This document shows, one piece after another, positions 1 to 44,681 of a stretch of DNA of 44,681 bases (the first letter of the stretch is position 1; every line of letters begins with the position of its first letter). The position numbers and the translations under genes were made by a program. Where the stretch lies: contig JAACFA010000035.1 of the NCBI GenBank assembly GCA_009937625.1, positions 1 through 44,681 of the forward strand. The letters run 5' to 3'. The notes under the pieces are model-generated. The model was given only the letters and a program-made list of their open reading frames with translations. It was not told the origin of the DNA and did not search any database. The DNA comes from Gammaproteobacteria bacterium (lineage in GTDB: Bacteria; Pseudomonadota; Gammaproteobacteria; GCA-001735895).

Positions 1-133
1 TCGCCGCGGGCGCGCCGATGAGGACGATATCCGCGTTGCGGGTGTCCCCGGGCTCGGCGACGGGCAGGTCGAAAAAACCGCCGCTGGGTGCGCCGCCGAA
101 CATGGATTTCATTTTGGGAGTTTTCTGATTCAT
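1..133 (-). CDS. Arginase/agmatinase (ureohydrolase) family protein, N-terminal fragment running off the window edge
   Basis: Manual translation from ATG at 133 gives MNQKTPKMKSMFGGAPSGGFFDLPVAEPGDTRNADIVLIGAPAA, resembling the F(L)GLP...ADIVxxGAP start of ureohydrolases. It begins 16 nt downstream of the cyclase stop. Confidence 0.5.
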   Translation of the reverse strand, partial: MNQKTPKMKSMFGGAPSGGFFDLPVAEPGDTRNADIVLIGAPAA

Positions 134-149
134 GCTGTTGCTCTTTATG

Positions 150-1919
150 CTAAGCGTCGCTAAGCGACACCAGCGTGTACAATTTTATCGACCGGGTCTG
201 GCCGCGTGCCGTGGTTTCACCGATTAGTTTAAGCTCGTCTTCCGACAGATGTGCGACCGCCGATTCCGACATTAGCAGACGGGTTCCGTATTCCTTGTTC
301 ATCGCTTCCAGGCGCGCCGCAAGATTGACCGCGTCGCCGTGCACCGTGTAGTTCAGCCGGCCCTTGGCGCCAATCGCGCCGGCGACGACCTTGCCGCTGT
401 TGATGCCGATTCGGATATTGAGCGGTTCACCGGCAAACTCGCTGCCGGCGACCGAAGTCAGCATGTCCTGTGCGGCCAGCACGGCATTGCGCGCATGCTC
501 GTCGTCTGCCACCGGAACATTGAAGGTAGCCAGGATAGCGTCGCCCTGAAACTGGGTGACTACGCCGCCATGTTGTTCGAGGATCTCCACCATGCGCGAG
601 AAAAAGGCGTTCAGCACTTCGACGATCTTGACCGGCCCCAGCGTTTCGGTGAGCCGGGTAAAGGCTTCGATGTCGCAAAACAGGATCGTGGCCTCGCTTT
701 GCTGGACCTCGAGATCGCCGCCGCCGGCCAACAGCGATCTGGCGACTTCCTCGGGAACGAATCGACCCAGCGTGTCGCGTATAAGCCTGCGGTCGCGCAG
801 TCCGCTGACCATGTTGTTGAAGGCCACGCCAGCATCGTCCAGCTCGCGAATACGGCTACCGCTCAAGGGTTCGATTCGGTCCAGCTCGCCAGCGTCGACC
901 GCGTCCGCGGCCCGCACGATCGCCTTGACCGGGGAACTAACCTTGCGGCCGACGATGATCGACGCGATGATCGCGAGCACGAGTACGATCAACCCGGCGG
1001 TTAGAGCCCGGATAGCCCGCTCGGCCTGCTCGTTCGGCATCAGGTTGGTGTTGATATAGGCACCGATAGTCCAGTCAGCGGGCCCGAAACGTTTGATATT
1101 GCGGTACAGGTACAGGTAGTAGTTGTCGCCCCAGAAGAGACCGCTGGCCTCGGTATCCGCCAGTGCCGACGAAATAAAGGCCGCATCCTCGTCCGGTGAC
1201 CAGATGCGTTGTAGTACCAGGTCGTTGAGTTGCTCGAGCCGCGGCAGCGGTTGTTGTTCATTGCTGCCGGTGATCGCCGGATGCGCCAGCACGTAGTCGC
1301 GGTCGTACAAAACAAATGGAGTCACGCCGGTATCCGCGTAACTTCGCGCCAGGAAGGCCGAAAGCTCCTGCACCGTTACGATCTGGGCGAAAATGCCGAT
1401 AAATTCTCCCTTGTCATCGTACAACGGAATATCGTGCAGCAGGGTCGTGGCGCTAACCGTATCGGTAAAAATCGGGTCGCGCCAGGCCGCTGTGCCGTCG
1501 GTTTTGGCCTGTTCGAGGTAGTCCCGTATCCAGGGTCTTTGCGACCAATCCTCGGTAATTGCGATCCGTTCATCGCGGTGCCAGCGACGAGCCAGGTTGT
1601 CGGGGGTGATTATGGCGATGCCCGCGACCTGGGGCGTCGCCGCGAGGACGCCATAAAAATAGTCGTCCAGTGCCTCGAGATCCGACAGATCCTTGATATC
1701 GCGTGCCACCCAATGCGCCTGGTCACGTACCGGCTGCAGGCGCGCGTCGAGGCTCTGTTCCATCTGGTCGATCAGGCCTTGTGCCTCGTTGGCCCACAGT
1801 TGACGGGTGGACTGCACGGCCTGGCCGAAACCGAGAAGCAGTACGATGGCGACGGTAAAGGCGAGCAGGCCGCTGGTCCCGAACACGGTGATCGCGGTAA
1901 TCGGAATACGATATTTCAA
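150..1919 (-). CDS. Membrane-bound class III adenylate/guanylate cyclase (TM, periplasmic Cache-like domain, TM, HAMP, cyclase)
   Basis: Two TM segments, HAMP (SSPVKAIVRAADAVDAGEL...ELDDAGVAFNNM), cyclase motifs ILFCDIEAFT, QFQGDA, RIGINSG and YTVHGDAVNLAARLE. Confidence 0.92.
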   Translation of the reverse strand: MKYRIPITAITVFGTSGLLAFTVAIVLLLGFGQAVQSTRQLWANEAQGLIDQMEQSLDARLQPVRDQAHWVARDIKDLSDLEALDDYFYGVLAATPQVAGIAIITPDNLARRWHRDERIAITEDWSQRPWIRDYLEQAKTDGTAAWRDPIFTDTVSATTLLHDIPLYDDKGEFIGIFAQIVTVQELSAFLARSYADTGVTPFVLYDRDYVLAHPAITGSNEQQPLPRLEQLNDLVLQRIWSPDEDAAFISSALADTEASGLFWGDNYYLYLYRNIKRFGPADWTIGAYINTNLMPNEQAERAIRALTAGLIVLVLAIIASIIVGRKVSSPVKAIVRAADAVDAGELDRIEPLSGSRIRELDDAGVAFNNMVSGLRDRRLIRDTLGRFVPEEVARSLLAGGGDLEVQQSEATILFCDIEAFTRLTETLGPVKIVEVLNAFFSRMVEILEQHGGVVTQFQGDAILATFNVPVADDEHARNAVLAAQDMLTSVAGSEFAGEPLNIRIGINSGKVVAGAIGAKGRLNYTVHGDAVNLAARLEAMNKEYGTRLLMSESAVAHLSEDELKLIGETTARGQTRSIKLYTLVSLSDA

Positions 1920-1955
1920 CGAGGTTGCTAACTTAGGGCTTAATCAGGGGACAGG

Positions 1956-4900
1956 TCAAGGTTTGTAAATATCTACGCTATCGCCACCGTTGAATTTTTG
2001 GAACAGATTCGCCCGCTCCGACGCGACCGTCTCGATGCTGGCCTGTTTGACGTGTCCGAAGCCGCGAATCCTTTGCGGCAGGCGCGCAATTTCGACGGCT
2101 GTGTCGAAATTTTGCGGCTTGATGTCATTCAGCAGTTGCTCGACATCCCGCTCGTAGTCGGCGATAAGGCGCCGTTCGAGTTTGCGTTCGGCGCTGTAGC
2201 CGAAAACGTCCAGCGCGCCTCCGCGGAATTTTTTTAACTTTGCCAGCAGGCGGAACAGGGATAGCACCCAGCCGCCAAATTCGCGCTTCCGCGGAATGCC
2301 GGTTTGTGGGTCGCGTTTCGCCAGCAAGGGTGGCGCCAGGTGAAAACGCAGTCGGTAGTCACCTTCGAACTGGGTTGCCAGGGTCTTTTCGAAATCACCG
2401 TTGCTGTAAAGCCTGGCGACCTCGTACTCGTCCTTGTAAGCGAGCAGTTGAAAATAACTGCGCGCCACGGCCTCGGTCAAAGCGTAACTGCAGGCGGCGC
2501 CCGGCGCCTCCAGCGACTGTTCCAGCGCTCGCACCCGCTGCAGCAGCTTCAGGTAACGGTCGGCATAAGCCTGGTCCTGGTACTCGACCAGGCAGGCGCT
2601 GCGGTAATCGATGATTTCGTCGAGATCGGTTTGTTCAGCGTCGGTTTGATGTGGCTTTTCGAAACCGGCTGCACGCCTCACGGCGTCGGCGTCGACGGCA
2701 AAGCGGCGGCCCCACAGAAAGGCCCGTCGATTTTTTTCTACCGCGACCCCGTTCAGCTCGATTGCCTCGAGAATCGAATCCGCTTCCAGCGGCACCAGGC
2801 CGTTCTGGTAAGCCACACCCAACAGCAGGAAGTTCGAAAATATCGCGTCGCCGAGCAGGCTGGTGGCCAGCCGCGTGGCGTTGACGAAATGGCCTCGCCC
2901 CGGTTCGATCTGCTCCTCGATCGTCTGCTGCATATCGTTGACCGGGAAGATGGCATCCCTGTCATGGGTGAAATCGGCGGTTGGCGACAGATGGTTGTTG
3001 ATCACGGCATGGGAATGCCCGTGATTGAGCTTGGCCAGCGCGTCGTTGGCCGCCGAAACCACGAGATCGGCGCCGAGCAGCAGGCTGGCTTCGCCCGAGG
3101 GGATGCGTACCGAATGGATCTCCTGTTGCGTCGCGGCGATGCGCACATGCCCGGTCACGGCACCGAACTTTTGCGCGAGCCCGGTCTGGTTCAGCACCGA
3201 TACCCCTTTCTGTTCGATGTGTGCCGCCATACCCAGCACCGAGCCGACGGTTAGTATGCCGGTGCCGCCAATGCCGGTGATCAGGATGCTGAAGGTACCG
3301 ACCAGGGGCTGCTGCCGCGGTTGCGGCGGCGCCGCCCAGCTGTCGTCGCTGGCCTGTGTCGGACTCCTTCGTAACTGCCCGCCGTGCACGCTAACGAAGC
3401 TCGGGCAAAATCCACGCAGGCAGGAGAAATCCTTGTTACAGGCGCTCTGGTCGATCGCGCGCTTGCGCCCCAGTTCCGTCTTTTTCGGGATGATCGACAG
3501 GCAGTTGGATTGCACCCCGCAGTCGCCACAGCCTTCGCATACCGCGGCATTGATGAAGGCGCGTTTCGGTGGATCCACCAGGATGCCTTTTTTGCGCCTG
3601 CGCCTTTTTTCCGCGGCGCAGGTTTGTGCGTAAATTAGCGCGGTGCATCCCTCTGTATCGCGCAGTTCGCACTGGATCGCCTCGAGTTGAGCGCGGTGCG
3701 AAACGGTAACCCCGGCGCCGGCGACGCTGCGGTAGATTTCCGGCTCGTCGGATACCACGGCGATACGTTTGAGTCCCTCGGCGCGCAACTGTTCGACGAT
3801 CCGGGACACCGATAAGCTCCCATCGAAGGGTTGCCCACCGGTCATGGCGACCGCGTCGTTGTAGAGAATCTTGTAGGTAATATTGACCCCGGCCGCGACC
3901 GCCGCGCGTATCGCCAGCAGGCCTGAGTGGAAGTAAGTGCCGTCGCCCAGGTTTTGAAACACGTGCTTGTTATCGGTGAAAGGCGCCTGGCCAAGCCAGG
4001 TCGCACCTTCGCCACCCATCTGGGTAAAGGTGACGGTGCCCCGATCCATCCAGGTCGCCATGTAGTGGCAACCGATGCCGCCATAGGCCCGGCTGCCCTC
4101 GGGCAGCACGGTCGAAGTGTTGTGCGGGCATCCCGAGCAGAACCAGGGTTTGCGTTCCACGCGGTTTCGAGGCTTTGCGAGCGCGGCTTCCTTGGCTTCG
4201 AGAAATTTCAGCCGCTGCTGAATCGATTCGCTATCGAAAAATCGTGCAATGCGCGCCGCGATAACGCGTGCGATCATGCCCGGGGTCAGTTCGCCGAGGT
4301 TGGTAACCAGCAGGTTGCGATCCTCGTCGTATTCACCGACCACGCGGGGTCGGCGATCGACCGGCCAGTTGTAGAGTTGTCCGGTCAACTGGTCCTCGAT
4401 GACGCTGCGTTTTTCCTCGACCACCAGGATTTCCTCGAGCCCATCGGCAAACTTGTGCGTCATGACCGGTTCCAGCGGCCAGCTCATGCCGACCTTGTAC
4501 AGGCGGATGCCGATCTTCGCCGCCAGCCGTTGATCGATGCCGAGGTCGCTAAGCGCCTGCAGGGTGTCGAGATAAGATTTGCCGGTGGTGACGATCCCGA
4601 GGCGCGCATTATCGCTGTCGAGCTCGATGCTGTTCAGGTTGTTGGCGCGCGCAAACGCGCGGGCGGCGTATATCTTGTGACGCTGCAGGCGTTCTTCCTG
4701 CGCCATCGGCGAGTCGGGCCAGCGAGTATGCACACCGTCTTGCGGCAATTCGTAATCGTCCGGAATCGCGACCTGGACGCGCCCGGGGTCGATCTCGGCC
4801 GAGATCGCGGCATCCATGTTTTCGGTAATTGCCTTCATCCCGACCCAGCAACCGCTGTAACGCGAAAGCTCCCAGCCGAAGATGCCGAGGTCGAGCACTT

Positions 4901-5423
4901 CCTGCACGCCCGAGGGGTTGAGCACCGGGCTGGTTGCGCCGACGAACATGTGATCGCTCTGGTGGGGCAGGGTTGACGACTTGCAGGCATGGTCGTCGCC
5001 GACCACGGCCAGCACGCCGCCGTAGGGCGAGGTGCCGAAGGCGTTGGCGTGCTTGAGCACGTCCATGCTGCGGTCGAGCCCCGGCCCCTTGCCGTACCAC
5101 AGGCCGAACACGCCGTCGTACTTTGCGCCCGGAAACAGCCCCACCTGCTGACTACCCCAGACCGCGGTCATCGCCAGGTCTTCGTTAACGCCGGGCAGAA
5201 AATGAATATTGTGCGCCTCGGTAAAGTTTTTGGCCTTCCACAAGGCCTGGTCGAGCCCGCCGATTGGCGAGCCGCGATAACCCGAGATGAAACAGGCCGT
5301 GTTGAGGCCGCGATCGAGATCGCGCTGATGCTGCAGGATGGGTAATCGGACCAGGGCTTCGATGCCGGTCATGAAGGCGCGGCCCTTGTCCAGCGTATAC
5401 TTATCGTCGAGAGAGACTTTCAT
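1956..5423 (-). CDS. ior: Indolepyruvate:ferredoxin oxidoreductase family protein (fused alpha/beta)
   Basis: 1155 aa; SGYRGSPIGG, TPP motif GDGTYFHSG..N, FCSGCPHN, ferredoxin motifs CEGCGDC and CNKDFSCLRGFCP, and a GIGGTG domain. Confidence 0.93.
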   Translation of the reverse strand: MKVSLDDKYTLDKGRAFMTGIEALVRLPILQHQRDLDRGLNTACFISGYRGSPIGGLDQALWKAKNFTEAHNIHFLPGVNEDLAMTAVWGSQQVGLFPGAKYDGVFGLWYGKGPGLDRSMDVLKHANAFGTSPYGGVLAVVGDDHACKSSTLPHQSDHMFVGATSPVLNPSGVQEVLDLGIFGWELSRYSGCWVGMKAITENMDAAISAEIDPGRVQVAIPDDYELPQDGVHTRWPDSPMAQEERLQRHKIYAARAFARANNLNSIELDSDNARLGIVTTGKSYLDTLQALSDLGIDQRLAAKIGIRLYKVGMSWPLEPVMTHKFADGLEEILVVEEKRSVIEDQLTGQLYNWPVDRRPRVVGEYDEDRNLLVTNLGELTPGMIARVIAARIARFFDSESIQQRLKFLEAKEAALAKPRNRVERKPWFCSGCPHNTSTVLPEGSRAYGGIGCHYMATWMDRGTVTFTQMGGEGATWLGQAPFTDNKHVFQNLGDGTYFHSGLLAIRAAVAAGVNITYKILYNDAVAMTGGQPFDGSLSVSRIVEQLRAEGLKRIAVVSDEPEIYRSVAGAGVTVSHRAQLEAIQCELRDTEGCTALIYAQTCAAEKRRRRKKGILVDPPKRAFINAAVCEGCGDCGVQSNCLSIIPKKTELGRKRAIDQSACNKDFSCLRGFCPSFVSVHGGQLRRSPTQASDDSWAAPPQPRQQPLVGTFSILITGIGGTGILTVGSVLGMAAHIEQKGVSVLNQTGLAQKFGAVTGHVRIAATQQEIHSVRIPSGEASLLLGADLVVSAANDALAKLNHGHSHAVINNHLSPTADFTHDRDAIFPVNDMQQTIEEQIEPGRGHFVNATRLATSLLGDAIFSNFLLLGVAYQNGLVPLEADSILEAIELNGVAVEKNRRAFLWGRRFAVDADAVRRAAGFEKPHQTDAEQTDLDEIIDYRSACLVEYQDQAYADRYLKLLQRVRALEQSLEAPGAACSYALTEAVARSYFQLLAYKDEYEVARLYSNGDFEKTLATQFEGDYRLRFHLAPPLLAKRDPQTGIPRKREFGGWVLSLFRLLAKLKKFRGGALDVFGYSAERKLERRLIADYERDVEQLLNDIKPQNFDTAVEIARLPQRIRGFGHVKQASIETVASERANLFQKFNGGDSVDIYKP

Positions 5424-5566
5424 AACACCACCAAACCAGCGCGAGGGAATCGCATAATTTTAGACCTGTCGAGCGGGAAAAAAATTTCCCATTTGTTGTA
5501 AAAGGAATGTTTTATGGAAAATTATTCCTATATTATTGGAATAATTAAAATTTTATTCCAATATTA

Positions 5567-6052
5567 ATGAATTTATCGCCAATCGATGTCAAGATACTGG
5601 CCCTGTTACAGCAGGACGCTTCGCTCACGGCCGCCGAGATCGCCGAGCAGGTAAACCTGTCTGCCTCTCCCTGCTGGCGCCGGATCAACCGCCTCGAACG
5701 GGAGGGTGTCATCGATCGCAAGGTGGCGCTGCTCGACGCCGAAAAACTGGGCCTGGGGCTGGTTGTCTTCTCGCGTGTCAGCCTCGAGAAAAACGACGAG
5801 GTCGCGTTGCATGAATTCGAGGCGCGGGTACGCGAGTATCCGGAGGTCGTCGAGTGTTACACCGTGACCGGTTCCGCGGACTATTTTCTGAAGATTATTA
5901 CCCGGGATATCAAGCACTATGATCGTTTTTTGCGCCGGAAATTGATACAGATACCGCTGGTCAGGGATGTCAATTCCAGTGTTGCGGTGACGCAGATAAA
6001 ATATACCACCGGTCTGCCGCTGGAAACCCAGTTGCAGACCTCGAGCCATTAG
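5567..6052 (+). CDS. Lrp/AsnC family transcriptional regulator, divergent from ior
   Basis: N-terminal HTH (DVKILALLQQDASLT..EIAEQVNLSASPCWRRINRLE) and RAM domain (PEVVECYTVTGSADY); AT-rich intergenic region 5424-5566. Confidence 0.93.
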   Translation: MNLSPIDVKILALLQQDASLTAAEIAEQVNLSASPCWRRINRLEREGVIDRKVALLDAEKLGLGLVVFSRVSLEKNDEVALHEFEARVREYPEVVECYTVTGSADYFLKIITRDIKHYDRFLRRKLIQIPLVRDVNSSVAVTQIKYTTGLPLETQLQTSSH

Positions 6053-6178
6053 CGAGAGAGCAGCTGCCATTTGTGCGCCGATCGTCCCAACCCGGTCGCC
6101 GTGTTACAAGTGCTTGCAGAATAAATAACTTGTAGGCTTAATACGCATTTCCCACGGTTTGATAGGTGCTTTCAGCCA

Positions 6179-6622
6179 ATGATCAACAAGATTCTGGTTG
6201 CTACCGACGCGTCCGCGGCGTCGGGCCGCGCGGTCAGTTTTGCTGCACAATTGGCAGTGATACACGAAGCGGAATTGCTGATCTTGAACGTCATTCGGGA
6301 CATGCAGCTGCCCGACGAACTCAAGAATGCGCCCGAGTTCGAATCCTTTAACAACACGCGTGACGACCTGATGCGCCAGGCCGCTGACCGGATCCTGGAC
6401 GAGGCCAGGAAAAAGGCCAAAAAAGCTGGTGCAAAAAAGGTGCAAACCGCTATCGGCAGCGGCGATCCGGCGACCAGCGTCGCGGGTTTTGCCAAGCGCC
6501 GTAAAGTCGACCTGATCGTTGTCGGCACGCGTGGCCTGTCGAAGATCAAGGCTGCCTCGATGGGCAGCGTGTCGCGCAAGCTGCTGGACCTGACCGACGT
6601 CAACTGTGCCGTTATCCGGTAG
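6179..6622 (+). CDS. Universal stress protein (UspA family)
   Basis: KILVATDAS at the N-terminus; GDPA...VDLIVVGTRG....MGSVS ATP-binding motif. Confidence 0.92.
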   Translation: MINKILVATDASAASGRAVSFAAQLAVIHEAELLILNVIRDMQLPDELKNAPEFESFNNTRDDLMRQAADRILDEARKKAKKAGAKKVQTAIGSGDPATSVAGFAKRRKVDLIVVGTRGLSKIKAASMGSVSRKLLDLTDVNCAVIR

Positions 6623-6630
6623 GTTTGGCA

Positions 6631-6731
6631 GTCATCCCCGCGCAGGCTTGCGCGGCCCGGCGGGGATCTTGAGAATCCCTGACGATAACCATCAAAGTAC
6701 ATTGGGAGATCCCCGCTTGCGCGGGGATGAC
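6631..6731. repeat. Inverted pair of GTCAT-tagged REP-like palindromes (REPIN-like)
   Basis: GTCATCCCCGCGCAGGC..GGGGATC (6631-6668, with an insertion) faces GATCCCCGCTTGCGCGGGGATGAC (6708-6731), between convergent usp and tdm. The same unit recurs at 33176 and 37584. Confidence 0.75.
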
Positions 6732-6771
6732 TCCTGGCGGGATGGCTCCCGGCGAACAGGACTCTTGTTAA

Positions 6772-9138
6772 TTATTCCGGGGGCGGAACGTCGCGTACTC
6801 TCGATTTGGTCGGATCGTAGAAAGGGAAGGGCACAACTTTCGCCGGCAGACGCTTCTGCTTGCCGTCGAGCTTGCCGACCTCGACTTCGGTGCCGGCCGC
6901 GCTGTGCTCGACCTGGATGCGGCACAGCGCCAGGTTCTTGCGCAGGATTGGCGAGCGCACCGCGCTGGTGATCTCGCCAACCTGGTTACGCCCGATGTCG
7001 ACGCAGTCGCCGTTGGCGGCGAGCTCGTCGCCATTCAATTCGAGACCGACCAGTACCCGTTGCGGATTTTCCTTGCGCCTGACCAGTGACGCCTTGCCGA
7101 TGAAGTCGTCTTCCTTGGTTTTGAGCGGGACGGTAAACCCGATCCCGGCCTCGAACGGGTCGGTTTGATCGCTGAACTCGTAGCCGGCGAAAATCAGGCC
7201 GGCCTCGACGCGCAGCATGTCGAGGGCTTCGAGCCCCAGTGGAGTCAGATCGTAGTCCTTGCCGGCTTCCCAGACCGCGTCCCACACGGCGGGCGCATCC
7301 TTGGGATGGCAGAAAACCTCGTACCCGAGTTCACCGGTGTAGCCGGTGCGCGAAACCACCAGCGGGATGCCGTGTTCGTCGCCGATGCGCGCGATCGAGA
7401 AGCGGAACCATTCGAGTTCGTCGATGGTGGCCTGGTCGGGGCGCGTCCAGATTATCTGGCGCAGGATATCGCGGCTCTTCGGGCCCTGTACCTGCAGGTT
7501 ATGCAACTGGTCGGTCGAGTTTCTCACCCAGGCCTGCAGCCCCAGTTTTTCGGCCTGTTCGCGCAACCAGATTCCGCTCTCGTCGCTACCGCCGATCCAG
7601 CGAAAGTTATCCCGGCCGAGGCGAAACACGGTGCCGTCGTCGATCATGCCGCCGTTTTCGTAACACATCGCGGTATAAACTACCTGACCGACCGCAAGCC
7701 TGCGAATATTGCGCGTGACGCAGGTTTGCATCAGCAACTCCGCGTCGGGACCGGTAACCTCGTACTTGCGCAGTGGCGACAGGTCGATCACGACCGCGCC
7801 CTCGCGGCAGGCCCAGTACTCGTCGAGCGCGCCGTGCTTGGTGTAGCTGTTGGCGAGCCAGTAACCGGCGTACTCGGTGAAGTTACGCGTGTGTTCCGAA
7901 GTGCGGCTGTGAAAGCCGGTTTCCTTTGTCATCTCTTTGTCTGCGTCTGCTGTCATTCTGAATGCCGTCGCTTTGGTAAATGAATTTTTGCCCGGGTAGA
8001 CGCGCAGGTGGATATCGGTCGGGTTCCAGCCGTTAGCGGCGTCGATGTCGCAGGGACAGGCCGACGATACGCACAGGATATCTTTCAGCGCACGCATCAA
8101 TACGTAGTCACCGGGGCGTGACCAGGGTTCGTCGAAGTACATCTGGTTGGCGTCGTCGATCCCGGTGTTGAAGAACAGGTTGATCGCCATCCAGCCCTTG
8201 CGCGCTTCCACGCCGTAGGGTCGCAGCGCCTGGTTGAAGTTGTCCGAACAGTTGACGTGGCCGGGATAACCCATGTCGTCGTAGTACTTGGCGGTGCAGG
8301 CCGTGCCGAAGCTGTCGTGGCGGCCGCAGGTGTCCTGCACGACTTCGAGCATCGCCTCGAAGTTCTGGTCGTAAAACTTGGAGTAGAGACCCGGGGCCGG
8401 GTAGGCGGCGCCGACCACGTGCCGGGTGCCGGTAGCGTCGAGGCAGCGCTCCACGCCTTTTTCCAGCATCGGCGCGTCGAAGCACTGGAGATCCGAGCAT
8501 TCTCGTCCCTCGACGTCGATGATCTGGATGTAGTCGCCGGCCTTGACCTCGTAGGCGTAAGCGGTACGCGCAGCGATGCGCACATCGGCCAGCGGATCGG
8601 CCAGCGGATCGGGCAATCGGATTATCGATTCCCGCTCGGCGCCAGGCTGGCGATGAACGAAGGCGACCAGGTCGGTGGACGTATCCTGCCGGTCGGCGCG
8701 CATATCGCCGCCCGGCGCGGCAACAATGCAGGTAATGTCCTGCTGGGCGGTAAATCGCACCGAATCACCGGCTGGTGACCGATCCGCGAACACGCGGGTG
8801 CTGCGCGCCTGCTCGAGCGATATGCCCTTATCTGCCAGCGCCGCCTGCAATAAACCGGCGCTGCCTGCGCCAGATTCGATAATCTGTTTCAGGCCCTCGC
8901 TGTTGCCGTCGTGGCGAGCACCGATCAACCCGCTGTCGCTGCGACCGTTGCTATCGAATACGCTGATCTCGCCCGGCTGCAGGCCCTCCGGGTTAACCAG
9001 TTCCAGTTCGTCGCCGGCAGCAAGGCTGAGCGCCGTGCTGCCGCCGCCTTTTACCAGGTAACGCTCGATGTTGGTCGGTAGCACGTTGAGGCCGGGTTTG
9101 CGAACCCTTGGCTGGCTGGTGAACAGCGGCTGGCTCAT
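6772..9138 (-). CDS. tdm: Trimethylamine N-oxide demethylase (DUF1989 domain plus GcvT-like aminomethyltransferase)
   Basis: 788 aa; DUF1989-type region with RHDSFGTAC, HVNCSDN and SACPCDIDAANGWNPTDIH, followed by a THF-binding GcvT fold (DLSPLRKYEVTGPDA, SRTGYTGELGYE, LRVEAG). Tmm and GmaS are in the same island. Confidence 0.88.
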   Translation of the reverse strand: MSQPLFTSQPRVRKPGLNVLPTNIERYLVKGGGSTALSLAAGDELELVNPEGLQPGEISVFDSNGRSDSGLIGARHDGNSEGLKQIIESGAGSAGLLQAALADKGISLEQARSTRVFADRSPAGDSVRFTAQQDITCIVAAPGGDMRADRQDTSTDLVAFVHRQPGAERESIIRLPDPLADPLADVRIAARTAYAYEVKAGDYIQIIDVEGRECSDLQCFDAPMLEKGVERCLDATGTRHVVGAAYPAPGLYSKFYDQNFEAMLEVVQDTCGRHDSFGTACTAKYYDDMGYPGHVNCSDNFNQALRPYGVEARKGWMAINLFFNTGIDDANQMYFDEPWSRPGDYVLMRALKDILCVSSACPCDIDAANGWNPTDIHLRVYPGKNSFTKATAFRMTADADKEMTKETGFHSRTSEHTRNFTEYAGYWLANSYTKHGALDEYWACREGAVVIDLSPLRKYEVTGPDAELLMQTCVTRNIRRLAVGQVVYTAMCYENGGMIDDGTVFRLGRDNFRWIGGSDESGIWLREQAEKLGLQAWVRNSTDQLHNLQVQGPKSRDILRQIIWTRPDQATIDELEWFRFSIARIGDEHGIPLVVSRTGYTGELGYEVFCHPKDAPAVWDAVWEAGKDYDLTPLGLEALDMLRVEAGLIFAGYEFSDQTDPFEAGIGFTVPLKTKEDDFIGKASLVRRKENPQRVLVGLELNGDELAANGDCVDIGRNQVGEITSAVRSPILRKNLALCRIQVEHSAAGTEVEVGKLDGKQKRLPAKVVPFPFYDPTKSRVRDVPPPE

Positions 9139-9141
9139 GCC

Positions 9142-9885
9142 TCAGTCCGTTTCCAGCAGATCATCGTGCACCCCGTAAAGGTGTTGCTTGATCAGTTTTA
9201 CCGCGCTGGAGGTGTCGCGGGCGGCAATCGCTTCATACAGCTTGCGATGCTGGCTATTGTAATAATCGATGCGGTCCGGGGTCAGCAGTTTGGACTTCAT
9301 CGTGCGCCATTGCGAGTGGCGCCGTACCTCGCTGATGCGTTCGTACAGCCAGTACATGAGCTTGTTGCGAGAACAGTGCGCCAGCGCCATGTGAAACGCC
9401 GCGTCGCCGCGCGCGAACTTTTCGGGATCGCCCCCGCAGTCCTCGCATTGCCGTAGCGCTTCACGCAGCTCGTCCAGCTCACGCGCGCTGGCGTTGGCAA
9501 TCGCCAGGCGCACCATGTGCGGTTCGATCGCTATCCGCACCTCGTTCATTTCCAGCGGGCTGGTGATGCTGGATATCTCTTGCTGATTGGCGATTTCCCG
9601 GTGGGTGACGTAAGTTCCGCTGCCGACCTGGCGCGTCACCAGGTGCTGTTGTTCCAGGATTTGCAGCACCGAGCGGATGGTACCGCGCGACACCCCGTAC
9701 TCCTCGGCCAGGTTGCGTTCGGCCGGCAGTCTTTCCTCGTAGGCGTAGTCGCCCTCGAGAATACTGCGGCGCAGTTGCGCCGCGACGTTACTGGTGGTTA
9801 CGCCAACGCGATGTCCGCTGCTTTTTCGCTCCGGCCTGGTCTCCGGGTCGGACGACACAAGGTTGCTGCTGTCAGCTGCTTTCAC
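9142..9885 (-). CDS. GntR/FadR-family regulator (TmoR-like), coupled to tdm
   Basis: wHTH (ERLPAERNLAEEYGVSRGTIR) and FCD domain (DAAFHMALAHCSRN). GTG start with GAGGAG RBS; stop is 3 nt before the tdm ATG. Confidence 0.9.
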   Translation of the reverse strand: MKAADSSNLVSSDPETRPERKSSGHRVGVTTSNVAAQLRRSILEGDYAYEERLPAERNLAEEYGVSRGTIRSVLQILEQQHLVTRQVGSGTYVTHREIANQQEISSITSPLEMNEVRIAIEPHMVRLAIANASARELDELREALRQCEDCGGDPEKFARGDAAFHMALAHCSRNKLMYWLYERISEVRRHSQWRTMKSKLLTPDRIDYYNSQHRKLYEAIAARDTSSAVKLIKQHLYGVHDDLLETD

Positions 9886-9927
9886 GCTGATGAACTCCTC
9901 GCATTTAGGTATTATTATGGTACTGTC

Positions 9928-10215
9928 AATTGGTACAATAATGCGTCATTTCGGGGCTTAAATCAAGCCTGTATAGCGGGTAAAAAAACTGGATTCGATA
10001 CTATTGAGATAAAATTGGCACTAAGTCACAGAACTTCGTTGAGGCCTATGGGCTGTAGGTTGAAGTTGAACAAGTCATGCATCAATATACTCTAAGTAGC
10101 TGAACTAAAAGAATTAAATGTATAATAGTTTGATGCGCTTGCGGCCGCACAGTGCGTTTTGCGGCAACATTGGCAGTTACTTCCCGAACATAGACTTGCG
10201 AATTGGTCCACTAAT
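9928..10215. promoter_or_regulatory. Candidate GntR/FadR operator repeats AATTGGTmCAmTAAT in the divergent promoter region
   Basis: AATTGGTACAATAAT (9928-9942) and AATTGGTCCACTAAT (10201-10215) match at 13/15 positions; AATTGGT half-sites are typical of FadR-subfamily operators. Confidence 0.4.
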
Positions 10216-10427
10216 AACGCGAATTACCGGCGAAATTGTCCAAAAAAAGGTGCCAGAGGTCTTGTCTTGGCTGACCGGATGGGTATACCATGGCGGCCTG
10301 TCGGGTTCACCCAAACGTCAGGCCGGGCGGCGAAAACCAGAGATTCCCGAAGAATAACCACAGATCGGGCGCTGCCCTGGTAGAACCGAAGAGAAAAAAA
10401 TATTGGTCTTAAACCGTGGAGGGCAAA

Positions 10428-11894
10428 ATGACTGATTTAGAAGCATGCGTCGAAGCACCAGGCCGCGCGGAGCTGGTGCAGCAGGTCCGGGAAAAAATCA
10501 ACGAACTCGGAATCACCTACATCTATTACCAGTTCATCTCGGTAACGGGTCGGATCGTCGGTAAGGGTATTCCGGCCGATCACTGGGAGCGAACCGCGGA
10601 AAGAGGCTTTCAGCTGGTTTACGGCTCTACCGCCAACCTTTTTATCGATCGCCACGGCGATTACATCGGTTACGGACCGGAAGCGATGGAGCTGGTCGGT
10701 ATTCCCGATCCCGAAACTTTCTGTCAGTTGCCCTGGGATAAGCGCGTCGCGCGCGTGTTCTGCACCTGTTACCGCAACCGTGAAGAGCGCGAGAACCCGG
10801 GTGGCGCACTGACTTCCGATTGCCGCGGCAACCTGAAGCGATTCCACAAGGAATTCCGGGACAAGTACGACATGGATTTCCGCGTCGGTACCGAGCCGGA
10901 GATGATGTGGCTGAAGCGTGGTGAAGACGGCAAACCCGACGGCGGTTTCTCGAATCCCTACTGTTACCACATCGACCAGTTCGAATCGCTGCGCCCGGTA
11001 TTCATGCAGGTGATCGAGTACTGTAACGCGATGGGCCTCGACATGATCCAGGGCGATCACGAGGATGCACCGGGACAGCTCGAACTCAACTGGACCTTCG
11101 ATGACGTGCTGCGTAACGCCGACCGCCTGTCGACCTATCGCCAGATTTGCGCCCAGGTGGCGCGCGAAAACAACCTGATCGCCTGCTTCATGACCAAGCC
11201 GTTCATGGGCGTATCGGCGTCGGGTTGCCATACCAATGTATCGTTGTGGCAAGGCGGGGAGGAGAGCATCAACGCGCTGCACAACGATCCGCTGCCGGGT
11301 ATGGAAGGCGTGTTTACCTACCGCACCGGCGGGGAAAACCTGTTCATGCCGGACACTGACGATATGCAGAAGCCGGGCAAGGTCGGCCTGCAGTGCGTTG
11401 GCGGTATCGTCAATCACCTGCGAGCGCTAACGGCAATCGGTTCCTCGACGGTGAATTCTTATCGTCGCCTGTGGGATACCGGTTTCTGGGCGCCTGTATT
11501 TGCCGATTGGGGTTACCAGAACCGCACTACCGGCCTGCGCATTTCAGCACCGGGCCGCTTCGAGTATCGCTCGGTCGACTCGATGTGTAATCCTTACCTG
11601 ATGGGTGCCGGCTTGCTCAAGGCATTCGAGGATGGTATCGACAACGATATCGATCCCGGGGAGCCGGAGAACCGGAATATCTACCAGGCGATGGAAGCCG
11701 GCAAGGAAGTCAAGAAGCTGCCGATGTCGCTCGGCGAGGCGCTCGACGCCCTGGCCCAGGACGAGGTTATCAAGTCAGCTATGCCGAACGAGATGTACAA
11801 GATCTACCACTGGTACAAGAACGACGAGTGGGAGAAATTCATGCATACCACGACCGAGTGGGACCTGGAGATGTATCTCGACTGCCTGCCATAG
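10428..11894 (+). CDS. Glutamine synthetase-like gamma-glutamyl-amine ligase (non-canonical, distant GmaS paralog)
   Basis: GS motifs GTEPE, DHEDAPGQLE, FMTKP..SGCH, NSYRRL, NR..LRI and RFEYR. The glutamate-flap position is W (WAP) and there is no FDGSS. ATG at 10428 follows GGAGG. Confidence 0.85.
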   Translation: MTDLEACVEAPGRAELVQQVREKINELGITYIYYQFISVTGRIVGKGIPADHWERTAERGFQLVYGSTANLFIDRHGDYIGYGPEAMELVGIPDPETFCQLPWDKRVARVFCTCYRNREERENPGGALTSDCRGNLKRFHKEFRDKYDMDFRVGTEPEMMWLKRGEDGKPDGGFSNPYCYHIDQFESLRPVFMQVIEYCNAMGLDMIQGDHEDAPGQLELNWTFDDVLRNADRLSTYRQICAQVARENNLIACFMTKPFMGVSASGCHTNVSLWQGGEESINALHNDPLPGMEGVFTYRTGGENLFMPDTDDMQKPGKVGLQCVGGIVNHLRALTAIGSSTVNSYRRLWDTGFWAPVFADWGYQNRTTGLRISAPGRFEYRSVDSMCNPYLMGAGLLKAFEDGIDNDIDPGEPENRNIYQAMEAGKEVKKLPMSLGEALDALAQDEVIKSAMPNEMYKIYHWYKNDEWEKFMHTTTEWDLEMYLDCLP

Positions 11895-12002
11895 GCCGGT
11901 TTCGATCGAATCAAGCCCGGCGCCGGCCCCTGGCCGCGCCGGGAGTATTAACCAGGGGCTGCCCCGGTAGCCCGACTGTTAAAACTAGAAGAGGATATTC
12001 CT

Positions 12003-12941
12003 ATGTGTGGTATTGCTGGACTTATCTGGAAAGGCGGTGTTACCAGTGATATCGGTAGCGAGATGACCCAGATGCTGCAGGCGCTGAAGCATCGGGGGCC
12101 GGACTCGACCGGTTTTGCGCTCTACGGTAAAGGCGAGGAAGGCGTATACGTGTTGCGCTTCAAGGTTGCCGAGCAGGAAGACATGAAAACCGGCTTCGAT
12201 ATTCACAAGCAGGTGATCGAGCGCAAGGCGATGGTCGACACAAGGCTCGAGGAAATGGGTGCCGACGTTACCGCGCGCGAAGATGCGACCGAGTACGCCT
12301 TCCGCTATCACTTCAAATTCGGCGGCGACCTGAAGCGCCTGATCGATTTCATCGAGGACATCGAGGGGGTTGAAATCCTGTCGGTGGGCAAGGGCCTCGA
12401 ACTGATCAAGGACCTGGGTGATGCGGCCATCGTTGCCGAACAATACGGTCTGAAGGGTTTCGTCGGAACCCACGCCATTGGCCATACCCGCATGGCAACC
12501 GAATCCGACGTGGATATTCGCTCGGCCCACCCCTACTGGGCTTACCCGTTCAACGACGTTTCGGTGGTACACAACGGCCAGTTGACCAATTACTGGACGA
12601 AACGCCGCGACCTGGAGCGGCGCGGTCATCGTTTCATGTCGAACTGCGACTCCGAACTGATTGCGGTTTACGTTGCCGATCGTATCGACCAGGGCGACGA
12701 GCTCGAATCGGCGATGTCGCGTTCGATCGATGAACTCGACGGCGTGTTTACTTACCTGGTCGCCACCAGCGATCAGCTCGGCATGGCCAAGGACGTCATG
12801 GCAGCCAAGCCGATGGTGCTTTACGAGAGTGACGAATTCGTCGGCCTGGCTTCGGAAGAAGTAGCCATTCGCAGTATTTTCCCGCGTGAAATAGACACCT
12901 GGGATCCTTATCAAGGGGAGGTAAAAGTATGGGCAGCGTAA
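12003..12941 (+). CDS. mgsA: Class II glutamine amidotransferase, MgsA/GlxB-like subunit (cassette 1)
   Basis: N-terminal MCGIAG, HRGPDSTG, GHTRMATES, AHP, HNGQ, DSE and KPMVLYE. Confidence 0.85.
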   Translation: MCGIAGLIWKGGVTSDIGSEMTQMLQALKHRGPDSTGFALYGKGEEGVYVLRFKVAEQEDMKTGFDIHKQVIERKAMVDTRLEEMGADVTAREDATEYAFRYHFKFGGDLKRLIDFIEDIEGVEILSVGKGLELIKDLGDAAIVAEQYGLKGFVGTHAIGHTRMATESDVDIRSAHPYWAYPFNDVSVVHNGQLTNYWTKRRDLERRGHRFMSNCDSELIAVYVADRIDQGDELESAMSRSIDELDGVFTYLVATSDQLGMAKDVMAAKPMVLYESDEFVGLASEEVAIRSIFPREIDTWDPYQGEVKVWAA

Positions 12942-13765
12942 CTACATCCCATGAAATGGGGCTGCACGAGGAGCAGCTGTCGGGTCGCACCCAGCAGATG
13001 TATTTCTCGGCGACCGAGGAAGAAAACTTTACTTATCCGTGGGCCTACGAGGTCGACTACGACAAGTCCGCCGAGTTCGACGCGGCGGACATGGGCATCT
13101 CGGAGATCAACCTCAAGATCCGCGAACTGATGAAGTCGGGTCACGGTTCGATAACCGTGCAGAACCCGCGCGCCAAGCATTCACTCGGGGTCGGTATCCT
13201 GAATCGCCTCAACCTGAAGTTCGAAGGCAGCCTGGGTTATTTCGGCTGCGGCCTGATTGACGGGCCCAACGTGCACATCACCGGCCGCGTCGGCTGGTCC
13301 TGCGCCGAGAACATGATGGCCGGTACCGTGGTCATCGAAAAGAACGCGGGCTCGCTGTTCGGCGCCGCGATCCGCGGCGGCGACCTGGTGTGCAGGGGTC
13401 AGGCCGGCGCGCGCGTCGGCATCGATCAGAAGGGCGGCACTATCATCGTCGGCGGCAGCGTCGGCGCCTTTACCGGCTTCATGATGCAGCGCGGTCGCAT
13501 GATCATCCTCGGCGATACCGGCGACAACCTCGGCGACTCGATGTATGACGGCACCATCTACGTGGCCGGCAAGATCGCGAGCCTGGGCGTCGACTGCGTC
13601 GAAACCGAGTTGACCGATCTCGACAGGAAATACCTGCAGGGCAAGCTCGACCTCTACGGCATGGAAGCGCCCAACGGTATCGACAGCATCGTCAAGCTGA
13701 CGTCGGGCAAGCAGTTGTGGAACTACGACAACCTCGAGCCCACCGAGAAAAAGCTGGTGCTCTAG
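12929..13765 (+). CDS. mgsB: GXGXG beta-helix protein, MgsB/GlxC-like subunit (cassette 1)
   Basis: Gly-rich repeats (GSLGYFGCG, GRVGWSCAENMMAG, GARVGIDQKGG, GDSMYDG) with an N-terminal extension of about 45 aa. It overlaps the mgsA stop and has a GGAGG RBS. Confidence 0.85.
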   Translation: MGSVTTSHEMGLHEEQLSGRTQQMYFSATEEENFTYPWAYEVDYDKSAEFDAADMGISEINLKIRELMKSGHGSITVQNPRAKHSLGVGILNRLNLKFEGSLGYFGCGLIDGPNVHITGRVGWSCAENMMAGTVVIEKNAGSLFGAAIRGGDLVCRGQAGARVGIDQKGGTIIVGGSVGAFTGFMMQRGRMIILGDTGDNLGDSMYDGTIYVAGKIASLGVDCVETELTDLDRKYLQGKLDLYGMEAPNGIDSIVKLTSGKQLWNYDNLEPTEKKLVL

Positions 13766-13792
13766 GCATCACCGAGAATTTGGAGAATACAG

Positions 13793-15133
13793 ATGTCCGA
13801 AAAAAAGAAAGATCCATATAACCTCGGCAAGAGCTTCATCTTTCCGCCCGAGGTTATCAACGATATCCACATCAAGTCGGAGCTGGGACGTTACCGCATG
13901 CGCGGTTTCTCGCTGTTCAAGAAAATCCCGACCTGGGACGACCTGACCTTCATGCCGGGCACGCTGACCCGATTCGTGATCGAGGGTTACCGCGAAAAAT
14001 GTCTGACCAAGACCATTATCGGCCCGGAAGCGAAACGTCCGCTGGAACTCGATATACCGGTATACATCACCGGTATGTCCTTCGGCGCGCTTTCTTACGA
14101 GGCCAAGACGGCCCTGGCGCGCGGCGCGACCATGGCCGGCACCGCGACCTGCTCCGGCGAAGGCGGCATGATACCTGACGAGCGCCGTTATTCGTCGAAG
14201 TGGCTGTACCAGTGCATCCAGTCGCGTTACGGCTTCAATCCGAACCACCTGCGGCTGGCCGATGCCTGCGAATTTTTTATCGGCCAGGGCTGTAAGGTTG
14301 GCCTCGGCGGCCACCTGATGGGGCAGAAGGTCACCGACCAGGTCGCCGAAATGCGCTCGCTGCCGGCCGGTATCGACCAGCGTTCGCCGGCGCGCCATCC
14401 AGACTGGATGGGTCCGGATGACCTGGCGCTCAAGATCCAGGAAGTTCGCGAGGCTACCGATGGACAGATTCCGATCCAGCTCAAGCTCGGCGCGGCGCGG
14501 GTTTACGACGACGTGCGCATGGCGGCTAAAACGGGGCCAGACTCGATTTACATGGATGGCATGGAAGGTGGTACCGGCGCCGGGCCGCACCTGGCGACCG
14601 AGGATACCGGGGTTCCGGGTATTGCCGCGATTCGCCAGGCGCGCCAGGCGCTCGACGATGTCGGCATGTCGGGCCGTATTACGCTGGTTTACGCCGGGGG
14701 TATCCGCAACGGCGCCGACGTCGCCAAGGCGATCGCGCTGGGCGCGGACGCGGTGGCCATCGGCCACTCGGCGATGATGGCGCTGAACTGCAACAAGGAT
14801 ATCCCGGAAGCCGATTACGAGAAGGAAATGGGCGTCGAAGCCGGTTACTGTTACCACTGCCATACCGGTCGTTGCCCGGTGGGCGTTGCCACCCAGGATC
14901 CCGAGTTGCGCAAGCGTCTGGATCCCGACGAGGCGGCCGAGCGGGTCTATAATTTCCTGCACACGCTGACCATCGAGGCGCAGCTGTTCGCACGCGCCTG
15001 CGGCAAGACCAACATCCATTCGCTGGAGCCGGAAGACCTGGCGGCATTGACGCTCGAGGCCTCGGCCTGCGCGCAGGTGCCGATGGCCGGTACTCAATAC
15101 ACCGTCGGTCGCCCCGACATGACTCGTTTCTAA
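13793..15133 (+). CDS. mgsC: FMN-binding glutamate synthase family protein, MgsC/GlxD-like (cassette 1)
   Basis: GMSFGALS, SGEGGM, GQGCKVGLGGHL, SPARHPDW, DGMEGGTGA, GGIRNGADVAKAIALGADAV, CYHCHTGRCPVG and LEPEDL. Confidence 0.88.
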   Translation: MSEKKKDPYNLGKSFIFPPEVINDIHIKSELGRYRMRGFSLFKKIPTWDDLTFMPGTLTRFVIEGYREKCLTKTIIGPEAKRPLELDIPVYITGMSFGALSYEAKTALARGATMAGTATCSGEGGMIPDERRYSSKWLYQCIQSRYGFNPNHLRLADACEFFIGQGCKVGLGGHLMGQKVTDQVAEMRSLPAGIDQRSPARHPDWMGPDDLALKIQEVREATDGQIPIQLKLGAARVYDDVRMAAKTGPDSIYMDGMEGGTGAGPHLATEDTGVPGIAAIRQARQALDDVGMSGRITLVYAGGIRNGADVAKAIALGADAVAIGHSAMMALNCNKDIPEADYEKEMGVEAGYCYHCHTGRCPVGVATQDPELRKRLDPDEAAERVYNFLHTLTIEAQLFARACGKTNIHSLEPEDLAALTLEASACAQVPMAGTQYTVGRPDMTRF

Positions 15134-15144
15134 GGAGGTCGAAA

Positions 15145-15534
15145 ATGACTGAACTCAGTATTAACCATTTCCTCGAGGGCGACGGCGTCGATACCGAGCG
15201 CGAGAAAATCATCGGTCAACACATCGGCTACCGTTACGATGTGAACCTGGTGCCGGATATGGATCGCTGTACGCCATTCCTGCGCAAGTACATGGAGATC
15301 ATGGGCTGGCAGGACCTGAACTGGCTCGAAGACGTGCACATGGGATACGAGGAAGGGCGGCCCGCGGTGTTCGATCGCAATATCAACGGCTGGGTGACCA
15401 TCCCGGAAGATATCGAACTGCCGGATAACCAGCAGGACCGTGACATGATTGCGCGCGAACTGCTGGTCAAGTTCCAGATGGCAAAGGGACATCCGATGGT
15501 CGATCTGCGCAAGGCTTACGAAAAGTTTGCCTGA
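15145..15534 (+). CDS. Hypothetical soluble 129-aa protein, last gene of cassette 1
   Basis: AAGGAGG RBS overlapping the mgsC stop (11-nt gap); codon style matches the operon; no recognisable domain. Confidence 0.8.
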   Translation: MTELSINHFLEGDGVDTEREKIIGQHIGYRYDVNLVPDMDRCTPFLRKYMEIMGWQDLNWLEDVHMGYEEGRPAVFDRNINGWVTIPEDIELPDNQQDRDMIARELLVKFQMAKGHPMVDLRKAYEKFA

Positions 15535-15788
15535 GGAAAGCGGTGATAAGTGAATAAAATTAACGATTACCGGGGTTTCCAGTAATCCTTTTTTGTTTGG
15601 AAACTGACTGACGGCTCTTTAAATCTTAATTGATAAGGATCGTTGGTATAGGGTATAAAGATGTTTGATTTCTTTCGGGTGGTTAGGGCTTCCTGTGAAG
15701 GAGACTAGTCGCCTGGATTTAGATCAGTCGGATCTTATCCGGCAGTACGCTAGTATAAATTACAATCCTATAACAGAGGGGGGGGAAA

Positions 15789-17153
15789 ATGGATAACGAA
15801 CTATCGTCGCTCGTTATAATATTTACCGAGTTTTATTATTGGGTCACCGTCGTGTTCATGTTCCTGATACACGTCGGTTTCTGTATGTACGAGGTTGGCG
15901 CCTCACGCTATAAAAACCACACGCACACCCTGATGAAGAACACCATGCTTATCCCGCTGGTGACGATTACATTCTTCTTCTTTGGCTGGTGGATTTACTT
16001 TGCGGCCACACCCTGGAGCGAGCTGATGGGCACGCATATGGGTGGCGCGCCGGTTCAGGATACCCTGACCGCCGACGATACCGCCTATTGGGCGCGCATC
16101 AACGGTGTATTCTGGGCCGCATTCCTGCTGTTCTCCTGGACTGCTGCTTCGATCGTCTCCGGCGCCGTCATCGAGCGTATTCGTCCCAGCGCGTTCTGGA
16201 TCCTGGCCGTTGTGATCGGTTCTTTTACCTGGATCATCGACGCCTCATGGGGCTGGTCGTGGAACGGCTGGATGGTGCAAAAGCTGGGATACCACGATGC
16301 TTATGCTTCCGGCGTTATCCACGCGATCGCCGGTGGTTTTGCGCTTGGCGTGTTACTGGTACTGGGTCCGCGCATCGGCAAATTCCGTGCGGACGGCACG
16401 CCGAGAAATATCAATCCGCATAATCCGTGGCTGGTAACCATCGGGTTGTTCCTGATCTATACCGGCTTCTGGGGCTTTTACGTGGCCTGTAATATTCCCG
16501 TGATCGACGTATACGGCGGGGCCATGCTGGATGTGGAGGGTAAAACCTTCTTCAGCGCCACCAACATTTATTTACAGCCGACGACGCTATCCGCGATTAC
16601 CTTCAACTTTCTGATGTCGCTATCGGGCGGTTTGATGGTGGCGTATATCGTTTCCAATGGTGATGCATTCTGGACCTACTCCGGTGGTCTGGCCGGCGTT
16701 ATCGGCGCATCCTCGGGCAACGACCTGTATCACCCCATCCAGGCCATGCTGATTGGCGGCGGCGGCGCATTCATCGCCTTCAAGATGCATTACTGGGTTG
16801 AAAACAGGTTCAAGATCGACGATGCCGTAGGCGCGGTCGCGGTCCATGGTTATGCCGGTTTTTACGGTATCGTCATGGCCGGATTCATGCTGTGGGGCTA
16901 CCCGTCGTCGCCGTTCGAGGGTTATGCGGCCATTTCCCCATGGGGCAATTTCCTCGGCGCATTGATCATGTTCTTCGTACTGGGTTTTTTCCCGGCGCTG
17001 ATCGTCTCGAAGATCCTGCACGGTTTCGGCATGCTGCGTATCCCGCGCGAAATCGAACTGGTTGGCCTGGATATCAACTATGAATCGGCGCGTGCCGCCG
17101 ATGCCGACGAAGTGGCACAGGCAATTCGGGAAGAAGCCCGTAACAGCGCCTGA
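15789..17153 (+). CDS. amt: Amt/Mep/Rh-family transporter 1 (divergent; probable methylamine-type substrate)
   Basis: About 11 TM segments; GFCMYEVG, SGAVIERI, HDAYASGVIH, LGPRIGKF and KIDDAVGAVAVHG (twin-His retained). Confidence 0.88.
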   Translation: MDNELSSLVIIFTEFYYWVTVVFMFLIHVGFCMYEVGASRYKNHTHTLMKNTMLIPLVTITFFFFGWWIYFAATPWSELMGTHMGGAPVQDTLTADDTAYWARINGVFWAAFLLFSWTAASIVSGAVIERIRPSAFWILAVVIGSFTWIIDASWGWSWNGWMVQKLGYHDAYASGVIHAIAGGFALGVLLVLGPRIGKFRADGTPRNINPHNPWLVTIGLFLIYTGFWGFYVACNIPVIDVYGGAMLDVEGKTFFSATNIYLQPTTLSAITFNFLMSLSGGLMVAYIVSNGDAFWTYSGGLAGVIGASSGNDLYHPIQAMLIGGGGAFIAFKMHYWVENRFKIDDAVGAVAVHGYAGFYGIVMAGFMLWGYPSSPFEGYAAISPWGNFLGALIMFFVLGFFPALIVSKILHGFGMLRIPREIELVGLDINYESARAADADEVAQAIREEARNSA

Positions 17154-17190
17154 TCGCATACCGTTAACAGATTACTGAGGAGAAAATACC

Positions 17191-17439
17191 ATGGCTACTG
17201 GAGCAGTTGATAATTGGCTCAATATTGATCAGTTCGGCGCAATCTATCCCTTCGTTGGCACGGAAGTATTATTGACGATTCTGGGATTTGCTTTCTGGAT
17301 CGGCTGGCATATCTACCAGTTGAAGAAGGAATCAGCCGAATTCAGGGAAGATATTGAAAACATCAAAAAGCAGGGCGGCCCCGGGAAAGTCCTCGAGGAC
17401 GAGGGCCGACGGGAAATGGAGGATACCGTGGGCCAGTAA
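17191..17439 (+). CDS. Small single-TM protein downstream of Amt 1
   Basis: GAGGAG RBS; 82 aa with one hydrophobic helix (VLLTILGFAFWIGWHIY) and a charged tail; followed by a terminator. Confidence 0.75.
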   Translation: MATGAVDNWLNIDQFGAIYPFVGTEVLLTILGFAFWIGWHIYQLKKESAEFREDIENIKKQGGPGKVLEDEGRREMEDTVGQ

Positions 17440-17475
17440 ACGCCCGTGGTATGCCGCCGCGTTTGTAGTAACCAG

Positions 17476-17505
17476 ACCCCTTCGATTTCGGTCGAAGGGG
17501 TTTTC
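17476..17505 (+). terminator. Rho-independent terminator
   Basis: ACCCCTTCGAT-TTCG-GTCGAAGGGGT followed by TTTC. Confidence 0.7.
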
Positions 17506-17525
17506 ATTATCTCCCCGGGTATTTG

Positions 17526-18026
17526 ATGATAAAAGATGCGCTCTCGGCTATACCGAGCCGGCCGGTCCTGTATATCGCGCCCGTTATCGTGATCGTGGTG
17601 CTGCTGCTTTATTACCGGGACCTGTATATCAAGTGCAGCGATATCAGGCAGCATCGTGAGTCACTAAACGAGTTGATACCGACACTGGACGCATCGGCGC
17701 AATTTCGGCTGGCGGAGTTCACCGGGTTTCGCTGGGATAAGGTCAGGATCATTGCGAAGCTCGAACCCGATGTCAGAACTGTCGAATGTCCCTTCGGCTG
17801 GAACTGGGTCAGTGGCCAAAGGGAATCGCTCGCAAATGCCGGATTATTGAGCGCATTGATATTTGCCCAGCAGGGCACGATCGTAAAATATCTCGAAGTG
17901 CGCAATGACGAAGTCGCGTTTCGTGGCGCCGACTCCAGTTTAACCCCGCAAACCGCGGTTTTTAGTGTCGCTACGAATTCCGATAGCGGCAGCGCCGTTG
18001 CTCTGATATTGAATAAAAAAAACTAG
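17526..18026 (+). CDS. Hypothetical membrane-anchored protein
   Basis: About 166 aa with one N-terminal TM helix (VLYIAPVIVIVVLLLYY); lower GC than neighbours. Confidence 0.6.
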   Translation: MIKDALSAIPSRPVLYIAPVIVIVVLLLYYRDLYIKCSDIRQHRESLNELIPTLDASAQFRLAEFTGFRWDKVRIIAKLEPDVRTVECPFGWNWVSGQRESLANAGLLSALIFAQQGTIVKYLEVRNDEVAFRGADSSLTPQTAVFSVATNSDSGSAVALILNKKN

Positions 18027-18251
18027 AGTCGTCGGAATATTCGGGCCGTTCCTGTGCAGCCCAAACATTGAAACAAGGTCGCCACAGGCAATCTCTATTT
18101 TCGAACCATGTTGCCGGCTTATCGGTACAGAAGATGTCGCTTTGGCGATGTTTTACCGATACGATAATCGTAAAATTGAGTGTGCGGTTCACGCGGCCGG
18201 GTCGCGCATCATAGCGCCGACATTCTAACTTGCTAACTGGGGGAATCAAAT

Positions 18252-19130
18252 TTGGCCACAATCATCGACGGCAAAGCATTTTCGGCTAACCTGCGCGGCG
18301 AAATCGCGCGCAAGGTTGCAATTCTCAAGCAGAATCATGCGCTGACGCCCGGACTCGCGGTAGTCCTGGTGGGGGAAGATCCGGCCAGCCAGGTTTACGT
18401 GCGCAGCAAGGGCAAGCAAACCGCCGAGGCGGGCATGAATTCCTACGAGCACAAGCTCGACGCGGCTACCAGTCAGGCAGATCTGCTGAGCTTGATCGAC
18501 CGGCTCAACGACGACCCCGACGTGCACGGCATCCTGGTGCAACTGCCCCTCCCGGGCCATATCGACGAGGAAGCGGTGATCAACTCGATTTCGGTAGACA
18601 AGGATGTCGATGGATTTCACCTTTCCAATGTCGGCAGGTTATCGATCGGCGCCGACGGTATCGTGCCCTGTACCCCTCTCGGTTCGTTGATGATGCTCAA
18701 GGATCATCTCGGCGACCTGTCGGGCATGAAGGCCATCGTCGTTGGCCGCTCCAACATCGTTGGCAAGCCAATGGCGGCACTCCTGTTAAAGGAAAGCTGC
18801 ACGGTGACGATCGCGCATTCGCGCACCCGCGACCTTCCCGGCGAATGCCGCCAGGCCGATATCCTGGTGGCCGCGGTCGGACGACCGGAAATGATCAAGG
18901 GTGACTGGATCAAGCCCGGCGCCACGGTAATCGACGTCGGTATCAACCGCATCGAAAACGAAGACGGCAGTACGCGCCTGGTGGGCGACGTCGAGTTCGA
19001 TAGCGCCGCCGAGGTTGCCGCTGCGATTACGCCGGTGCCCGGTGGCGTCGGTCCGATGACCATTGCCTGCCTGTTGCACAATACTATGCAGCAGGCCTGC
19101 CGGTTGAATGGCGTCGAGGTGCCGGAGTAA
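18252..19130 (+). CDS. folD: Bifunctional methylene-THF dehydrogenase/cyclohydrolase
   Basis: [55 protein letters not shown] and [11 protein letters not shown]; TTG start. Confidence 0.96.
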
Positions 19131-19212
19131 GGCGGGCCGGTTCTGTTCGAGGTCCATCTAGCCTGTTAAACATGGTAAATTCGGGTCGTTTCGTACCTGT
19201 GCCGGGCTGCTT

Positions 19213-19680
19213 ATGTCCCCGATCCTGAAACGTAGTTTGATATTTATAGTCTTGATGGCGGCCGGGCTGGTGTTGTACATGTCCTGGTACAACATCAAGG
19301 CTGAACGTTTTAACGAGACTGCAATTCCCTACCTGGAACAGGCCCTGCCAAAGTTAACCAGCTGGCAATATCCAGAACTCGAGATGCTGTTGTCTCCTAC
19401 GGCAAAGACCGTATTTGCATCCGATAAAGTTCGGGCTGCTTATCAAGAGTTTAGCCAGTTAGGGCAGCTGCAATCGATGAGCCGACCCGAATTCATGGGA
19501 AATCGCTCCGAGACTTTCGAGGAGCTGGGGGATGTCGAGTTAATCGCCTACCAGGTGCAGCTGGAGTTCGAAACCGGACCGGCCGTGATAAAACTGAACC
19601 TGGCCAGCGACGGCCAGCGCTACTACATCCATCACTTCGGTATTCACTCGCATATATTCGCCGATCACGACGATTCCTAG
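19213..19680 (+). CDS. Hypothetical exported or membrane-anchored protein
   Basis: 155 aa with an N-terminal TM/signal segment; no confident family assignment. Confidence 0.6.
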   Translation: MSPILKRSLIFIVLMAAGLVLYMSWYNIKAERFNETAIPYLEQALPKLTSWQYPELEMLLSPTAKTVFASDKVRAAYQEFSQLGQLQSMSRPEFMGNRSETFEELGDVELIAYQVQLEFETGPAVIKLNLASDGQRYYIHHFGIHSHIFADHDDS

Positions 19681-19712
19681 GCTTAATTTCCGCAGCCATT
19701 GCATGGTCATAG

Positions 19713-19727
19713 GCACCAACATGGTGC
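19713..19727. promoter_or_regulatory. Candidate NtrC-type binding site upstream of amt 2
   Basis: GCACC-AACAT-GGTGC matches the GCACC-N5-GGTGC core of NtrC boxes, about 230 nt upstream of the ATG. Confidence 0.4.
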
Positions 19728-19954
19728 GAAAATTCTTTGTAAAACAAGAACATGGCTATCGTTATATAGATTGGTTATGATTGCGCGGTGCGGCCGGTGG
19801 CACTGCCGGAAGCCCGATAATAATTAAGCGCTCCAGGATCGATATGTGGCGGCCGCCGACCGGCCGGCATGGGCAAACGGACCGCAATCGCGGGAAGCAT
19901 TTGGATTACTGTTGGAGAACAGACACTATAACTTAACTAATAGGGGGAGGCGTA

Positions 19955-21259
19955 ATGACACCTGCAGAACTAGAGTCCGCGTTAACGTGGGCCAACACGA
20001 TAAACCTCGAGGTTTACTATTACTGGTGTACCGCCATCATGATCCTGATCCACGCGGGCTTCATGATGTACGAGATGGGCGCTTCGAGAGTCAAGCACAC
20101 GCTCGCCGCCGGTACCAAGAACGTCCTGGCATTTGCCTACATGATCCCGACTTTCTGGATGTTCGGATGGTGGATCTACCTGGCGATGTACCAGGGTTTC
20201 ACGCCCGACTGGGAAGCCGGCGCGGGTGGCGTACCCTGGGGCGATAGCATGGGCCCGAATCTGCAGGATAACGCTTCCGGCGTATTCTGGGGCGCGTTTA
20301 CGCTGTTTGCCTGTACCACCGCTTCGATCATGTCAGGCGCGGTTATCGAGCGCATCCGTATGACCGCCTTCATTCTCCTCGCGGTTATTCTCGGCTCGGT
20401 GGTGTGGATCCTGTCCGCGTCCTGGGGCTGGCATTACGCCGGCTGGATGGTCACCGACTGGGGTTACCACGACTTCGGCGCCTCCGGTGTGGTGCACATC
20501 ATTTCGGGTTTCTTCGCACTGGGCGTGCTGATCCATCTCGGCCCGCGTATTGGCAAGTTCAACGCCGACGGCTCGGCCAATGTGATCCGCGGCCATAGCC
20601 TGCCGATGACCATGGTTGGATTGATGCTGATCGTGACCGGCTTCTTCGGCTTCCTCGGTGGTTGCCTGTTCTACGGCGGCGGTGGCCCGACCGGTATCGG
20701 TCAGTGGACCAATATCTATGGTATGCCGACCACGCTCTCGGCTATCTGTTTCAACACCTTGATGGGTATCGCAGGTGGCATGATCGGAGCCTATACCAAG
20801 ACTCGCGATCCCTTCTGGATGATGTCGGGCGCACTTTGCGGCGTTATTTCGGTCGCAGCCGGCATGGACCTTTACTACCCGGGTCTCGCCTTCGTACTCG
20901 CCTTTGTGGGTGGCGTGATTGGACCGATGGCGGCGCAATTCGTCGAAAAGATGGGTATCGACGACGCGGTTGGCGCGGTCTCGGTGCATGGCGTCTGCGG
21001 CATCCTCGGGCTGGTGTTTGCCGGTATTTTCCTCGGCGGCTATCCCCAGTTTGCGGATAATATTCCGTCGATCACCTTCGGCGGCCAGTTCAAGGGCATG
21101 ATCGTTATGGTCCTGCTCGGTTTTATACCGGGATTCGTGTTCGCCTGGATCTTCAAGGCACTGGGTATTCTGCGCGCCAGCGACGGCGTCCAGGAAGTCG
21201 GTATGGATGTCGAAATCGAAGCCATGGCCTACCCTGAAGACATCAAGACAATCAACTAG
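19955..21259 (+). CDS. amt: Amt/Mep/Rh-family transporter 2 (divergent; probable methylamine-type substrate)
   Basis: HAGFMMYEMG, SGAVIERIR, HDFGASGVVH, LGPRIGKF and GIDDAVGAVSVHG; GGGAGG RBS. Confidence 0.88.
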   Translation: MTPAELESALTWANTINLEVYYYWCTAIMILIHAGFMMYEMGASRVKHTLAAGTKNVLAFAYMIPTFWMFGWWIYLAMYQGFTPDWEAGAGGVPWGDSMGPNLQDNASGVFWGAFTLFACTTASIMSGAVIERIRMTAFILLAVILGSVVWILSASWGWHYAGWMVTDWGYHDFGASGVVHIISGFFALGVLIHLGPRIGKFNADGSANVIRGHSLPMTMVGLMLIVTGFFGFLGGCLFYGGGGPTGIGQWTNIYGMPTTLSAICFNTLMGIAGGMIGAYTKTRDPFWMMSGALCGVISVAAGMDLYYPGLAFVLAFVGGVIGPMAAQFVEKMGIDDAVGAVSVHGVCGILGLVFAGIFLGGYPQFADNIPSITFGGQFKGMIVMVLLGFIPGFVFAWIFKALGILRASDGVQEVGMDVEIEAMAYPEDIKTIN

Positions 21260-21269
21260 GAGAATAAAT

Positions 21270-21479
21270 ATGTTTAACTCAAGTCCAATCGAAACCTGGG
21301 ACGGCGCGGCAGCTTTCTTCTCCTTCGCCGGATCCGCCGGTATCTGGTTCTGGATTGCCGTAATCCTGTGTATCGTTCCGCTGTTCGTGACGCTGAAGAC
21401 CGAGAATCATCATGAAACTCAGCACAAGTTCAGAAGCGACGATAGCGACAGTACGCACGGTGTTGAAAAAGGCAGTTAG
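21270..21479 (+). CDS. Small single-TM protein downstream of Amt 2 (69 aa)
   Basis: AGGAG RBS overlapping the amt stop and ATG at 21270; MFNSSPIETWDGAAAFFSFAGSAGIWFWIAVILCIVPLFVTLKTENHHE...; followed by a terminator. Confidence 0.75.
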   Translation: MFNSSPIETWDGAAAFFSFAGSAGIWFWIAVILCIVPLFVTLKTENHHETQHKFRSDDSDSTHGVEKGS

Positions 21480-21497
21480 ATCCACCGCTTGAAAATG

Positions 21498-21531
21498 AAG
21501 CCTCGCCTGGAAACAGGTGGGGCTTTTTTTT
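21498..21531 (+). terminator. Rho-independent terminator
   Basis: AAGCCTCGCCTG-GAAA-CAGGTGGGGC followed by a run of 8 T. Confidence 0.85.
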
Positions 21532-21578
21532 GTGCTGGCGGAAATTTTCTCGAACTCAGAATCGCCGCTCCAGCTGAC

Positions 21579-21959
21579 TTACAACTGCTTGAGCTCTTCC
21601 TCGTCGAGCGCCCGATTACTGCCGCGCAGCATCACCAGCAGGGTGCACCCCTGAGGCGCATGCGAGCTGTGTTTCGAGCCCGGGCCGAAACGCACGAAGT
21701 CGCCGGCGCGGTAGCTGCTGCCGTCGCAGTCGACGAGTTCTCCGTCCATCACCAGGAATTCCTCGAACCCGGTGTGTTCATGAGGCTTCGATCGGGCGCC
21801 GGCGTCCATGCGCAGCAGAAAGCACTCGAAGTCATCGTTCAAGCGCTCGCCGCTAAGCGGCAGCCAGGACATACCCGGCACCGGGGTGCCGTAACGATCG
21901 TAGGGGATAAAGTTTCCATCCCCGGTGTTGATGATTTGCCGCAAACTGGTGTCGAGCAT
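21579..21959 (-). CDS. ChrR-like cupin domain protein
   Basis: LLRMDAGARSKPHEHTGFEEFLVMDGEL and YRAGDFVRFGPGSKHSSHAPQGC, the two cupin metal-binding motifs. Confidence 0.82.
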   Translation of the reverse strand: MLDTSLRQIINTGDGNFIPYDRYGTPVPGMSWLPLSGERLNDDFECFLLRMDAGARSKPHEHTGFEEFLVMDGELVDCDGSSYRAGDFVRFGPGSKHSSHAPQGCTLLVMLRGSNRALDEEELKQL

Positions 21960-22150
21960 GATCTCTGGATTCTCCGCCTGATACGCCTTTGTAAACAGGC
22001 GCAGTTTCTGTCGATTGCGCAGGGATTACAAGCCCCCGCGAGCGCCGATTCTGCGCGCCCGTATCAATTTTACGGGTGAGCTGGCGCCCTATTTATAACC
22101 CGGGGCGAGTGTCGATTGATTCAAGTGGTTTTCGACCGCTGCCGAAGGCC

Positions 22151-22182
22151 AAAGAAAGGGCGCGCCGCCCGGCACGCCCCTT
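22151..22182 (-). terminator. Rho-independent terminator of tmm
   Basis: The minus strand reads AAGGGGCGTGCC-GGGC-GGCGCGCCCTTTCTTT, just downstream of the tmm stop. Confidence 0.65.
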
Positions 22183-22206
22183 GAGAGACTACATTGAGAG
22201 AGGTAG

Positions 22207-23550
22207 TCAGGATTCCGCCAGGTAACTCTCCAGTGAATCATCGAGTGCGTCTTTCCACGGTGTGTGGTGCGCCGGCGCCATGGTACCGGTCAGCGCCGAC
22301 TTGTAGCCATGATCGCGGAAAGTCATGATGTTTTCCTTTTTGTGCTTCTTCCACTGGAAGAAAGCCTCGTTCGAACCGGCACAGTCGAACTCGGGATAAT
22401 CGGTCAAGGCCATGAGGTCCATCGTGTACTTGCCCTGGAATTCGATCGCGCCGTAATCGTCCGGAATGTTGTCCTCGGCCTCGCGCCATTTTTCGATGTC
22501 GGCGTTCATTTCGGCTTCCGACGGCAGGTCGAGCCGACCCATGATGACGTCACGCGCGTACCATGCCTGCGCATCGAACATGTTGAAGGTATACCACTGA
22601 TCCTGCATGCCGAGATACATCAGCTTGGGATTCGGCGTCCACACCACGCCGTTGTAGAGGTTGACCGGGTACAGGCGGTTATTGGTCTTCAGCTTCAGGT
22701 TCTCGGCCATGAACGGGAAGTGGTGCAGGTAGCCGGTGCAGAGAATAATGGCGTCGACTTCAGCGGTAGTGCCATCCTTGAAAGTCGCGGTGTTCCTGTC
22801 GACCTTCTCCAGCAGCGGCACCTCTTTCCAGTTGTCGGGCCACTTGTAGCCCATCGGTGCGGTGCGGTGCGAGACCGTGACCGATTTGCAGCCGTATTTC
22901 CAGCATTGCGAACCGATATCCTCGGCCGAGTAGGAAGTGCCGATGATCAGGATATCCTTGTCCTTGAATTCCATCGCGTCACGAAAATCGTGCGCATGCA
23001 GCACGCGCCCGTTGAATGTATCGAAGCCCGGGAACTCGGGTACGTTCGGGGTCGAGAAGTGGCCGGTAGCGACGATAACGTGATCGAATTCCTCGGTGTA
23101 CTCGACGTCTTTCTCGTGATCCTGCACGGTGACGTGAAACATGCCTTCGTGCTCGTCGTAGTGCACGTGACGCACCGGCGAATTGAAACGAATCCAGTCA
23201 CGTACGCCGGCTTTCCTGACGCGGCCCTCGATATAGTCGAACAGTACGGCGCGTGGCGGGTAAGACGCGATCGGCCGTCCAAAATGTTCCTCGAAGGAAT
23301 AATCCGCGAATTCGAGTCCTTCCTTCGGGCCGTTGGACCAGAGATAGCGGTACATGCTGCCGTGCACCGGTTCGCCGTGCTCGTCGAGGCCGGTTCTCCA
23401 GGTGTAATTCCAGAGGCCACCCCAGTCGGACTGCTTCTCGAAACAGACGATATCCGGGATGTCGGCGCCTTTTTCCTTCGCCGACTGAAATGCCCTGAGT
23501 TGCGCCAGGCCGCTCGGGCCGGCACCAATGACTGCAACACGCTTGCTCAT
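22207..23550 (-). CDS. tmm: Trimethylamine monooxygenase (bacterial flavin-containing monooxygenase)
   Basis: [49 protein letters not shown] fingerprint [12 protein letters not shown], and [17 protein letters not shown]; GGAGG RBS. Confidence 0.95.
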
Positions 23551-23759
23551 CTAGTCCTCCAATTACCTGATTCTGGATAAATTCCCTATGTGCACAGGGC
23601 TTTAATTATGAGCCGCCAAGATTAGGCAATAACGCCACGATGGTCAACTAAATGGCCTGAATTCGGGCGGGGTTCCCGGCTGCCGGCTTTAACCTCGATT
23701 TGCAATCGCAGGTTCGGTGCGGTTTGATACGTATCCCACTGTAGACGGTACAAAAATCG

Positions 23760-24392
23760 ATGTCCGATCACGACAAGCAACAGGCCAGGGACGATACGAT
23801 ACAGCAACACAGTGTCGAGGCACTTGAGATTGCGATTGGCAAGCAGGTGCGCGCGTCGCGCAAGCGCCTCAACCTGACAGTTGCCGCGCTCGCCAAGCAG
23901 GCGCAGCTCTCGACCGGCATGCTGTCCAAGATCGAAAACGGCCAAACCTCACCCTCGCTGGCGACGCTGACCTCGCTCGCCAACGCGCTGCAGGTGCCGG
24001 TGACCTCCTTTTTTCGGGGCTATGAAGAACAGCGCGATGTCACCTATATCAAGGCGGGGGAGGGACTGCCGATCGAGCGGCGCGGCTCTGGCGCCGGGCA
24101 CCAGTACCAGCTGCTCGGGCACACCATCGGCAAGCCCTACAATATCGAACCCTACCTGATTACCATCGACGACCAGTCCGAAGTGTTTCCTGTGTTTCAA
24201 CACGCCGGCACCGAGCTGATTTACATGCTCGAGGGCCGGGTTATCTACCGCCACGCCAATAAAACCTACACGCTGGAGGCGGGTGACACGCTATTTTTCG
24301 ATGCCGAGGCCTCGCACGGCCCGGATGAGATACAAAAACTGCCCTGTCGTTACCTGTCGATCATCGTTTCGGAGTCGTCTGCTGCTCAGTAA
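23760..24392 (+). CDS. XRE-family HTH plus cupin transcriptional regulator
   Basis: IGKQVRASRKRLNLTVAALAKQAQLSTGMLSKIENGQTSPSL; C-terminal cupin FQHAGTELIYMLEG...LEAGDTLFFDAEASHGP. Confidence 0.92.
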   Translation: MSDHDKQQARDDTIQQHSVEALEIAIGKQVRASRKRLNLTVAALAKQAQLSTGMLSKIENGQTSPSLATLTSLANALQVPVTSFFRGYEEQRDVTYIKAGEGLPIERRGSGAGHQYQLLGHTIGKPYNIEPYLITIDDQSEVFPVFQHAGTELIYMLEGRVIYRHANKTYTLEAGDTLFFDAEASHGPDEIQKLPCRYLSIIVSESSAAQ

Positions 24393-24453
24393 GTTTCCTG
24401 TAAGGAAACAAAATTTCATTTCAGTTGACCTTTGGCGTCGGCTTGAGTAATCT
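24393..24453 (+). promoter_or_regulatory. Palindromic operator plus sigma70-type promoter of cassette 2
   Basis: Perfect palindrome GTTTCCT-GTA-AGGAAAC (24393-24409); TTGACC (24425-24430), 17-nt spacer, TAATCT (24448-24453). Confidence 0.6.
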
Positions 24454-24489
24454 CAGGCGGTTAAATTTTCTCTCGCGGGAGTAACCGAC

Positions 24490-25364
24490 ATGTGCGGAAT
24501 AGCAGGTGTTTTATACAAGCAGGCGGGCAACCACGAAATCGGCAAAACGCTGATCGAAATGCTCGATGGCTGCCAGCATCGCGGACCGGACAGCACCGGC
24601 TTCGCGCTGTATGGCGAGGATAAGGATTTGCTGCAGCTGCGATTTATCGTGCCGACCGATGCCGGTGCTTGCCAGGACGCGATCGACGGTATCGCGACGC
24701 TGCTCGAGCGCCACGGAGCGACTATCGAATCCGAGCTGTCGGTGGGTTGCTCCTACCAGATCTCGGTCAATTTCGAAGGTGACCTGCTGGCTTTCACCAA
24801 GGACATCGAGGAACACGCCAAACTGGTCTCGGTCGGGCACGCGCTCGATATCATCAAGGACGACGGCACCGCGCACGAACTCGACGAGCTTTATCACGTC
24901 GGCGAGGTCAGGGGTACCCACGGTATCGGGCACGTGCGGCGCACCCGTTCTGGGCCACCGGCTTCGAAGACATAGCGATCGTGCACAACGGGCAGATCAC
25001 CAATTACTGGAAAATGCGCCGCCGGCTGGAACGCCGCGGTTTCACCTTCCATACCGATAACGACAGCGAACTGGTCGCGGTGTATCTCGCCGACAAACTG
25101 GAACAGGGCGAGACGCTCGACAGCGTGCTGGAAACAGCGATCGCGGACCTGGACGGCACGTTTTCGTTCCTGGTGTCGACGCCAAACGAAATCGGCTACG
25201 CCAAGGACAACCTGGCGGCCAAGCCGATGGTGCTCTACGAAACCGACGACATGATTGCCATCGCCTCCGAGGAGGTCAGCCTGAATCGACTGTTTCCAGG
25301 GCAATCCATCAATTCAACCGAACCGGCCCCGGGGACCTTTCAGACATGGTCACGATCGATTTAA
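24490..25364 (+). pseudogene. mgsA: MgsA-like class II amidotransferase (cassette 2), broken by a frameshifting deletion at about 24939 (real or artefact)
   Basis: The first frame reads MCGIAG...HGIGHVR; the second resumes AAHPFWATGFEDIAIVHNGQITNYW. The xATESDV segment present in the paralog at 12003 is absent. Confidence 0.8.
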
Positions 25365-27322
25365 GTCATACCAGCATCACCGATGCAAACCAGCAGATTC
25401 GCGACTGGGCGCGTGACGGCCAGGACGTGGAAATTATCAATCCCGACGCCCGTCACAACATCGGTGTCGGCCTGGTCGATCCTATTACCGTGCGGATCAA
25501 GGGTTCCGCGGGTTACTTTTGCGGCGGTCTGTCCGACAGCGCGCACTACGAGATCGAGCACAACGCCGGTTGGGCGGTAGGGGACAACATCTATAAAGGC
25601 TCTGTCGTCGTCGGCGGCAATGCCGGCGCCATCGCCGGGGTTGCGATTCGCGGCGCTGAAATCGTCGTGCGCGGCAACATGGGCAGCCGCGCCGGCCAGG
25701 TGATGAAGGCCGGCACGCTGTGCTGCGGCGGTAACGCGGCTTTCATGGCCGGCTACATGATGTACGGCGGGCGCATTATCATTCTCGGCGACGCCGCGGA
25801 AAAAGTAGGACAGGACATGAGCGCCGGGGAAATCTTTGTCGGCGGCAACATCAAGAGCCTCGGCAACGACACCATGATCGTCGATATGGAAGCCCACGAG
25901 CGCGATGAAATCATGGCGTTCCTCGAGCGCTATAAATTGAACTACCGGGGCGATTTCACCAAGGTCGTCAACGCCGGCAAGAAACTGCGCTACGCCAACG
26001 CCGAGCCGCGCTCGCGCCCGCAGCCTTTCTTCGTGTCGTCGAAGTCCAGCAATTACTGGAATCCGAAAGTGCAGGAAGATATCTGGATCAAGGGCGAGGT
26101 CGGTCGCTACCGCATCCGCGGCTACGGCGCCTCCAAACCGGTGCCGCATCTGAATGACATCGCGTTCGCCAAAGACGTTTCGGGCGTTGCCGCGAGGCCC
26201 GAAGAGCTCAAGGATATCAATCTCAAGACCACCGTCGGCGGGCGCTTCGGCGCCAAACCGCTGAGCTTATCGATGCCCGTTATGATTGCGCCGATGAGTT
26301 TCGGTGCACTCAGCCGCTCGGTCAAGATCGCGCTGGCGCGCGCCTCGCGCCTGTCGGGCATTTCCGAAAATACCGGCGAGGGCGGCATGCTCGACGAGCA
26401 GCGCGCCGAGGCCGATCAGCTCATCTTCCAGTGCCTGTCGGGCCGGCTCGGCTGGAACGTCAAGGACATGCAACGTGCCGACGCGATCGAAATATATATC
26501 TCGCAGGGCGCCAAGCCCGGCCTCGGCGGTCAGCTGATGGCGAAGAAGGTGACCCCGGAACTGGCCGCGATACGCGGAATCCCGGTGGGTATCGATTTAC
26601 GCTCGCCGTCGCGTCACCCGGACGTGCTCGGCGCCGACGACCTCGTCATCAAGCTGCAGGAATTCCGCGAAGCGACCTTCCACAAGGTGCCGATCGGCAT
26701 CAAGATGGGGGCCGGCCGCGTCAACGACGATATCAAGATCGCCTACAAGGACGGTTTCGACTTTGTCGAACTCGACGGCCTGCAGGGCTCGACCGGCGCC
26801 GCCAGCACCGAGGTGCTGGAGAATGTCGGCATTCCGACCCTGTCCGGGGTGCAGGAAGCGATCGACGGCCTGGCCGAAATCGATGCCGGCGACGATATGG
26901 ACCTGGTGATGATGGGCGGCATCAAGGATGGTGTCGATGTCGTCAAGATGCTGGCGCTGGGCGCCGACTGTACCTCGGTCGGCACTTCGGCGATCATCGC
27001 CGGCGGCTGCATCGCCTGCATGCAGTGCCACGTCGGCACCTGCCCGGTGGGTATCGCCACCCAGGACCCGGAGCACGAGGCACGTTACGACATCGACCGC
27101 CAGTCGATGAACATGCACCGTTACTTCGAGTCGCTGCGCTGGCAGATCGCCGCGATCACCAAAGCGTTGGGCTATGACGACGTGCACAAGGTCAATCGCG
27201 GCGACCTGGTGGCGTTGACGCCGGAGGCGGCCGATATCACCGGCTTGCCGTTCAGGCCCGAGCATCGTGAAACCCGGCGCCCGCTGACCGGGCTCGAACT
27301 CCTCGACCGGCAGGCGGGCTGA
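25346..27322 (+). CDS. Fused GXGXG plus FMN-binding glutamate synthase protein (MgsB-MgsC fusion)
   Basis: GXGXG repeats in the first about 215 aa, then GRYRIRG, APMSFGALS, NTGEGGM, SQGAKPGLGG, SPSRHPD and GCIACMQCHVGTCPVG. Confidence 0.87.
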   Translation: MVTIDLSHTSITDANQQIRDWARDGQDVEIINPDARHNIGVGLVDPITVRIKGSAGYFCGGLSDSAHYEIEHNAGWAVGDNIYKGSVVVGGNAGAIAGVAIRGAEIVVRGNMGSRAGQVMKAGTLCCGGNAAFMAGYMMYGGRIIILGDAAEKVGQDMSAGEIFVGGNIKSLGNDTMIVDMEAHERDEIMAFLERYKLNYRGDFTKVVNAGKKLRYANAEPRSRPQPFFVSSKSSNYWNPKVQEDIWIKGEVGRYRIRGYGASKPVPHLNDIAFAKDVSGVAARPEELKDINLKTTVGGRFGAKPLSLSMPVMIAPMSFGALSRSVKIALARASRLSGISENTGEGGMLDEQRAEADQLIFQCLSGRLGWNVKDMQRADAIEIYISQGAKPGLGGQLMAKKVTPELAAIRGIPVGIDLRSPSRHPDVLGADDLVIKLQEFREATFHKVPIGIKMGAGRVNDDIKIAYKDGFDFVELDGLQGSTGAASTEVLENVGIPTLSGVQEAIDGLAEIDAGDDMDLVMMGGIKDGVDVVKMLALGADCTSVGTSAIIAGGCIACMQCHVGTCPVGIATQDPEHEARYDIDRQSMNMHRYFESLRWQIAAITKALGYDDVHKVNRGDLVALTPEAADITGLPFRPEHRETRRPLTGLELLDRQAG

Positions 27323-27324
27323 GC

Positions 27325-29841
27325 ATGAAAATATCTGACGCTGATTATCAGTTCTCGGTTACCGCGACGCCGGATCTCGAGGACGACACCGCCGATATCC
27401 ATTACGTGCCGGCGCCGTGCCAGGTCGCCTGCCCGATCGGCACCGACGCGCCCTCGTATATCGCCTATATCTGGGAAGGCAAGAACGAGGAAGCGCTCGA
27501 AGCGATCACCGCGACCAACCCCTTTAGCGCGATCTGCGGCCGCGTTTGCGATGCGCCCTGCGAACCGGCCTGCCGGCGCGCCGACAGCGATGGCGCGATC
27601 GCGATTCGCAACCTTAAGCGTTACGTGCTGGATTCGTTAGGCCCGGGGTTCGCATTGCCGCCGGTCGCGGTGACCCGCGAGCAGACCGTCGGTATCGTCG
27701 GCGCCGGTCCGGCAGGGCTGACCGCGGCGCACGATCTCGCCGAGGCCGGCTACGAGGTGCACGTCTACGAGGCCACCGATAAGCTCGGCGGCATGATGTT
27801 CTGGGGCATTCCGCGCTTTCGTCTGCCCGAGGAAGCGGTGCAGCAGGATATCGACCGCATGACCGCGCACTGCCCCGGCATCAAGATTCACACCAATACC
27901 GCGCTCGGCGACCAGGTTTCGCTGGACCAGCTGAAGCAGCAACACGCGGCGGTGCTGTTGTCGATCGGCGCCTTTGTCGGCAAGCCGATGGGGATTCCGG
28001 GCGAGTCCGAGCCCTTCGTCAAGGACGGGGTGGGTTTCCTCTACCACGTCAACGCCGGCGCTCGGCCGACCCTGCCGGAAACCGTGCTGGTGATCGGCGG
28101 CGGCGACGTCGCGATGGACGCCTGTCGCGTCGCCAAACGGTTGCCCGGCGTCAAGCACGTCAAGGTCATTTACCGGCGTGACTACGAGGCGATGCCGGCG
28201 CGACGCGAGGAATTGCAGGGCGCGATCGACGAGGGTATCGAGATTGTCTATAACACCCAGCCGGTCGAGGTTATCGACGGCAAGGCGCTGCGCTGCGTGC
28301 GCACCGAAATGGGAGAGCCGGACGAAGACGGTCGTCGGCGGCCGATCAATATCGCGGGCTCGGAGCATGAAATCGAATGCGGTCTCGTGATTGCCGCGGT
28401 CGGCCAGAAGGCCGAATGCGATGAGCTCGCGCAGAGCGGCCTGATGGACTGGGACCGCGTCAAGACCCGCCTCGAGGGCATGGTAACCGAGGATGCGAAG
28501 GTATTCGCCGCGGGCGACGGCGCCTTCGGCGGTTCGACCATCGTCGAAGCGATGTACCAGGGCCACCGCGCGGCCTACTATATGAAGGCATATCTCGAAG
28601 GTAACGAAAATCCCTTGCCCTATCGCACGCCGTACCGCACCCGGCACGTACCAATTTGTAACGATCCGGCCTGGGAAATCAACCCGCGAGTTCATCAGAA
28701 ATTCCATGGCCTCGGCGAGATCCCGATCGAGTTCCCTGAAATCGAATCGACCTACACCGCCGACGAAGCGAAGTTCGAAGCGGCACGCTGTTTTCGCTGC
28801 GACGCCGAAACCGGTTCGGCCGACTATACCGTGACCAGCCGCGAGGCGATTTTCGCGATGTCGCGCATCAACCCGCAGGACGCCGAGATCGAGTCCAGTA
28901 TCCTGCAGGGCAGGCTGGAAAACCGCGATAATCCGTTCGGCATCGAGCACGTCGCGACGCTGGACGACCTGGTATTCCTGCCGGCCAACCTGTCGCGCCT
29001 GGTTATCGACCCGTACCGCGAGGATTGTAAAACCGCGACCGAGCTCGGTGCTATCAATAGCCTCAAGCTCGAGATCCCGTTCGTGGTGGCCGGCATGGAT
29101 CTTGCGCCCGACGAGATTCGCGAAGCCTACGCCACCGCCATTGTGGCCCACGGCGCCGCCTATATCGGCGCGAAACCTATTGGCGACGACGCCAGCTGGA
29201 TACAGATCGCCGAGACCGAAGCCGACACCGCTGCCGATGCCGTCGTATTCAGGGGGGGCCAGGCCATCGAGGCTAGCAAGGTCGAGCGCGCGCGTGATTC
29301 CCAGCCGGTCGGATTGCTGGTGGACAATCACAACCTGGCGCAGGCGATACCCTTCGCGCTGGAGCAGGAAATCGATTTCCTGGTGCTCGACGCCGGGGAC
29401 GGTTTGCCGGGCATCGAAGCCGAGCTTGCGGGCGCGCCCGATATTTCGATTTTGCATCATGCGGTTAGTCAGCTGCGGGCGCTCAACCGCGAGGAAGATA
29501 TCGACCTGGTTTACTTCGGCGGTTTACGCACCGGTACCGACAGCGCAAAAATTCTCGCGCTGGGCGCGACGGCCGTGATCATTGGCGTCGCGGCGGCGCT
29601 TTCGCTCGGCGCCGATATTTCCAGCGGCAGCCCGCTCTACGATGCCGACCTGGATGCCGAGGAGCGCGCCGAGCGCAGTTACAATCTGCTGCAGGCTTTC
29701 AACGCCGAGGCCGCGATGATGGCGCGCTGCACCGGCAAGACCAACGTGCACAACCTCGAACCCGAAGACCTGCGCGCGATCACGCTGACGGTGTCGCATG
29801 CCGCGGGCGTGCCGATGGCGGGGAGTTTGAATCAGCATTGA
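27325..29841 (+). CDS. GltD-like FAD/NAD(P)H Fe-S oxidoreductase fused to a degenerate glutamate-synthase FMN barrel
   Basis: PCQVACP, ICGRVCDAPCEPACRR, GAGPAG, GGGDVAMD..YRR and ARCFRCD, then TLDDLVFLPANLSRLVIDPYRE...GGLRTGTD..K.LALGA...KTNVHNLEPEDL. Confidence 0.85.
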   Translation: MKISDADYQFSVTATPDLEDDTADIHYVPAPCQVACPIGTDAPSYIAYIWEGKNEEALEAITATNPFSAICGRVCDAPCEPACRRADSDGAIAIRNLKRYVLDSLGPGFALPPVAVTREQTVGIVGAGPAGLTAAHDLAEAGYEVHVYEATDKLGGMMFWGIPRFRLPEEAVQQDIDRMTAHCPGIKIHTNTALGDQVSLDQLKQQHAAVLLSIGAFVGKPMGIPGESEPFVKDGVGFLYHVNAGARPTLPETVLVIGGGDVAMDACRVAKRLPGVKHVKVIYRRDYEAMPARREELQGAIDEGIEIVYNTQPVEVIDGKALRCVRTEMGEPDEDGRRRPINIAGSEHEIECGLVIAAVGQKAECDELAQSGLMDWDRVKTRLEGMVTEDAKVFAAGDGAFGGSTIVEAMYQGHRAAYYMKAYLEGNENPLPYRTPYRTRHVPICNDPAWEINPRVHQKFHGLGEIPIEFPEIESTYTADEAKFEAARCFRCDAETGSADYTVTSREAIFAMSRINPQDAEIESSILQGRLENRDNPFGIEHVATLDDLVFLPANLSRLVIDPYREDCKTATELGAINSLKLEIPFVVAGMDLAPDEIREAYATAIVAHGAAYIGAKPIGDDASWIQIAETEADTAADAVVFRGGQAIEASKVERARDSQPVGLLVDNHNLAQAIPFALEQEIDFLVLDAGDGLPGIEAELAGAPDISILHHAVSQLRALNREEDIDLVYFGGLRTGTDSAKILALGATAVIIGVAAALSLGADISSGSPLYDADLDAEERAERSYNLLQAFNAEAAMMARCTGKTNVHNLEPEDLRAITLTVSHAAGVPMAGSLNQH

Positions 29842-29896
29842 TCTGTCATTAGAATGCCAGCATCGATATAACCATAAAGCCTAAGGGGGTAAACAA

Positions 29897-31213
29897 GTGG
29901 CCAAAGATCTCGAAGCGATCGCAAAAGCAAAAAAAATAAAGTATTTCCTGGTGAGCTGGGTCGACCTGTTCGGCGTGCTGCGCGCCAAGCTGGTGCCGGC
30001 GCGCGCGATCAAGGGGATGCAGAAAGACGGCGCCGGCTTTGCCGGGTTCGCGGCCTGGCTCGACATGACGCCGGCACACCCGGACCTGTTTGCCATTCCC
30101 GATCCCGACAGCCTGATTCAACTGCCGTGGAAACCGGAAATCGGCTGGGTCGCGGCGGACCTGTGGATGGATGGCAAGGAAGTCGAGGCTTCGCCCCGGG
30201 TCGCACTCAAGCGGCAACTCGCCAAAGCCCGGAAAAAAGGTTACCGCATGAAGACCGGGGTCGAGTGCGAGTACCACCTGATTACCTCTGACGGCAGCAG
30301 CATCGCCGACGCCGCCGACACCCAGTCCAAACCCTGTTATGACCAGCTGGCCTTGATGCGCCAGTACCCGGTGATCGGAGAAATTTGCGACTGCATGCTC
30401 AAGCTGGGCTGGAATCCCTACCAGAACGATCACGAGGACGCCAACGGGCAGTTCGAGATGAACTGGGATTACGACGATGCGCTGAAAACCGCCGATAAGC
30501 ACGTGTTTTTCAAGTACATGGTCAAGACGATTGCCGAAAATCACGGCCTGCGCGCGACCTTCATGCCGAAGCCGTTCACACATCTGACCGGTAACGGTTG
30601 TCACGCTCACGTCTCGCTATGGGATCGTGCCGGCAAGAAGAACCTGTTCGCCACCGCTCGCAGGGAGCCGCGGGACCTTGGCCTGTCACCGCTCGCCTAC
30701 AAGGCGCTGGGCGGCATCATGCACAACGCCCAGGACTTGACCGCAATTTTCAATCCCACGGTCAACAGCTACAAGCGCATCAATGCACCGCGCACGCTAT
30801 CGGGCGCCACCTGGTCGCCCAACGCGGTGACCTACAGCGGTAACAATCGTACCCACATGATTCGTGTGCCCGAGGACGGGCGTTTCGAACTGCGCTTGAT
30901 GGACGGTTCGGCTAATCCCTATCTAATGCAGGCCGGTGTGCTGGCCGCAATTCTCGACGGCATCGAGAACAAGCGCGATCCGGGCGATCCGATCCATCTG
31001 AACATGTACGAGGAAGGGCACAAGGTCAAGAGTGCGAAGAAACTGCCGGGTAACCTGCTCGATGCATTACGCCAACTTGATCGTAACAAGGAAATCCGTG
31101 CCGGTCTGGGCGACGAACTGATCGACGCCTACATCAAGCTCAAGCTCGATGAGTGGACCAACTACATGAGCAGCCTGAGCGACTGGGAACGAGCCAACAC
31201 GCTGGATTGCTGA
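29897..31213 (+). CDS. gmaS: Gamma-glutamylmethylamide synthetase (GlnT-type glutamate-methylamine ligase)
   Basis: IKYFL...DLFGVLRAKLVPA, GAGFAGFAAWLDMTPAHPD, KPCYDQ, YQNDHEDANGQFEMNW, SGATWSPN and NNRTHMIR. Confidence 0.92.
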   Translation: MAKDLEAIAKAKKIKYFLVSWVDLFGVLRAKLVPARAIKGMQKDGAGFAGFAAWLDMTPAHPDLFAIPDPDSLIQLPWKPEIGWVAADLWMDGKEVEASPRVALKRQLAKARKKGYRMKTGVECEYHLITSDGSSIADAADTQSKPCYDQLALMRQYPVIGEICDCMLKLGWNPYQNDHEDANGQFEMNWDYDDALKTADKHVFFKYMVKTIAENHGLRATFMPKPFTHLTGNGCHAHVSLWDRAGKKNLFATARREPRDLGLSPLAYKALGGIMHNAQDLTAIFNPTVNSYKRINAPRTLSGATWSPNAVTYSGNNRTHMIRVPEDGRFELRLMDGSANPYLMQAGVLAAILDGIENKRDPGDPIHLNMYEEGHKVKSAKKLPGNLLDALRQLDRNKEIRAGLGDELIDAYIKLKLDEWTNYMSSLSDWERANTLDC

Positions 31214-31215
31214 AC

Positions 31216-31300
31216 AATCGGGGACAGTTTACTGATGCGCCGGTAACGCCATGCGAATCAACGCAGATGTTGGCTAAATAAGTAGACTGTCCCCCGAATT
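31216..31300. repeat. GGGGACAG-type inverted repeat element (REPIN/MITE-like)
   Basis: AATCGGGGACAGTTTACT (31216-31233) is inverted relative to AGTAGACTGTCCCCCGAATT (31281-31300). A similar half copy, AATCAGGGGACAG, lies at about 1942. Confidence 0.6.
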
Positions 31301-31461
31301 ACCCTCATCGATTCTTAATTTAAGTGTCGCTTTCGAGATACTTTCGCAGCTATCGAGCCCCTATGATACGCCGACTGGGAATCCTGCCGGCGCAAGCCTG
31401 CATGGAGGTAAAGATGCGCGCAGACGCATGTAACCGTTGATAATTTTCTACGGAGATAATG

Positions 31462-33135
31462 ATGGCTAAAAGTGATATCGAAATTGCTCGTGAAGCAACC
31501 CTGAAACCGATCACGGAAATCGCGCACCGGCTCGATATTTCCCCGGACGATTTCAAACCCTACGGGCACGACAAGGCGAAGCTGACATCCGAGTTCATCA
31601 ACTCGCTGCAGGACAAGCCCGATGGCAAGCTGATCCTGGTCACCGCGATTTCACCGACGCCGGCGGGCGAGGGCAAGACCACGACCACGGTCGGGCTGGG
31701 CGACGGTCTCAACAGCATCGGCAAGCAAGCCGTCATGTGCCTGCGCGAGCCCAGCCTCGGACCCTGTTTCGGCATGAAGGGCGGGGCAGCCGGTGGCGGC
31801 TATGCCCAGGTGGTGCCGATGGAAGATATCAACCTGCACTTCACCGGCGACTTCCACGCCATCGGAGCCGCACACAACCTGCTGTCGGCGCTGGTCGATA
31901 ACCACGTGCAGTGGGAAAACAAGTCGGGTATCGATGCGCGCCGCATTACCTGGAAGCGCGTCATGGACATGAACGACCGCACCCTGCGCGATATCACCAT
32001 CGGCCTCGGCGGACCCGGCAACGGCACCCCGCGCGAGAGCGGCTTCGACATCACCGTGGCCTCGGAAATCATGGCAATCTTCTGTCTCGCCACCGACCTC
32101 GACGACCTGAGTCGCCGTATCGGCAACATCGTGGTCGGCTACACGCGCGACCAGAAGCCGGTGCTGGCGCGCGACGTCAACGCGCCGGGCGCGATGACGG
32201 TATTGCTGAAGGATGCCTTCATGCCGAACCTGGTGCAGACGCTGGAAAATAACCCCGCCTTCATCCACGGCGGCCCGTTCGCCAATATCGCGCACGGCTG
32301 CAACTCGGTGATCGCCACCAAAACCGCGCTCAAGCTGGCCGACTACGTCGTCACCGAAGCCGGTTTTGGAGCCGATCTCGGCGCCGAGAAATTTTTCGAT
32401 ATCAAGTGCCGCAAAGCGGGCCTGAGTCCCGACGCGGTGGTGCTGGTGGCGACCGCGCGAGCGTTGAAAATGCATGGCGGCGTGGCCAAGGATCAACTCG
32501 CCGGTGAAAACGTCGAGGCCATCGTCAGGGGCTGCGACAATCTCGGTCGACATATCCGTAACCTGAAACAGTTCGGCGTGCCGGTGACGGTCGCGATAAA
32601 CCGTTTCTCCGCCGACACCGAGGGTGAATTGGACGCGATTCGAGAATTTTGTGACGCGCTCGAGGTCAAGGCTTTCGACTGTAACCACTGGGGCGAGGGC
32701 AGCAAGGGAACCCAGGAACTAGCGCGGCACGTCGCCGAGGTTGCGGATTCCGGGCAGTCGCAGTTCCACACGCTGTACGACGACGACATGCCCTTATGGG
32801 ACAAGGCGCGCCATATCGCGCGCACGCTCTACGGCGCCGACGATATCATTGCCGACAAGAAAGTACGCGATCAGTTTGCCCGTTTCGAAGCCGACGGATA
32901 CGGCCACTTCCCGGTCTGCATGGCCAAGACCCAGTACAGTTTTTCCACCGACCCTTCGCTGATCGGCGCGCCCAGCGGGCACGAAGTGCCGATTCGTGAA
33001 GTGCGCCTGTCGGCCGGCGCCGAGTTCATTGTTGCGGTTTGCGGAGACATCATGACCATGCCGGGATTGCCGCGGGTGCCCTCGGCGGACAATATTCACC
33101 TGAATGCGGACGGCCAGGTCGAGGGCTTGTTTTAG
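31462..33135 (+). CDS. fhs: Formate--tetrahydrofolate ligase
   Basis: [66 protein letters not shown] and [10 protein letters not shown] (alternative start at 31459). Confidence 0.97.
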
Positions 33136-33175
33136 CCGGGAGTGGAACCCTCACTGAATAATAAAGGAGTCCGGG

Positions 33176-33199
33176 GTCATTCCCGCGCAAGCGGGGATC
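33176..33199 (+). repeat. Single GTCAT-tagged REP-like palindrome
   Basis: GTCATTCCCGCGCAAGCGGGGATC, identical to 37584-37607. Confidence 0.75.
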
Positions 33200-33303
33200 T
33201 TGTATCAAACAGGAAGCATATTCTTCAAGATTTCCGACCGGTCGTGCCGGTTTTCTGAAGCGAAGCATGTGAACTGAGTTCAAATTAGGAGCGTATAGGT
33301 TTT

Positions 33304-33831
33304 ATGGACCCCGCCGAACAGTATCAAAGTTTTATCTCCTGGCAGTGCCGCCTGCGTAAGCTCGCCATGCGCGAGCGAGACGGGCGCCCCAGCGAGGGCA
33401 TGAGAGCCGGTATACACGCGGTCGCCGGGGGTGACGAACAGGCCCGGATCAACGTCCTGATCAACCGTGTGAACTCATCCGATCGCACCAGCGAGTTCCG
33501 TCATATCATCCGCAAAACGCACGATTCGAGTCAATGGGTAAAGAACGGACTGCGGATCCTGGCCGAACTGCATTATCACGAAACAGATCAGTTCGTGAAC
33601 GAATTATCCGCGCTGTTCAGTTACGACTCTTCAATCGCCTATGCCTTGCTAAAGGCAGGGCAGTGCAAGCTGAGGTTCGCCGAGGGCAGCATCGAGCATG
33701 CTTTCGATTTCGATGTCAGGTCGCTGGACCAGGATGACGAGCTGTTCCAGGCAACCTACTGGCACAATCACCTGTTCAACCCCGCGCTGCCGGGCAAGGT
33801 GCGGGTGCTGGCGTTTACGCCGCGGTTATAA
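33304..33831 (+). CDS. Hypothetical protein (WQCRxR ... TYWHNxLFNP motifs)
   Basis: 175-aa ORF downstream of fhs; its stop overlaps that of the convergent GATase gene. Confidence 0.75.
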   Translation: MDPAEQYQSFISWQCRLRKLAMRERDGRPSEGMRAGIHAVAGGDEQARINVLINRVNSSDRTSEFRHIIRKTHDSSQWVKNGLRILAELHYHETDQFVNELSALFSYDSSIAYALLKAGQCKLRFAEGSIEHAFDFDVRSLDQDDELFQATYWHNHLFNPALPGKVRVLAFTPRL

Positions 33832-34548
33832 AATTTTCTTAAAGTTTTCGTAGAGCAATTCCGCCAGCCGGTTCATCTCCGGCATCGCGGCACGGGCCCG
33901 CTGGTCGAACTGTTCCAGGGCATCGGTGCCGAGGCTGTTTACCAGCGCCGACCTGTACTCCGGGACACAACCCCACTGCATCACCGTATCGGCACGCACT
34001 TCGATGTGAAACTGCACCGCGTAGGCGTGCTCGCGGTACTTGAAAATCTGGTAGCGGGTGCTGTCCGAGGAACCCAGCACGGTCACCTCGGCGTTGTTCT
34101 CGAGATCGCACACCTCGTAAGAATGCCACTGCACCGCCGCGATGGTTTGCGGGTAGTCGCCGAACAGCGAGTCCTGTCGTGCCGCCGGCGTCATGTCGAT
34201 ATCGAGCACGCCGATTTCCGGCGGGTCCGACGGCTGCACCTTGCCGCCCAGCACTTCGCCGAGCAGCTGGCAGCCGAGGCAAAACCCGAGGAAGGGTTTT
34301 TGCAGGTCTACGACCCATTCGCGGATTCGCTTTTTTTCCTCGACCAGCCATGGGTGCTCGTCTTCCATCCAGGTGTCCATCGGACCGCCCATGCAAAGCA
34401 TCGCTTCAAAGTCGGCGAGGTCGGCCGGGATGGTTTCGCCCGCGTCGAGCTCGATCTGGGTCAACCTGAATCCGTCAGCTTCCATCAGGTCCTTGATATA
34501 GCCGGGATCTTCGATCGCGATATGTTGTAACACCAGGATATTTTTCAT
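33826..34548 (-). CDS. Type 1 glutamine amidotransferase-like protein (stand-alone; possible gamma-glutamyl-amide hydrolase)
   Basis: LQH..EDPG, MGGPM, nucleophile elbow GFCLGCQLL, QWHS and QFHIE (Cys-His-Glu triad). Confidence 0.9.
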   Translation of the reverse strand: MKNILVLQHIAIEDPGYIKDLMEADGFRLTQIELDAGETIPADLADFEAMLCMGGPMDTWMEDEHPWLVEEKKRIREWVVDLQKPFLGFCLGCQLLGEVLGGKVQPSDPPEIGVLDIDMTPAARQDSLFGDYPQTIAAVQWHSYEVCDLENNAEVTVLGSSDSTRYQIFKYREHAYAVQFHIEVRADTVMQWGCVPEYRSALVNSLGTDALEQFDQRARAAMPEMNRLAELLYENFKKIL

Positions 34549-35051
34549 TGGTCTTCCAGGTAGATTGAGAGTTCCCGCAAATGACGTTCGTCGTCGTGAT
34601 CGTCGATCGACTGCGTGCGCGCGATGTGTTCGACGTAATGCGACGGAAATTCATGCTCCAGCGCGCCGCGCAGCACGTGCTCCTTGTACCAGTGATAGGG
34701 CCGTCGCCGCCGATCGATTTCCAGCGCGAAGTAGGTAAAGACCTCGATGCCCTCGCCGTGCAGGGCGGTAACCTGGATCTCCCGGCGCTCGTAGCCGATA
34801 CCGGCACCTTCGTAAACATCGAGCTCGAGCCTGTCGTCGTGCGTCATCAGATAGACCGCGCCATAGACGATATCTCCCGGATTGCCGGTAAAGTCGATAT
34901 CGCACTTGCCCGATAAATCCCGCCCTTTCTTGTGCCAGCAAAGTTGATGCTGATGCAGCGTCGCGACGCAATGTTTTGAGGCCTGGGGGATGCGTTCCAG
35001 CAGGCGCGCGCTCGACAGGTTCGAGCCGAAAGCGAAATAACTAGTCTTCAT
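34545..35051 (-). CDS. Gamma-glutamylcyclotransferase family protein
   Basis: YFAFGSNL, VYGAVY, LDVYEG..GYER and PYHWYKEHVLRGALEH; ATGA overlap with the GATase gene. Confidence 0.88.
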   Translation of the reverse strand: MKTSYFAFGSNLSSARLLERIPQASKHCVATLHQHQLCWHKKGRDLSGKCDIDFTGNPGDIVYGAVYLMTHDDRLELDVYEGAGIGYERREIQVTALHGEGIEVFTYFALEIDRRRRPYHWYKEHVLRGALEHEFPSHYVEHIARTQSIDDHDDERHLRELSIYLEDQ

Positions 35052-35583
35052 TCGGGTCCGCCGGCCCCTGTTCCAGTTTGGCATAAAGCTGATTGACGCT
35101 CGGCTGAATCAGCCAGATGCCGAGCGGAAAAATGAACAGCATGAAAAAGGTGCTGCTGAAAATCATGAAATCGGCTTCCGTGTTTTCCTGCAGCGACTTG
35201 AGCTGACGCGCGGTATACCACAGGCCGTAAAATGTGCCGACCATCGAAAACATGTGCATCGGCAGCAGCCAGAGCGGCGGTCTCGACGGTACGCCGTCCT
35301 GCAGCAGGGGGATATAGAGGAAGATGTACATCAACAGGTAGACGATCGGAAGCAGCAGGCCGACCGCGAAAGGGAGCGGGCTGCGTTGGCGCGACTCGGG
35401 CAACTGTCGATTCGCCCAGGCGCCGATGCTGAGCATCCAGCCAAACAGCACCAGTAACATGAACAGTCCGATCGTCGCTACCACCAGCGGTTCGAGCGGG
35501 AGGTCGAACATCAGGCTCATGATGGTCGGCAACGCCAGCATCAGGAACAGCTCCCAGTGACGCAGTTTGAGAAAAAATGTCAT
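35041..35583 (-). CDS. Hypothetical integral membrane protein (about 5 TM)
   Basis: FLKLRHWELF N-terminus, several hydrophobic helices and FPLGIWLIQPSVN; overlaps the GGCT start. Confidence 0.75.
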   Translation of the reverse strand: MTFFLKLRHWELFLMLALPTIMSLMFDLPLEPLVVATIGLFMLLVLFGWMLSIGAWANRQLPESRQRSPLPFAVGLLLPIVYLLMYIFLYIPLLQDGVPSRPPLWLLPMHMFSMVGTFYGLWYTARQLKSLQENTEADFMIFSSTFFMLFIFPLGIWLIQPSVNQLYAKLEQGPADPNED

Positions 35584-35662
35584 GCGCGGAGTTTCAGTGT
35601 TGCGATACCGCGCAATTATAGAGGGGCGTGCCTGTCAACAAAAGCACACTAATTTCGGGGGT

Positions 35663-37510
35663 TCAGGCGGCGCTACTGCGAGCAGCGCGCTTGCGTTCGT
35701 GCTCGAGCAACAGTTTCTTGCGAATGCGGATATTCTTCGGCGTTACCTCGACCAGCTCGTCGTCGTCGATAAACTCGAGCGCCTGCTCCAGCGTCATCCG
35801 CACCGGTTTGGTCAGGATCAGGTTTTCATCGGTGCCGGCAGCGCGGATATTGGTCAGCTGCTTGGCCTTGAGCGGGTTTACCACGAGATCGTTGGCGCGG
35901 CTGTGGATGCCAACCACCATGCCCTCGTAAACCGGTTCCGCGTGGCCGATCATCAGGCGTCCGCGCTCCTGCAGGTTGAACAGGGCGTAAGCCAGCGCCT
36001 TGCCGGTGGCGGTCGAAATCAAGACGCCGTTCTGGCGCTGACCGATGGCGCCATCGATCTTCGGCCCGTAGTGATCGAACACATGGTAAATCAGGCCGCT
36101 GCCAGAGCTTAAGGTCAGGAACTCGGCCTGGAAGCCGATCAGGCCGCGTGACGGAATCACGTAGTCTATGCGCACGCGGCCGTTGCCGTCGGGCAGCATA
36201 TCCTTGAGTTCGGCCTTGCGCTTGCCGAGCGCTTCCATCACCGCACCCTGGTTCTGTTCCTCGACATCGACGGTAAGCTGCTCGTAGGGTTCGCAGGCCT
36301 CGCCGTCGATTTCTCGAATAATGACTTCGGGCCGGGATACCGACAGCTCGAAACCCTCGCGCCGCATGTTTTCGATCAGGATACCGAGATGCAGCTCGCC
36401 GCGTCCGCTGACGCGAAACTTGTCGGCGTCCGCCAGCTGCTCCACGCGCAGCGCGACGTTATGCAGGCACTCGCGCTGCAGGCGTTCTTCGATCTGGCGC
36501 GAGGTCAGGAATTTCCCGTCCTGGCCGCAGAAGGGTGAACTGTTGACGCTGAAGGTCATGCTGACGGTGGGTTCGTCAACCGTCAGCGGCGGCAGCGCCT
36601 CGACCCGGTTTCGATCGCACAGGGTGTCGGAAATGAATAATGGATCGATGCCGGAGAACACGATGATGTCGCCGGCCTGGGCGGATTCGACCTCGATGCG
36701 CTGCAGCCCGTCGAAACCGAACAATTGCATCATGCGGCCGTCACGAAGCTTGCCCTCGGCATCGATTATCTTGATCGCGGTGTTGCGTGCGATCTGGCCC
36801 CGGGTAATGCGACCGATACCGAGTACGCCCTTGTAGCTGTCGTAGTCGAGGCTCGATACCTGCAACTGAAACGGGCCGTCTACCTCGACGCTGGGAGGCT
36901 CGACGTGTTCGATGATCGCCTCGAACAGCGGCGTCATATCGCCGCTGCGATCCTGGTCGTTGTCGCTGGCATAACCGTTAAGCGCCGAGGCGTAGATTAC
37001 CGGGAAGTCGAGCTGTTTTTCAGTGGCGCCGAGCCGGTCGAACAGATCGAATACCTGGTCGATGACCCAGTCGGGTCGCGCGCCGTTACGGTCGATTTTG
37101 TTGATCACGACGATCGGGGTAAAGCCCATGGCGAAGGCTTTTTGCGTGACGAAGCGGGTTTGCGGCATTGGCCCCTCGACCGCGTCCACCAGCAGCAGCA
37201 CCGAGTCGACCATCGACAGGATGCGTTCGACCTCGCCGCCGAAATCGGCGTGCCCCGGCGTATCGACGATATTGATGCGGAAGTCCTGGCCGCTACCCGT
37301 TTGTTGCCAGTTGATGGCGGTGTTCTTGGACAGGATCGTAATGCCACGTTCTTTCTCGAGCTCGTTCGAGTCCATGACGCGCTCGCTGTCGTCGGCGCGG
37401 CTGTCCAGCGTGCCGGACTGGCGCAGCAATTGATCGACCAGCGTGGTTTTTCCGTGGTCGACATGCGCGATGATTGCGATATTTCGCAGGTTGTCTCGTT
37501 GCGTGCTCAT
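35663..37510 (-). CDS. typA: Translational GTPase TypA/BipA
   Basis: [48 protein letters not shown] and DDELVEVTP. Confidence 0.97.
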
Positions 37511-37583
37511 AGGGGGATTACAGGGCAGGGTAAGGCGCGCGATTATAATGGTTTGGGGCTATTCCACAACCCCCCCAACGGGA

Positions 37584-37692
37584 GTCATTCCCGCGCAAGC
37601 GGGGATCCTGTGAGAGTGGCAGCGTTACGAGATTACCGCTTGCGCGGGAATGACTTGCGTCTGTGGCAGCCCGGTGCGGACACCGGAATGAC
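37584..37692. repeat. Cluster of GTCAT-tagged REP-like palindromes
   Basis: GTCATTCCCGCGCAAGCGGGGATC (37584-37607), inverted GATTACCGCTTGCGCGGGAATGAC (37631-37654) and variant CCGGTGCGGACACCGGAATGAC (37671-37692). Confidence 0.78.
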
Positions 37693-37695
37693 TGG

Positions 37696-38163
37696 CTAGC
37701 CCAGTCCCTGCACCAGCTCCAGCATCGCCTGCGCGTGGCCCTTGGCTTTCACCTTGTAGTCGACGTGTGCCAGCTTGCCCTGCTTGTCGATGACAAAGGT
37801 CGAACGACCGATGCCCATGTAGGTTCTACCCATGAACTTGCGTTCACCCCAGGTGCCGTAAAGTTCACACAGTTCGCCGCCGGTATCGGCCAGTAGCTTG
37901 ACCTTGAGGTCGTGCTTGTTGATGAATTTCTGGTGTTTTTCGCAACTGTCCTTGCTCACACCAAGCACCACGGTATCGGCGGCGCCGAACTGGTCGATGA
38001 GGCCGGTAAACTCGTTGGCCTCGACGGTGCAGCCCGGGGTATCGTCCTTGGGATAAAAATAAAGCACGACATTCTTGCTGCCGCGGAATTGCGCGAGGCT
38101 GATCTCGTCGCCGTTCTGATCGATCGAGGTGAAATCGGGAGCGAGCTGATTCTGTTCAAGCAT
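37696..38163 (-). CDS. bcp: Peroxiredoxin Bcp/PrxQ
   Basis: APDF, VVLYFYPKDDTPGCTVEA, GVSKD and RSTFVID. Confidence 0.92.
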   Translation of the reverse strand: MLEQNQLAPDFTSIDQNGDEISLAQFRGSKNVVLYFYPKDDTPGCTVEANEFTGLIDQFGAADTVVLGVSKDSCEKHQKFINKHDLKVKLLADTGGELCELYGTWGERKFMGRTYMGIGRSTFVIDKQGKLAHVDYKVKAKGHAQAMLELVQGLG

Positions 38164-38404
38164 AGGGAGCGTCCGTTATGAATGGTAAGCGATGGAAACG
38201 AGCGCCAATGATAAGAGAGCCTCCGCCAAACATCAAAGCACAAGCCGTAGGGTTAATTGCCGCGGCTAGATCTTGCTCGATCCGTCACGGCCCCTGAGGA
38301 AACAGATTACCCGGGCCACCGGGAGAATCCCGGGCCCGGGTGTCGTCTCTGGCGCCCTCGGTAAGACTTCGAGAAACCGAGATTACGGCGACCGACGCCG
38401 ACCC

Positions 38405-38854
38405 TTAGTGGTAAATGGCGGCCGTAGTGTTGCTTTCGGGCGGATTCGACAGGTAGAAATCGACCTCGATGGCGTCGAAATGAGTTACCGACAGTGGTTT
38501 TGTCACCTTGCATTCGATGGCTTCCTGCAGGCCCTCGGCGTCCATCCAGCAGTCGAAATATTCTTCTCTGATCACCGCGCCCATGGTATCGAGGAATTTG
38601 ACGCGGGCATTGAATTGCGCAAGGTCCTGGCCGCTGCCATTAGAAAACATGACGTTGATGGTGCCGTTGCCCTCGCTATCGGTGACGACGTTCATGTAAC
38701 CGTAAGCCTGTTCGATGGGGCCAAGCTGTGCATCCACCATCCTGGCATCGGCGTGAAATTCGAACGGGTGCGAGGCCGCGGTGGCCGGCTGCGAGCACAG
38801 TAGCGACACGAAAAGCACTGCCAGCACCTGGAAATATGAGCTTTGAATTGACAT
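38405..38854 (-). CDS. Hypothetical secreted protein
   Basis: Signal-peptide-like N-terminus ending PATA-A; ATG at 38854 follows AAGGTG; two Cys near the C-terminus. Confidence 0.65.
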   Translation of the reverse strand: MSIQSSYFQVLAVLFVSLLCSQPATAASHPFEFHADARMVDAQLGPIEQAYGYMNVVTDSEGNGTINVMFSNGSGQDLAQFNARVKFLDTMGAVIREEYFDCWMDAEGLQEAIECKVTKPLSVTHFDAIEVDFYLSNPPESNTTAAIYH

Positions 38855-38967
38855 TTGATTCACCTTTATCTGCGCGGTTTCTGTTTCGATGAACAGATTT
38901 ATACCGGGGTGCTGTGAAAAATCGGTGAAAAACAGAAATTACTTTGCCGTTTGACCCTGAACTCCTG

Positions 38968-39714
38968 TCAGAGGCCACCCAGCGCGGTGACGATAATGTA
39001 AACGCCGAGCGCCAGTAGCGCGATAAAAAACACCTTTCTGAACAGCGATTCGGAAATAACCCTTCGAATGCGCTGGCCCAGCAGCATCCCGATGACCGCC
39101 GGGAGCAATGCCAGCGCCGAGTAGGCGCCGAGTTCCAGGTCGAGCAGGGCGTTACCCTGCAGGGCCACCGCAAGCGCCAGTGTCGACAGGGTAAACAGCA
39201 TACCCATCGCCTGGATTAACGCGTTGCGATCGAATCCAAGCGCCTGCAGGTAGAGGACGCCGGGCACCACGAACGATCCAGTCATGCCGGTTAGAGTCCC
39301 GTTTACCAGGCCCAGCAGCGGTCCGAGCCAGCTCGCCTGGCGCGTCGAAATCGACAATCGAAACCCGACCAGGCTGACGACCGAGTAGGCCGTGAGCAGG
39401 GTACCCAGCAGCGCGGAAAGCAGCGACAACTGCAGGTGGTTGAGCGCCTGCGCCCCGAACCAGATACTGAGCGTGGCTGCCAGCAGGAATGGCCATGTCC
39501 GCTGCAGGATAAGCCTGGCGTAACCGCCGACCATGGCCTGCCAGAGGTTGGTGACAAACGATGGTACCAGTAGCAGGGCCATCGCCGTCGGCAGATCGAT
39601 CGCCACGGTCAGTATCGCGAGGCTGACGGTAGGGAGGCCCAGGCCGATAACGCCCTTGACCAGGCCCGCGAGCAGGAAGGTCGCCAGAATCAGAACAACG
39701 GTGGCGTCAATCAT
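38968..39714 (-). CDS. TauE/SafE (TSUP) family membrane transporter
   Basis: AGLVKGVIGLGLPTV and G..NGTLTGMTGSFVVPG repeats; about 8 TM segments. Confidence 0.88.
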   Translation of the reverse strand: MIDATVVLILATFLLAGLVKGVIGLGLPTVSLAILTVAIDLPTAMALLLVPSFVTNLWQAMVGGYARLILQRTWPFLLAATLSIWFGAQALNHLQLSLLSALLGTLLTAYSVVSLVGFRLSISTRQASWLGPLLGLVNGTLTGMTGSFVVPGVLYLQALGFDRNALIQAMGMLFTLSTLALAVALQGNALLDLELGAYSALALLPAVIGMLLGQRIRRVISESLFRKVFFIALLALGVYIIVTALGGL

Positions 39715-39882
39715 CCCGGGACGCGACCTGTTTCAGGGCAGGTCGCGGATCAACAAACCGCTCGGGAATCGCCGGAATCGAGGTAAACATTCTTTTGTTA
39801 TCACCAACTATACATCGTTCCCAGAACGCCTCGCCTCGGCAGCCGACGGGACGCGAGACGGTTTGCCGATCCGATCTCGTGG

Positions 39883-40314
39883 TTACGATCTATTCTGGGA
39901 CCAGAAACTGTGGAGCACGATTTGAGCCGTGCTCGGGTTATCCCCGGGCATTTCAAGAATCATTTCGATCAGCTTTCTTTCGCCGGGCGAGCCGACGTAA
40001 CCTTCGACATCCCTGGTCCGGTAGGCCATGGCCCAGTCACCAAACTGGCGGCTCTCGATGGCCTCCCGGGACACCAGAATGATCCCGCTGTGCAGTTCGT
40101 CTTCCTGAATTATCTTATAGATGATATCGACATTATCCCTCGGACCTTCAATGTATTGCATGAAGTTGCCACCGATGTAAAGCAGGATGCCGGTAACGCC
40201 ATATCCCTTGTTTCGTTCCCGTGCCCGTCTTAACAGGTAATCGATCTCCTCATGACTCAAAAGCCGTACGGCTGACGAAACGTAAACAAGCGAATCTAGA
40301 TTTTCGTCAGACAT
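39883..40314 (-). CDS. Stand-alone BLUF blue-light sensor
   Basis: LVYVSSA, ARERN..VTGILL, FMQYIEG, DxxH and RQFGDWAM, with the conserved Tyr/Asn/Gln/Trp/Met. Confidence 0.9.
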   Translation of the reverse strand: MSDENLDSLVYVSSAVRLLSHEEIDYLLRRARERNKGYGVTGILLYIGGNFMQYIEGPRDNVDIIYKIIQEDELHSGIILVSREAIESRQFGDWAMAYRTRDVEGYVGSPGERKLIEMILEMPGDNPSTAQIVLHSFWSQNRS

Positions 40315-40474
40315 CTCTACACCCAAAGCTCATATCAGCGGCCTGGCTTTAACCCTCGAAGGATGTTAAATGACATTAACTCATTGATATAAAATAACTT
40401 TTTAACCCTAAGACTGTTCTTCTGTCAACCTGAACAAGCTATCTTAACAGAGTATTCGTGTTGCCTGAATGCGG

Positions 40475-41362
40475 CTAGCGGTAGCACCAGTACTTGACTG
40501 CCTGGCGGTCGAGGAACGCCTCGGCTTCCTTGCCCTGCAGCATCGCTAGCGTGGACAGGATGCCGGCCTCGGTGCAGGTAGCCGCGGCCACCGTCACCGA
40601 GAGCGGGGACTCGGTGTTGGGCCAGCCGGTATTCGGATTCAGGATGTGCCCGTAGCGTTTGCCATTGTGCAGGATGAACTTGAATACGTCGCCGCTGGTG
40701 GCGAGCGCGCCGCGCTTGAGTTGGATCACCGCGTTCGCGTCACCCGCGCGGTGCGGGTTTTCGATGCCGGTCATCCAGGCCGAGCCGTCCGCCAGCGGCC
40801 GGCGGGCGTGGCAGTCGCCGCCAAAATTCACCAGGAAACTGTCGTCGGTGTTACGGGATAAGAGGCGCAGCGCGGAGTCGACGGCATACTCCTTGCCGAT
40901 GCCGCCGAAATCGATTTCCATGCCCGGGGGCAGCGTCAGGTAGGGTTTGTCCCAGGTGACTTTTTGCCAGCCGATGTGGGGCAGCAGGCGGTCGATTTCG
41001 GGCTGTGTCGGTATGCGTCCGCCATCGACGAACTTCCAGGCGCGGCGCAGAATGCCGGATGTGATATCGAACCAGCCGTCGCTCAGGTCGTAGCAGTTTT
41101 GCGCGAAGTCGAGCATGAGCGCGGTTTCGGCGTCGACTTCGATACGCCCGGCGCCGCTATTGATTTGATGGACGATATTGTCGTTGCGATAGCGGCTGAA
41201 TTTTTGCTCGATACGCAGCGCTTCGTTTTGCGCCAGTTCCAGCAATTCCCGCGCTGATGCCTTGCTGTTTCCTTCGAGCAGGACTTCGCAGGGACTGGCC
41301 ATGCATTGAAACCGGCCGACCCACAATTTTCCGCGTCTGCTGATGCTCAAGGATTTCGTCAC
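40475..41362 (-). CDS. apbE: FAD:protein FMN transferase (ApbE); start uncertain
   Basis: MASPCE, IEQKFSRYR, SDGWFDIT, DFGGIGKEYAVD, VNFGGD, ATSGD, YGHILNPNTGWP and SVTV. Confidence 0.9.
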   Translation of the reverse strand: MTKSLSISRRGKLWVGRFQCMASPCEVLLEGNSKASARELLELAQNEALRIEQKFSRYRNDNIVHQINSGAGRIEVDAETALMLDFAQNCYDLSDGWFDITSGILRRAWKFVDGGRIPTQPEIDRLLPHIGWQKVTWDKPYLTLPPGMEIDFGGIGKEYAVDSALRLLSRNTDDSFLVNFGGDCHARRPLADGSAWMTGIENPHRAGDANAVIQLKRGALATSGDVFKFILHNGKRYGHILNPNTGWPNTESPLSVTVAAATCTEAGILSTLAMLQGKEAEAFLDRQAVKYWCYR

Positions 41363-41477
41363 TGCCGTCGATACCGCCGTCGTTTGCGAACACACGCTCT
41401 CGGCCAATGGCGGGCGGCGCTCCGATGAGGTGCATTTTAGCGCCGCATCGGCCCGGGGCAAAATCGGTTATGGCGCG

Positions 41478-42683
41478 TTACCACCTGAACGAGTAGTTGA
41501 ACTGGACGATCGTGGCTTCCACGGTCGGGTACAGGTCCTGCTGGGCCAGTTGCCCGAAGGCTTCGGATGGCGACGAGTCTCCCTCCTGCTCGTATAGCTC
41601 CAGGCGGAACGACCACGAGCTTTGCTCGTCGATCTGTCTACCGAACTTGAAGCCGACGGTAGTAGCTTCCATTTCACCCAGGCGATAGTCGGCGCTGGCA
41701 TCACTCGGAAGCTCGCCGTCGCGCAGGAAGTAATAATAGAAATCGGCTTCAGATTGCTCGTACCAGCGCAGACGCGGTTGAAAATAATAGCCGTTGTCGA
41801 GGGTCCAGCGGTAGCTGAAGTCGAAGGTGTTCGAATCGACCCCCCAATCGTCCGTCATGAAACGGTACGACGCGGTGAAGATATCCTTGTTGGTAAGAAT
41901 CTTCTTGTACTTGCCGTAGATACTCTGCCGCGAGCGCGAATCGGGGCGGCTTTCGAACAACTGGTTGATCGGTTCGCCGGTAACATTATCGACCTCACTG
42001 ACGAACTTGTAGGGATCGGTCAGGTAGCCATCGGCTTCGCTCAGCGACAGGTTTACCTGGAACAGGCTGGAGCGATCGATTACCTGGGTAACCCCGAGCA
42101 AGAAATCGACGACGGTCCTGGTATCGGTATTATTTTTATCCTGCGCCAGCATATCGGTCAACGGTTCGGGCGCGCCGCCCACCGGGTCGATGTCATCGAA
42201 CTCGACATTGACGCCATAGGACCAGGTCGTATTCTTCTGGTTGGTATCGCGCTGCCACATGGCGTTGCCGCTGAGGGAGGTAAAATCGTATTCCTTCGAA
42301 AGCTTTTCCCAGTTCATGCTGAAGCTGACGCGAGTATCCTTGAAAGTGTCGTCTAACGGGGTCTCGTTGGGCGCGACCTGGTAGCTCCCGTTACCCGACG
42401 GACGGATAAAGGTCTGCACCATAGTAGAGGGCACGGCACCGCTAGCCGACGCGCCGGTCAGGCTGTCGAGCACCAGCTTCATGGTTAGAGATTCGTCGTC
42501 GCCGAGATCCCTGGTGCCGCTGATAACCGGCTCGAAAGCCTCGACGCGATCGTCGGATTCACTGTAGAACAGCACCGCGGTGTCGACATCCCAGTCGCCC
42601 TCTTCGGCCTGCACCGGCGCACCCAGCAGCGAGCAGGTTGCTGCGGACAACAAACCTGCAACCTTTTTTTTGCTTAGTTGCAT
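41478..42683 (-). CDS. DUF3570-type outer-membrane beta-barrel protein
   Basis: Signal peptide, DSLTGAS, DDTFKDTR, SKEYD, GYLTDPYK, ESRPDSR, YRFMTDDWG and SADYRL; C-terminal YSFRW aromatic barrel signature. Confidence 0.8.
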   Translation of the reverse strand: MQLSKKKVAGLLSAATCSLLGAPVQAEEGDWDVDTAVLFYSESDDRVEAFEPVISGTRDLGDDESLTMKLVLDSLTGASASGAVPSTMVQTFIRPSGNGSYQVAPNETPLDDTFKDTRVSFSMNWEKLSKEYDFTSLSGNAMWQRDTNQKNTTWSYGVNVEFDDIDPVGGAPEPLTDMLAQDKNNTDTRTVVDFLLGVTQVIDRSSLFQVNLSLSEADGYLTDPYKFVSEVDNVTGEPINQLFESRPDSRSRQSIYGKYKKILTNKDIFTASYRFMTDDWGVDSNTFDFSYRWTLDNGYYFQPRLRWYEQSEADFYYYFLRDGELPSDASADYRLGEMEATTVGFKFGRQIDEQSSWSFRLELYEQEGDSSPSEAFGQLAQQDLYPTVEATIVQFNYSFRW

Positions 42684-42895
42684 CCACAGCCCCCGCCAGC
42701 AAATCCCTGTCCGCCGCTGGAGGCTTCCTTACTGAAGTAAATGTGTTCGTCGAAGGCAAGATCGAGCGCATCCGCATTCATCAGCATGTCCTCGCGCGCC
42801 AGCAAATCGCGTTCCCAGGGTTTGACGCCGAGCGAAGAACAACCGCTTGCGATCAACGCGCCGCATAAGATGAGGCTATGGCACTTGATATTCAT
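42674..42895 (-). CDS. DUF4266-type small lipoprotein
   Basis: Lipobox (ASGC), VKPWERDLLA, HIYFSKEAS and terminal GGGCGCN. Confidence 0.85.
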   Translation of the reverse strand: MNIKCHSLILCGALIASGCSSLGVKPWERDLLAREDMLMNADALDLAFDEHIYFSKEASSGGQGFAGGGCGCN

Positions 42896-43312
42896 AGTAA
42901 TTCCTCGATTTCACGTTCGTACTTTTCGATGTCCTTGGTGTAGAAGCCGATGTGCTTCTTAACCACCTTGCCGGAGGCGTCTATCAGGTACGAGGTCGGC
43001 ATGCCCTCGACCTTGAATTCTTCGGCGATCCGCCTTCACCTTGCTCAGAAAGCGATGCATGGCCTCGGATTCCGCATCCAGGTTAACCGTGACTACGGTA
43101 AAGGCATCGGCCGGGTATTTGGTTAGCAACTGGTTCATCCAGGGGAATGATCTCTGGCAGGGCTTGCACCAGGACGCCCAGAAGTCGAGGTAGAGCACCT
43201 TGCCGTGGTAACTCGAAAGGTCGAGTTGTTTGATGTCATAAATCTCGGCCCTGGCCGGAATTGCCGCCAGCAGCAACAGCAAGAAAATCGGTTTCATGAG
43301 ATGTCTCGTCAC
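42892..43312 (-). pseudogene. TlpA-family thioredoxin-like disulfide reductase, frameshifted at about 43030 (real or artefact)
   Basis: GKVLYLDFWASWCKPC...FLSKVKAD in one frame; IAEEFKVEGMPTSYLIDASGKVVKKHIGF...EELL* in another, ending in an ATGA overlap with the lipoprotein gene. Confidence 0.8.
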
Positions 43313-43369
43313 GTTATTTTCCTATTTGACACTAACGGCAATACTAGTGTTCCCCGCGTTAACGGTTTG

Positions 43370-44607
43370 TTAATCCGGGAACCGGACTTTCGCGATCATG
43401 CCGCCCGCGGGATTGGGCGCCAGTTCCAGCCCCCAGCCCTGGTAATCGCAGATTAGCTTGGAGATGTAGAGTCCGACCCCGTAGCCCTGACTGTTTTGCC
43501 CGCGATAGCCGAAATCGAAGATGTTTTGCAGGGATTCGCTGTCGATGCCGATACCGCTGTCGGTTATCGTCAGCAGCGACGCCTGCATGTCGATTCTGAT
43601 CGAGCTCTGCTGTCCGTGCTTAACCCCGTTTTTGATCAGGTTGGTCAGGACCACGGTAATTAGCGTCCTGTCGGTTTCGAGAACAATTTCATCGGCGAGC
43701 CGGTTTTCGACAGCGATCTGCTTGGCGTCGAGTTCGAGGCCCAGACTTTCGATGATTTCGTCGACCAGCGGTCGCAGTGCAATCCGCTCGCCCGTGTTGC
43801 GGGTCGGTTGGTCGCGGGTTACGGCCAGCAGCGCGTGAATCATATTGGCCATGTTGGCCGAGGCACGCTGGATCTTTTCCAGGTGAGGCACGGTCTCGGG
43901 GTCGTCGTGGCGGCTGGAAATCAGGTCTGCCGAGGTTTGCACGATAGTCAGCGGCGAGCGCAGCTCGTGGCTTGCCATCGCCGCGAAAGCCATTTGTTTT
44001 TCGACGTAGGAATCCATTTTTCGGGTGTAGGAGTCGAAAGCCTGCGCAATTCTGCCGACCTCGTCGTCTGCGAAGCGATCGCTGAGGCGAACACCACGCT
44101 CTGTGCGATCGGGCCGGACAGCTTCTTGCTCAAAATCCTGGAGATGACAAACACGACGACTAGCAGCACCACCCAGGCAACGCTCAGGATAATTTCGAGC
44201 ATTGCCTCGGAGCGTTCGATTTCGGTAACGTCGTGTCGAATGTAAACCCGATCGTCGCCAACCGAAGCTACCGTGACGTGGTAAGCCTTGTCGTCGATCT
44301 TGATGTCATGATGCACGCCCGCGTCGAGTTCGGCGAGGTAGTCCGAAATCGGCTGCGTCTGCTGTCGGCTTTCCAGGTATATGCTCAGGCTAGCCGAGCG
44401 CGGCAGCGGGGCAGACGGGTTCTTTGCCAGCAATTCCCGGATGTTCTGCAGTTCGTATTCGGTTTGCCTGGCGAGCAGGTCGTCTTCGAGTATTTCGTTC
44501 GAGTAGTAGACGACGAGGGTTAGCAGCGACAGAAAAAACACCGATGCCAGCAGAAAACTGACCATGATTCTGCGAAACAGCGGTGAGCCGCCGAGCAACG
44601 ATTTCAC
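43370..44607 (-). pseudogene. Sensor histidine kinase (2 TM, HAMP, HisKA, HATPase), frameshifted at about 44100 (real or artefact)
   Basis: The first frame reads to ...KKLSGPIAQ; the second resumes ERGVRLSDRFADDEVGRIAQAFDSY...SHELRSPL...NLIKNG..DSGIGI..GVGL. Confidence 0.82.
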
Positions 44608-44681
44608 CGCGCTTCGCTCCCGATACGATAACCAACGCCGTGGATGGTATGGATCAGTTCGCTGTCGAAAGGCTTGTCGAT
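44604..44681 (-). CDS. OmpR-family response regulator, C-terminal fragment
   Basis: Translates IDKPFDSELIHTIHGVGYRIGSEAR*; GTGA overlap with the kinase start. Confidence 0.85.
   Translation of the reverse strand: MDKPFDSELIHTIHGVGYRIGSEAR

What the first reader, a model, noticed from the sequence alone, without database searches (positions are those of the whole stretch)
6772..15534. Second, non-canonical glutamylation cassette divergent from tdm: candidate new route for dimethylamine
Seen: the island has tmm, tdm, a canonical gmaS and its own mgs-like operon, yet also carries a complete second set (GS-like ligase, MgsA-, MgsB- and MgsC-like genes, unknown 129-aa gene). That set shares a divergent promoter region with gntR-tdm. 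No dmmABCD or DMA/TMA dehydrogenase is in the window. Established: Tmm gives TMAO, Tdm gives DMA, and Dmm is normally needed to reach MMA before GmaS/Mgs/Mgd act; some marine tmm/tdm carriers lack dmm. Inference: this cassette may handle the Tdm product directly (Glu + DMA to gamma-glutamyl-dimethylamide, then an N,N-dimethyl- or N-methyl-glutamate), a Dmm-independent and O2-independent DMA route. It could instead be an MMA isozyme set or act on another alkylamine.
Basis: partly seen in the sequence, partly recalled or inferred. Interest (0 to 1): 0.9.

Follow-up and report, generated by a model that had tools for sequence, protein, structure and literature searches.

The report
Tdm-linked second glutamylation cassette
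Next to the TMAO demethylase gene lies an intact second set of amine-glutamylating genes, shared with SAR11 and other marine bacteria that lack the known dimethylamine enzyme, so it is a testable candidate for their missing dimethylamine step.

Summary
Window 10416-15534 encodes an intact GS-like ligase (GS1), MgsA/B/C-like proteins and a conserved 129-aa protein. They are transcribed divergently from gntR-tdm.

It is not peculiar to this island. It is the orthologue of SAR11_1305-1309 and recurs beside tdm in Gammaproteobacteria, Alphaproteobacteria and Acidimicrobiia.

GS1 fails the GmaS model cut-off (303 vs 470 bits). It still keeps all catalytic and amine-pocket residues described for GmaS.

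Evidence for a distinct role:
- GS1 coexists with canonical GmaS. In 50 Tdm-carrying genomes, 46 have GS1 and 45 have GmaS.
- Only 3 of those 50 carry a true dmmDABC operon. Two of the three have lost the cassette, and one shows decayed remnants at the syntenic site.
- Of 36 Tdm+ genomes found through DmmC, 4 have a GS1 homologue and only 2 of these are cassette-type. One of the two has an IS-split dmmB.

Evidence against a DMA-only reading:
- The cassette also occurs in Tdm-less genomes next to mgd-like genes.
- It coexists with intact dmm in at least two genomes.
- It is the only NMG-synthase-like enzyme in 4 of 5 SAR11 genomes checked.

The dimethylamine route is therefore the best-supported reading (about 0.45), but it is unproven. 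No biochemical data exist.

The parts
6772..9138 (-). tdm, trimethylamine N-oxide demethylase (DUF1989 + GcvT domains)
   Evidence: NF053776 1227.5 bits, cut-off 1100. Pfam DUF1989, GCV_T, GCV_T_C.
9142..9885 (-). GntR/FCD-family regulator upstream of tdm, divergent from the cassette
   Evidence: PF00392 + PF07729. A GntR homologue lies beside the cassette in 51 of 80 tdm loci, and also in tdm-less loci L002, L003, L008 and in L258.
9886..10415 (.). 530-bp divergent intergenic region with conserved GntR-operator-like boxes
   Evidence: Alignment of 21 related spacers shows blocks conserved at 85% or more, including repeated TGGTAC-type half-sites and a GGTATACC palindrome. That these are operators is inference.
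10416..11894 (+). GS1: glutamine-synthetase-fold gamma-glutamyl-amine ligase, orthologue of SAR11_1305
   Evidence: PF00120. TIGR03105 302.8 bits, below cut-off 469.6. 31% identical to the window's GmaS. 78-97% identical orthologues in SAR11, SAR324, Arenicellales and Planctomycetota. Catalytic and amine-pocket residues conserved in 108 of 108 family members.
12003..12941 (+). MgsA1: class-II (Ntn) amidotransferase subunit
   Evidence: PF13522/PF13537. N-terminal Met-Cys-Gly-Ile-Ala-Gly as in the canonical copy. Present in 77 of 80 GS1 loci.
12929..13765 (+). MgsB1: GXGXG (GltB C-terminal-like) subunit
   Evidence: PF01493. 35% identical to the N-terminal half of the fused MgsBC. Present in 72 of 80 GS1 loci.
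13793..15133 (+). MgsC1: FMN glutamate-synthase-domain subunit
   Evidence: PF01645 311 bits. 39% identical to the canonical copy. 78-80% identical even in Acidimicrobiia. Present in 71 of 80 GS1 loci.
15145..15534 (+). orf129: conserved small protein of unknown fold that travels with MgsA1B1C1 (SAR11_1309 type)
   Evidence: No Pfam or NCBIfam family. 31-member alignment with 21 invariant columns. AF2 model pLDDT 77.6, no PDB fold match with E<=0.001. Absent where GS1 stands without MgsA1B1C1 (L006, L007).
15789..17153 (+). Amt1: Amt-family transporter that usually follows the cassette (SAR11_1310 type)
   Evidence: PF00909. Present in 65 of 80 GS1 loci. Contigs of 3 runs carry 48 more letters between 16003 and 16004.
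24490..31213 (+). Comparison set: mgsA (24490-25364), fused mgsBC (25346-27322), GltD-like 838-aa gene (27325-29841), canonical gmaS (29897-31213)
   Evidence: gmaS is 624.5 bits (E 7e-187) to the solved RhGmaS chain 7cql.

Best explanation
The cassette is a second, paralogous gamma-glutamylation / N-alkylglutamate-synthase module of methylated-amine catabolism. It is the SAR11_1305-1309 type and is under a GntR-type regulator shared with tdm.

Proposed mechanism:
1. GS1 uses ATP to ligate a small methylated amine to the gamma-carboxyl of glutamate.
2. MgsA1 (Ntn amidotransferase) hydrolyses that amide. MgsB1/MgsC1 (GXGXG + FMN domains) then transfer the released amine onto a 2-oxoglutarate/glutamate skeleton. 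The product is an N-alkylglutamate plus NH3.
3. The N-alkylglutamate is demethylated by sarcosine-oxidase-type dehydrogenases encoded elsewhere (contigs C328, C294).

The most likely amine is dimethylamine, the product of Tdm. It would pass through gamma-glutamyl-dimethylamide and N,N-dimethylglutamate. On this reading the cassette replaces dimethylamine monooxygenase (DmmDABC) in Tdm carriers that lack it.

Shown:
- Gene content.
- Intact catalytic residues.
- Synteny.
- Co-occurrence patterns.

Inferred:
- Every chemical step.
- The substrate.
For: 1. GS1 looks like an active ligase of the alkylamine type. All seven RhGmaS amine-pocket residues are kept in 108 of 108 GS1-family sequences (Tyr147, Gln175, Asp177, Glu179, Glu186, Asn188, Lys30'). 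So is the GS flap Glu-to-Trp change seen in GmaS. Arg312, Arg317, Glu325 and Arg327 were read by eye in the window's own sequence only (residue roles from PMC7948447, passages read).

2. GS1 is a distinct lineage.
- 303 bits on TIGR03105 against a cut-off of 470.
- Fixed family differences next to the pocket: Tyr174 to Ile, Asn176 to Gly, Phe185 to Leu, His237 to Asn.
- An extra F-x-D-R-H loop, with Asp in 104 of 108, aligns with the GS Asp50' loop.

3. GS1 is not redundant with GmaS. Among 50 Tdm+ genomes, 46 have GS1 and 45 have a canonical GmaS over cut-off. In SAR11 loci both lie a few kb apart (59 of 80 GS1 loci).

4. It is physically linked to tdm.
- Tdm is present in 68 of 80 GS1 loci.
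- GS1 is present in 53 of 80 tdm loci, and in 20 of the 29 with at least 8 kb on both sides.
- This holds across gamma MAGs, Granulosicoccaceae, Alphaproteobacteria and Acidimicrobiia.

5. Its distribution is complementary to Dmm.
- A true dmmDABC operon is present in only 3 of the 50 Tdm+ genomes.
- Two of those three lack GS1.
- One (L113) keeps stop-ridden remnants of GS1 and orf129 at the syntenic site, while canonical gmaS is retained.
- Among 36 Tdm+ genomes found through DmmC, 4 have a GS1 homologue. Two of these sit in a different P450/gamma-glutamyl-hydrolase context. One of the two cassette-type cases has dmmB split by an IS21 element.

6. A Dmm-independent route must exist somewhere.
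- HTCC1062 lacks dmm yet grows, weakly, with TMAO as sole N source (PMC8918994, section 12 read).
- Canonical RhGmaS has Km 27 uM for MMA but 16 mM for DMA (PMC7948447, Table 1 read).

7. RNA-library contigs identical to the window cover GS1 and MgsA1 in run X16. This is a weak sign of expression.
Against: 1. The cassette occurs without tdm.
- No Tdm in 6 of 6 assemblies G134-G139 (completeness not given).
- G059, G109 and G112 in the genus also lack it.
- In tdm-less loci it sits next to soxB/D/A/G-type (mgd-like) genes. That fits a general NMG-pathway role.

2. In 4 of 5 SAR11 genomes MgsC1 is the only MgsC-like gene besides GltB, yet GmaS is kept. MgsA1B1C1 therefore probably accepts gamma-glutamylmethylamide.

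3. In L006 and L007, GS1 heads a canonical mgd-mgsABC-gmaS cluster with no MgsA1B1C1.

4. GS1 coexists with an intact dmmDABC in G009 and G083. In L258 the cassette is divergent from GntR-dmmDABC. That also fits a role downstream of Dmm.

5. First-shell pocket residues are identical to those of GmaS, so MMA is not excluded.

6. In N-limited HTCC1062 the SAR11_1305 and SAR11_1308 proteins fell slightly, to 0.67 and 0.66 fold (PMC3870248, Table 2 passage read).

7. The Dmm/GS1 contrast compares sets picked by similarity to two different queries, which gives different lineages and habitats. Within the genus it is not significant (p 0.07-0.09). The cassette loss in L113 and L122 is probably one evolutionary event.

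8. No N,N-dimethylglutamate demethylase is identified.
Confidence: 0.45

Rival explanations
1. MMA isozyme set. GS1 and MgsA1B1C1 are a second gamma-glutamylmethylamide synthetase and N-methylglutamate synthase. They would differ from the canonical enzymes in affinity or regulation and act on monomethylamine. DMA would then be excreted or handled by an unknown enzyme.
For: - All seven GmaS amine-pocket residues and the catalytic residues are conserved.
- MgsC1 is the only MgsC-like gene besides GltB in 4 of 5 SAR11 genomes that keep GmaS.
- The cassette lies next to mgd-like genes in tdm-less genomes.
- It lies beside dmmDABC in L258.
- An Amt-family transporter follows it in 65 of 80 loci.
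- HTCC1062 oxidises MMA according to Lidbury 2017 citing Sun 2011 (PMC5520151, passages read).
Against: - It does not explain why streamlined SAR11 and 45 of 50 Tdm+ genomes keep both ligases.
- It does not explain why the cassette is tied to tdm in genomes that have no known way from DMA to MMA.
- It does not explain why it is rare in Tdm+ Dmm+ genomes, 4 of 36.
- It does not explain why it decayed in a Dmm+ congener that keeps canonical gmaS.
Confidence: 0.3
2. Ligase for another small amine, or a broad-range one. GS1 would glutamylate ethylamine, hydroxylamine-type compounds or other alkylamines. The link with tdm would reflect shared regulation of nitrogen scavenging only.
For: - The nearest homologues outside the cassette are 64% identical in Acidocella aquatica and 53% in Xanthobacter agilis.
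- They lie with a second GS-like gene, a P450, class-I amidotransferase/peptidase C26 genes, an aldehyde dehydrogenase and an amino-acid permease.
- That layout resembles the isopropylamine (ipu) gamma-glutamylation pathway. The ipuC role is from PMC1713258 (passage read). The rest of that pathway is recalled.
- RhGmaS itself accepts several amines (PMC7948447, Table 1).
- The window also has a class-I amidotransferase and a GGACT/AIG2-like gene at 33826-35084.
Against: - Cassette-type GS1 is always found with methylamine-pathway genes (tdm, tmm, gmaS, mgd-like, folD, fhs) and never with a P450 in the 160 loci read.
- Its partner is an NMG-synthase-like enzyme, not a hydroxylase/hydrolase pair.
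Confidence: 0.15
3. The missing DMA step is carried out by the SAR11_1304-type DAO flavoprotein, acting as a secondary-amine oxidase or dehydrogenase. The cassette would only take the resulting MMA.
For: - A 442-455-aa DAO-family gene lies next to GS1 in SAR11, Acidimicrobiia (54.5% identical to the SAR11 copy), L002-L004, L008, L009, L258, G059 and G109. It is in 74 of 80 GS1 loci.
- The own genome has a copy on contig C271.
- SAR11_1304 is strongly induced under N limitation (PMC3870248, Table 1 passage read).
Against: - The DAO gene persists where Dmm is present and GS1 is gone: G090, G101 and Cocleimonas G146 and G186.
- It also persists in Tdm-/GS1- genomes G060 and G066. So it is not what Dmm displaces.
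- Known DAO-family amine oxidases act on N-methyl amino acids rather than free DMA (recalled).
Confidence: 0.1

Closest known systems
GmaS / MgsABC / MgdABCD N-methylglutamate pathway (Methyloversatilis universalis, Methylocella silvestris, Ruegeria pomeroyi; RhGmaS structures 7cql etc.)
   Same: - Same enzyme folds and gene order logic: a GS-fold ligase plus a three-part split-GOGAT enzyme (Ntn amidotransferase, GXGXG, FMN domain).
- Catalytic and amine-pocket residues of GmaS are conserved.
- Found in methylated-amine gene islands.
   Different: - Separate paralogous lineage: 31-43% identity and below the TIGR03105 cut-off.
- Extra Asp-bearing loop and a roughly 24-residue insertion in the ligase.
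- Fixed second-shell changes.
- An additional 129-aa gene.
- Coexists with the canonical genes.
- Linked to tdm rather than to mgd in most carriers.
SAR11_1305-1309 of 'Candidatus Pelagibacter ubique' HTCC1062 (annotated glnT, gltB-like, hypothetical; followed by amt SAR11_1310)
   Same: Orthologous. GS1 is 78-79% identical, MgsC1 78-80%, orf129 74-79%. Same order, same following Amt gene. Locus tags and annotations are from PMC3870248 and PMC2704228 (passages read).
   Different: - In SAR11 tdm is co-oriented upstream, with a DAO gene between.
- There is no GntR.
- Canonical mgsABC is often absent.
- No function has been assigned in the papers read.
Dimethylamine monooxygenase DmmDABC (Ruegeria pomeroyi; HODM-type haem PAS enzyme)
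   Same: The proposed physiological role is the same: removing the Tdm product DMA. The distribution among Tdm carriers is largely complementary.
   Different: - No sequence or fold relation.
- Dmm is an O2- and NADPH-dependent oxidative demethylase giving MMA (PMC5520151, passages read).
- The cassette would be ATP-dependent and non-oxidative in its first two steps.
- The functional equivalence is inferred, not shown.
Gamma-glutamylation pathways for other amines (IpuC isopropylamine, PuuA putrescine)
   Same: GS-fold ligase that tags an amine with glutamate. The nearest non-cassette GS1 homologues lie in such clusters.
   Different: Those pathways continue with P450 or oxidase steps and a gamma-glutamyl hydrolase. 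The cassette continues with a GOGAT-like transfer enzyme. NF045547 (GGputSyn) scores 225.9 bits against a cut-off of 650.

Membership tests
GmaS (NCBIfam TIGR03105, type III glutamate-ammonia ligase / gamma-glutamylmethylamide synthetase) | Whole-protein score over the curated cut-off (469.6 bits) | tested here: not met
   GS1 scores 302.8 bits in two stretches. The window's other ligase scores 655.1 bits.
GmaS | Catalytic Arg312, Asp177, Glu186 and the MMA pocket Tyr147, Gln175, Asp177, Glu179, Glu186, Asn188, Lys30' (RhGmaS numbering) | tested here: met
   Pocket residues and Asp177/Glu186 are conserved in 108 of 108 GS1-family sequences. Numbering was mapped through 7cql. Arg312 was read by eye in the window's GS1 sequence only, not counted across the family.
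GmaS | Loss of the GS Asp50' ammonium-binding residue (Ala48' in RhGmaS) | tested here: not met
   GS1 has an inserted F-x-D-R-H loop. Its Asp78 aligns with the Asp of the GS 'FDGSS' motif and is Asp in 104 of 108 sequences. The GmaS family has a gap there.
GmaS | Kinetic preference for monomethylamine | not testable with these tools
   Needs enzyme assays.
Glutamine synthetase type I (TIGR00653) | Score over cut-off (429.15) and flap Glu327 as catalytic base | tested here: not met
   256.6 bits. The flap position is Trp in 108 of 108 sequences, as in GmaS.
N-methylglutamate synthase MgsABC | Three polypeptides matching GltB domains: Ntn amidotransferase with N-terminal Cys, GXGXG, FMN Glu_synthase domain | tested here: met
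   PF13522/PF13537, PF01493 and PF01645 on three adjacent genes. Met-Cys start.
N-methylglutamate synthase MgsABC | Orthology with experimentally studied mgsABC, and activity with gamma-glutamylmethylamide or MMA | tested here: inconclusive
   Only 30-54% identical to the canonical-type copies in SAR11 and L007. It is the sole MgsC-like gene in 4 of 5 SAR11 genomes. Activity is not testable here.
DmmDABC | Presence of HODM-type haem subunit (PF11927), DmmA (PF22290/PF22289), DmmD | tested here: not met
   None found in the window or the own genome at 93.36% completeness. Positive control operon in L176.
Ipu/Puu-type gamma-glutamyl-amine catabolic cluster | Ligase adjacent to a P450 or oxidase acting on the glutamylated amine and to a gamma-glutamyl hydrolase | tested here: not met
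   No such genes in 9886-17153. They are present beside the distant homologues in L259 and L260.

The most novel reading that the evidence does not exclude
GS1 is a gamma-glutamyl-dimethylamide synthetase, and MgsA1B1C1 (with orf129) converts its product to N,N-dimethylglutamate. Together they would form a Dmm-independent route for dimethylamine whose first steps need no O2.

This route would close the supposed 'DMA bottleneck' in SAR11, SAR324, marine Acidimicrobiia, sediment and symbiont Gammaproteobacteria and others. It would also explain how HTCC1062 obtains nitrogen from TMAO.
Probability: 0.35. Interest if true: 0.9.

Novelty: new variant of a known kind. Interest (0 to 1): 0.7.

Why it matters
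Tdm-carrying marine bacteria, SAR11 above all, are reported to lack dimethylamine monooxygenase. This has been read as a metabolic bottleneck that lets DMA escape to the atmosphere (PMC5520151, passages read). Yet HTCC1062 can use TMAO as sole nitrogen source (PMC8918994, section 12 read). Smith et al. noted that the DMA route is an open question (PMC3870248, passage read).

The cassette is a concrete, widespread and highly conserved candidate that a single enzyme assay could confirm or reject. If it handles DMA, estimates of marine DMA turnover and of methylamine-derived nitrogen supply would change.

There is also a practical point. GS1 and GmaS from this window match each other at BLASTP E 3e-67. 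Surveys that count 'gmaS' at a cut-off of e-50, as in PMC5520151 (methods read), may therefore have counted both paralogues. This is inference. The R. pomeroyi query was not tested here, and that paper's supplementary tables could not be seen.

Tried and rejected
- **Complex prediction of MgsC1 with orf129**. Verdict 'no answer', score 0.00. It says nothing about binding.
- **Fold search of orf129 in PDB**. No match with E<=0.001.
- **Pfam on 31 orf129 members**. Only chance-level hits.
- **Protein atlas**. Only hypothetical clusters for orf129, nothing usable for orf175.
- **Rfam over 5000-36000 at E<=0.1**. No match. The structured RNA reported before SAR11_1310 (PMC2704228) was not found here.
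- **Literature searches for a gamma-glutamyl-dimethylamide / dimethylglutamate route or an alternative SAR11 DMA pathway**. No relevant paper in the library searched. The hits for 'dimethyl-glutamate' are the cell-permeant ester or depsipeptide residues.
- **Olavius symbiont literature**. Nothing on this cassette.
- **PF11927 hits in G014, G021 and G026**. Rejected as Dmm. They are 24% identical to DmmC or undetectable by tblastn, and no DmmD/A/B lies within 10 kb.
- **Apparent stops in DmmA hits**. They lie upstream of the true start, so the genes are intact.
- **Lack of RNA-contig cover over 15076-24371 in run X16**. Not evidence of silence.
- **Run X15**. It is labelled RNA but covers the whole stretch evenly like DNA, so it was not used as expression evidence.
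- **DAO-as-partner idea**. Weakened, because the gene persists without GS1.

Full report
**What is there**

tdm (6772-9138, minus strand) scores 1227.5 bits on NF053776, over the cut-off of 1100. It is preceded by a GntR/FCD regulator (9142-9885). Across a 530-bp spacer, five tightly packed plus-strand genes follow:

| Gene | Coordinates | Identification |
|---|---|---|
| GS1 | 10416-11894 | glutamine-synthetase-fold ligase |
| MgsA1 | 12003-12941 | class-II amidotransferase starting Met-Cys |
| MgsB1 | 12929-13765 | GXGXG protein |
| MgsC1 | 13793-15133 | FMN glutamate-synthase-domain protein |
| orf129 | 15145-15534 | no family |

An Amt-family transporter follows (15789-17153). After it come folD, a second amt and tmm.

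The second set then begins. It has mgsA (24490-25364), a fused mgsB-C (25346-27322), an 838-aa GltD-like gene (27325-29841) and gmaS (29897-31213). After that comes formate-THF ligase.

The downstream ligase is the canonical GmaS. It scores 655 bits on TIGR03105 and 624.5 bits (E 7e-187) to the solved RhGmaS chain. GS1 scores only 303 bits, under the 470-bit cut-off. It is 31% identical to the canonical ligase. The Mgs-like proteins of the two sets are 35-51% identical.

**The cassette is a widespread module, not a local oddity**

- GS1 has thousands of close relatives. 4907 proteins scored E<=0.001 among 8000 candidates, and the best 120 are 79-97% identical. The few named ones are from SAR324, Arenicellales and Planctomycetota.
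- In species genomes, 594 of 599 candidate stretches encode a relative. Of the 80 best, 70 are Pelagibacteraceae at 77-79% identity.
- Gene content of these 80 loci: MgsA1 77, DAO-type gene 74, MgsB1 72, MgsC1 71, orf129 70, Tdm 68, Amt1 65, canonical GmaS 59.
- With the locus tags given by Smith et al. (PMC3870248) and Meyer et al. (PMC2704228), passages read, the cassette is SAR11_1305 (glnT), 1306-1308 (gltB-like) and 1309 (hypothetical), followed by amt (1310).
- The canonical genes are SAR11_1313-1316 (glxBCD, glnT), which Sun et al. proposed as NMG synthase and GmaS (PMC3160333, passages read).
- None of the papers read assigns a function to SAR11_1305-1309.

**Link with tdm**

I took the 80 best tdm loci from species genomes.

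- 53 hold GS1.
- 20 of the 29 loci with at least 8 kb on both sides hold it.
- In four of the nine exceptions (L128, L132, L146, L149) the cassette begins at the edge of the fetched stretch.
- The arrangement tdm / (gntR) / GS1-MgsA1B1C1-orf129 recurs in gammaproteobacterial MAGs, Granulosicoccaceae, an alphaproteobacterial MAG (L136) and Acidimicrobiia. In Acidimicrobiia GS1 is 61-66% identical and MgsC1 is still 78-80% identical.
- In the window's own order (79 species genomes), GS1, Tdm and the DAO gene occur only in the window's genus. Counts among its 61 genomes are GS1 50, Tdm 53, DAO 53. None occurs in the 18 genomes of the three other genera.
- That genus includes the Olavius algarvensis Gamma 3 symbiont record (L114; one search lists it at Tdm 85%, and one search gives GS1 97% in that locus).

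**Is it redundant with the canonical pathway?**

I picked 50 of the 80 tdm loci for contig length and taxonomic spread and searched their genomes.

- 46 have a GS1 orthologue of at least 62% identity.
- 45 have a canonical GmaS over the curated cut-off.
- Both ligases are therefore kept together, also in streamlined SAR11.

The synthase part is less clear-cut.

- In 4 of 5 SAR11 genomes the only MgsC-like gene besides GltB is MgsC1. These genomes keep GmaS, so MgsA1B1C1 probably serves it too.
- In L006 and L007, GS1 stands alone in front of a soxBDAG-like / mgsABC / gmaS cluster.
- The constant feature is therefore two ligases. Either type of synthase can accompany them.

**Relation to Dmm**

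PF11927 is a valid marker. In a congener it lies in a dmmD-A-B-C operon with PF22290/PF22289 and a Fer2/NAD-binding subunit.

The own genome, 93.36% complete, has no PF11927, no PF22290 and no DmmD orthologue.

*Set A: 50 Tdm+ genomes*

- PF11927 hit six.
- Only three (G009, G010, G017) have a real dmmDABC. The other three are 24% identical or undetectable by tblastn and lack DmmD/A/B neighbours.
- Two of the three real Dmm carriers lack GS1.
- In L122 the cassette is gone.
- In L113, fragments of GS1 (residues 26-111, two in-frame stops) and of orf129 (stops and a frameshift) remain between amt and gntR. MgsA1B1C1 are deleted there.
- Both genomes keep canonical gmaS.
- L113 and L122 share gene order and are probably one loss event.

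*Set B: 50 of 80 genomes found through DmmC*

- 36 have Tdm.
- 4 have a GS1 homologue.
- Two of the four (Acidocella aquatica at 64%, Xanthobacter agilis at 53%) place it with a second GS-like gene, a P450, class-I amidotransferase/peptidase C26 genes and a permease. The Xanthobacter locus adds an aldehyde dehydrogenase. This is a different, ipu-like context.
- One is the genus member G083/G144.
- One is L258. There the DAO-GS1-MgsA1B1C1-orf129 block is divergent from gntR-dmmDABC, but dmmB is split by an IS21-type element.

*Pooled table*

| Genome class | Cassette-type GS1 present |
|---|---|
| Tdm+ without real Dmm | 45 of 47 |
| Tdm+ with real Dmm | 3 of 39 |

*Caveats*

- The two sets were chosen through different queries and differ in lineage and habitat.
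- Kin are not independent.
- Within the genus the association is not significant (Fisher p 0.09 among Tdm+ genomes, 0.07 among all).
- Several handles are the same genome seen twice, judged from identical contig coordinates: G001=G055, G002=G074, G009=G104, G010=G101, G017=G090, G083=G144, G080=G143.

**Counter-observations**

- The cassette exists without tdm. No Tdm was found in 6 of 6 assemblies G134-G139, whose completeness is not given. In the genus, G059, G109 and G112 (89-99% complete) also lack it.
- In L004 and L005 the cassette is followed by soxB/D/A/G-type genes.
- Canonical GmaS was found in 3 of 5 of the tdm-less genomes searched, and PF11927 in 0 of 5.
- GS1 and an intact dmmDABC coexist in G009 and G083.

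**The ligase itself**

I mapped RhGmaS numbering through chain 7cql, which is offset by 20. I then aligned 108 distinct GS1-family and 58 GmaS-family sequences taken from the loci. Hits under 58% identity, under 400 residues or with stops were dropped.

*Conserved features*

- All seven residues that Wang et al. place in the MMA pocket are invariant in GS1.
- The catalytic Asp177 and Glu186 are invariant in GS1 as well.
- The Trp that replaces the GS flap glutamate is also invariant.
- Arg312, Arg317, Glu325 and Arg327 were read by eye in the window's own sequence.

*Fixed differences next to the pocket*

| RhGmaS position | GmaS | GS1 |
|---|---|---|
| 174 | Tyr | Ile |
| 176 | Asn | Gly |
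| 182 | Asn | Pro |
| 185 | Phe | Leu |
| 237 | His | Asn |

- GS1 also has an extra F-x-D-R-H loop. Its Asp (104 of 108) aligns with the ammonium-binding Asp50' of true glutamine synthetases.
- A further insertion of about 24 residues follows the 'SLW' strand.

GS1 is thus very probably an active gamma-glutamyl-alkylamine ligase, with a pocket like that of GmaS but a different surrounding. Sequence alone does not tell MMA from DMA. RhGmaS has Km 27 uM for MMA and 16 mM for DMA (PMC7948447, Table 1). The canonical enzyme is therefore a poor DMA ligase.

**Accessory genes**

*orf129*
- A genuine, conserved small alpha/beta protein (AF2 pLDDT 77.6).
- No fold match and no family.
- It accompanies MgsA1B1C1, not GS1 alone.

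*The SAR11_1304-type DAO flavoprotein*
- It neighbours GS1 in many lineages.
- It persists where GS1 is absent and Dmm is present: G090, G101 and Cocleimonas G146 and G186. It also persists in Tdm-less genomes G060 and G066.
- It is therefore not an obligate partner and not what Dmm displaces.

*The own genome* has two soxBDAG-type operons that could demethylate N-methylated glutamates.

**Expression and assembly checks**

The stretch 24300-25500 is held almost word for word (0.98) by 14 DNA runs of 11 studies. Contigs of X1, X10 and X15, otherwise identical to the window, were laid on it.

- They carry 34 more bases at 24936-24938.
- They carry 48 more at 16003/16004.
- Two congeners also have the 34 bases.
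- The frameshift that breaks the canonical mgsA in this window is therefore most likely an assembly artefact or a rare variant.
- In the metatranscriptome run X16, contigs identical to the window cover parts of GS1 and MgsA1 and parts of the canonical set. This is weak evidence that both are transcribed.

**Reading**

The data fit best with a module that belongs to methylated-amine catabolism, has a job distinct from GmaS, and is largely interchangeable with Dmm in Tdm carriers. DMA glutamylation explains these three facts together.

It also fits two findings from the literature. HTCC1062 uses TMAO as nitrogen source without dmm (PMC8918994). The DMA step in SAR11 is an acknowledged gap (PMC3870248, PMC5520151).

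The chemistry is plausible by analogy with GmaS and NMG synthase. This is inference, and no step is shown.

The main rival is a second MMA route. It is favoured by the conserved pocket, by MgsA1B1C1 being the sole synthase in most SAR11 genomes checked, and by the Tdm-less and Dmm-adjacent cases.

My estimates:

| Reading | Probability |
|---|---|
| DMA route | 0.45 |
| MMA isozyme | 0.30 |
| Another or broad amine specificity | 0.15 |
| DAO-based DMA step with the cassette downstream | 0.10 |

**Novelty**

The genes have been seen before as unexplained paralogues in SAR11. The enzyme folds and the logic belong to the known N-methylglutamate pathway. I found no paper proposing or testing a glutamylation route for DMA. 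Subscription journals and supplements are outside that search.

I rate it a new variant of a known kind. Interest is high because one enzyme assay could settle a standing question in marine nitrogen and aerosol-precursor cycling.

Noticed in passing
window 24935-24938 (canonical mgsA, 24490-25364): The window lacks 34 bases, which frameshifts the canonical mgsA. Two congeners (L172, L173) have them. So do otherwise identical contigs of runs X1, X10 and X15. Probably an assembly artefact or a rare variant, not a fixed pseudogene.
   Followed up: yes
window 16003/16004 (Amt1) and 15777: Contigs of X1, X10 and X15 carry 48 extra letters between 16003 and 16004, which is in frame and adds 16 codons to the Amt gene. 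X1 alone has one extra G after 15777. The window's Amt1 may be shortened by the assembly.
   Followed up: partly
window 25346-29841; also L172, L173, L003: The canonical set has MgsB and MgsC fused (658 aa). It is followed by an 838-aa protein with a GltD-like Fe-S/FAD N-terminal part and a C-terminal piece resembling the Glu_synthase domain. This is conserved at 82-93% in two congeners and 57-66% in an Arenicellales MAG. It suggests an NAD(P)H-linked variant of NMG synthase.
   Followed up: partly
window 33304-33831 (orf175); L002, L005, L009, L160, L173, L258: A 175-aa protein with no family recurs next to the cassette in several lineages. The AF2 model is confident (pLDDT 90.1). It weakly resembles FMN/haem-binding split-barrel proteins (best Foldseek E 8e-4, TM 0.42-0.47).
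   Followed up: partly
window 33826-35084 (minus strand): A class-I amidotransferase (240 aa) and a GGACT/AIG2-like protein (gamma-glutamylamine cyclotransferase fold) lie just beyond the island. In L002 a two-subunit hydantoinase/oxoprolinase pair lies upstream of the cassette. Together these hint at a gamma-glutamyl-amine recycling branch.
   Followed up: no
own genome contig C271:4468-5811 (L171); L059:8606-9934; L124:3083-4450: A SAR11_1304-type DAO flavoprotein (447 aa) is encoded apart from the island here, but directly beside GS1 in SAR11, Acidimicrobiia and several gamma lineages. It is present in 53 of 61 genomes of the genus, including ones without tdm or GS1.
   Followed up: yes
L258 (G152:C9) 11796-20000: In a Poriferihabitaceae MAG the cassette is divergent from gntR-dmmDABC. 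dmmB is split by an IS21-type element (integrase + IstB). A DDE transposase sits between gntR and dmmD.
   Followed up: yes
L113 8160-8770: Pseudogene remnants of GS1 and orf129, with stops and a frameshift, lie between amt and gntR in a Dmm-carrying congener. MgsA1B1C1 are deleted.
   Followed up: yes
window 24300-25500 in public runs: 14 DNA runs from 11 studies labelled sediment, estuary, biofilm, soil and marine hold 0.98 of the sampled words of this stretch. The population is very widespread and nearly clonal at this locus, or the runs share a campaign.
   Followed up: no
window 6172-6702 (either strand): An ORF downstream of tdm with no family gives 48-87% tblastn matches at the same position in most related loci. 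The listed minus-strand translation is Arg/Ser-rich, and the real gene may be the plus-strand ORF 6179-6622.
   Followed up: no
L259 (Acidocella aquatica) 7196-13902; L260 (Xanthobacter agilis) 4114-14872: Cultured strains carry GS1-like ligases (64% and 53% identical) in clusters with a second GS-like gene, a P450, class-I amidotransferase genes and a permease. The Xanthobacter cluster also has peptidase C26 and an aldehyde dehydrogenase. These are possible handles for testing the substrate range of this ligase clade.
   Followed up: partly

Follow-up and report, generated by a model that had tools for sequence, protein, structure and literature searches.

The stretch of DNA analysed here (the window) is a 44,681-nucleotide contig of a gammaproteobacterium, and at 10428..11894 on its plus strand lies the gene for GSL488, a predicted glutamate-alkylamine ligase of the glutamine synthetase (GS) fold that groups with neither GlnA nor GmaS. 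Its open reading frame (10416-11894, plus strand) would give 492 aa if counted from a GTG; counted from the ATG at 10428, which has a GGAGG 8 nt before it and agrees in alignment with the MTDLE start of the orthologues, the protein has 488 aa. Four genes follow on the same strand: A1 (12003..12941), a class-II (Ntn) glutamine-amidotransferase-like paralogue of MgsA that starts with MCGI (Pfam GATase_6/7); B1 (12929..13765), a GXGXG-domain paralogue of MgsB (PF01493); C1 (13793..15133), an FMN glutamate-synthase-domain paralogue of MgsC (PF01645, 311 bits); and orf129 (15145..15534), an open reading frame for a conserved small protein of 129 aa with zero Pfam matches, 75% identical over 117 aa to a 138-aa ORF behind C1 in a SAR11 locus. 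The five genes are closely spaced, with 108 nt between ligase and A1, a 13-nt overlap of A1 and B1, 27 nt between B1 and C1 and 11 nt between C1 and orf129. An Amt-family transporter gene (15789..17153, plus strand; PF00909) lies downstream. On the other side, a divergent intergenic region of 542 bp (9886..10427), which contains the GGAGG ribosome-binding site, separates the ligase from a GntR/FCD-family regulator (9142..9885, minus strand; Pfam GntR and FCD) and from tdm, the gene for the dimethylamine (DMA)-producing TMAO demethylase (6772..9138, minus strand; NF053776, 1227.5 bits vs a cut-off of 1100). The one-carbon-carrier genes folD and fhs, together with tmm, also surround the operon, and a canonical gmaS, used here for comparison, lies at 29897..31213 on the plus strand (TIGR03105, 655.1 bits; 624 bits to the Rhodovulum GmaS, PDB 7cql). 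We considered a second GltB-like gene set (24490-29841) as a possible dmmDABC and rejected it, as Dmm consists of a HODM-family protein (PF11927) and a GcvT protein.

RNA-library contigs from three studies span the operon, crossing the ligase/A1, A1/B1 and B1/C1 junctions, and in two of the three the cover is restricted to about 10380-15083. The uncovered parts in runs X7 and X9 give a weak hint of transcript ends. Scanning 9800-15900 for promoters and terminators returned nothing usable: zero sigma-70 consensus sites (3.0 expected) and four terminator-like sites, all on the minus strand (5.6 expected). At the gathering threshold, zero Rfam families were found anywhere in the window, so the region upstream of GSL488 has no known riboswitch.

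GSL488 is a member of the GS superfamily by fold (PF00120, 274.8 bits vs a cut-off of 24). Its AlphaFold2 model (mean pLDDT 93.6) gave Foldseek TM scores of 0.79-0.83 to GS and GmaS chains alike, and since both sets of structures match equally well, the fold cannot separate the two. The protein scored under every curated NCBIfam cut-off, whether for GmaS (TIGR03105, 302.8 bits in two stretches vs 469.6), GlnA (TIGR00653, 256.7 vs 429.15) or PuuA (NF045547, 225.9 vs 650). In the tree, from which two paralogues of the same genome are omitted (that on C52 apparently frameshifted, that on C297 cut by the contig start), it falls in a clade of 16 rows (the GSL clade; SH-aLRT 100) that stands apart from the TIGR03105 clade (16 rows, 98) and is sister to GmaS with a support of 83 on a long stem (0.83). 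Constraining GSL488 into the Rhodovulum-type GmaS subclade, a subclade chosen after the tree was seen, cost 30.4 lnL and was rejected (AU p = 0.012). These results bear out the preliminary description, made from the DNA letters, which had set the protein apart from both GlnA and GmaS and had named branching inside the characterised GmaS clade with the same kinetics as one outcome that would speak against it.

The active site was compared in an alignment with E. coli GlnA, PuuA and the gmaS product of the window, and in a larger alignment of 309 sequences that included 206 orthologues. As first described, the metal, ATP and glutamate ligands are intact: E156 and E158 of the ExE motif, H211-E212...E219 of the HE..GQxE motif, H268, R347, R366/R371 and E379-x-R381 are invariant in 206/206 orthologues, as are all of the GS positions E129, E131, E212, E220, H269, E357, R321, R339, R344 and R359. 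The departures from GlnA lie elsewhere. The glutamate flap has been replaced (GlnA PGYEAP, GSL488 TGFWAP), FDGSS reads VYGST (FAGFA in the gmaS of the window), and the GNG motif has become ASG (G-N-G-C-H in gmaS vs A-S-G-C-H), all of which had been noticed at the outset. The position of GlnA Asp50 is taken by V64 or Y65 (the register is uncertain by one residue), neither of them acidic, and that of H271 by N270, an Asn in 199 of the 206 orthologues. With both Asp50 and the flap Glu gone, the distinction from GlnA extends to the ammonium site. The two insertions described earlier, of about 7 aa (RNREERE, ~117-123) and about 24 aa (~277-300), occur in all close orthologues and are predicted to be folded in the AlphaFold2 model; a 17-aa extension is found at the N-terminus. 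The Asp50' loop (G-F-Q-L-V-Y-G-S-T-A-N-L-F) is conserved throughout the GSL clade, for which QLVYG[SA]TANLF can serve as a pattern.

One early claim is unsupported in the form given. The amine pocket had been thought to be remodelled relative to GmaS, whereas the eight methylamine-binding and catalytic residues that PMC7948447 names for RhGmaS (Lys30', Tyr147, Gln175, Asp177, Glu179, Glu186, Asn188 and the flap Trp300) all have counterparts in GSL488 (K46, Y180, Q208, D210, E212, E219, N221 and W354), and these are kept in 205-206 of the 206 orthologues. The flap Trp is common to GmaS (ATWSP; Trp300 as numbered in that report) and therefore does not separate GSL488 from it. Differences between the two pockets are limited to the neighbouring subunit's Asp50' loop, the pre-His motif, H271N and the two insertions, and no sequence feature specifically indicates that the pocket is enlarged, or made more hydrophobic, to take two methyl groups, which counts against DMA as the substrate. 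That the amine of GSL488 differs from that of the GmaS encoded at 29897 is nevertheless plausible.

Comparison with known systems places GSL488 closest to GmaS (EC 6.3.4.12; structures 7cql from Rhodovulum sp. 12E13 and 9qur from Methylovorus mays). The two share the GSI-alpha-type fold (TM 0.79-0.82), the metal, ATP and glutamate ligands and the GmaS-specific set of QxDHEDAxGQxExNW, Lys30' and flap Trp, and each heads an operon with MgsABC-like genes. On the other hand, they are only ~30% identical; the Asp50' loop is GAGFAGFA (Ala48') in GmaS and QLVYGSTANLF in GSL488; the pre-His motif is GNGCH-x-H in the former and ASGCH-x-N in the latter; and GmaS has a 4-aa insert ahead of the flap that GSL488 lacks, whereas the N-terminal extension and the insertions of 7 and ~24 aa are confined to GSL488. 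The partner synthases differ as well, that of GSL488 being a paralogue 30-54% identical to the canonical one (~30%, 35% and 52-54% for A1, B1 and C1) with orf129 as an additional fifth gene. With GlnA (TIGR00653; E. coli GlnA, B. subtilis 4lni, M. mazei 8s59) GSL488 has a like fold and a two-metal, ATP and glutamate site in common, while Asp50', Glu327 and His210 are replaced, H271 is Asn and the clade is separate. PuuA, also a GS-like ligase, adds a gamma-glutamyl group to an organic amine, but PuuA-like rows fall in other clades distant from GSL488, and the GSL488 operon contains no PuuC- or PuuD-type genes. PuuB, which we take to stand beside PuuA, is presumably comparable to the DAO-family flavoprotein that is the commonest upstream neighbour of GSL488-type ligases (68/75 loci). 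Taken together, GSL488 is probably a gamma-glutamyl-amine ligase of methylated-amine catabolism that is neither a GS nor GmaS.

The operon is well conserved. A1 lies directly 3' of the ligase in 72/74 loci, C1 is present in 66/68, an Amt gene lies downstream in 61/65 and tdm is found within 6 kb upstream in 56/67, while a GntR homologue is upstream in just 6/75. The architecture, a ligase with GATase-II, GXGXG and FMN glutamate-synthase-domain genes, is that of GmaS plus MgsABC; A1B1C1 being paralogues, however, architecture alone leaves membership of the canonical N-methylglutamate pathway unsupported. The gene order of SAR11 loci is the same, and their ligases are ~78-79% identical to GSL488, their A1 57-62% and their C1 78-80% to the products of the window (against the canonical mgsA in SAR11 loci, the identity of A1 is 28-32%). 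GSL488 thus matches SAR11_1305, and its operon SAR11_1305-1308, by gene order; the equation is one of order and not of sequence because HTCC1062 itself was outside the loci compared. As listed in PMC3160333 and PMC3870248, the HTCC1062 order comprises a tdm-like AMT (1303), a monomeric sarcosine-oxidase-like gene (1304), glnT (1305), gltB2 (1308), amt (1310), glxBCD (1313-1315) and glnT/GMAS (1316). Where HTCC1062 has the flavoprotein 1304 upstream of the ligase, our window has the GntR gene, and the SAR11_1304-type DAO flavoprotein gene of this genome lies on another contig (C271). In the literature searched (subscription journals lay outside its scope), SAR11_1305 had no published function and appeared in expression tables only. 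Of 57 SAR11 loci, 53 carry a GSL488-type ligase and a gmaS next to each other, and since paralogues are described as rare in SAR11 (PMC3870248), the retention of both argues for different substrates. A1B1C1 is, at the same time, the sole MgsABC-like enzyme beside gmaS in 45 of these 57 loci, and in all four of the whole SAR11 genomes checked, so that it must serve methylamine too, which weakens the case for a module dedicated to DMA.

To place the ligase in relation to methylated-amine genes, we surveyed 552 genomes of Alpha- and Gammaproteobacteria (thresholds of E <= 1e-150 for tdm and E <= 1e-120 for TIGR03105). Ligase and tdm occurred together in 27 genomes, the ligase only in 13, tdm only in six and neither in 506. 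Among the tdm-positive genomes, ligase and Dmm are complementary: the 27 with the ligase yielded a single HODM/DmmA-family match, weak and partial (51 bits, in G035), while five of the six without it had a full-length HODM match of 214-241 bits (Fisher p = 1.5e-4 over the 33 genomes, uncorrected for phylogeny). None of the co-occurrence counts is corrected for relatedness, and within the Gammaproteobacteria the contrast is one of nine families vs two. The genome from which the window comes (93% complete) gave no PF11927 match. One genome positive for both tdm and HODM (G366) carries B1/C1-type genes at a contig end and may hold all three systems. Three tdm-positive alphaproteobacteria (G099, G218 and G231) have the ligase and no TIGR03105 match at the stated threshold, which is compatible with a route that has no need of free methylamine. 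Against the DMA reading, tdm is missing at E <= 1e-150 from 13 of the 40 genomes that carry the ligase, and the gammaproteobacteria G270, G465 and G551 (unpublished) combine the module with a full-length HODM/Dmm match and no tdm, so that the module there is no replacement for Dmm; G270 and G465 also have canonical mgsABC, with gmaS adjoining in G270.

We read GSL488 as a GmaS-type glutamate-alkylamine ligase and tentatively favour DMA as its physiological amine; we infer both which amine is used and each intermediate of the DMA route. HTCC1062 grows on TMAO as sole nitrogen source and is reported to lack dmmDABC, for which the authors propose an unknown isoenzyme (PMC8918994; PMC5520151). A Ruegeria pomeroyi dmmA mutant is reported to be unable to use either DMA or TMAO as a nitrogen source (PMC5520151). 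GmaS itself would be unable to handle DMA, given the Km values reported for RhGmaS (16 mM for DMA vs 27 uM for MMA; PMC7948447). The five-gene module of ligase, A1B1C1 and orf129 may be an ancient paralogue of GmaS plus the N-methylglutamate synthase MgsABC, and could act as follows. With ATP, GSL488 would phosphorylate glutamate to gamma-glutamyl phosphate; Asp210 (Asp177 of RhGmaS) would deprotonate the amine, which would attack, and Glu219 would take the last proton. From DMA delivered by the neighbouring Tdm, glutamate and ATP, the product would be gamma-glutamyl-dimethylamide, from which A1, as an Ntn amidotransferase, would free DMA into the FMN domain of C1 to give N,N-dimethylglutamate. 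A flavoprotein would convert this to N-methylglutamate, candidates being the SAR11_1304-type DAO enzyme and SoxBDAG-type enzymes, and N-methylglutamate would be demethylated to glutamate. That the module and the SAR11_1304-type flavoprotein together form a complete ATP-driven DMA route, with no free methylamine and with two one-carbon units passed to tetrahydrofolate, is possible if doubtful. A gamma-glutamyl-dimethylamide route was absent from the literature searched, and we found no precedent in print for the formation of a tertiary amide or for a GltB-type FMN domain that makes N,N-dimethylglutamate.

The main rival, which we consider rather unlikely, is that GSL488 acts on MMA as a further gamma-glutamylmethylamide synthetase, an isoenzyme differing for example in affinity or regulation. 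It would feed a marine-type N-methylglutamate (NMG) synthase A1B1C1, and the missing DMA step would fall to another enzyme, perhaps the SAR11_1304-type flavoprotein working directly on DMA. This reading would agree with the retention of every MMA-binding and catalytic residue named for RhGmaS, the sister relationship to GmaS, the presence of A1B1C1 as sole MgsABC-like set in most SAR11 genomes, the frequency of the upstream DAO flavoprotein and the co-occurrence with Dmm in three gammaproteobacteria. It also finds support in two NMG-pathway clusters, one uniting the ligase with soxB/A/G-like genes, canonical mgsABC and gmaS (L014), the other with A1B1C1 and soxB/A/G-like genes (L012), and in the missing TIGR03105 match of five of the 23 ligase-positive alphaproteobacterial genomes, as expected if the ligase can replace GmaS. 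Yet two isofunctional ligases kept adjoining in streamlined SAR11 genomes would be unusual, there would be no explanation why ligase and Dmm almost exclude each other in tdm-positive genomes, and the strongly conserved, clade-specific Asp50' loop, the ASG motif and the 24-aa insertion suggest an altered active-site environment.

Ligation of some other small amine (ethylamine, ethanolamine, hydroxylamine or a C2-C3 osmolyte-derived amine), the module then making the matching N-alkylglutamate, seems to us distinctly unlikely. GS-like ligases exist for many amines, PuuA among those in our tree, and GlnA3/GlnA4 and IpuC are further examples. The ligase-positive genomes without tdm, and the complete canonical DMA/MMA pathway alongside the module in G270 and G465, would be in keeping with such a substrate, as would the acceptance of ethylamine and hydroxylamine reported for RhGmaS (PMC7948447). 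Against it stand the tight adjacency to tdm, the strong association with tdm at the level of genomes and the folD, fhs and tmm genes around the operon, and in the loci compared the ligase has no conserved neighbour for C2 handling, such as an aldehyde dehydrogenase. A true ammonium-assimilating GS, which together with a split, GltB-like glutamate synthase would recover ammonium set free in methylated-amine breakdown, is very improbable. The GS fold (TM ~0.82 to the M. mazei enzyme), the glnT/glutamine synthetase annotation in SAR11 papers (PMC3160333; PMC3870248), the adjacent Amt transporter and the GS/GOGAT-like pairing of a GS with GltB-domain genes all invite that reading, but Asp50' and the flap Glu327, which ammonium use in GS is reported to require (PMC7948447), are both replaced, the His210 position holds the GmaS-type Asp, and RhGmaS, with a like pocket, has a reported Km for ammonium of 8.7 mM (PMC7948447). 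Moreover, Pfam searches of the operon found no GltD or ferredoxin partner, a separate glnA fragment lies at a contig end in the same genome, and SAR11_1305 is reported to decrease under nitrogen limitation, unlike glnA (PMC3870248).

DMA is an aerosol-forming, climate-relevant amine, and the missing dmmDABC of SAR11 and other abundant tdm carriers has been presented as an open problem since 2017 (PMC5520151), restated in 2022 with the suggestion that such organisms "may recruit an isoenzyme" (PMC8918994). Few uncharacterised genes adjoining tdm are as highly conserved as the GSL488-type ligase and its operon. They are found in at least 595 species genomes, and RNA libraries of marine and sediment origin contain them too. 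GSL488 is a testable candidate for DMA use by SAR11-type ocean bacteria. Even if its amine should prove to be methylamine, the GSL clade escapes marker surveys based on gmaS, and the main NMG-synthase-like enzyme in most SAR11 genomes is the paralogue and not the characterised type. If instead the DMA route is real, it would add two metabolites absent from the literature searched. In SAR11, SAR324, SUP05/Arenicellales-type Gammaproteobacteria and others it would take the place of DmmDABC, for which a substitute has long been sought, and the 'DMA bottleneck' in the marine cycling of methylated amines would be closed.

The open reading frame at 10416-11894 on the forward strand was confirmed as a real gene; translation from the ATG at 10428, which a GGAGG precedes by 8 nt, yields the 488-aa GS-like ligase studied here (GSL488), and this N-terminus agrees with those of its orthologues. 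Pfam returned Gln-synt_C alone (274.8 bits), and the protein fell under all curated NCBIfam cut-offs, scoring 302.8 bits on TIGR03105 (the GSIII/GmaS family; cut-off 469.6), 256.7 on the GlnA model (429) and 225.9 on the PuuA-type model (650). The 438-aa product of the gene at 29897 reached 655.1 bits on TIGR03105 and, against the Rhodovulum GmaS with a crystal structure (RhGmaS, PDB 7cql), 624 bits, and this gene is therefore a bona fide gmaS, encoding gamma-glutamylmethylamide synthetase.

A 55-row tree of the GS family (IQ-TREE quick, LG+C20, labels from NCBIfam scores; the apparently frameshifted C52 locus of the window's own genome, its C297 locus, cut by a contig start, and all fragmentary representatives omitted) placed GSL488 in a clade of 16 rows (SH-aLRT 100, stem length 0.83). 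Its sister, with weak support (83), was the 16-row TIGR03105/GmaS clade, itself supported at 98, and GlnA (support 99) and the PuuA-like groups lay outside both. Forcing the GSL488 clade into the Rhodovulum-type GmaS subclade, a group named after the tree was seen, was rejected (delta lnL 30.4, AU p = 0.012). Sub-cut-off family scores and a clade of its own thus bear out the preliminary description of the protein as distinct from GlnA and GmaS, and support the view that it is neither.

Other GS-family proteins were encountered along the way. The own genome has a fragment of canonical glnA at the end of a contig and, in addition, at least seven such loci, with entries including C312:41666-41758, C52:5079-6355 (seemingly frameshifted and closest to gmaS), C11, C254 and C297 (PuuA-like) and C238 (divergent). 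In the representative library, the giant proteins P0125, P0176 and P0172 (4424, 2757 and 1356 aa) carry five to six separate GS-like stretches, 27-30% identical to GSL488, and may reflect either wrongly joined gene calls or genuine multi-GS fusions.

GSL488 was aligned first with E. coli GlnA and PuuA (K-12 record), the window's gmaS product and SAR11 orthologues, then among 309 sequences, with conservation counted over 206 orthologues. All the features originally listed for it are present: the ligands E156/E158, E212, E219, H268, R347, R366, R371, E379 and R381 (invariant in 206/206), a GFWAP flap, VYGST as the Asp50' loop, A-S-G-C-H before the histidine vs G-N-G-C-H in gmaS, and insertions of 7 and about 24 aa; the N-terminus is also extended by 17 aa, and Asn occupies the E. 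coli H271 position. The claim of a remodelled amine pocket, however, was overstated. According to the structure paper on RhGmaS, its flap residue is also Trp (Trp300), the methylamine site comprises Tyr147, Gln175, Asp177, Glu179, Glu186, Asn188 and Lys30', and Asp177 is the base that deprotonates methylamine (PMC7948447). GSL488 keeps every one of these site residues (Y180, Q208, D210, E212, E219, N221, K46; conserved in 205-206 of the 206 orthologues), so its amine-site core is GmaS-like. What stands of the claim are the clade-specific features: the neighbouring-subunit loop, QLVYG[SA]TANLF as opposed to GAGFAGFA in GmaS and FDGSS in GlnA, the ASG motif, H271N and both insertions, the 24-aa one limited to the core clade and its nearest cluster (63% identical). 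An AlphaFold2 model (61-row alignment, pLDDT 93.6) showed the insertions folded, and Foldseek matched it equally to GS and GmaS chains (TM 0.79-0.83).

The window is a methylated-amine island. The gene order runs from the TMAO demethylase gene tdm (reverse strand; NF053776, 1227 bits) and gntR (also reverse) to GSL488 and paralogues of MgsA, MgsB and MgsC: A1 (an Ntn amidotransferase starting MCGI), B1 (GXGXG) and C1 (FMN domain). The fifth gene of this module, orf129 (15145-15534, 129 aa), had no match in Pfam and is 75% identical to an ORF at the same position in SAR11. Beyond it come two amt genes with folD between them, then tmm (NF058570, 841 bits), the gene of an HTH-cupin regulator, another GltB-like set, gmaS and fhs.

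A word-indexed protein search with GSL488 gave 3752 proteins at E <= 1e-20 (8000 candidates scored); the best 120 were 79-97% identical, and the named ones among them are annotated 'glutamine synthetase family protein' and come from Arenicellales, SAR324 or Planctomycetota. Species genomes held at least 595 relatives, and 80 loci were kept, mostly from Pelagibacteraceae (78-79% identity), a SAR11 family that dominates the counts below, each of which uses only loci with enough flank. A1 followed the ligase in 72/74 loci, C1 was present in 66/68 and an Amt gene in 61/65; tdm lay within 6 kb upstream in 56/67, and gmaS shared the locus in 53/57. Canonical mgsC did so in 12/57, and was absent genome-wide from all four near-complete SAR11 genomes checked among those with none in the locus. 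Directly upstream of the ligase was a DAO-family flavoprotein gene (68/75), which in the own genome sits elsewhere (C271:4468-5811, 63% identical); of the 75 loci whose upstream flank reached 1.5 kb or more, 6 had a GntR homologue upstream. The arrangements ligase, A1B1C1, soxB/A/G-like genes (locus L012) and ligase, soxB/A/G-like genes, canonical mgsABC, gmaS (L014) tie the ligase to NMG-dehydrogenase-like genes (NMG, N-methylglutamate).

The gammaproteobacterial MAG loci L013 and L014 have further GS-like genes before the ligase (449 and 531 aa; 24-27% identity with gmaS), among genes for a PhyH dioxygenase, N-formylglutamate amidohydrolase, PNPOx-like protein and luciferase-like monooxygenase. 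The ligase of G407, from the same genus as the window, is just 78% identical to GSL488 and those of G517 and G466, from other families, 90-92%, which suggests that the module may move horizontally.

The second GltB-like set (24490-29841), directly upstream of gmaS, comprises an MgsA-like gene, a 658-aa fusion of B and C (GXGXG and FMN domain) and an 838-aa protein joining a GltD-like NAD(P)H/FAD/Fe-S part to a Glu_synthase domain fragment; its product would be a variant N-methylglutamate synthase linked to NAD(P)H. All three genes recur at 42-66% identity in L011, an Arenicellales locus. The MgsA-like gene is broken at 24930-24975, where it reads GTHGIGHV before the frame shifts and lacks about 10-11 residues found in A1 (MATESDVDIRS), reflecting either a deletion with frameshift or a MAG assembly error. 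Two genes just past fhs (33826-35084, reverse strand) encode proteins that could have gamma-glutamyl amides as substrates: a 240-aa class-I glutamine-amidotransferase-like protein and, after it, a 179-aa protein like gamma-glutamyl-cyclotransferase (AIG2/GGACT). Between tdm, tmm, folD and the amt genes lie four ORFs (17523-18026, 19213-19680, 21489-22079, 6172-6702; 155-196 aa) that had no match in Pfam or NCBIfam; orf167 and orf176 also appear in related loci of Gammaproteobacteria (L009, 47% and 70%; L093, 38%).

Two papers give the HTCC1062 order as SAR11_1303 AMT, 1304 monomeric sarcosine oxidase, 1305 glnT, 1308 gltB2, 1310 amt, 1313-1315 glxBCD and 1316 glnT/GMAS (PMC3160333, PMC3870248). 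As this order agrees with our SAR11 loci, GSL488 corresponds, by gene order, to SAR11_1305, whose protein was detected, at lower abundance under N limitation (PMC3870248); our literature search on SAR11_1305 found no functional study. In three studies, RNA libraries yielded contigs that matched the operon at 95-100% identity and spanned the ligase/A1, A1/B1 and B1/C1 junctions. Cover was confined to about 10380-15083 in two studies (runs X7, X9) and lay everywhere in the third (X1, X2), including intergenic DNA and gntR, where DNA carry-over is possible. These contigs hint that the operon is transcribed and do not prove a single transcript.

The product of Tdm is dimethylamine (DMA). We surveyed 251 Alphaproteobacteria and 301 Gammaproteobacteria (tdm scored in 300 of the latter), finding the ligase orthologue (E <= 1e-100) in 23 and 17 genomes, respectively, tdm (E <= 1e-150) in 17 and 16, both in 14 and 13, and PF11927, the HODM/DmmA family, in 26 and 25. 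The ligase thus occurred in 27/33 tdm-positive genomes, only one of which, G035, matched PF11927 (partial, 51 bits); five of the six tdm-positive genomes without it (G098, G110, G366, G449, G546) had full-length PF11927 matches (214-241 bits), and G255 had neither. Ligase vs PF11927 among tdm-positive genomes gave a Fisher p of 1.5e-4 with relatedness ignored, the gammaproteobacterial contrast being nine families vs two. A relaxed search of the five genomes found no ligase orthologue, and four have MgsC of canonical type only; in G366, where a contig end carries a B1 and a gene of C1 type (89% identical), the status is uncertain. The own genome (93% complete) had no PF11927 match. The DMA monooxygenase genes dmmDABC are described as missing from SAR11 and abundant marine Gamma- and Deltaproteobacteria (PMC5520151), and TMAO as sole N source supports growth of HTCC1062, for which the authors suggest an unknown Dmm isoenzyme (PMC8918994).

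DMA is accordingly our favoured candidate for the amine, if a tentative one. Against it count three genomes, G270, G465 and G551 (the last unpublished), with the module and a full-length PF11927 match and no tdm; canonical mgsABC is also present in G270 and G465, with gmaS adjoining in G270, and tdm is missing from 13/40 ligase-positive genomes. In most SAR11 genomes, moreover, A1B1C1 stands alone beside gmaS and must therefore also process gamma-glutamylmethylamide, and the GmaS-type pocket residues are unchanged, with no positive sign of a two-methyl site. Methylamine, which that pocket binds in GmaS, comes next and seems somewhat less likely beside the tdm and PF11927 pattern; another small amine is less probable still. 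GlnA has His where GmaS has Asp177 and GSL488 the GmaS-type D210, and ammonium, ranked last, would be a very improbable substrate. GSL488 is probably an active GmaS-type glutamate-alkylamine ligase, and it heads a conserved gene set paralogous to GmaS/MgsABC, the front end of the N-methylglutamate pathway.

Follow-up and report, generated by a model that had tools for sequence, protein, structure and literature searches.

A GltD-like reductase fused to a motif-stripped MgsC-type barrel as the candidate electron-input subunit of an N-methylglutamate synthase variant

Introduction

Methylamine is a climate-relevant nitrogen and carbon compound, and the N-methylglutamate (NMG) pathway is the main route of its use in marine and soil bacteria. 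The chemistry of the middle enzyme of the pathway, NMG synthase, is unsettled; its textbook form, MgsABC, uses FMN only and has no Fe-S site. A GOGAT-like scheme for NMG synthase is already discussed in the accessible part of Mindt 2018 (PMC6237917), where the redox cofactor or reductant of the enzyme is described as still to be identified, and such a scheme is thus not new. GltD-like modules serve as NAD(P)H electron inlets, according to the accessible part of a review (PMC8097209). Our literature searches returned no description of a four-component or GltD-linked NMG synthase.

Here we analyze an ORF that encodes 838 aa (P0001) in the window, a stretch of 44,681 nucleotides that forms contig JAACFA010000035.1 of a gammaproteobacterial assembly (GCA_009937625.1). 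An earlier sequence-only reading had described the ORF as a GltD-like NADPH module fused to an apparently dead glutamate synthase barrel, had proposed that this barrel docks the reductase onto the neighboring MgsB-C fusion to give a reductive NMG synthase, and had called for a multimer prediction of the two proteins and a survey of how widespread the fusion is.

Results

Gene arrangement around the reductase ORF

An amidotransferase, a GXGXG domain and an FMN barrel are encoded together beside gmaS in the window (genes 24490-31213), and P0001 lies between the barrel gene and gmaS:

23760..24392, + strand: regulator with HTH_3 and cupin domains (Pfam), upstream of the operon
24490..25364, + strand: class-II (Ntn) amidotransferase of the MgsA/GlxB type (MgsA2), in two frames here, with a 34-nt gap near 24936-24938
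25346..27322, + strand: partner P0002, 658 aa, GXGXG beta-helix and FMN barrel (Pfam), with all synthase-site motifs and CxxCxxCxxxxC
27325..29841, + strand: P0001, whole protein, 838 aa (ORF and translation, Pfam and NCBIfam domains)
29897..31213, + strand: GmaS, gamma-glutamylmethylamide synthetase, a type III glutamine synthetase (GS) (TIGR03105, 655 bits against a cut-off of 469.6)

The upstream position of the regulator is conserved at L090, a locus from the same genus, and at many related loci. Relatives of the amidotransferase are encoded in a single frame of about 300 aa, and the letters missing here are present in the contigs of three of four runs (X1, X3 and X15), in which the gene is intact. 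MgsA2 shares 34% identity with canonical MgsA and 42% with set-1 MgsA; its lack of a match to the GltB piece of its own genome (locus L006), which does not extend over the amidotransferase domain, carries no meaning. RNA-library contigs of X15 and X17 span the locus, though such contigs prove neither transcription nor operon structure. The GmaS protein matches the solved chain 7cql_A (624.5 bits, E 7.4e-187; PDB title 'Type III glutamate--ammonia ligase'), which we take to be a GmaS, and 9qur_A (title 'Glutamate--methylamine ligase') with 347.7 bits. A further paralogous set, comprising a GS-like protein of 492 aa and MgsABC-like genes, is located at 10416-15133 of the window.

The N-terminal reductase module

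P0001 begins with ATG 2 nt past the stop codon of the 658-aa GXGXG and Glu_synthase fusion (25346-27322) and runs from a GltD/NfnB-like reductase module through a permuted CxxC arm and a linker to an MgsC-derived pseudo-barrel. Translation, Pfam and MAFFT alignments confirmed the earlier observation at 27325-29841 and showed a three-part layout. The parts preceding the linker are:

27412..27636, + strand: Fe-S domain Fer4_20 with CxxxCP and CxxxCxxxCxxxC (residues 30-104; Pfam E 9.7e-22)
27688..28563, + strand: FAD- and NAD(P)H-binding domains with GAGPAG, GGGDVAMD and YRR (residues 122-413; Pyr_redox_2 E 8.2e-28)
28732..28803, + strand: relocated N-terminal arm with RCxRCD (residues 470-493), supplying the two cysteines missing from the first cluster

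The order of Fer4_20 followed by the two dinucleotide folds of Pyr_redox_2 is that of a GltD/NfnB-like NAD(P)H:FAD Fe-S module, in agreement with the FAD- and NADPH-type motifs (GGGDVA, YRR) noted earlier in this part of the protein. The FAD/NAD(P)H domains align to GltD (2vdc_G, 6s6s_G), NfnB (4ylf_B) and 9bov_A, and P0001 scored 209-306 bits against the solved chains of GltD, NfnB and NfnABC. The downstream shift of the CxxC of the first cluster, which the sequence-only reading had seen in ARCFRCD, is real: residues 470-493 match residues 20-43 of NfnB 4ylf_B, and an in-place match occurs at about 545-567 of 9bov_A and 8oh5_C. Eight cysteines are held by three motifs, conserved among the 60 relatives aligned in 60/60 (CxxxCP), 59/60 (CxxxCxxxCxxxC) and 60/60 (RCxRCD) cases, and the mean pairwise identity of the Fe-S domain is 0.83. 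These residues could provide the eight ligands for two [4Fe-4S] sites, with the last pair relocated as in 9bov_A and 8oh5_C. P0001 stayed under all NCBIfam GltD equivalog cut-offs (TIGR01317, 189.4 vs 447.7; TIGR01318, 253.5 vs 482.95; TIGR01316, 274.5 vs 471.75), and by these curated cut-offs it does not appear to be a bona fide glutamate synthase small subunit.

The C-terminal pseudo-barrel

Beyond the linker, P0001 has one further feature:

28957..29820, + strand: pseudo-barrel, an MgsC-derived TIM barrel without FMN, substrate and Fe-S motifs (residues 545-832)

Pfam gave a weak, partial match to Glu_synthase (PF01645) at residues 674-763 (29.1 bits, cut-off 20.4, E 7.2e-7). All strings quoted in the sequence-only reading were found, and its alignment of this region to the ends of MgsC (TLDDLVFLPANLSRLVIDPYRE, residues 545-566 of P0001, against TWDDLTFMPGTLTRFVIEGYRE, residues 47-68 of the MgsC-like ORF 13793-15133; also KTNVHNLEPEDL) was borne out by MAFFT, in which homology to MgsC spans the whole barrel with N- and C-terminal motifs in common. 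BLASTP of P0001 against P0002 gave an E of 8e-16 over 661-831, the AF2 model of 495-838 has a pLDDT of 87.7, and the fold comparison (VIA) returned a Z of 18.8 over 265 aligned residues to the FMN domain of GltS alpha (6s6s_A 821-1189); the likeness to MgsC is therefore not due to chance, and the domain is a (beta/alpha)8 barrel homologous to that FMN domain. The nearest folds are without exception FMN- or IMP-binding barrels (Z about 20), with a Z of 21.0 to 1p0k_A.

The MAFFT alignments also agreed with the reported absence of MSFGALS, GEGG, QGxKxGxGG, SPxxH and the Fe-S cysteines: MSFGALS and GGTGA are replaced, GEGG is deleted, and so are the block from QGxKxGxGG to SPxxH (46 columns) and the Fe-S loop (30 columns). 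The window protein and the relatives aligned with it (four in one alignment, two in another) have the same losses. Of the motifs of the FMN and 2-oxoglutarate site, the beta7 phosphate motif alone is kept. This motif (YFGGxRxGTDxAK), overlooked in the sequence-only reading, is preserved and invariant, with G732, G733, R735, G737, T738, D739 and K742 identical in 60 sequences; GGxRxGTD is the classical FMN-phosphate site. The description of the barrel as dead thus holds for the synthase-site motifs but not for the invariant phosphate-binding motif, which the complex model described below would explain as interface. The mean identity is 0.51 for the pseudo-barrel vs 0.79 for the active barrel; within the pseudo-barrel the beta1-beta6 part is the least conserved (0.41) and the N-terminal motif reaches 0.82. 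Taken at sequence level, the domain appears to be under relaxed but real constraint, and it is probably catalytically empty and flavin-free.

Partner protein and complex model

The motif CxxCxxCxxxxC occurs in 60/60 barrels of the P0002 type, with its four cysteines invariant in 60 sequences, and in 0/4 canonical MgsC proteins, which have 0-1 Cys in that loop. The presence of this Cys4 motif in the barrels of the module and its absence from canonical MgsC would fit a reductive GOGAT-like enzyme rather than an FMN-only one.

The multimer prediction of the 25346 and 27325 proteins placed the pseudo-barrel on P0002 with a score of 0.80, compared with 0.01 for the best of three controls. Of 80 solved complexes, 58 passed the mark applied to this score, as did 2 of 110 mismatched pairs; given the self-made alignment, these counts apply only roughly. 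Runs shared at least 77% of contacts, and the pLDDT of the partner was at least 87. The conserved motifs of the pseudo-barrel face P0002, and 18 of its 42 invariant residues fall inside the 62-residue interface (odds ratio 3.8, p 2.6e-4; the alignment is shared with the model, and this enrichment is not independent of it). G733, R735, G737, T738 and K742 belong to the interface, which would explain the invariance of beta7 without a ligand. The model, built on a self-made alignment and possibly drawing on learned GltS alpha architecture, supports binding of the pseudo-barrel to P0002. The full-length AF2 model of P0001 has a pTM of 0.58, with low confidence around the Fe-S regions and the linker; it therefore does not predict how the reductase is placed with respect to the barrel.

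A conserved family with constant neighbors

Among the matches listed, 120 homologs of P0001 were found at 58-95% identity, and the survey placed full-length members in at least 80 genomes at species level, with Pseudomonadota, Planctomycetota, Gemmatimonadota, Latescibacterota and Lentisphaeria named in the titles of their records. The protein represents a conserved family rather than a peculiarity of this locus. In a class sample, the pseudo-barrel was present in 3/201 genomes, a raw count too small for a co-occurrence test. The carriers found include one cultured strain, Aestuariivirga litoralis KCTC 52945 (locus L084), which makes the family experimentally tractable. Public annotation of P0001 relatives among the matches listed reads only 'FAD-dependent oxidoreductase' or 'GltD-like', generic names with which pathway surveys based on mgsABC overlook the module.

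The pairing with the MgsB-C fusion, also part of the sequence-only reading, is reflected in synteny: a GXGXG and FMN-barrel fusion (MgsBC) lies directly upstream of the P0001 homolog at all 77 loci with sufficient upstream DNA, and a class-II amidotransferase lies upstream of MgsBC at 66/66 loci. Moreover, six clusters with 18 member sequences (1486-1510 aa) carry P0002 and P0001 in one chain. Fusions of MgsBC and the pseudo-barrel without a GltD module also exist (P0139, on three contigs, and P0135, a fragment), indicating that the role of the barrel extends past reductase docking. The earlier proposal that the barrel docks the reductase is accordingly backed by the modeled contact with P0002 but proved too narrow. 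Three apparently free-standing pseudo-barrels (P0133, P0145 and P0150) were rejected, since each starts at a methionine that is internal in full-length relatives and is most likely a fragment.

Link to the NMG pathway

gmaS lies directly downstream of the module here and at 20/56 loci and is not adjacent at 36/56. TIGR03105 was above its cut-off in 8/8 module genomes tested and in 1/14 controls, with a background of 20/201 in the class sample, 3 of the 8 module genomes included. In a same-genus genome (G157), the slot of the module, flanked by the same regulator and by a gmaS of 90% identity, is taken by canonical mgsA, mgsB and mgsC. At a Burkholderiales locus (L050) the module stands amid SoxB-, SoxA- and SoxG-like genes and a GS gene as assigned by Pfam, and locus L072 has the same surroundings by tblastn only. 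Among five genomes with the module away from gmaS, three (G002, G004 and G005) have no other MgsC-like gene, and in two of these three GSIII lies beside Sox-like genes. The other two (G001 and G003) carry a complete canonical mgsABC-gmaS-sox cluster as well, and the module may therefore have a non-redundant role there. The genome of the window has canonical gltB and gltD of its own (true gltD, 695.5 bits), and canonical gltB was found in 5/5 other module genomes, which indicates that the module is not the house GOGAT.

Canonical MgsABC consists of three subunits with FMN only and no dedicated reductase. With the added P0001 and the Cys4 barrel motif (60/60 vs 0/4), the module is a variant and not a canonical member.

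Discussion

Proposed mechanism

P0001 probably serves a GOGAT-like, NAD(P)H-dependent variant of NMG synthase as the subunit that takes in electrons and acts as a scaffold. The enzyme would be the product of three genes, consisting of MgsA2, P0002 and P0001, and genomic context points to NMG as its likely product. Gamma-glutamylmethylamide (GMA) would be supplied by GmaS and hydrolyzed by MgsA2, and the methylamine handed to the P0002 barrel, where it would condense with 2-oxoglutarate; the imine would then be reduced by FMNH2 to NMG. Electrons would pass from NAD(P)H to FAD, through two [4Fe-4S] clusters of P0001 and on to a Cys4 cluster of P0002. The barrel of P0001 would be an empty MgsC paralog whose N-terminal motif, beta7 loop and C-terminal helix pack on P0002, a predicted interface that would keep the reductase on the synthase. 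Within this scheme, the assignment of GMA, 2-oxoglutarate and NAD(P)H as substrates is putative, as are the cofactor content and the direction in which the reaction runs.

The same parts could instead constitute a second glutamate synthase that depends on glutamine. It would be an NAD(P)H-GOGAT in split and rearranged form, re-assimilating the ammonia set free from methylated amines, and the type III GS would work with it as a genuine glutamine synthetase. Every functional element of GOGAT is indeed found by sequence, the amidotransferase could take glutamine or another gamma-glutamyl amide, gmaS is non-adjacent in 36 of 56 loci, and the G001 and G003 genomes keep canonical mgsABC in addition to the module; yet with canonical gltB in six of six module genomes examined and gltD in the own genome, with the module filling the mgsABC slot of a same-genus genome and standing in sox/mgd-like surroundings in L050 (Pfam) and L072 (tblastn), and with an adjacent ligase that resembles 7cql_A and 9qur_A and an amidotransferase of the MgsA/GlxB type, we regard this as quite improbable. 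A parallel route, in which the module makes an N-alkylglutamate from another amine or gamma-glutamyl amide (e.g. ethylamine, dimethylamine or another small amine) and is not NMG synthase itself, would account for the coexistence of the module with a full canonical NMG cluster in G001 and G003, and the paralogous set at 10416-15133 shows that the enzyme family has diversified; in addition, dmmDABC is absent in many marine Gammaproteobacteria, as stated in the accessible part of Lidbury 2017 (PMC5520151). Such a route is nevertheless unlikely, given that canonical mgsABC is replaced in position next to a 90%-identical gmaS, and that in G002, G004 and G005 the module supplies the sole MgsC-like gene alongside GSIII, with Sox-like genes beside GSIII in two of the three.

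A different question is whether the C-terminal barrel is occupied, with FMN or another phosphorylated ligand held at the intact beta7/beta8 phosphate site, so that the domain would serve either as an additional relay of electrons or as a sensor in regulation. The invariance of G732, G733, R735, G737, T738, D739 and K742 in 60 sequences speaks for it, as do FMN_dh and IMPDH profile matches that span exactly the stretch of these residues and the closest folds, all of which bind FMN or IMP. All other FMN and substrate motifs of the family, by contrast, are deleted or replaced, the beta1-beta6 half expected to seat the isoalloxazine is the least conserved, and the modeled P0002 interface holds G733, R735, G737, T738 and K742, which leaves an occupied barrel a small chance of being right.

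Implications

Under the preferred reading, an NAD(P)H-driven NMG synthase with P0001 as its reductase and scaffold, the P0001 family is a candidate for a built-in NAD(P)H inlet of the enzyme. We tentatively suggest, at slightly less than an even chance, that NMG synthases fall into two classes: FMN-only MgsABC without Fe-S, and an NAD(P)H-driven 'methyl-GOGAT' with a GltD-like subunit held by a dead barrel. If such a methyl-GOGAT exists, methylamine nitrogen would go straight onto a new carbon skeleton, and the source of the electrons of NMG synthase would be answered. Since the Fe-S ligands track the reductase partner (60/60 vs 0/4), the question of a reductive versus a redox-neutral reaction is directly testable. 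The P0001 barrel would also be a clear case, on the complex model, of a pseudo-enzyme domain kept as an interface.

Comparison with known systems

The module shares its element set with NADPH glutamate synthase (GltB alpha and GltD beta), namely an Ntn amidotransferase, GXGXG, an FMN/Fe-S barrel and a GltD-like subunit with FAD, an NAD(P)H site and two [4Fe-4S] motifs, but these elements are distributed differently, over three genes and with GXGXG ahead of the barrel. Unlike GltD, the beta-like subunit of the module has an extra dead barrel, and the CxxC of its first cluster sits behind the FAD/NADPH domains. With canonical MgsABC (GlxBCD) it has in common the three domain types, the gene order beside gmaS and the slot in the same-genus genome, and it resembles the Paracoccus yeei plasmid cluster. 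It differs in the fusion of MgsB and MgsC, the Cys4 barrel motif and the added fourth component of reductase and pseudo-barrel; the canonical mgsABC clusters examined contained no GltD-like gene.

In dihydropyrimidine dehydrogenase (DPD), too, one chain runs from a GltD-like module into a TIM barrel, and the pseudo-barrel aligns to DPD domain IV (1gt8_A 527-939) with a Z of 15.1. The barrel of DPD is live, an FMN domain of the DHODH type accompanied by two more [4Fe-4S] clusters, whereas that of P0001 is MgsC-derived and stripped. The C-terminal Fe-S motifs of DPD were not found in P0001, whose MgsC-type barrel likewise sets it apart from DPD; a DPD-like global arrangement was also rejected, with alignments of about 920 columns but a TM of 0.42 and an rmsd of 19-21 A. 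Residues 30-494, the CxxC arm included, find their best matches in sequence and fold among the NfnB-like modules of the bifurcating NfnABC/StnABC complexes (9bov_A, 306 bits; 9n5u_A; 8oh5_C). Molybdopterin-oxidoreductase-like domains come after the module there, compared with a GltS-type barrel in P0001, and the comparison gave no indication of electron bifurcation in P0001.

Glu_syn_central (PF04898) had no Pfam match in P0001 or P0002 at E <= 0.01, and the structural match of the pseudo-barrel lies in the FMN domain of GltS alpha; identity with the central domain of GltS alpha was therefore rejected and the analogy alone kept. That central domain has been described as a rudimentary FMN-type barrel beside a live barrel and would be a possible parallel of a dead barrel aiding a live one, with the difference that the dead barrel of P0001 is attached to a beta-like subunit. 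If the parallel is true, the pairing of a live and a dead barrel would have been re-invented independently of classical GltS alpha.

Domain architecture of P0001

P0001 starts 2 nt past the stop of P0002, the 658-aa MgsB-C fusion encoded at 25346-27322, and Pfam analysis of the two proteins gave the following features.

27325-29841, forward strand: P0001, 838 aa, a real ORF
P0001 residues 30-104: Fer4_20
P0001 residues 122-413: Pyr_redox_2
P0001 residues 674-763: Glu_synthase, weak and partial (29.1 bits, E 7.2e-7)
P0001 residues ~712-764: overlapping FMN_dh and IMPDH matches
P0002 residues 34-168: GXGXG
P0002 residues 304-610: Glu_synthase, full (E 3.2e-91)

The nearest NCBIfam entries to residues 29-496 of P0001 were the 'NAD(P)-binding protein' PRK12771 (407 bits against a cut-off of 516) and PRK12814. 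No NCBIfam family was reached at cut-off, the GltD equivalogs falling far below theirs, and no curated family attained its cut-off over the whole protein; a literature search found no description of a P0001-type protein. By sequence, the GltD-like module contains FAD and the ligands of two clusters, and its NAD(P)H site is recognisable as GGGDVAMD...YRR. All strings quoted in the sequence-only reading were present in the translation, and its statement that a CxxC is moved downstream was correct, with residues 470-493 aligning to residues 20-43 of T. maritima NfnB (4ylf_B). The same residues match in place ~545-567 of the NfnABC/StnABC subunits 9bov_A and 8oh5_C, so the relocated CxxC is shared with those subunits and is not peculiar to the P0001 family. 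A full-length model of P0001 (pLDDT 78.6, pTM 0.58) did not fix the position of the reductase relative to the barrel.

The C-terminal pseudo-barrel derives from MgsC

The C-terminal part of P0001 and relatives from other phyla were aligned by MAFFT with live barrels from canonical-type MgsC, from the second MgsC-like ORF of the window (13793-15133) and from P0002. Homology between pseudo-barrel and MgsC extends from an N-terminal DDLxF...YRExC to a C-terminal ...GKTNxxNLEPEDL segment, and the motif losses claimed earlier were borne out, MSFGALS, GEGG, the QGxKxGxGG...SPxxH block and the Fe-S loop being replaced or deleted; the same holds for GGTGA. Both terminal motifs are common to the canonical and second-set MgsC and are replaced in the P0002-type barrel; BLASTP of P0001 against P0002 gave E 8e-16 over residues 661-831. 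An AF2 model of residues 495-838 (60-row alignment; pLDDT 87.7, pTM 0.85) has eight strands and matched FMN-dependent barrels with Z ~20 (1p0k_A, 21.0; 1fcb_A, 20.8) and the FMN domain of A. brasilense GltS alpha (6s6s_A, 821-1189) with Z 18.8 and rmsd 3.3 Å over 265 aligned residues. The beta7 motif YFGGxRxGTDxAK, the classical site of phosphate binding in the barrel superfamily, had been overlooked in the sequence-only reading; it is kept and invariant in the pseudo-barrel, whose state we infer to be empty.

Mean pairwise identity, calculated on the same 60 genomes throughout, was 0.79 for the P0002 barrel, 0.83 for the Fe-S domain of P0001 and 0.51 for the pseudo-barrel overall, within which values of 0.41 (beta1-beta6), 0.62 (beta7-beta8) and 0.82 (N-terminal motif) were found. 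In the tree all pseudo-barrels group together as a single clade, whose stem is long (1.37) and whose tip branches measure 0.12-0.55 versus 0.015-0.13 for module barrels; three sister pairings are identical in the two clades.

P0001 homologs accompany the MgsB-C fusion

A protein search listed 120 homologs with 58-95% identity to P0001, nearly all of 830-860 aa and named only 'FAD-dependent oxidoreductase' or 'GltD-like'. Genome scanning, one genome per species, yielded at least 598 matched stretches, at least 528 of which encode relatives (tblastn E <= 1e-3). Among the best 80 loci kept, P0001 was matched across both modules in all, save where a short contig stops within the gene; by record title they come from Gamma- and Alphaproteobacteria, Burkholderiales, Planctomycetota, Gemmatimonadaceae, Latescibacterota and Lentisphaeria, and include the cultured Aestuariivirga litoralis KCTC 52945. 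The family is sporadic, occurring in 3/201 genomes (own included) of an even sample across the class.

Wherever over 700 nt of sequence precedes the P0001 homolog (77/77 loci), a P0002 homolog has its end no more than 400 nt before it; overall such a homolog lies upstream in 79/80 loci (L056 has just ~530-575 nt there). An MgsA-type amidotransferase stands right upstream of the fusion wherever there is room (66/66), and in 20/56 loci with room a GmaS-like gene (>=60% identity) follows the P0001 homolog at a distance of 1.5 kb or less. A search limited to longer proteins returned six clusters with lengths of 1486-1510 aa and 18 members in all (JGI, Logan, ENA, NCBI), each uniting GXGXG, Glu_synthase, Fer4_20 and Pyr_redox_2 with a pseudo-barrel at the end. 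In another architecture MgsBC is joined straight to linker and pseudo-barrel, without the GltD module (P0139, 1031 aa, on 3 contigs, and likewise the fragment P0135). The comparative data, 77/77 loci and fused clusters, strongly support the proposed association of P0001 with the MgsB-C fusion, as comparative data do its role in electron input.

The complex of P0002 with P0001 residues 530-838, modelled from a 60-row alignment each, scored 0.80 (runs 0.80, 0.79 and 0.80; best of three controls 0.01), with at least 77% of contacts in common between runs and partner pLDDT of at least 87. The score mark was attained by 58/80 solved complexes and 2/110 mismatched pairs, counts only roughly valid here because our own alignments were supplied, and a remembered GltS alpha architecture could be partly behind the score. 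The model supports binding between P0002 and the pseudo-barrel, short of demonstrating it, and is the one source of support for the earlier proposal that the pseudo-barrel docks the reductase onto MgsB-C. The predicted interface comprises pseudo-barrel residues 534-561 (N-terminal motif), 701-705, 733-742 (beta7 'phosphate' motif), 755-765, 783-804 and the C-terminal tail, and P0002 residues 234-271, the QGAKPG loop (385-393), the SRHP loop (422-433), 454-507 and 624-638. Because it covers the beta7 motif, an explanation of that motif's invariance requiring no ligand is available. Of 42 invariant pseudo-barrel residues, 18 fall inside the 62-residue interface (of 309; odds ratio 3.8, Fisher p 2.6e-4), in a test that shares its alignment with the model input and so is not independent. 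The other invariant patch, 562-568 and 805-815, may face another partner.

The module occupies the canonical mgsABC slot

The window is a methylated-amine island, which also holds two Amt genes, FolD and Fhs, and includes the following Tdm and Tmm genes.

6772-9138, reverse strand: Tdm, island gene
22207-23550, reverse strand: Tmm (NF058570, 841 bits)

Tdm, the two Amt transporters, FolD, Tmm and formate-THF ligase (6772-9138, 15789-23550, 31459-33135) surround both Mgs-like sets. A 175-aa ORF after fhs (33304-33831) has no Pfam or NCBIfam match; homologs 57-87% identical to it also follow fhs in 10 related gammaproteobacterial loci. The second set (10416-15133) encodes a GS-like 492-aa protein (303 bits to TIGR03105 against a cut-off of 470), a 312-aa GATase, a 278-aa GXGXG protein and a 446-aa MgsC-like barrel. 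The Fe-S loop of that barrel contains four Cys, and no reductase gene belongs to the set, which adjoins the module also in L037, L061 and L074 and could serve the use of a different amine, e.g. dimethylamine.

The gene after P0001 encodes a GmaS-type ligase (TIGR03105, 655 bits) matching the solved chain 7cql_A, titled 'Type III glutamate--ammonia ligase' and taken by us to be GmaS (624.5 bits, E 7.4e-187), and 9qur_A, titled 'Glutamate--methylamine ligase' (347.7 bits). A 99% complete genome of the same genus (G157) is without the pseudo-barrel; its syntenic contig carries Amt, FolD, Tmm (reverse strand), HTH-cupin, mgsA (304 aa), mgsB (226 aa) and mgsC (441 aa) as three separate genes, and a gmaS 90% identical to that of the window. 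The classical cluster of Paracoccus yeei pTT13-1 has regulator, Amt, GATase, GXGXG, barrel and glnT, and further along genes annotated 'NAD(P)/FAD-dependent oxidoreductase' and 'aminomethyltransferase family', which we read as Tmm-like and Tdm-like, respectively. From this synteny and this cluster, the module sits in the canonical mgsABC slot. In the Burkholderiales locus L050 its neighbours by Pfam are a DAO/SoxB-like gene on one side and SoxA-like, SoxG-like and GS genes on the other, a pattern seen in L072 by tblastn only.

Five genomes with the module not adjacent to gmaS (G001-G005) were taken. All five have canonical gltB (PF04898 within ORFs of 1320-1572 aa) and TIGR03105 above cut-off, the background for the latter being 20/201 in the class sample (3 module genomes counted in) and 1/14 control genomes. 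G001 and G003 have an additional canonical mgsABC-gmaS-sox cluster; in G002, G004 and G005 the Glu_synthase genes at E <= 1e-20 are gltB and the module barrel only, and in G002 and G004 the GSIII gene adjoins SoxB/SoxA-like genes. Canonical mgsABC of G003 is present as two tandem copies (L094, 10059-13006 and 13514-16461) with identical match statistics; the genes are either truly duplicated or repeated by the assembly. The genome of the window has SoxD genes on two other contigs, and canonical gltB pieces and gltD (695 bits); P0001 is therefore not the house GltD, nor the module the house GOGAT. Context gives good support for reading the module as a variant NMG synthase, whose substrates we infer.

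In the window the amidotransferase lies in two frames (24490-24975 and 24981-25364), with 41 nt between matched halves versus 75 nt in relatives, which have a single ~300-aa frame. Contigs of DNA runs X1 and X3, which may be the source of the assembly, and of RNA-library run X15 have at 24936-24938 31 extra letters plus a 3-letter overlap (34 nt) and are elsewhere identical to the window. The break is most likely an assembly deletion or minor variant and gives no sign of gene decay. The stretch was found in twenty runs of 13 studies; RNA-library contigs from two studies span the genes, which as contigs are no proof of transcription. At 25393, inside the P0002 N-terminus, some X1 and X3 contigs have 32 extra letters absent from the main ones, which may be a strain variant.

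A likely reductive mechanism

The P0002 barrel has all synthase-site motifs and a CxxCxxCxxxxC motif, present in 60/60 sequences with four invariant Cys. Canonical MgsC of G157, P. yeei, A. litoralis and G003 (4/4 distinct proteins) has 0-1 Cys in the Fe-S loop, at the ligand places of GltS and the module barrel, which fits an FMN-only canonical enzyme.

L090, 8141-9466: canonical MgsC, 0-1 Cys
L092, 9004-10329: canonical MgsC, 0-1 Cys
L093, 6985-8274: canonical MgsC, 0-1 Cys
L094, 11717-13006: canonical MgsC, 0-1 Cys

Between the module and the canonical MgsC examined, an Fe-S site in the catalytic barrel coincides exactly with an encoded GltD-like partner. A review (PMC8097209) describes GltD-like modules as passing electrons from NAD(P)H to another protein via low-potential [4Fe-4S] clusters. 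In Mindt 2018 (PMC6237917), the GS/GOGAT analogy for GmaS/NMGS is already drawn, citing Gruffaz 2014, and the redox cofactor of NMGS is called unidentified. The module's reaction would be GMA + 2-oxoglutarate + NAD(P)H -> NMG + glutamate + NAD(P)+. Judged from its sequences, a reductive mechanism is likely, since the Fe-S catalytic barrel and GltD-like partner form the same arrangement as in NADPH-GOGAT.
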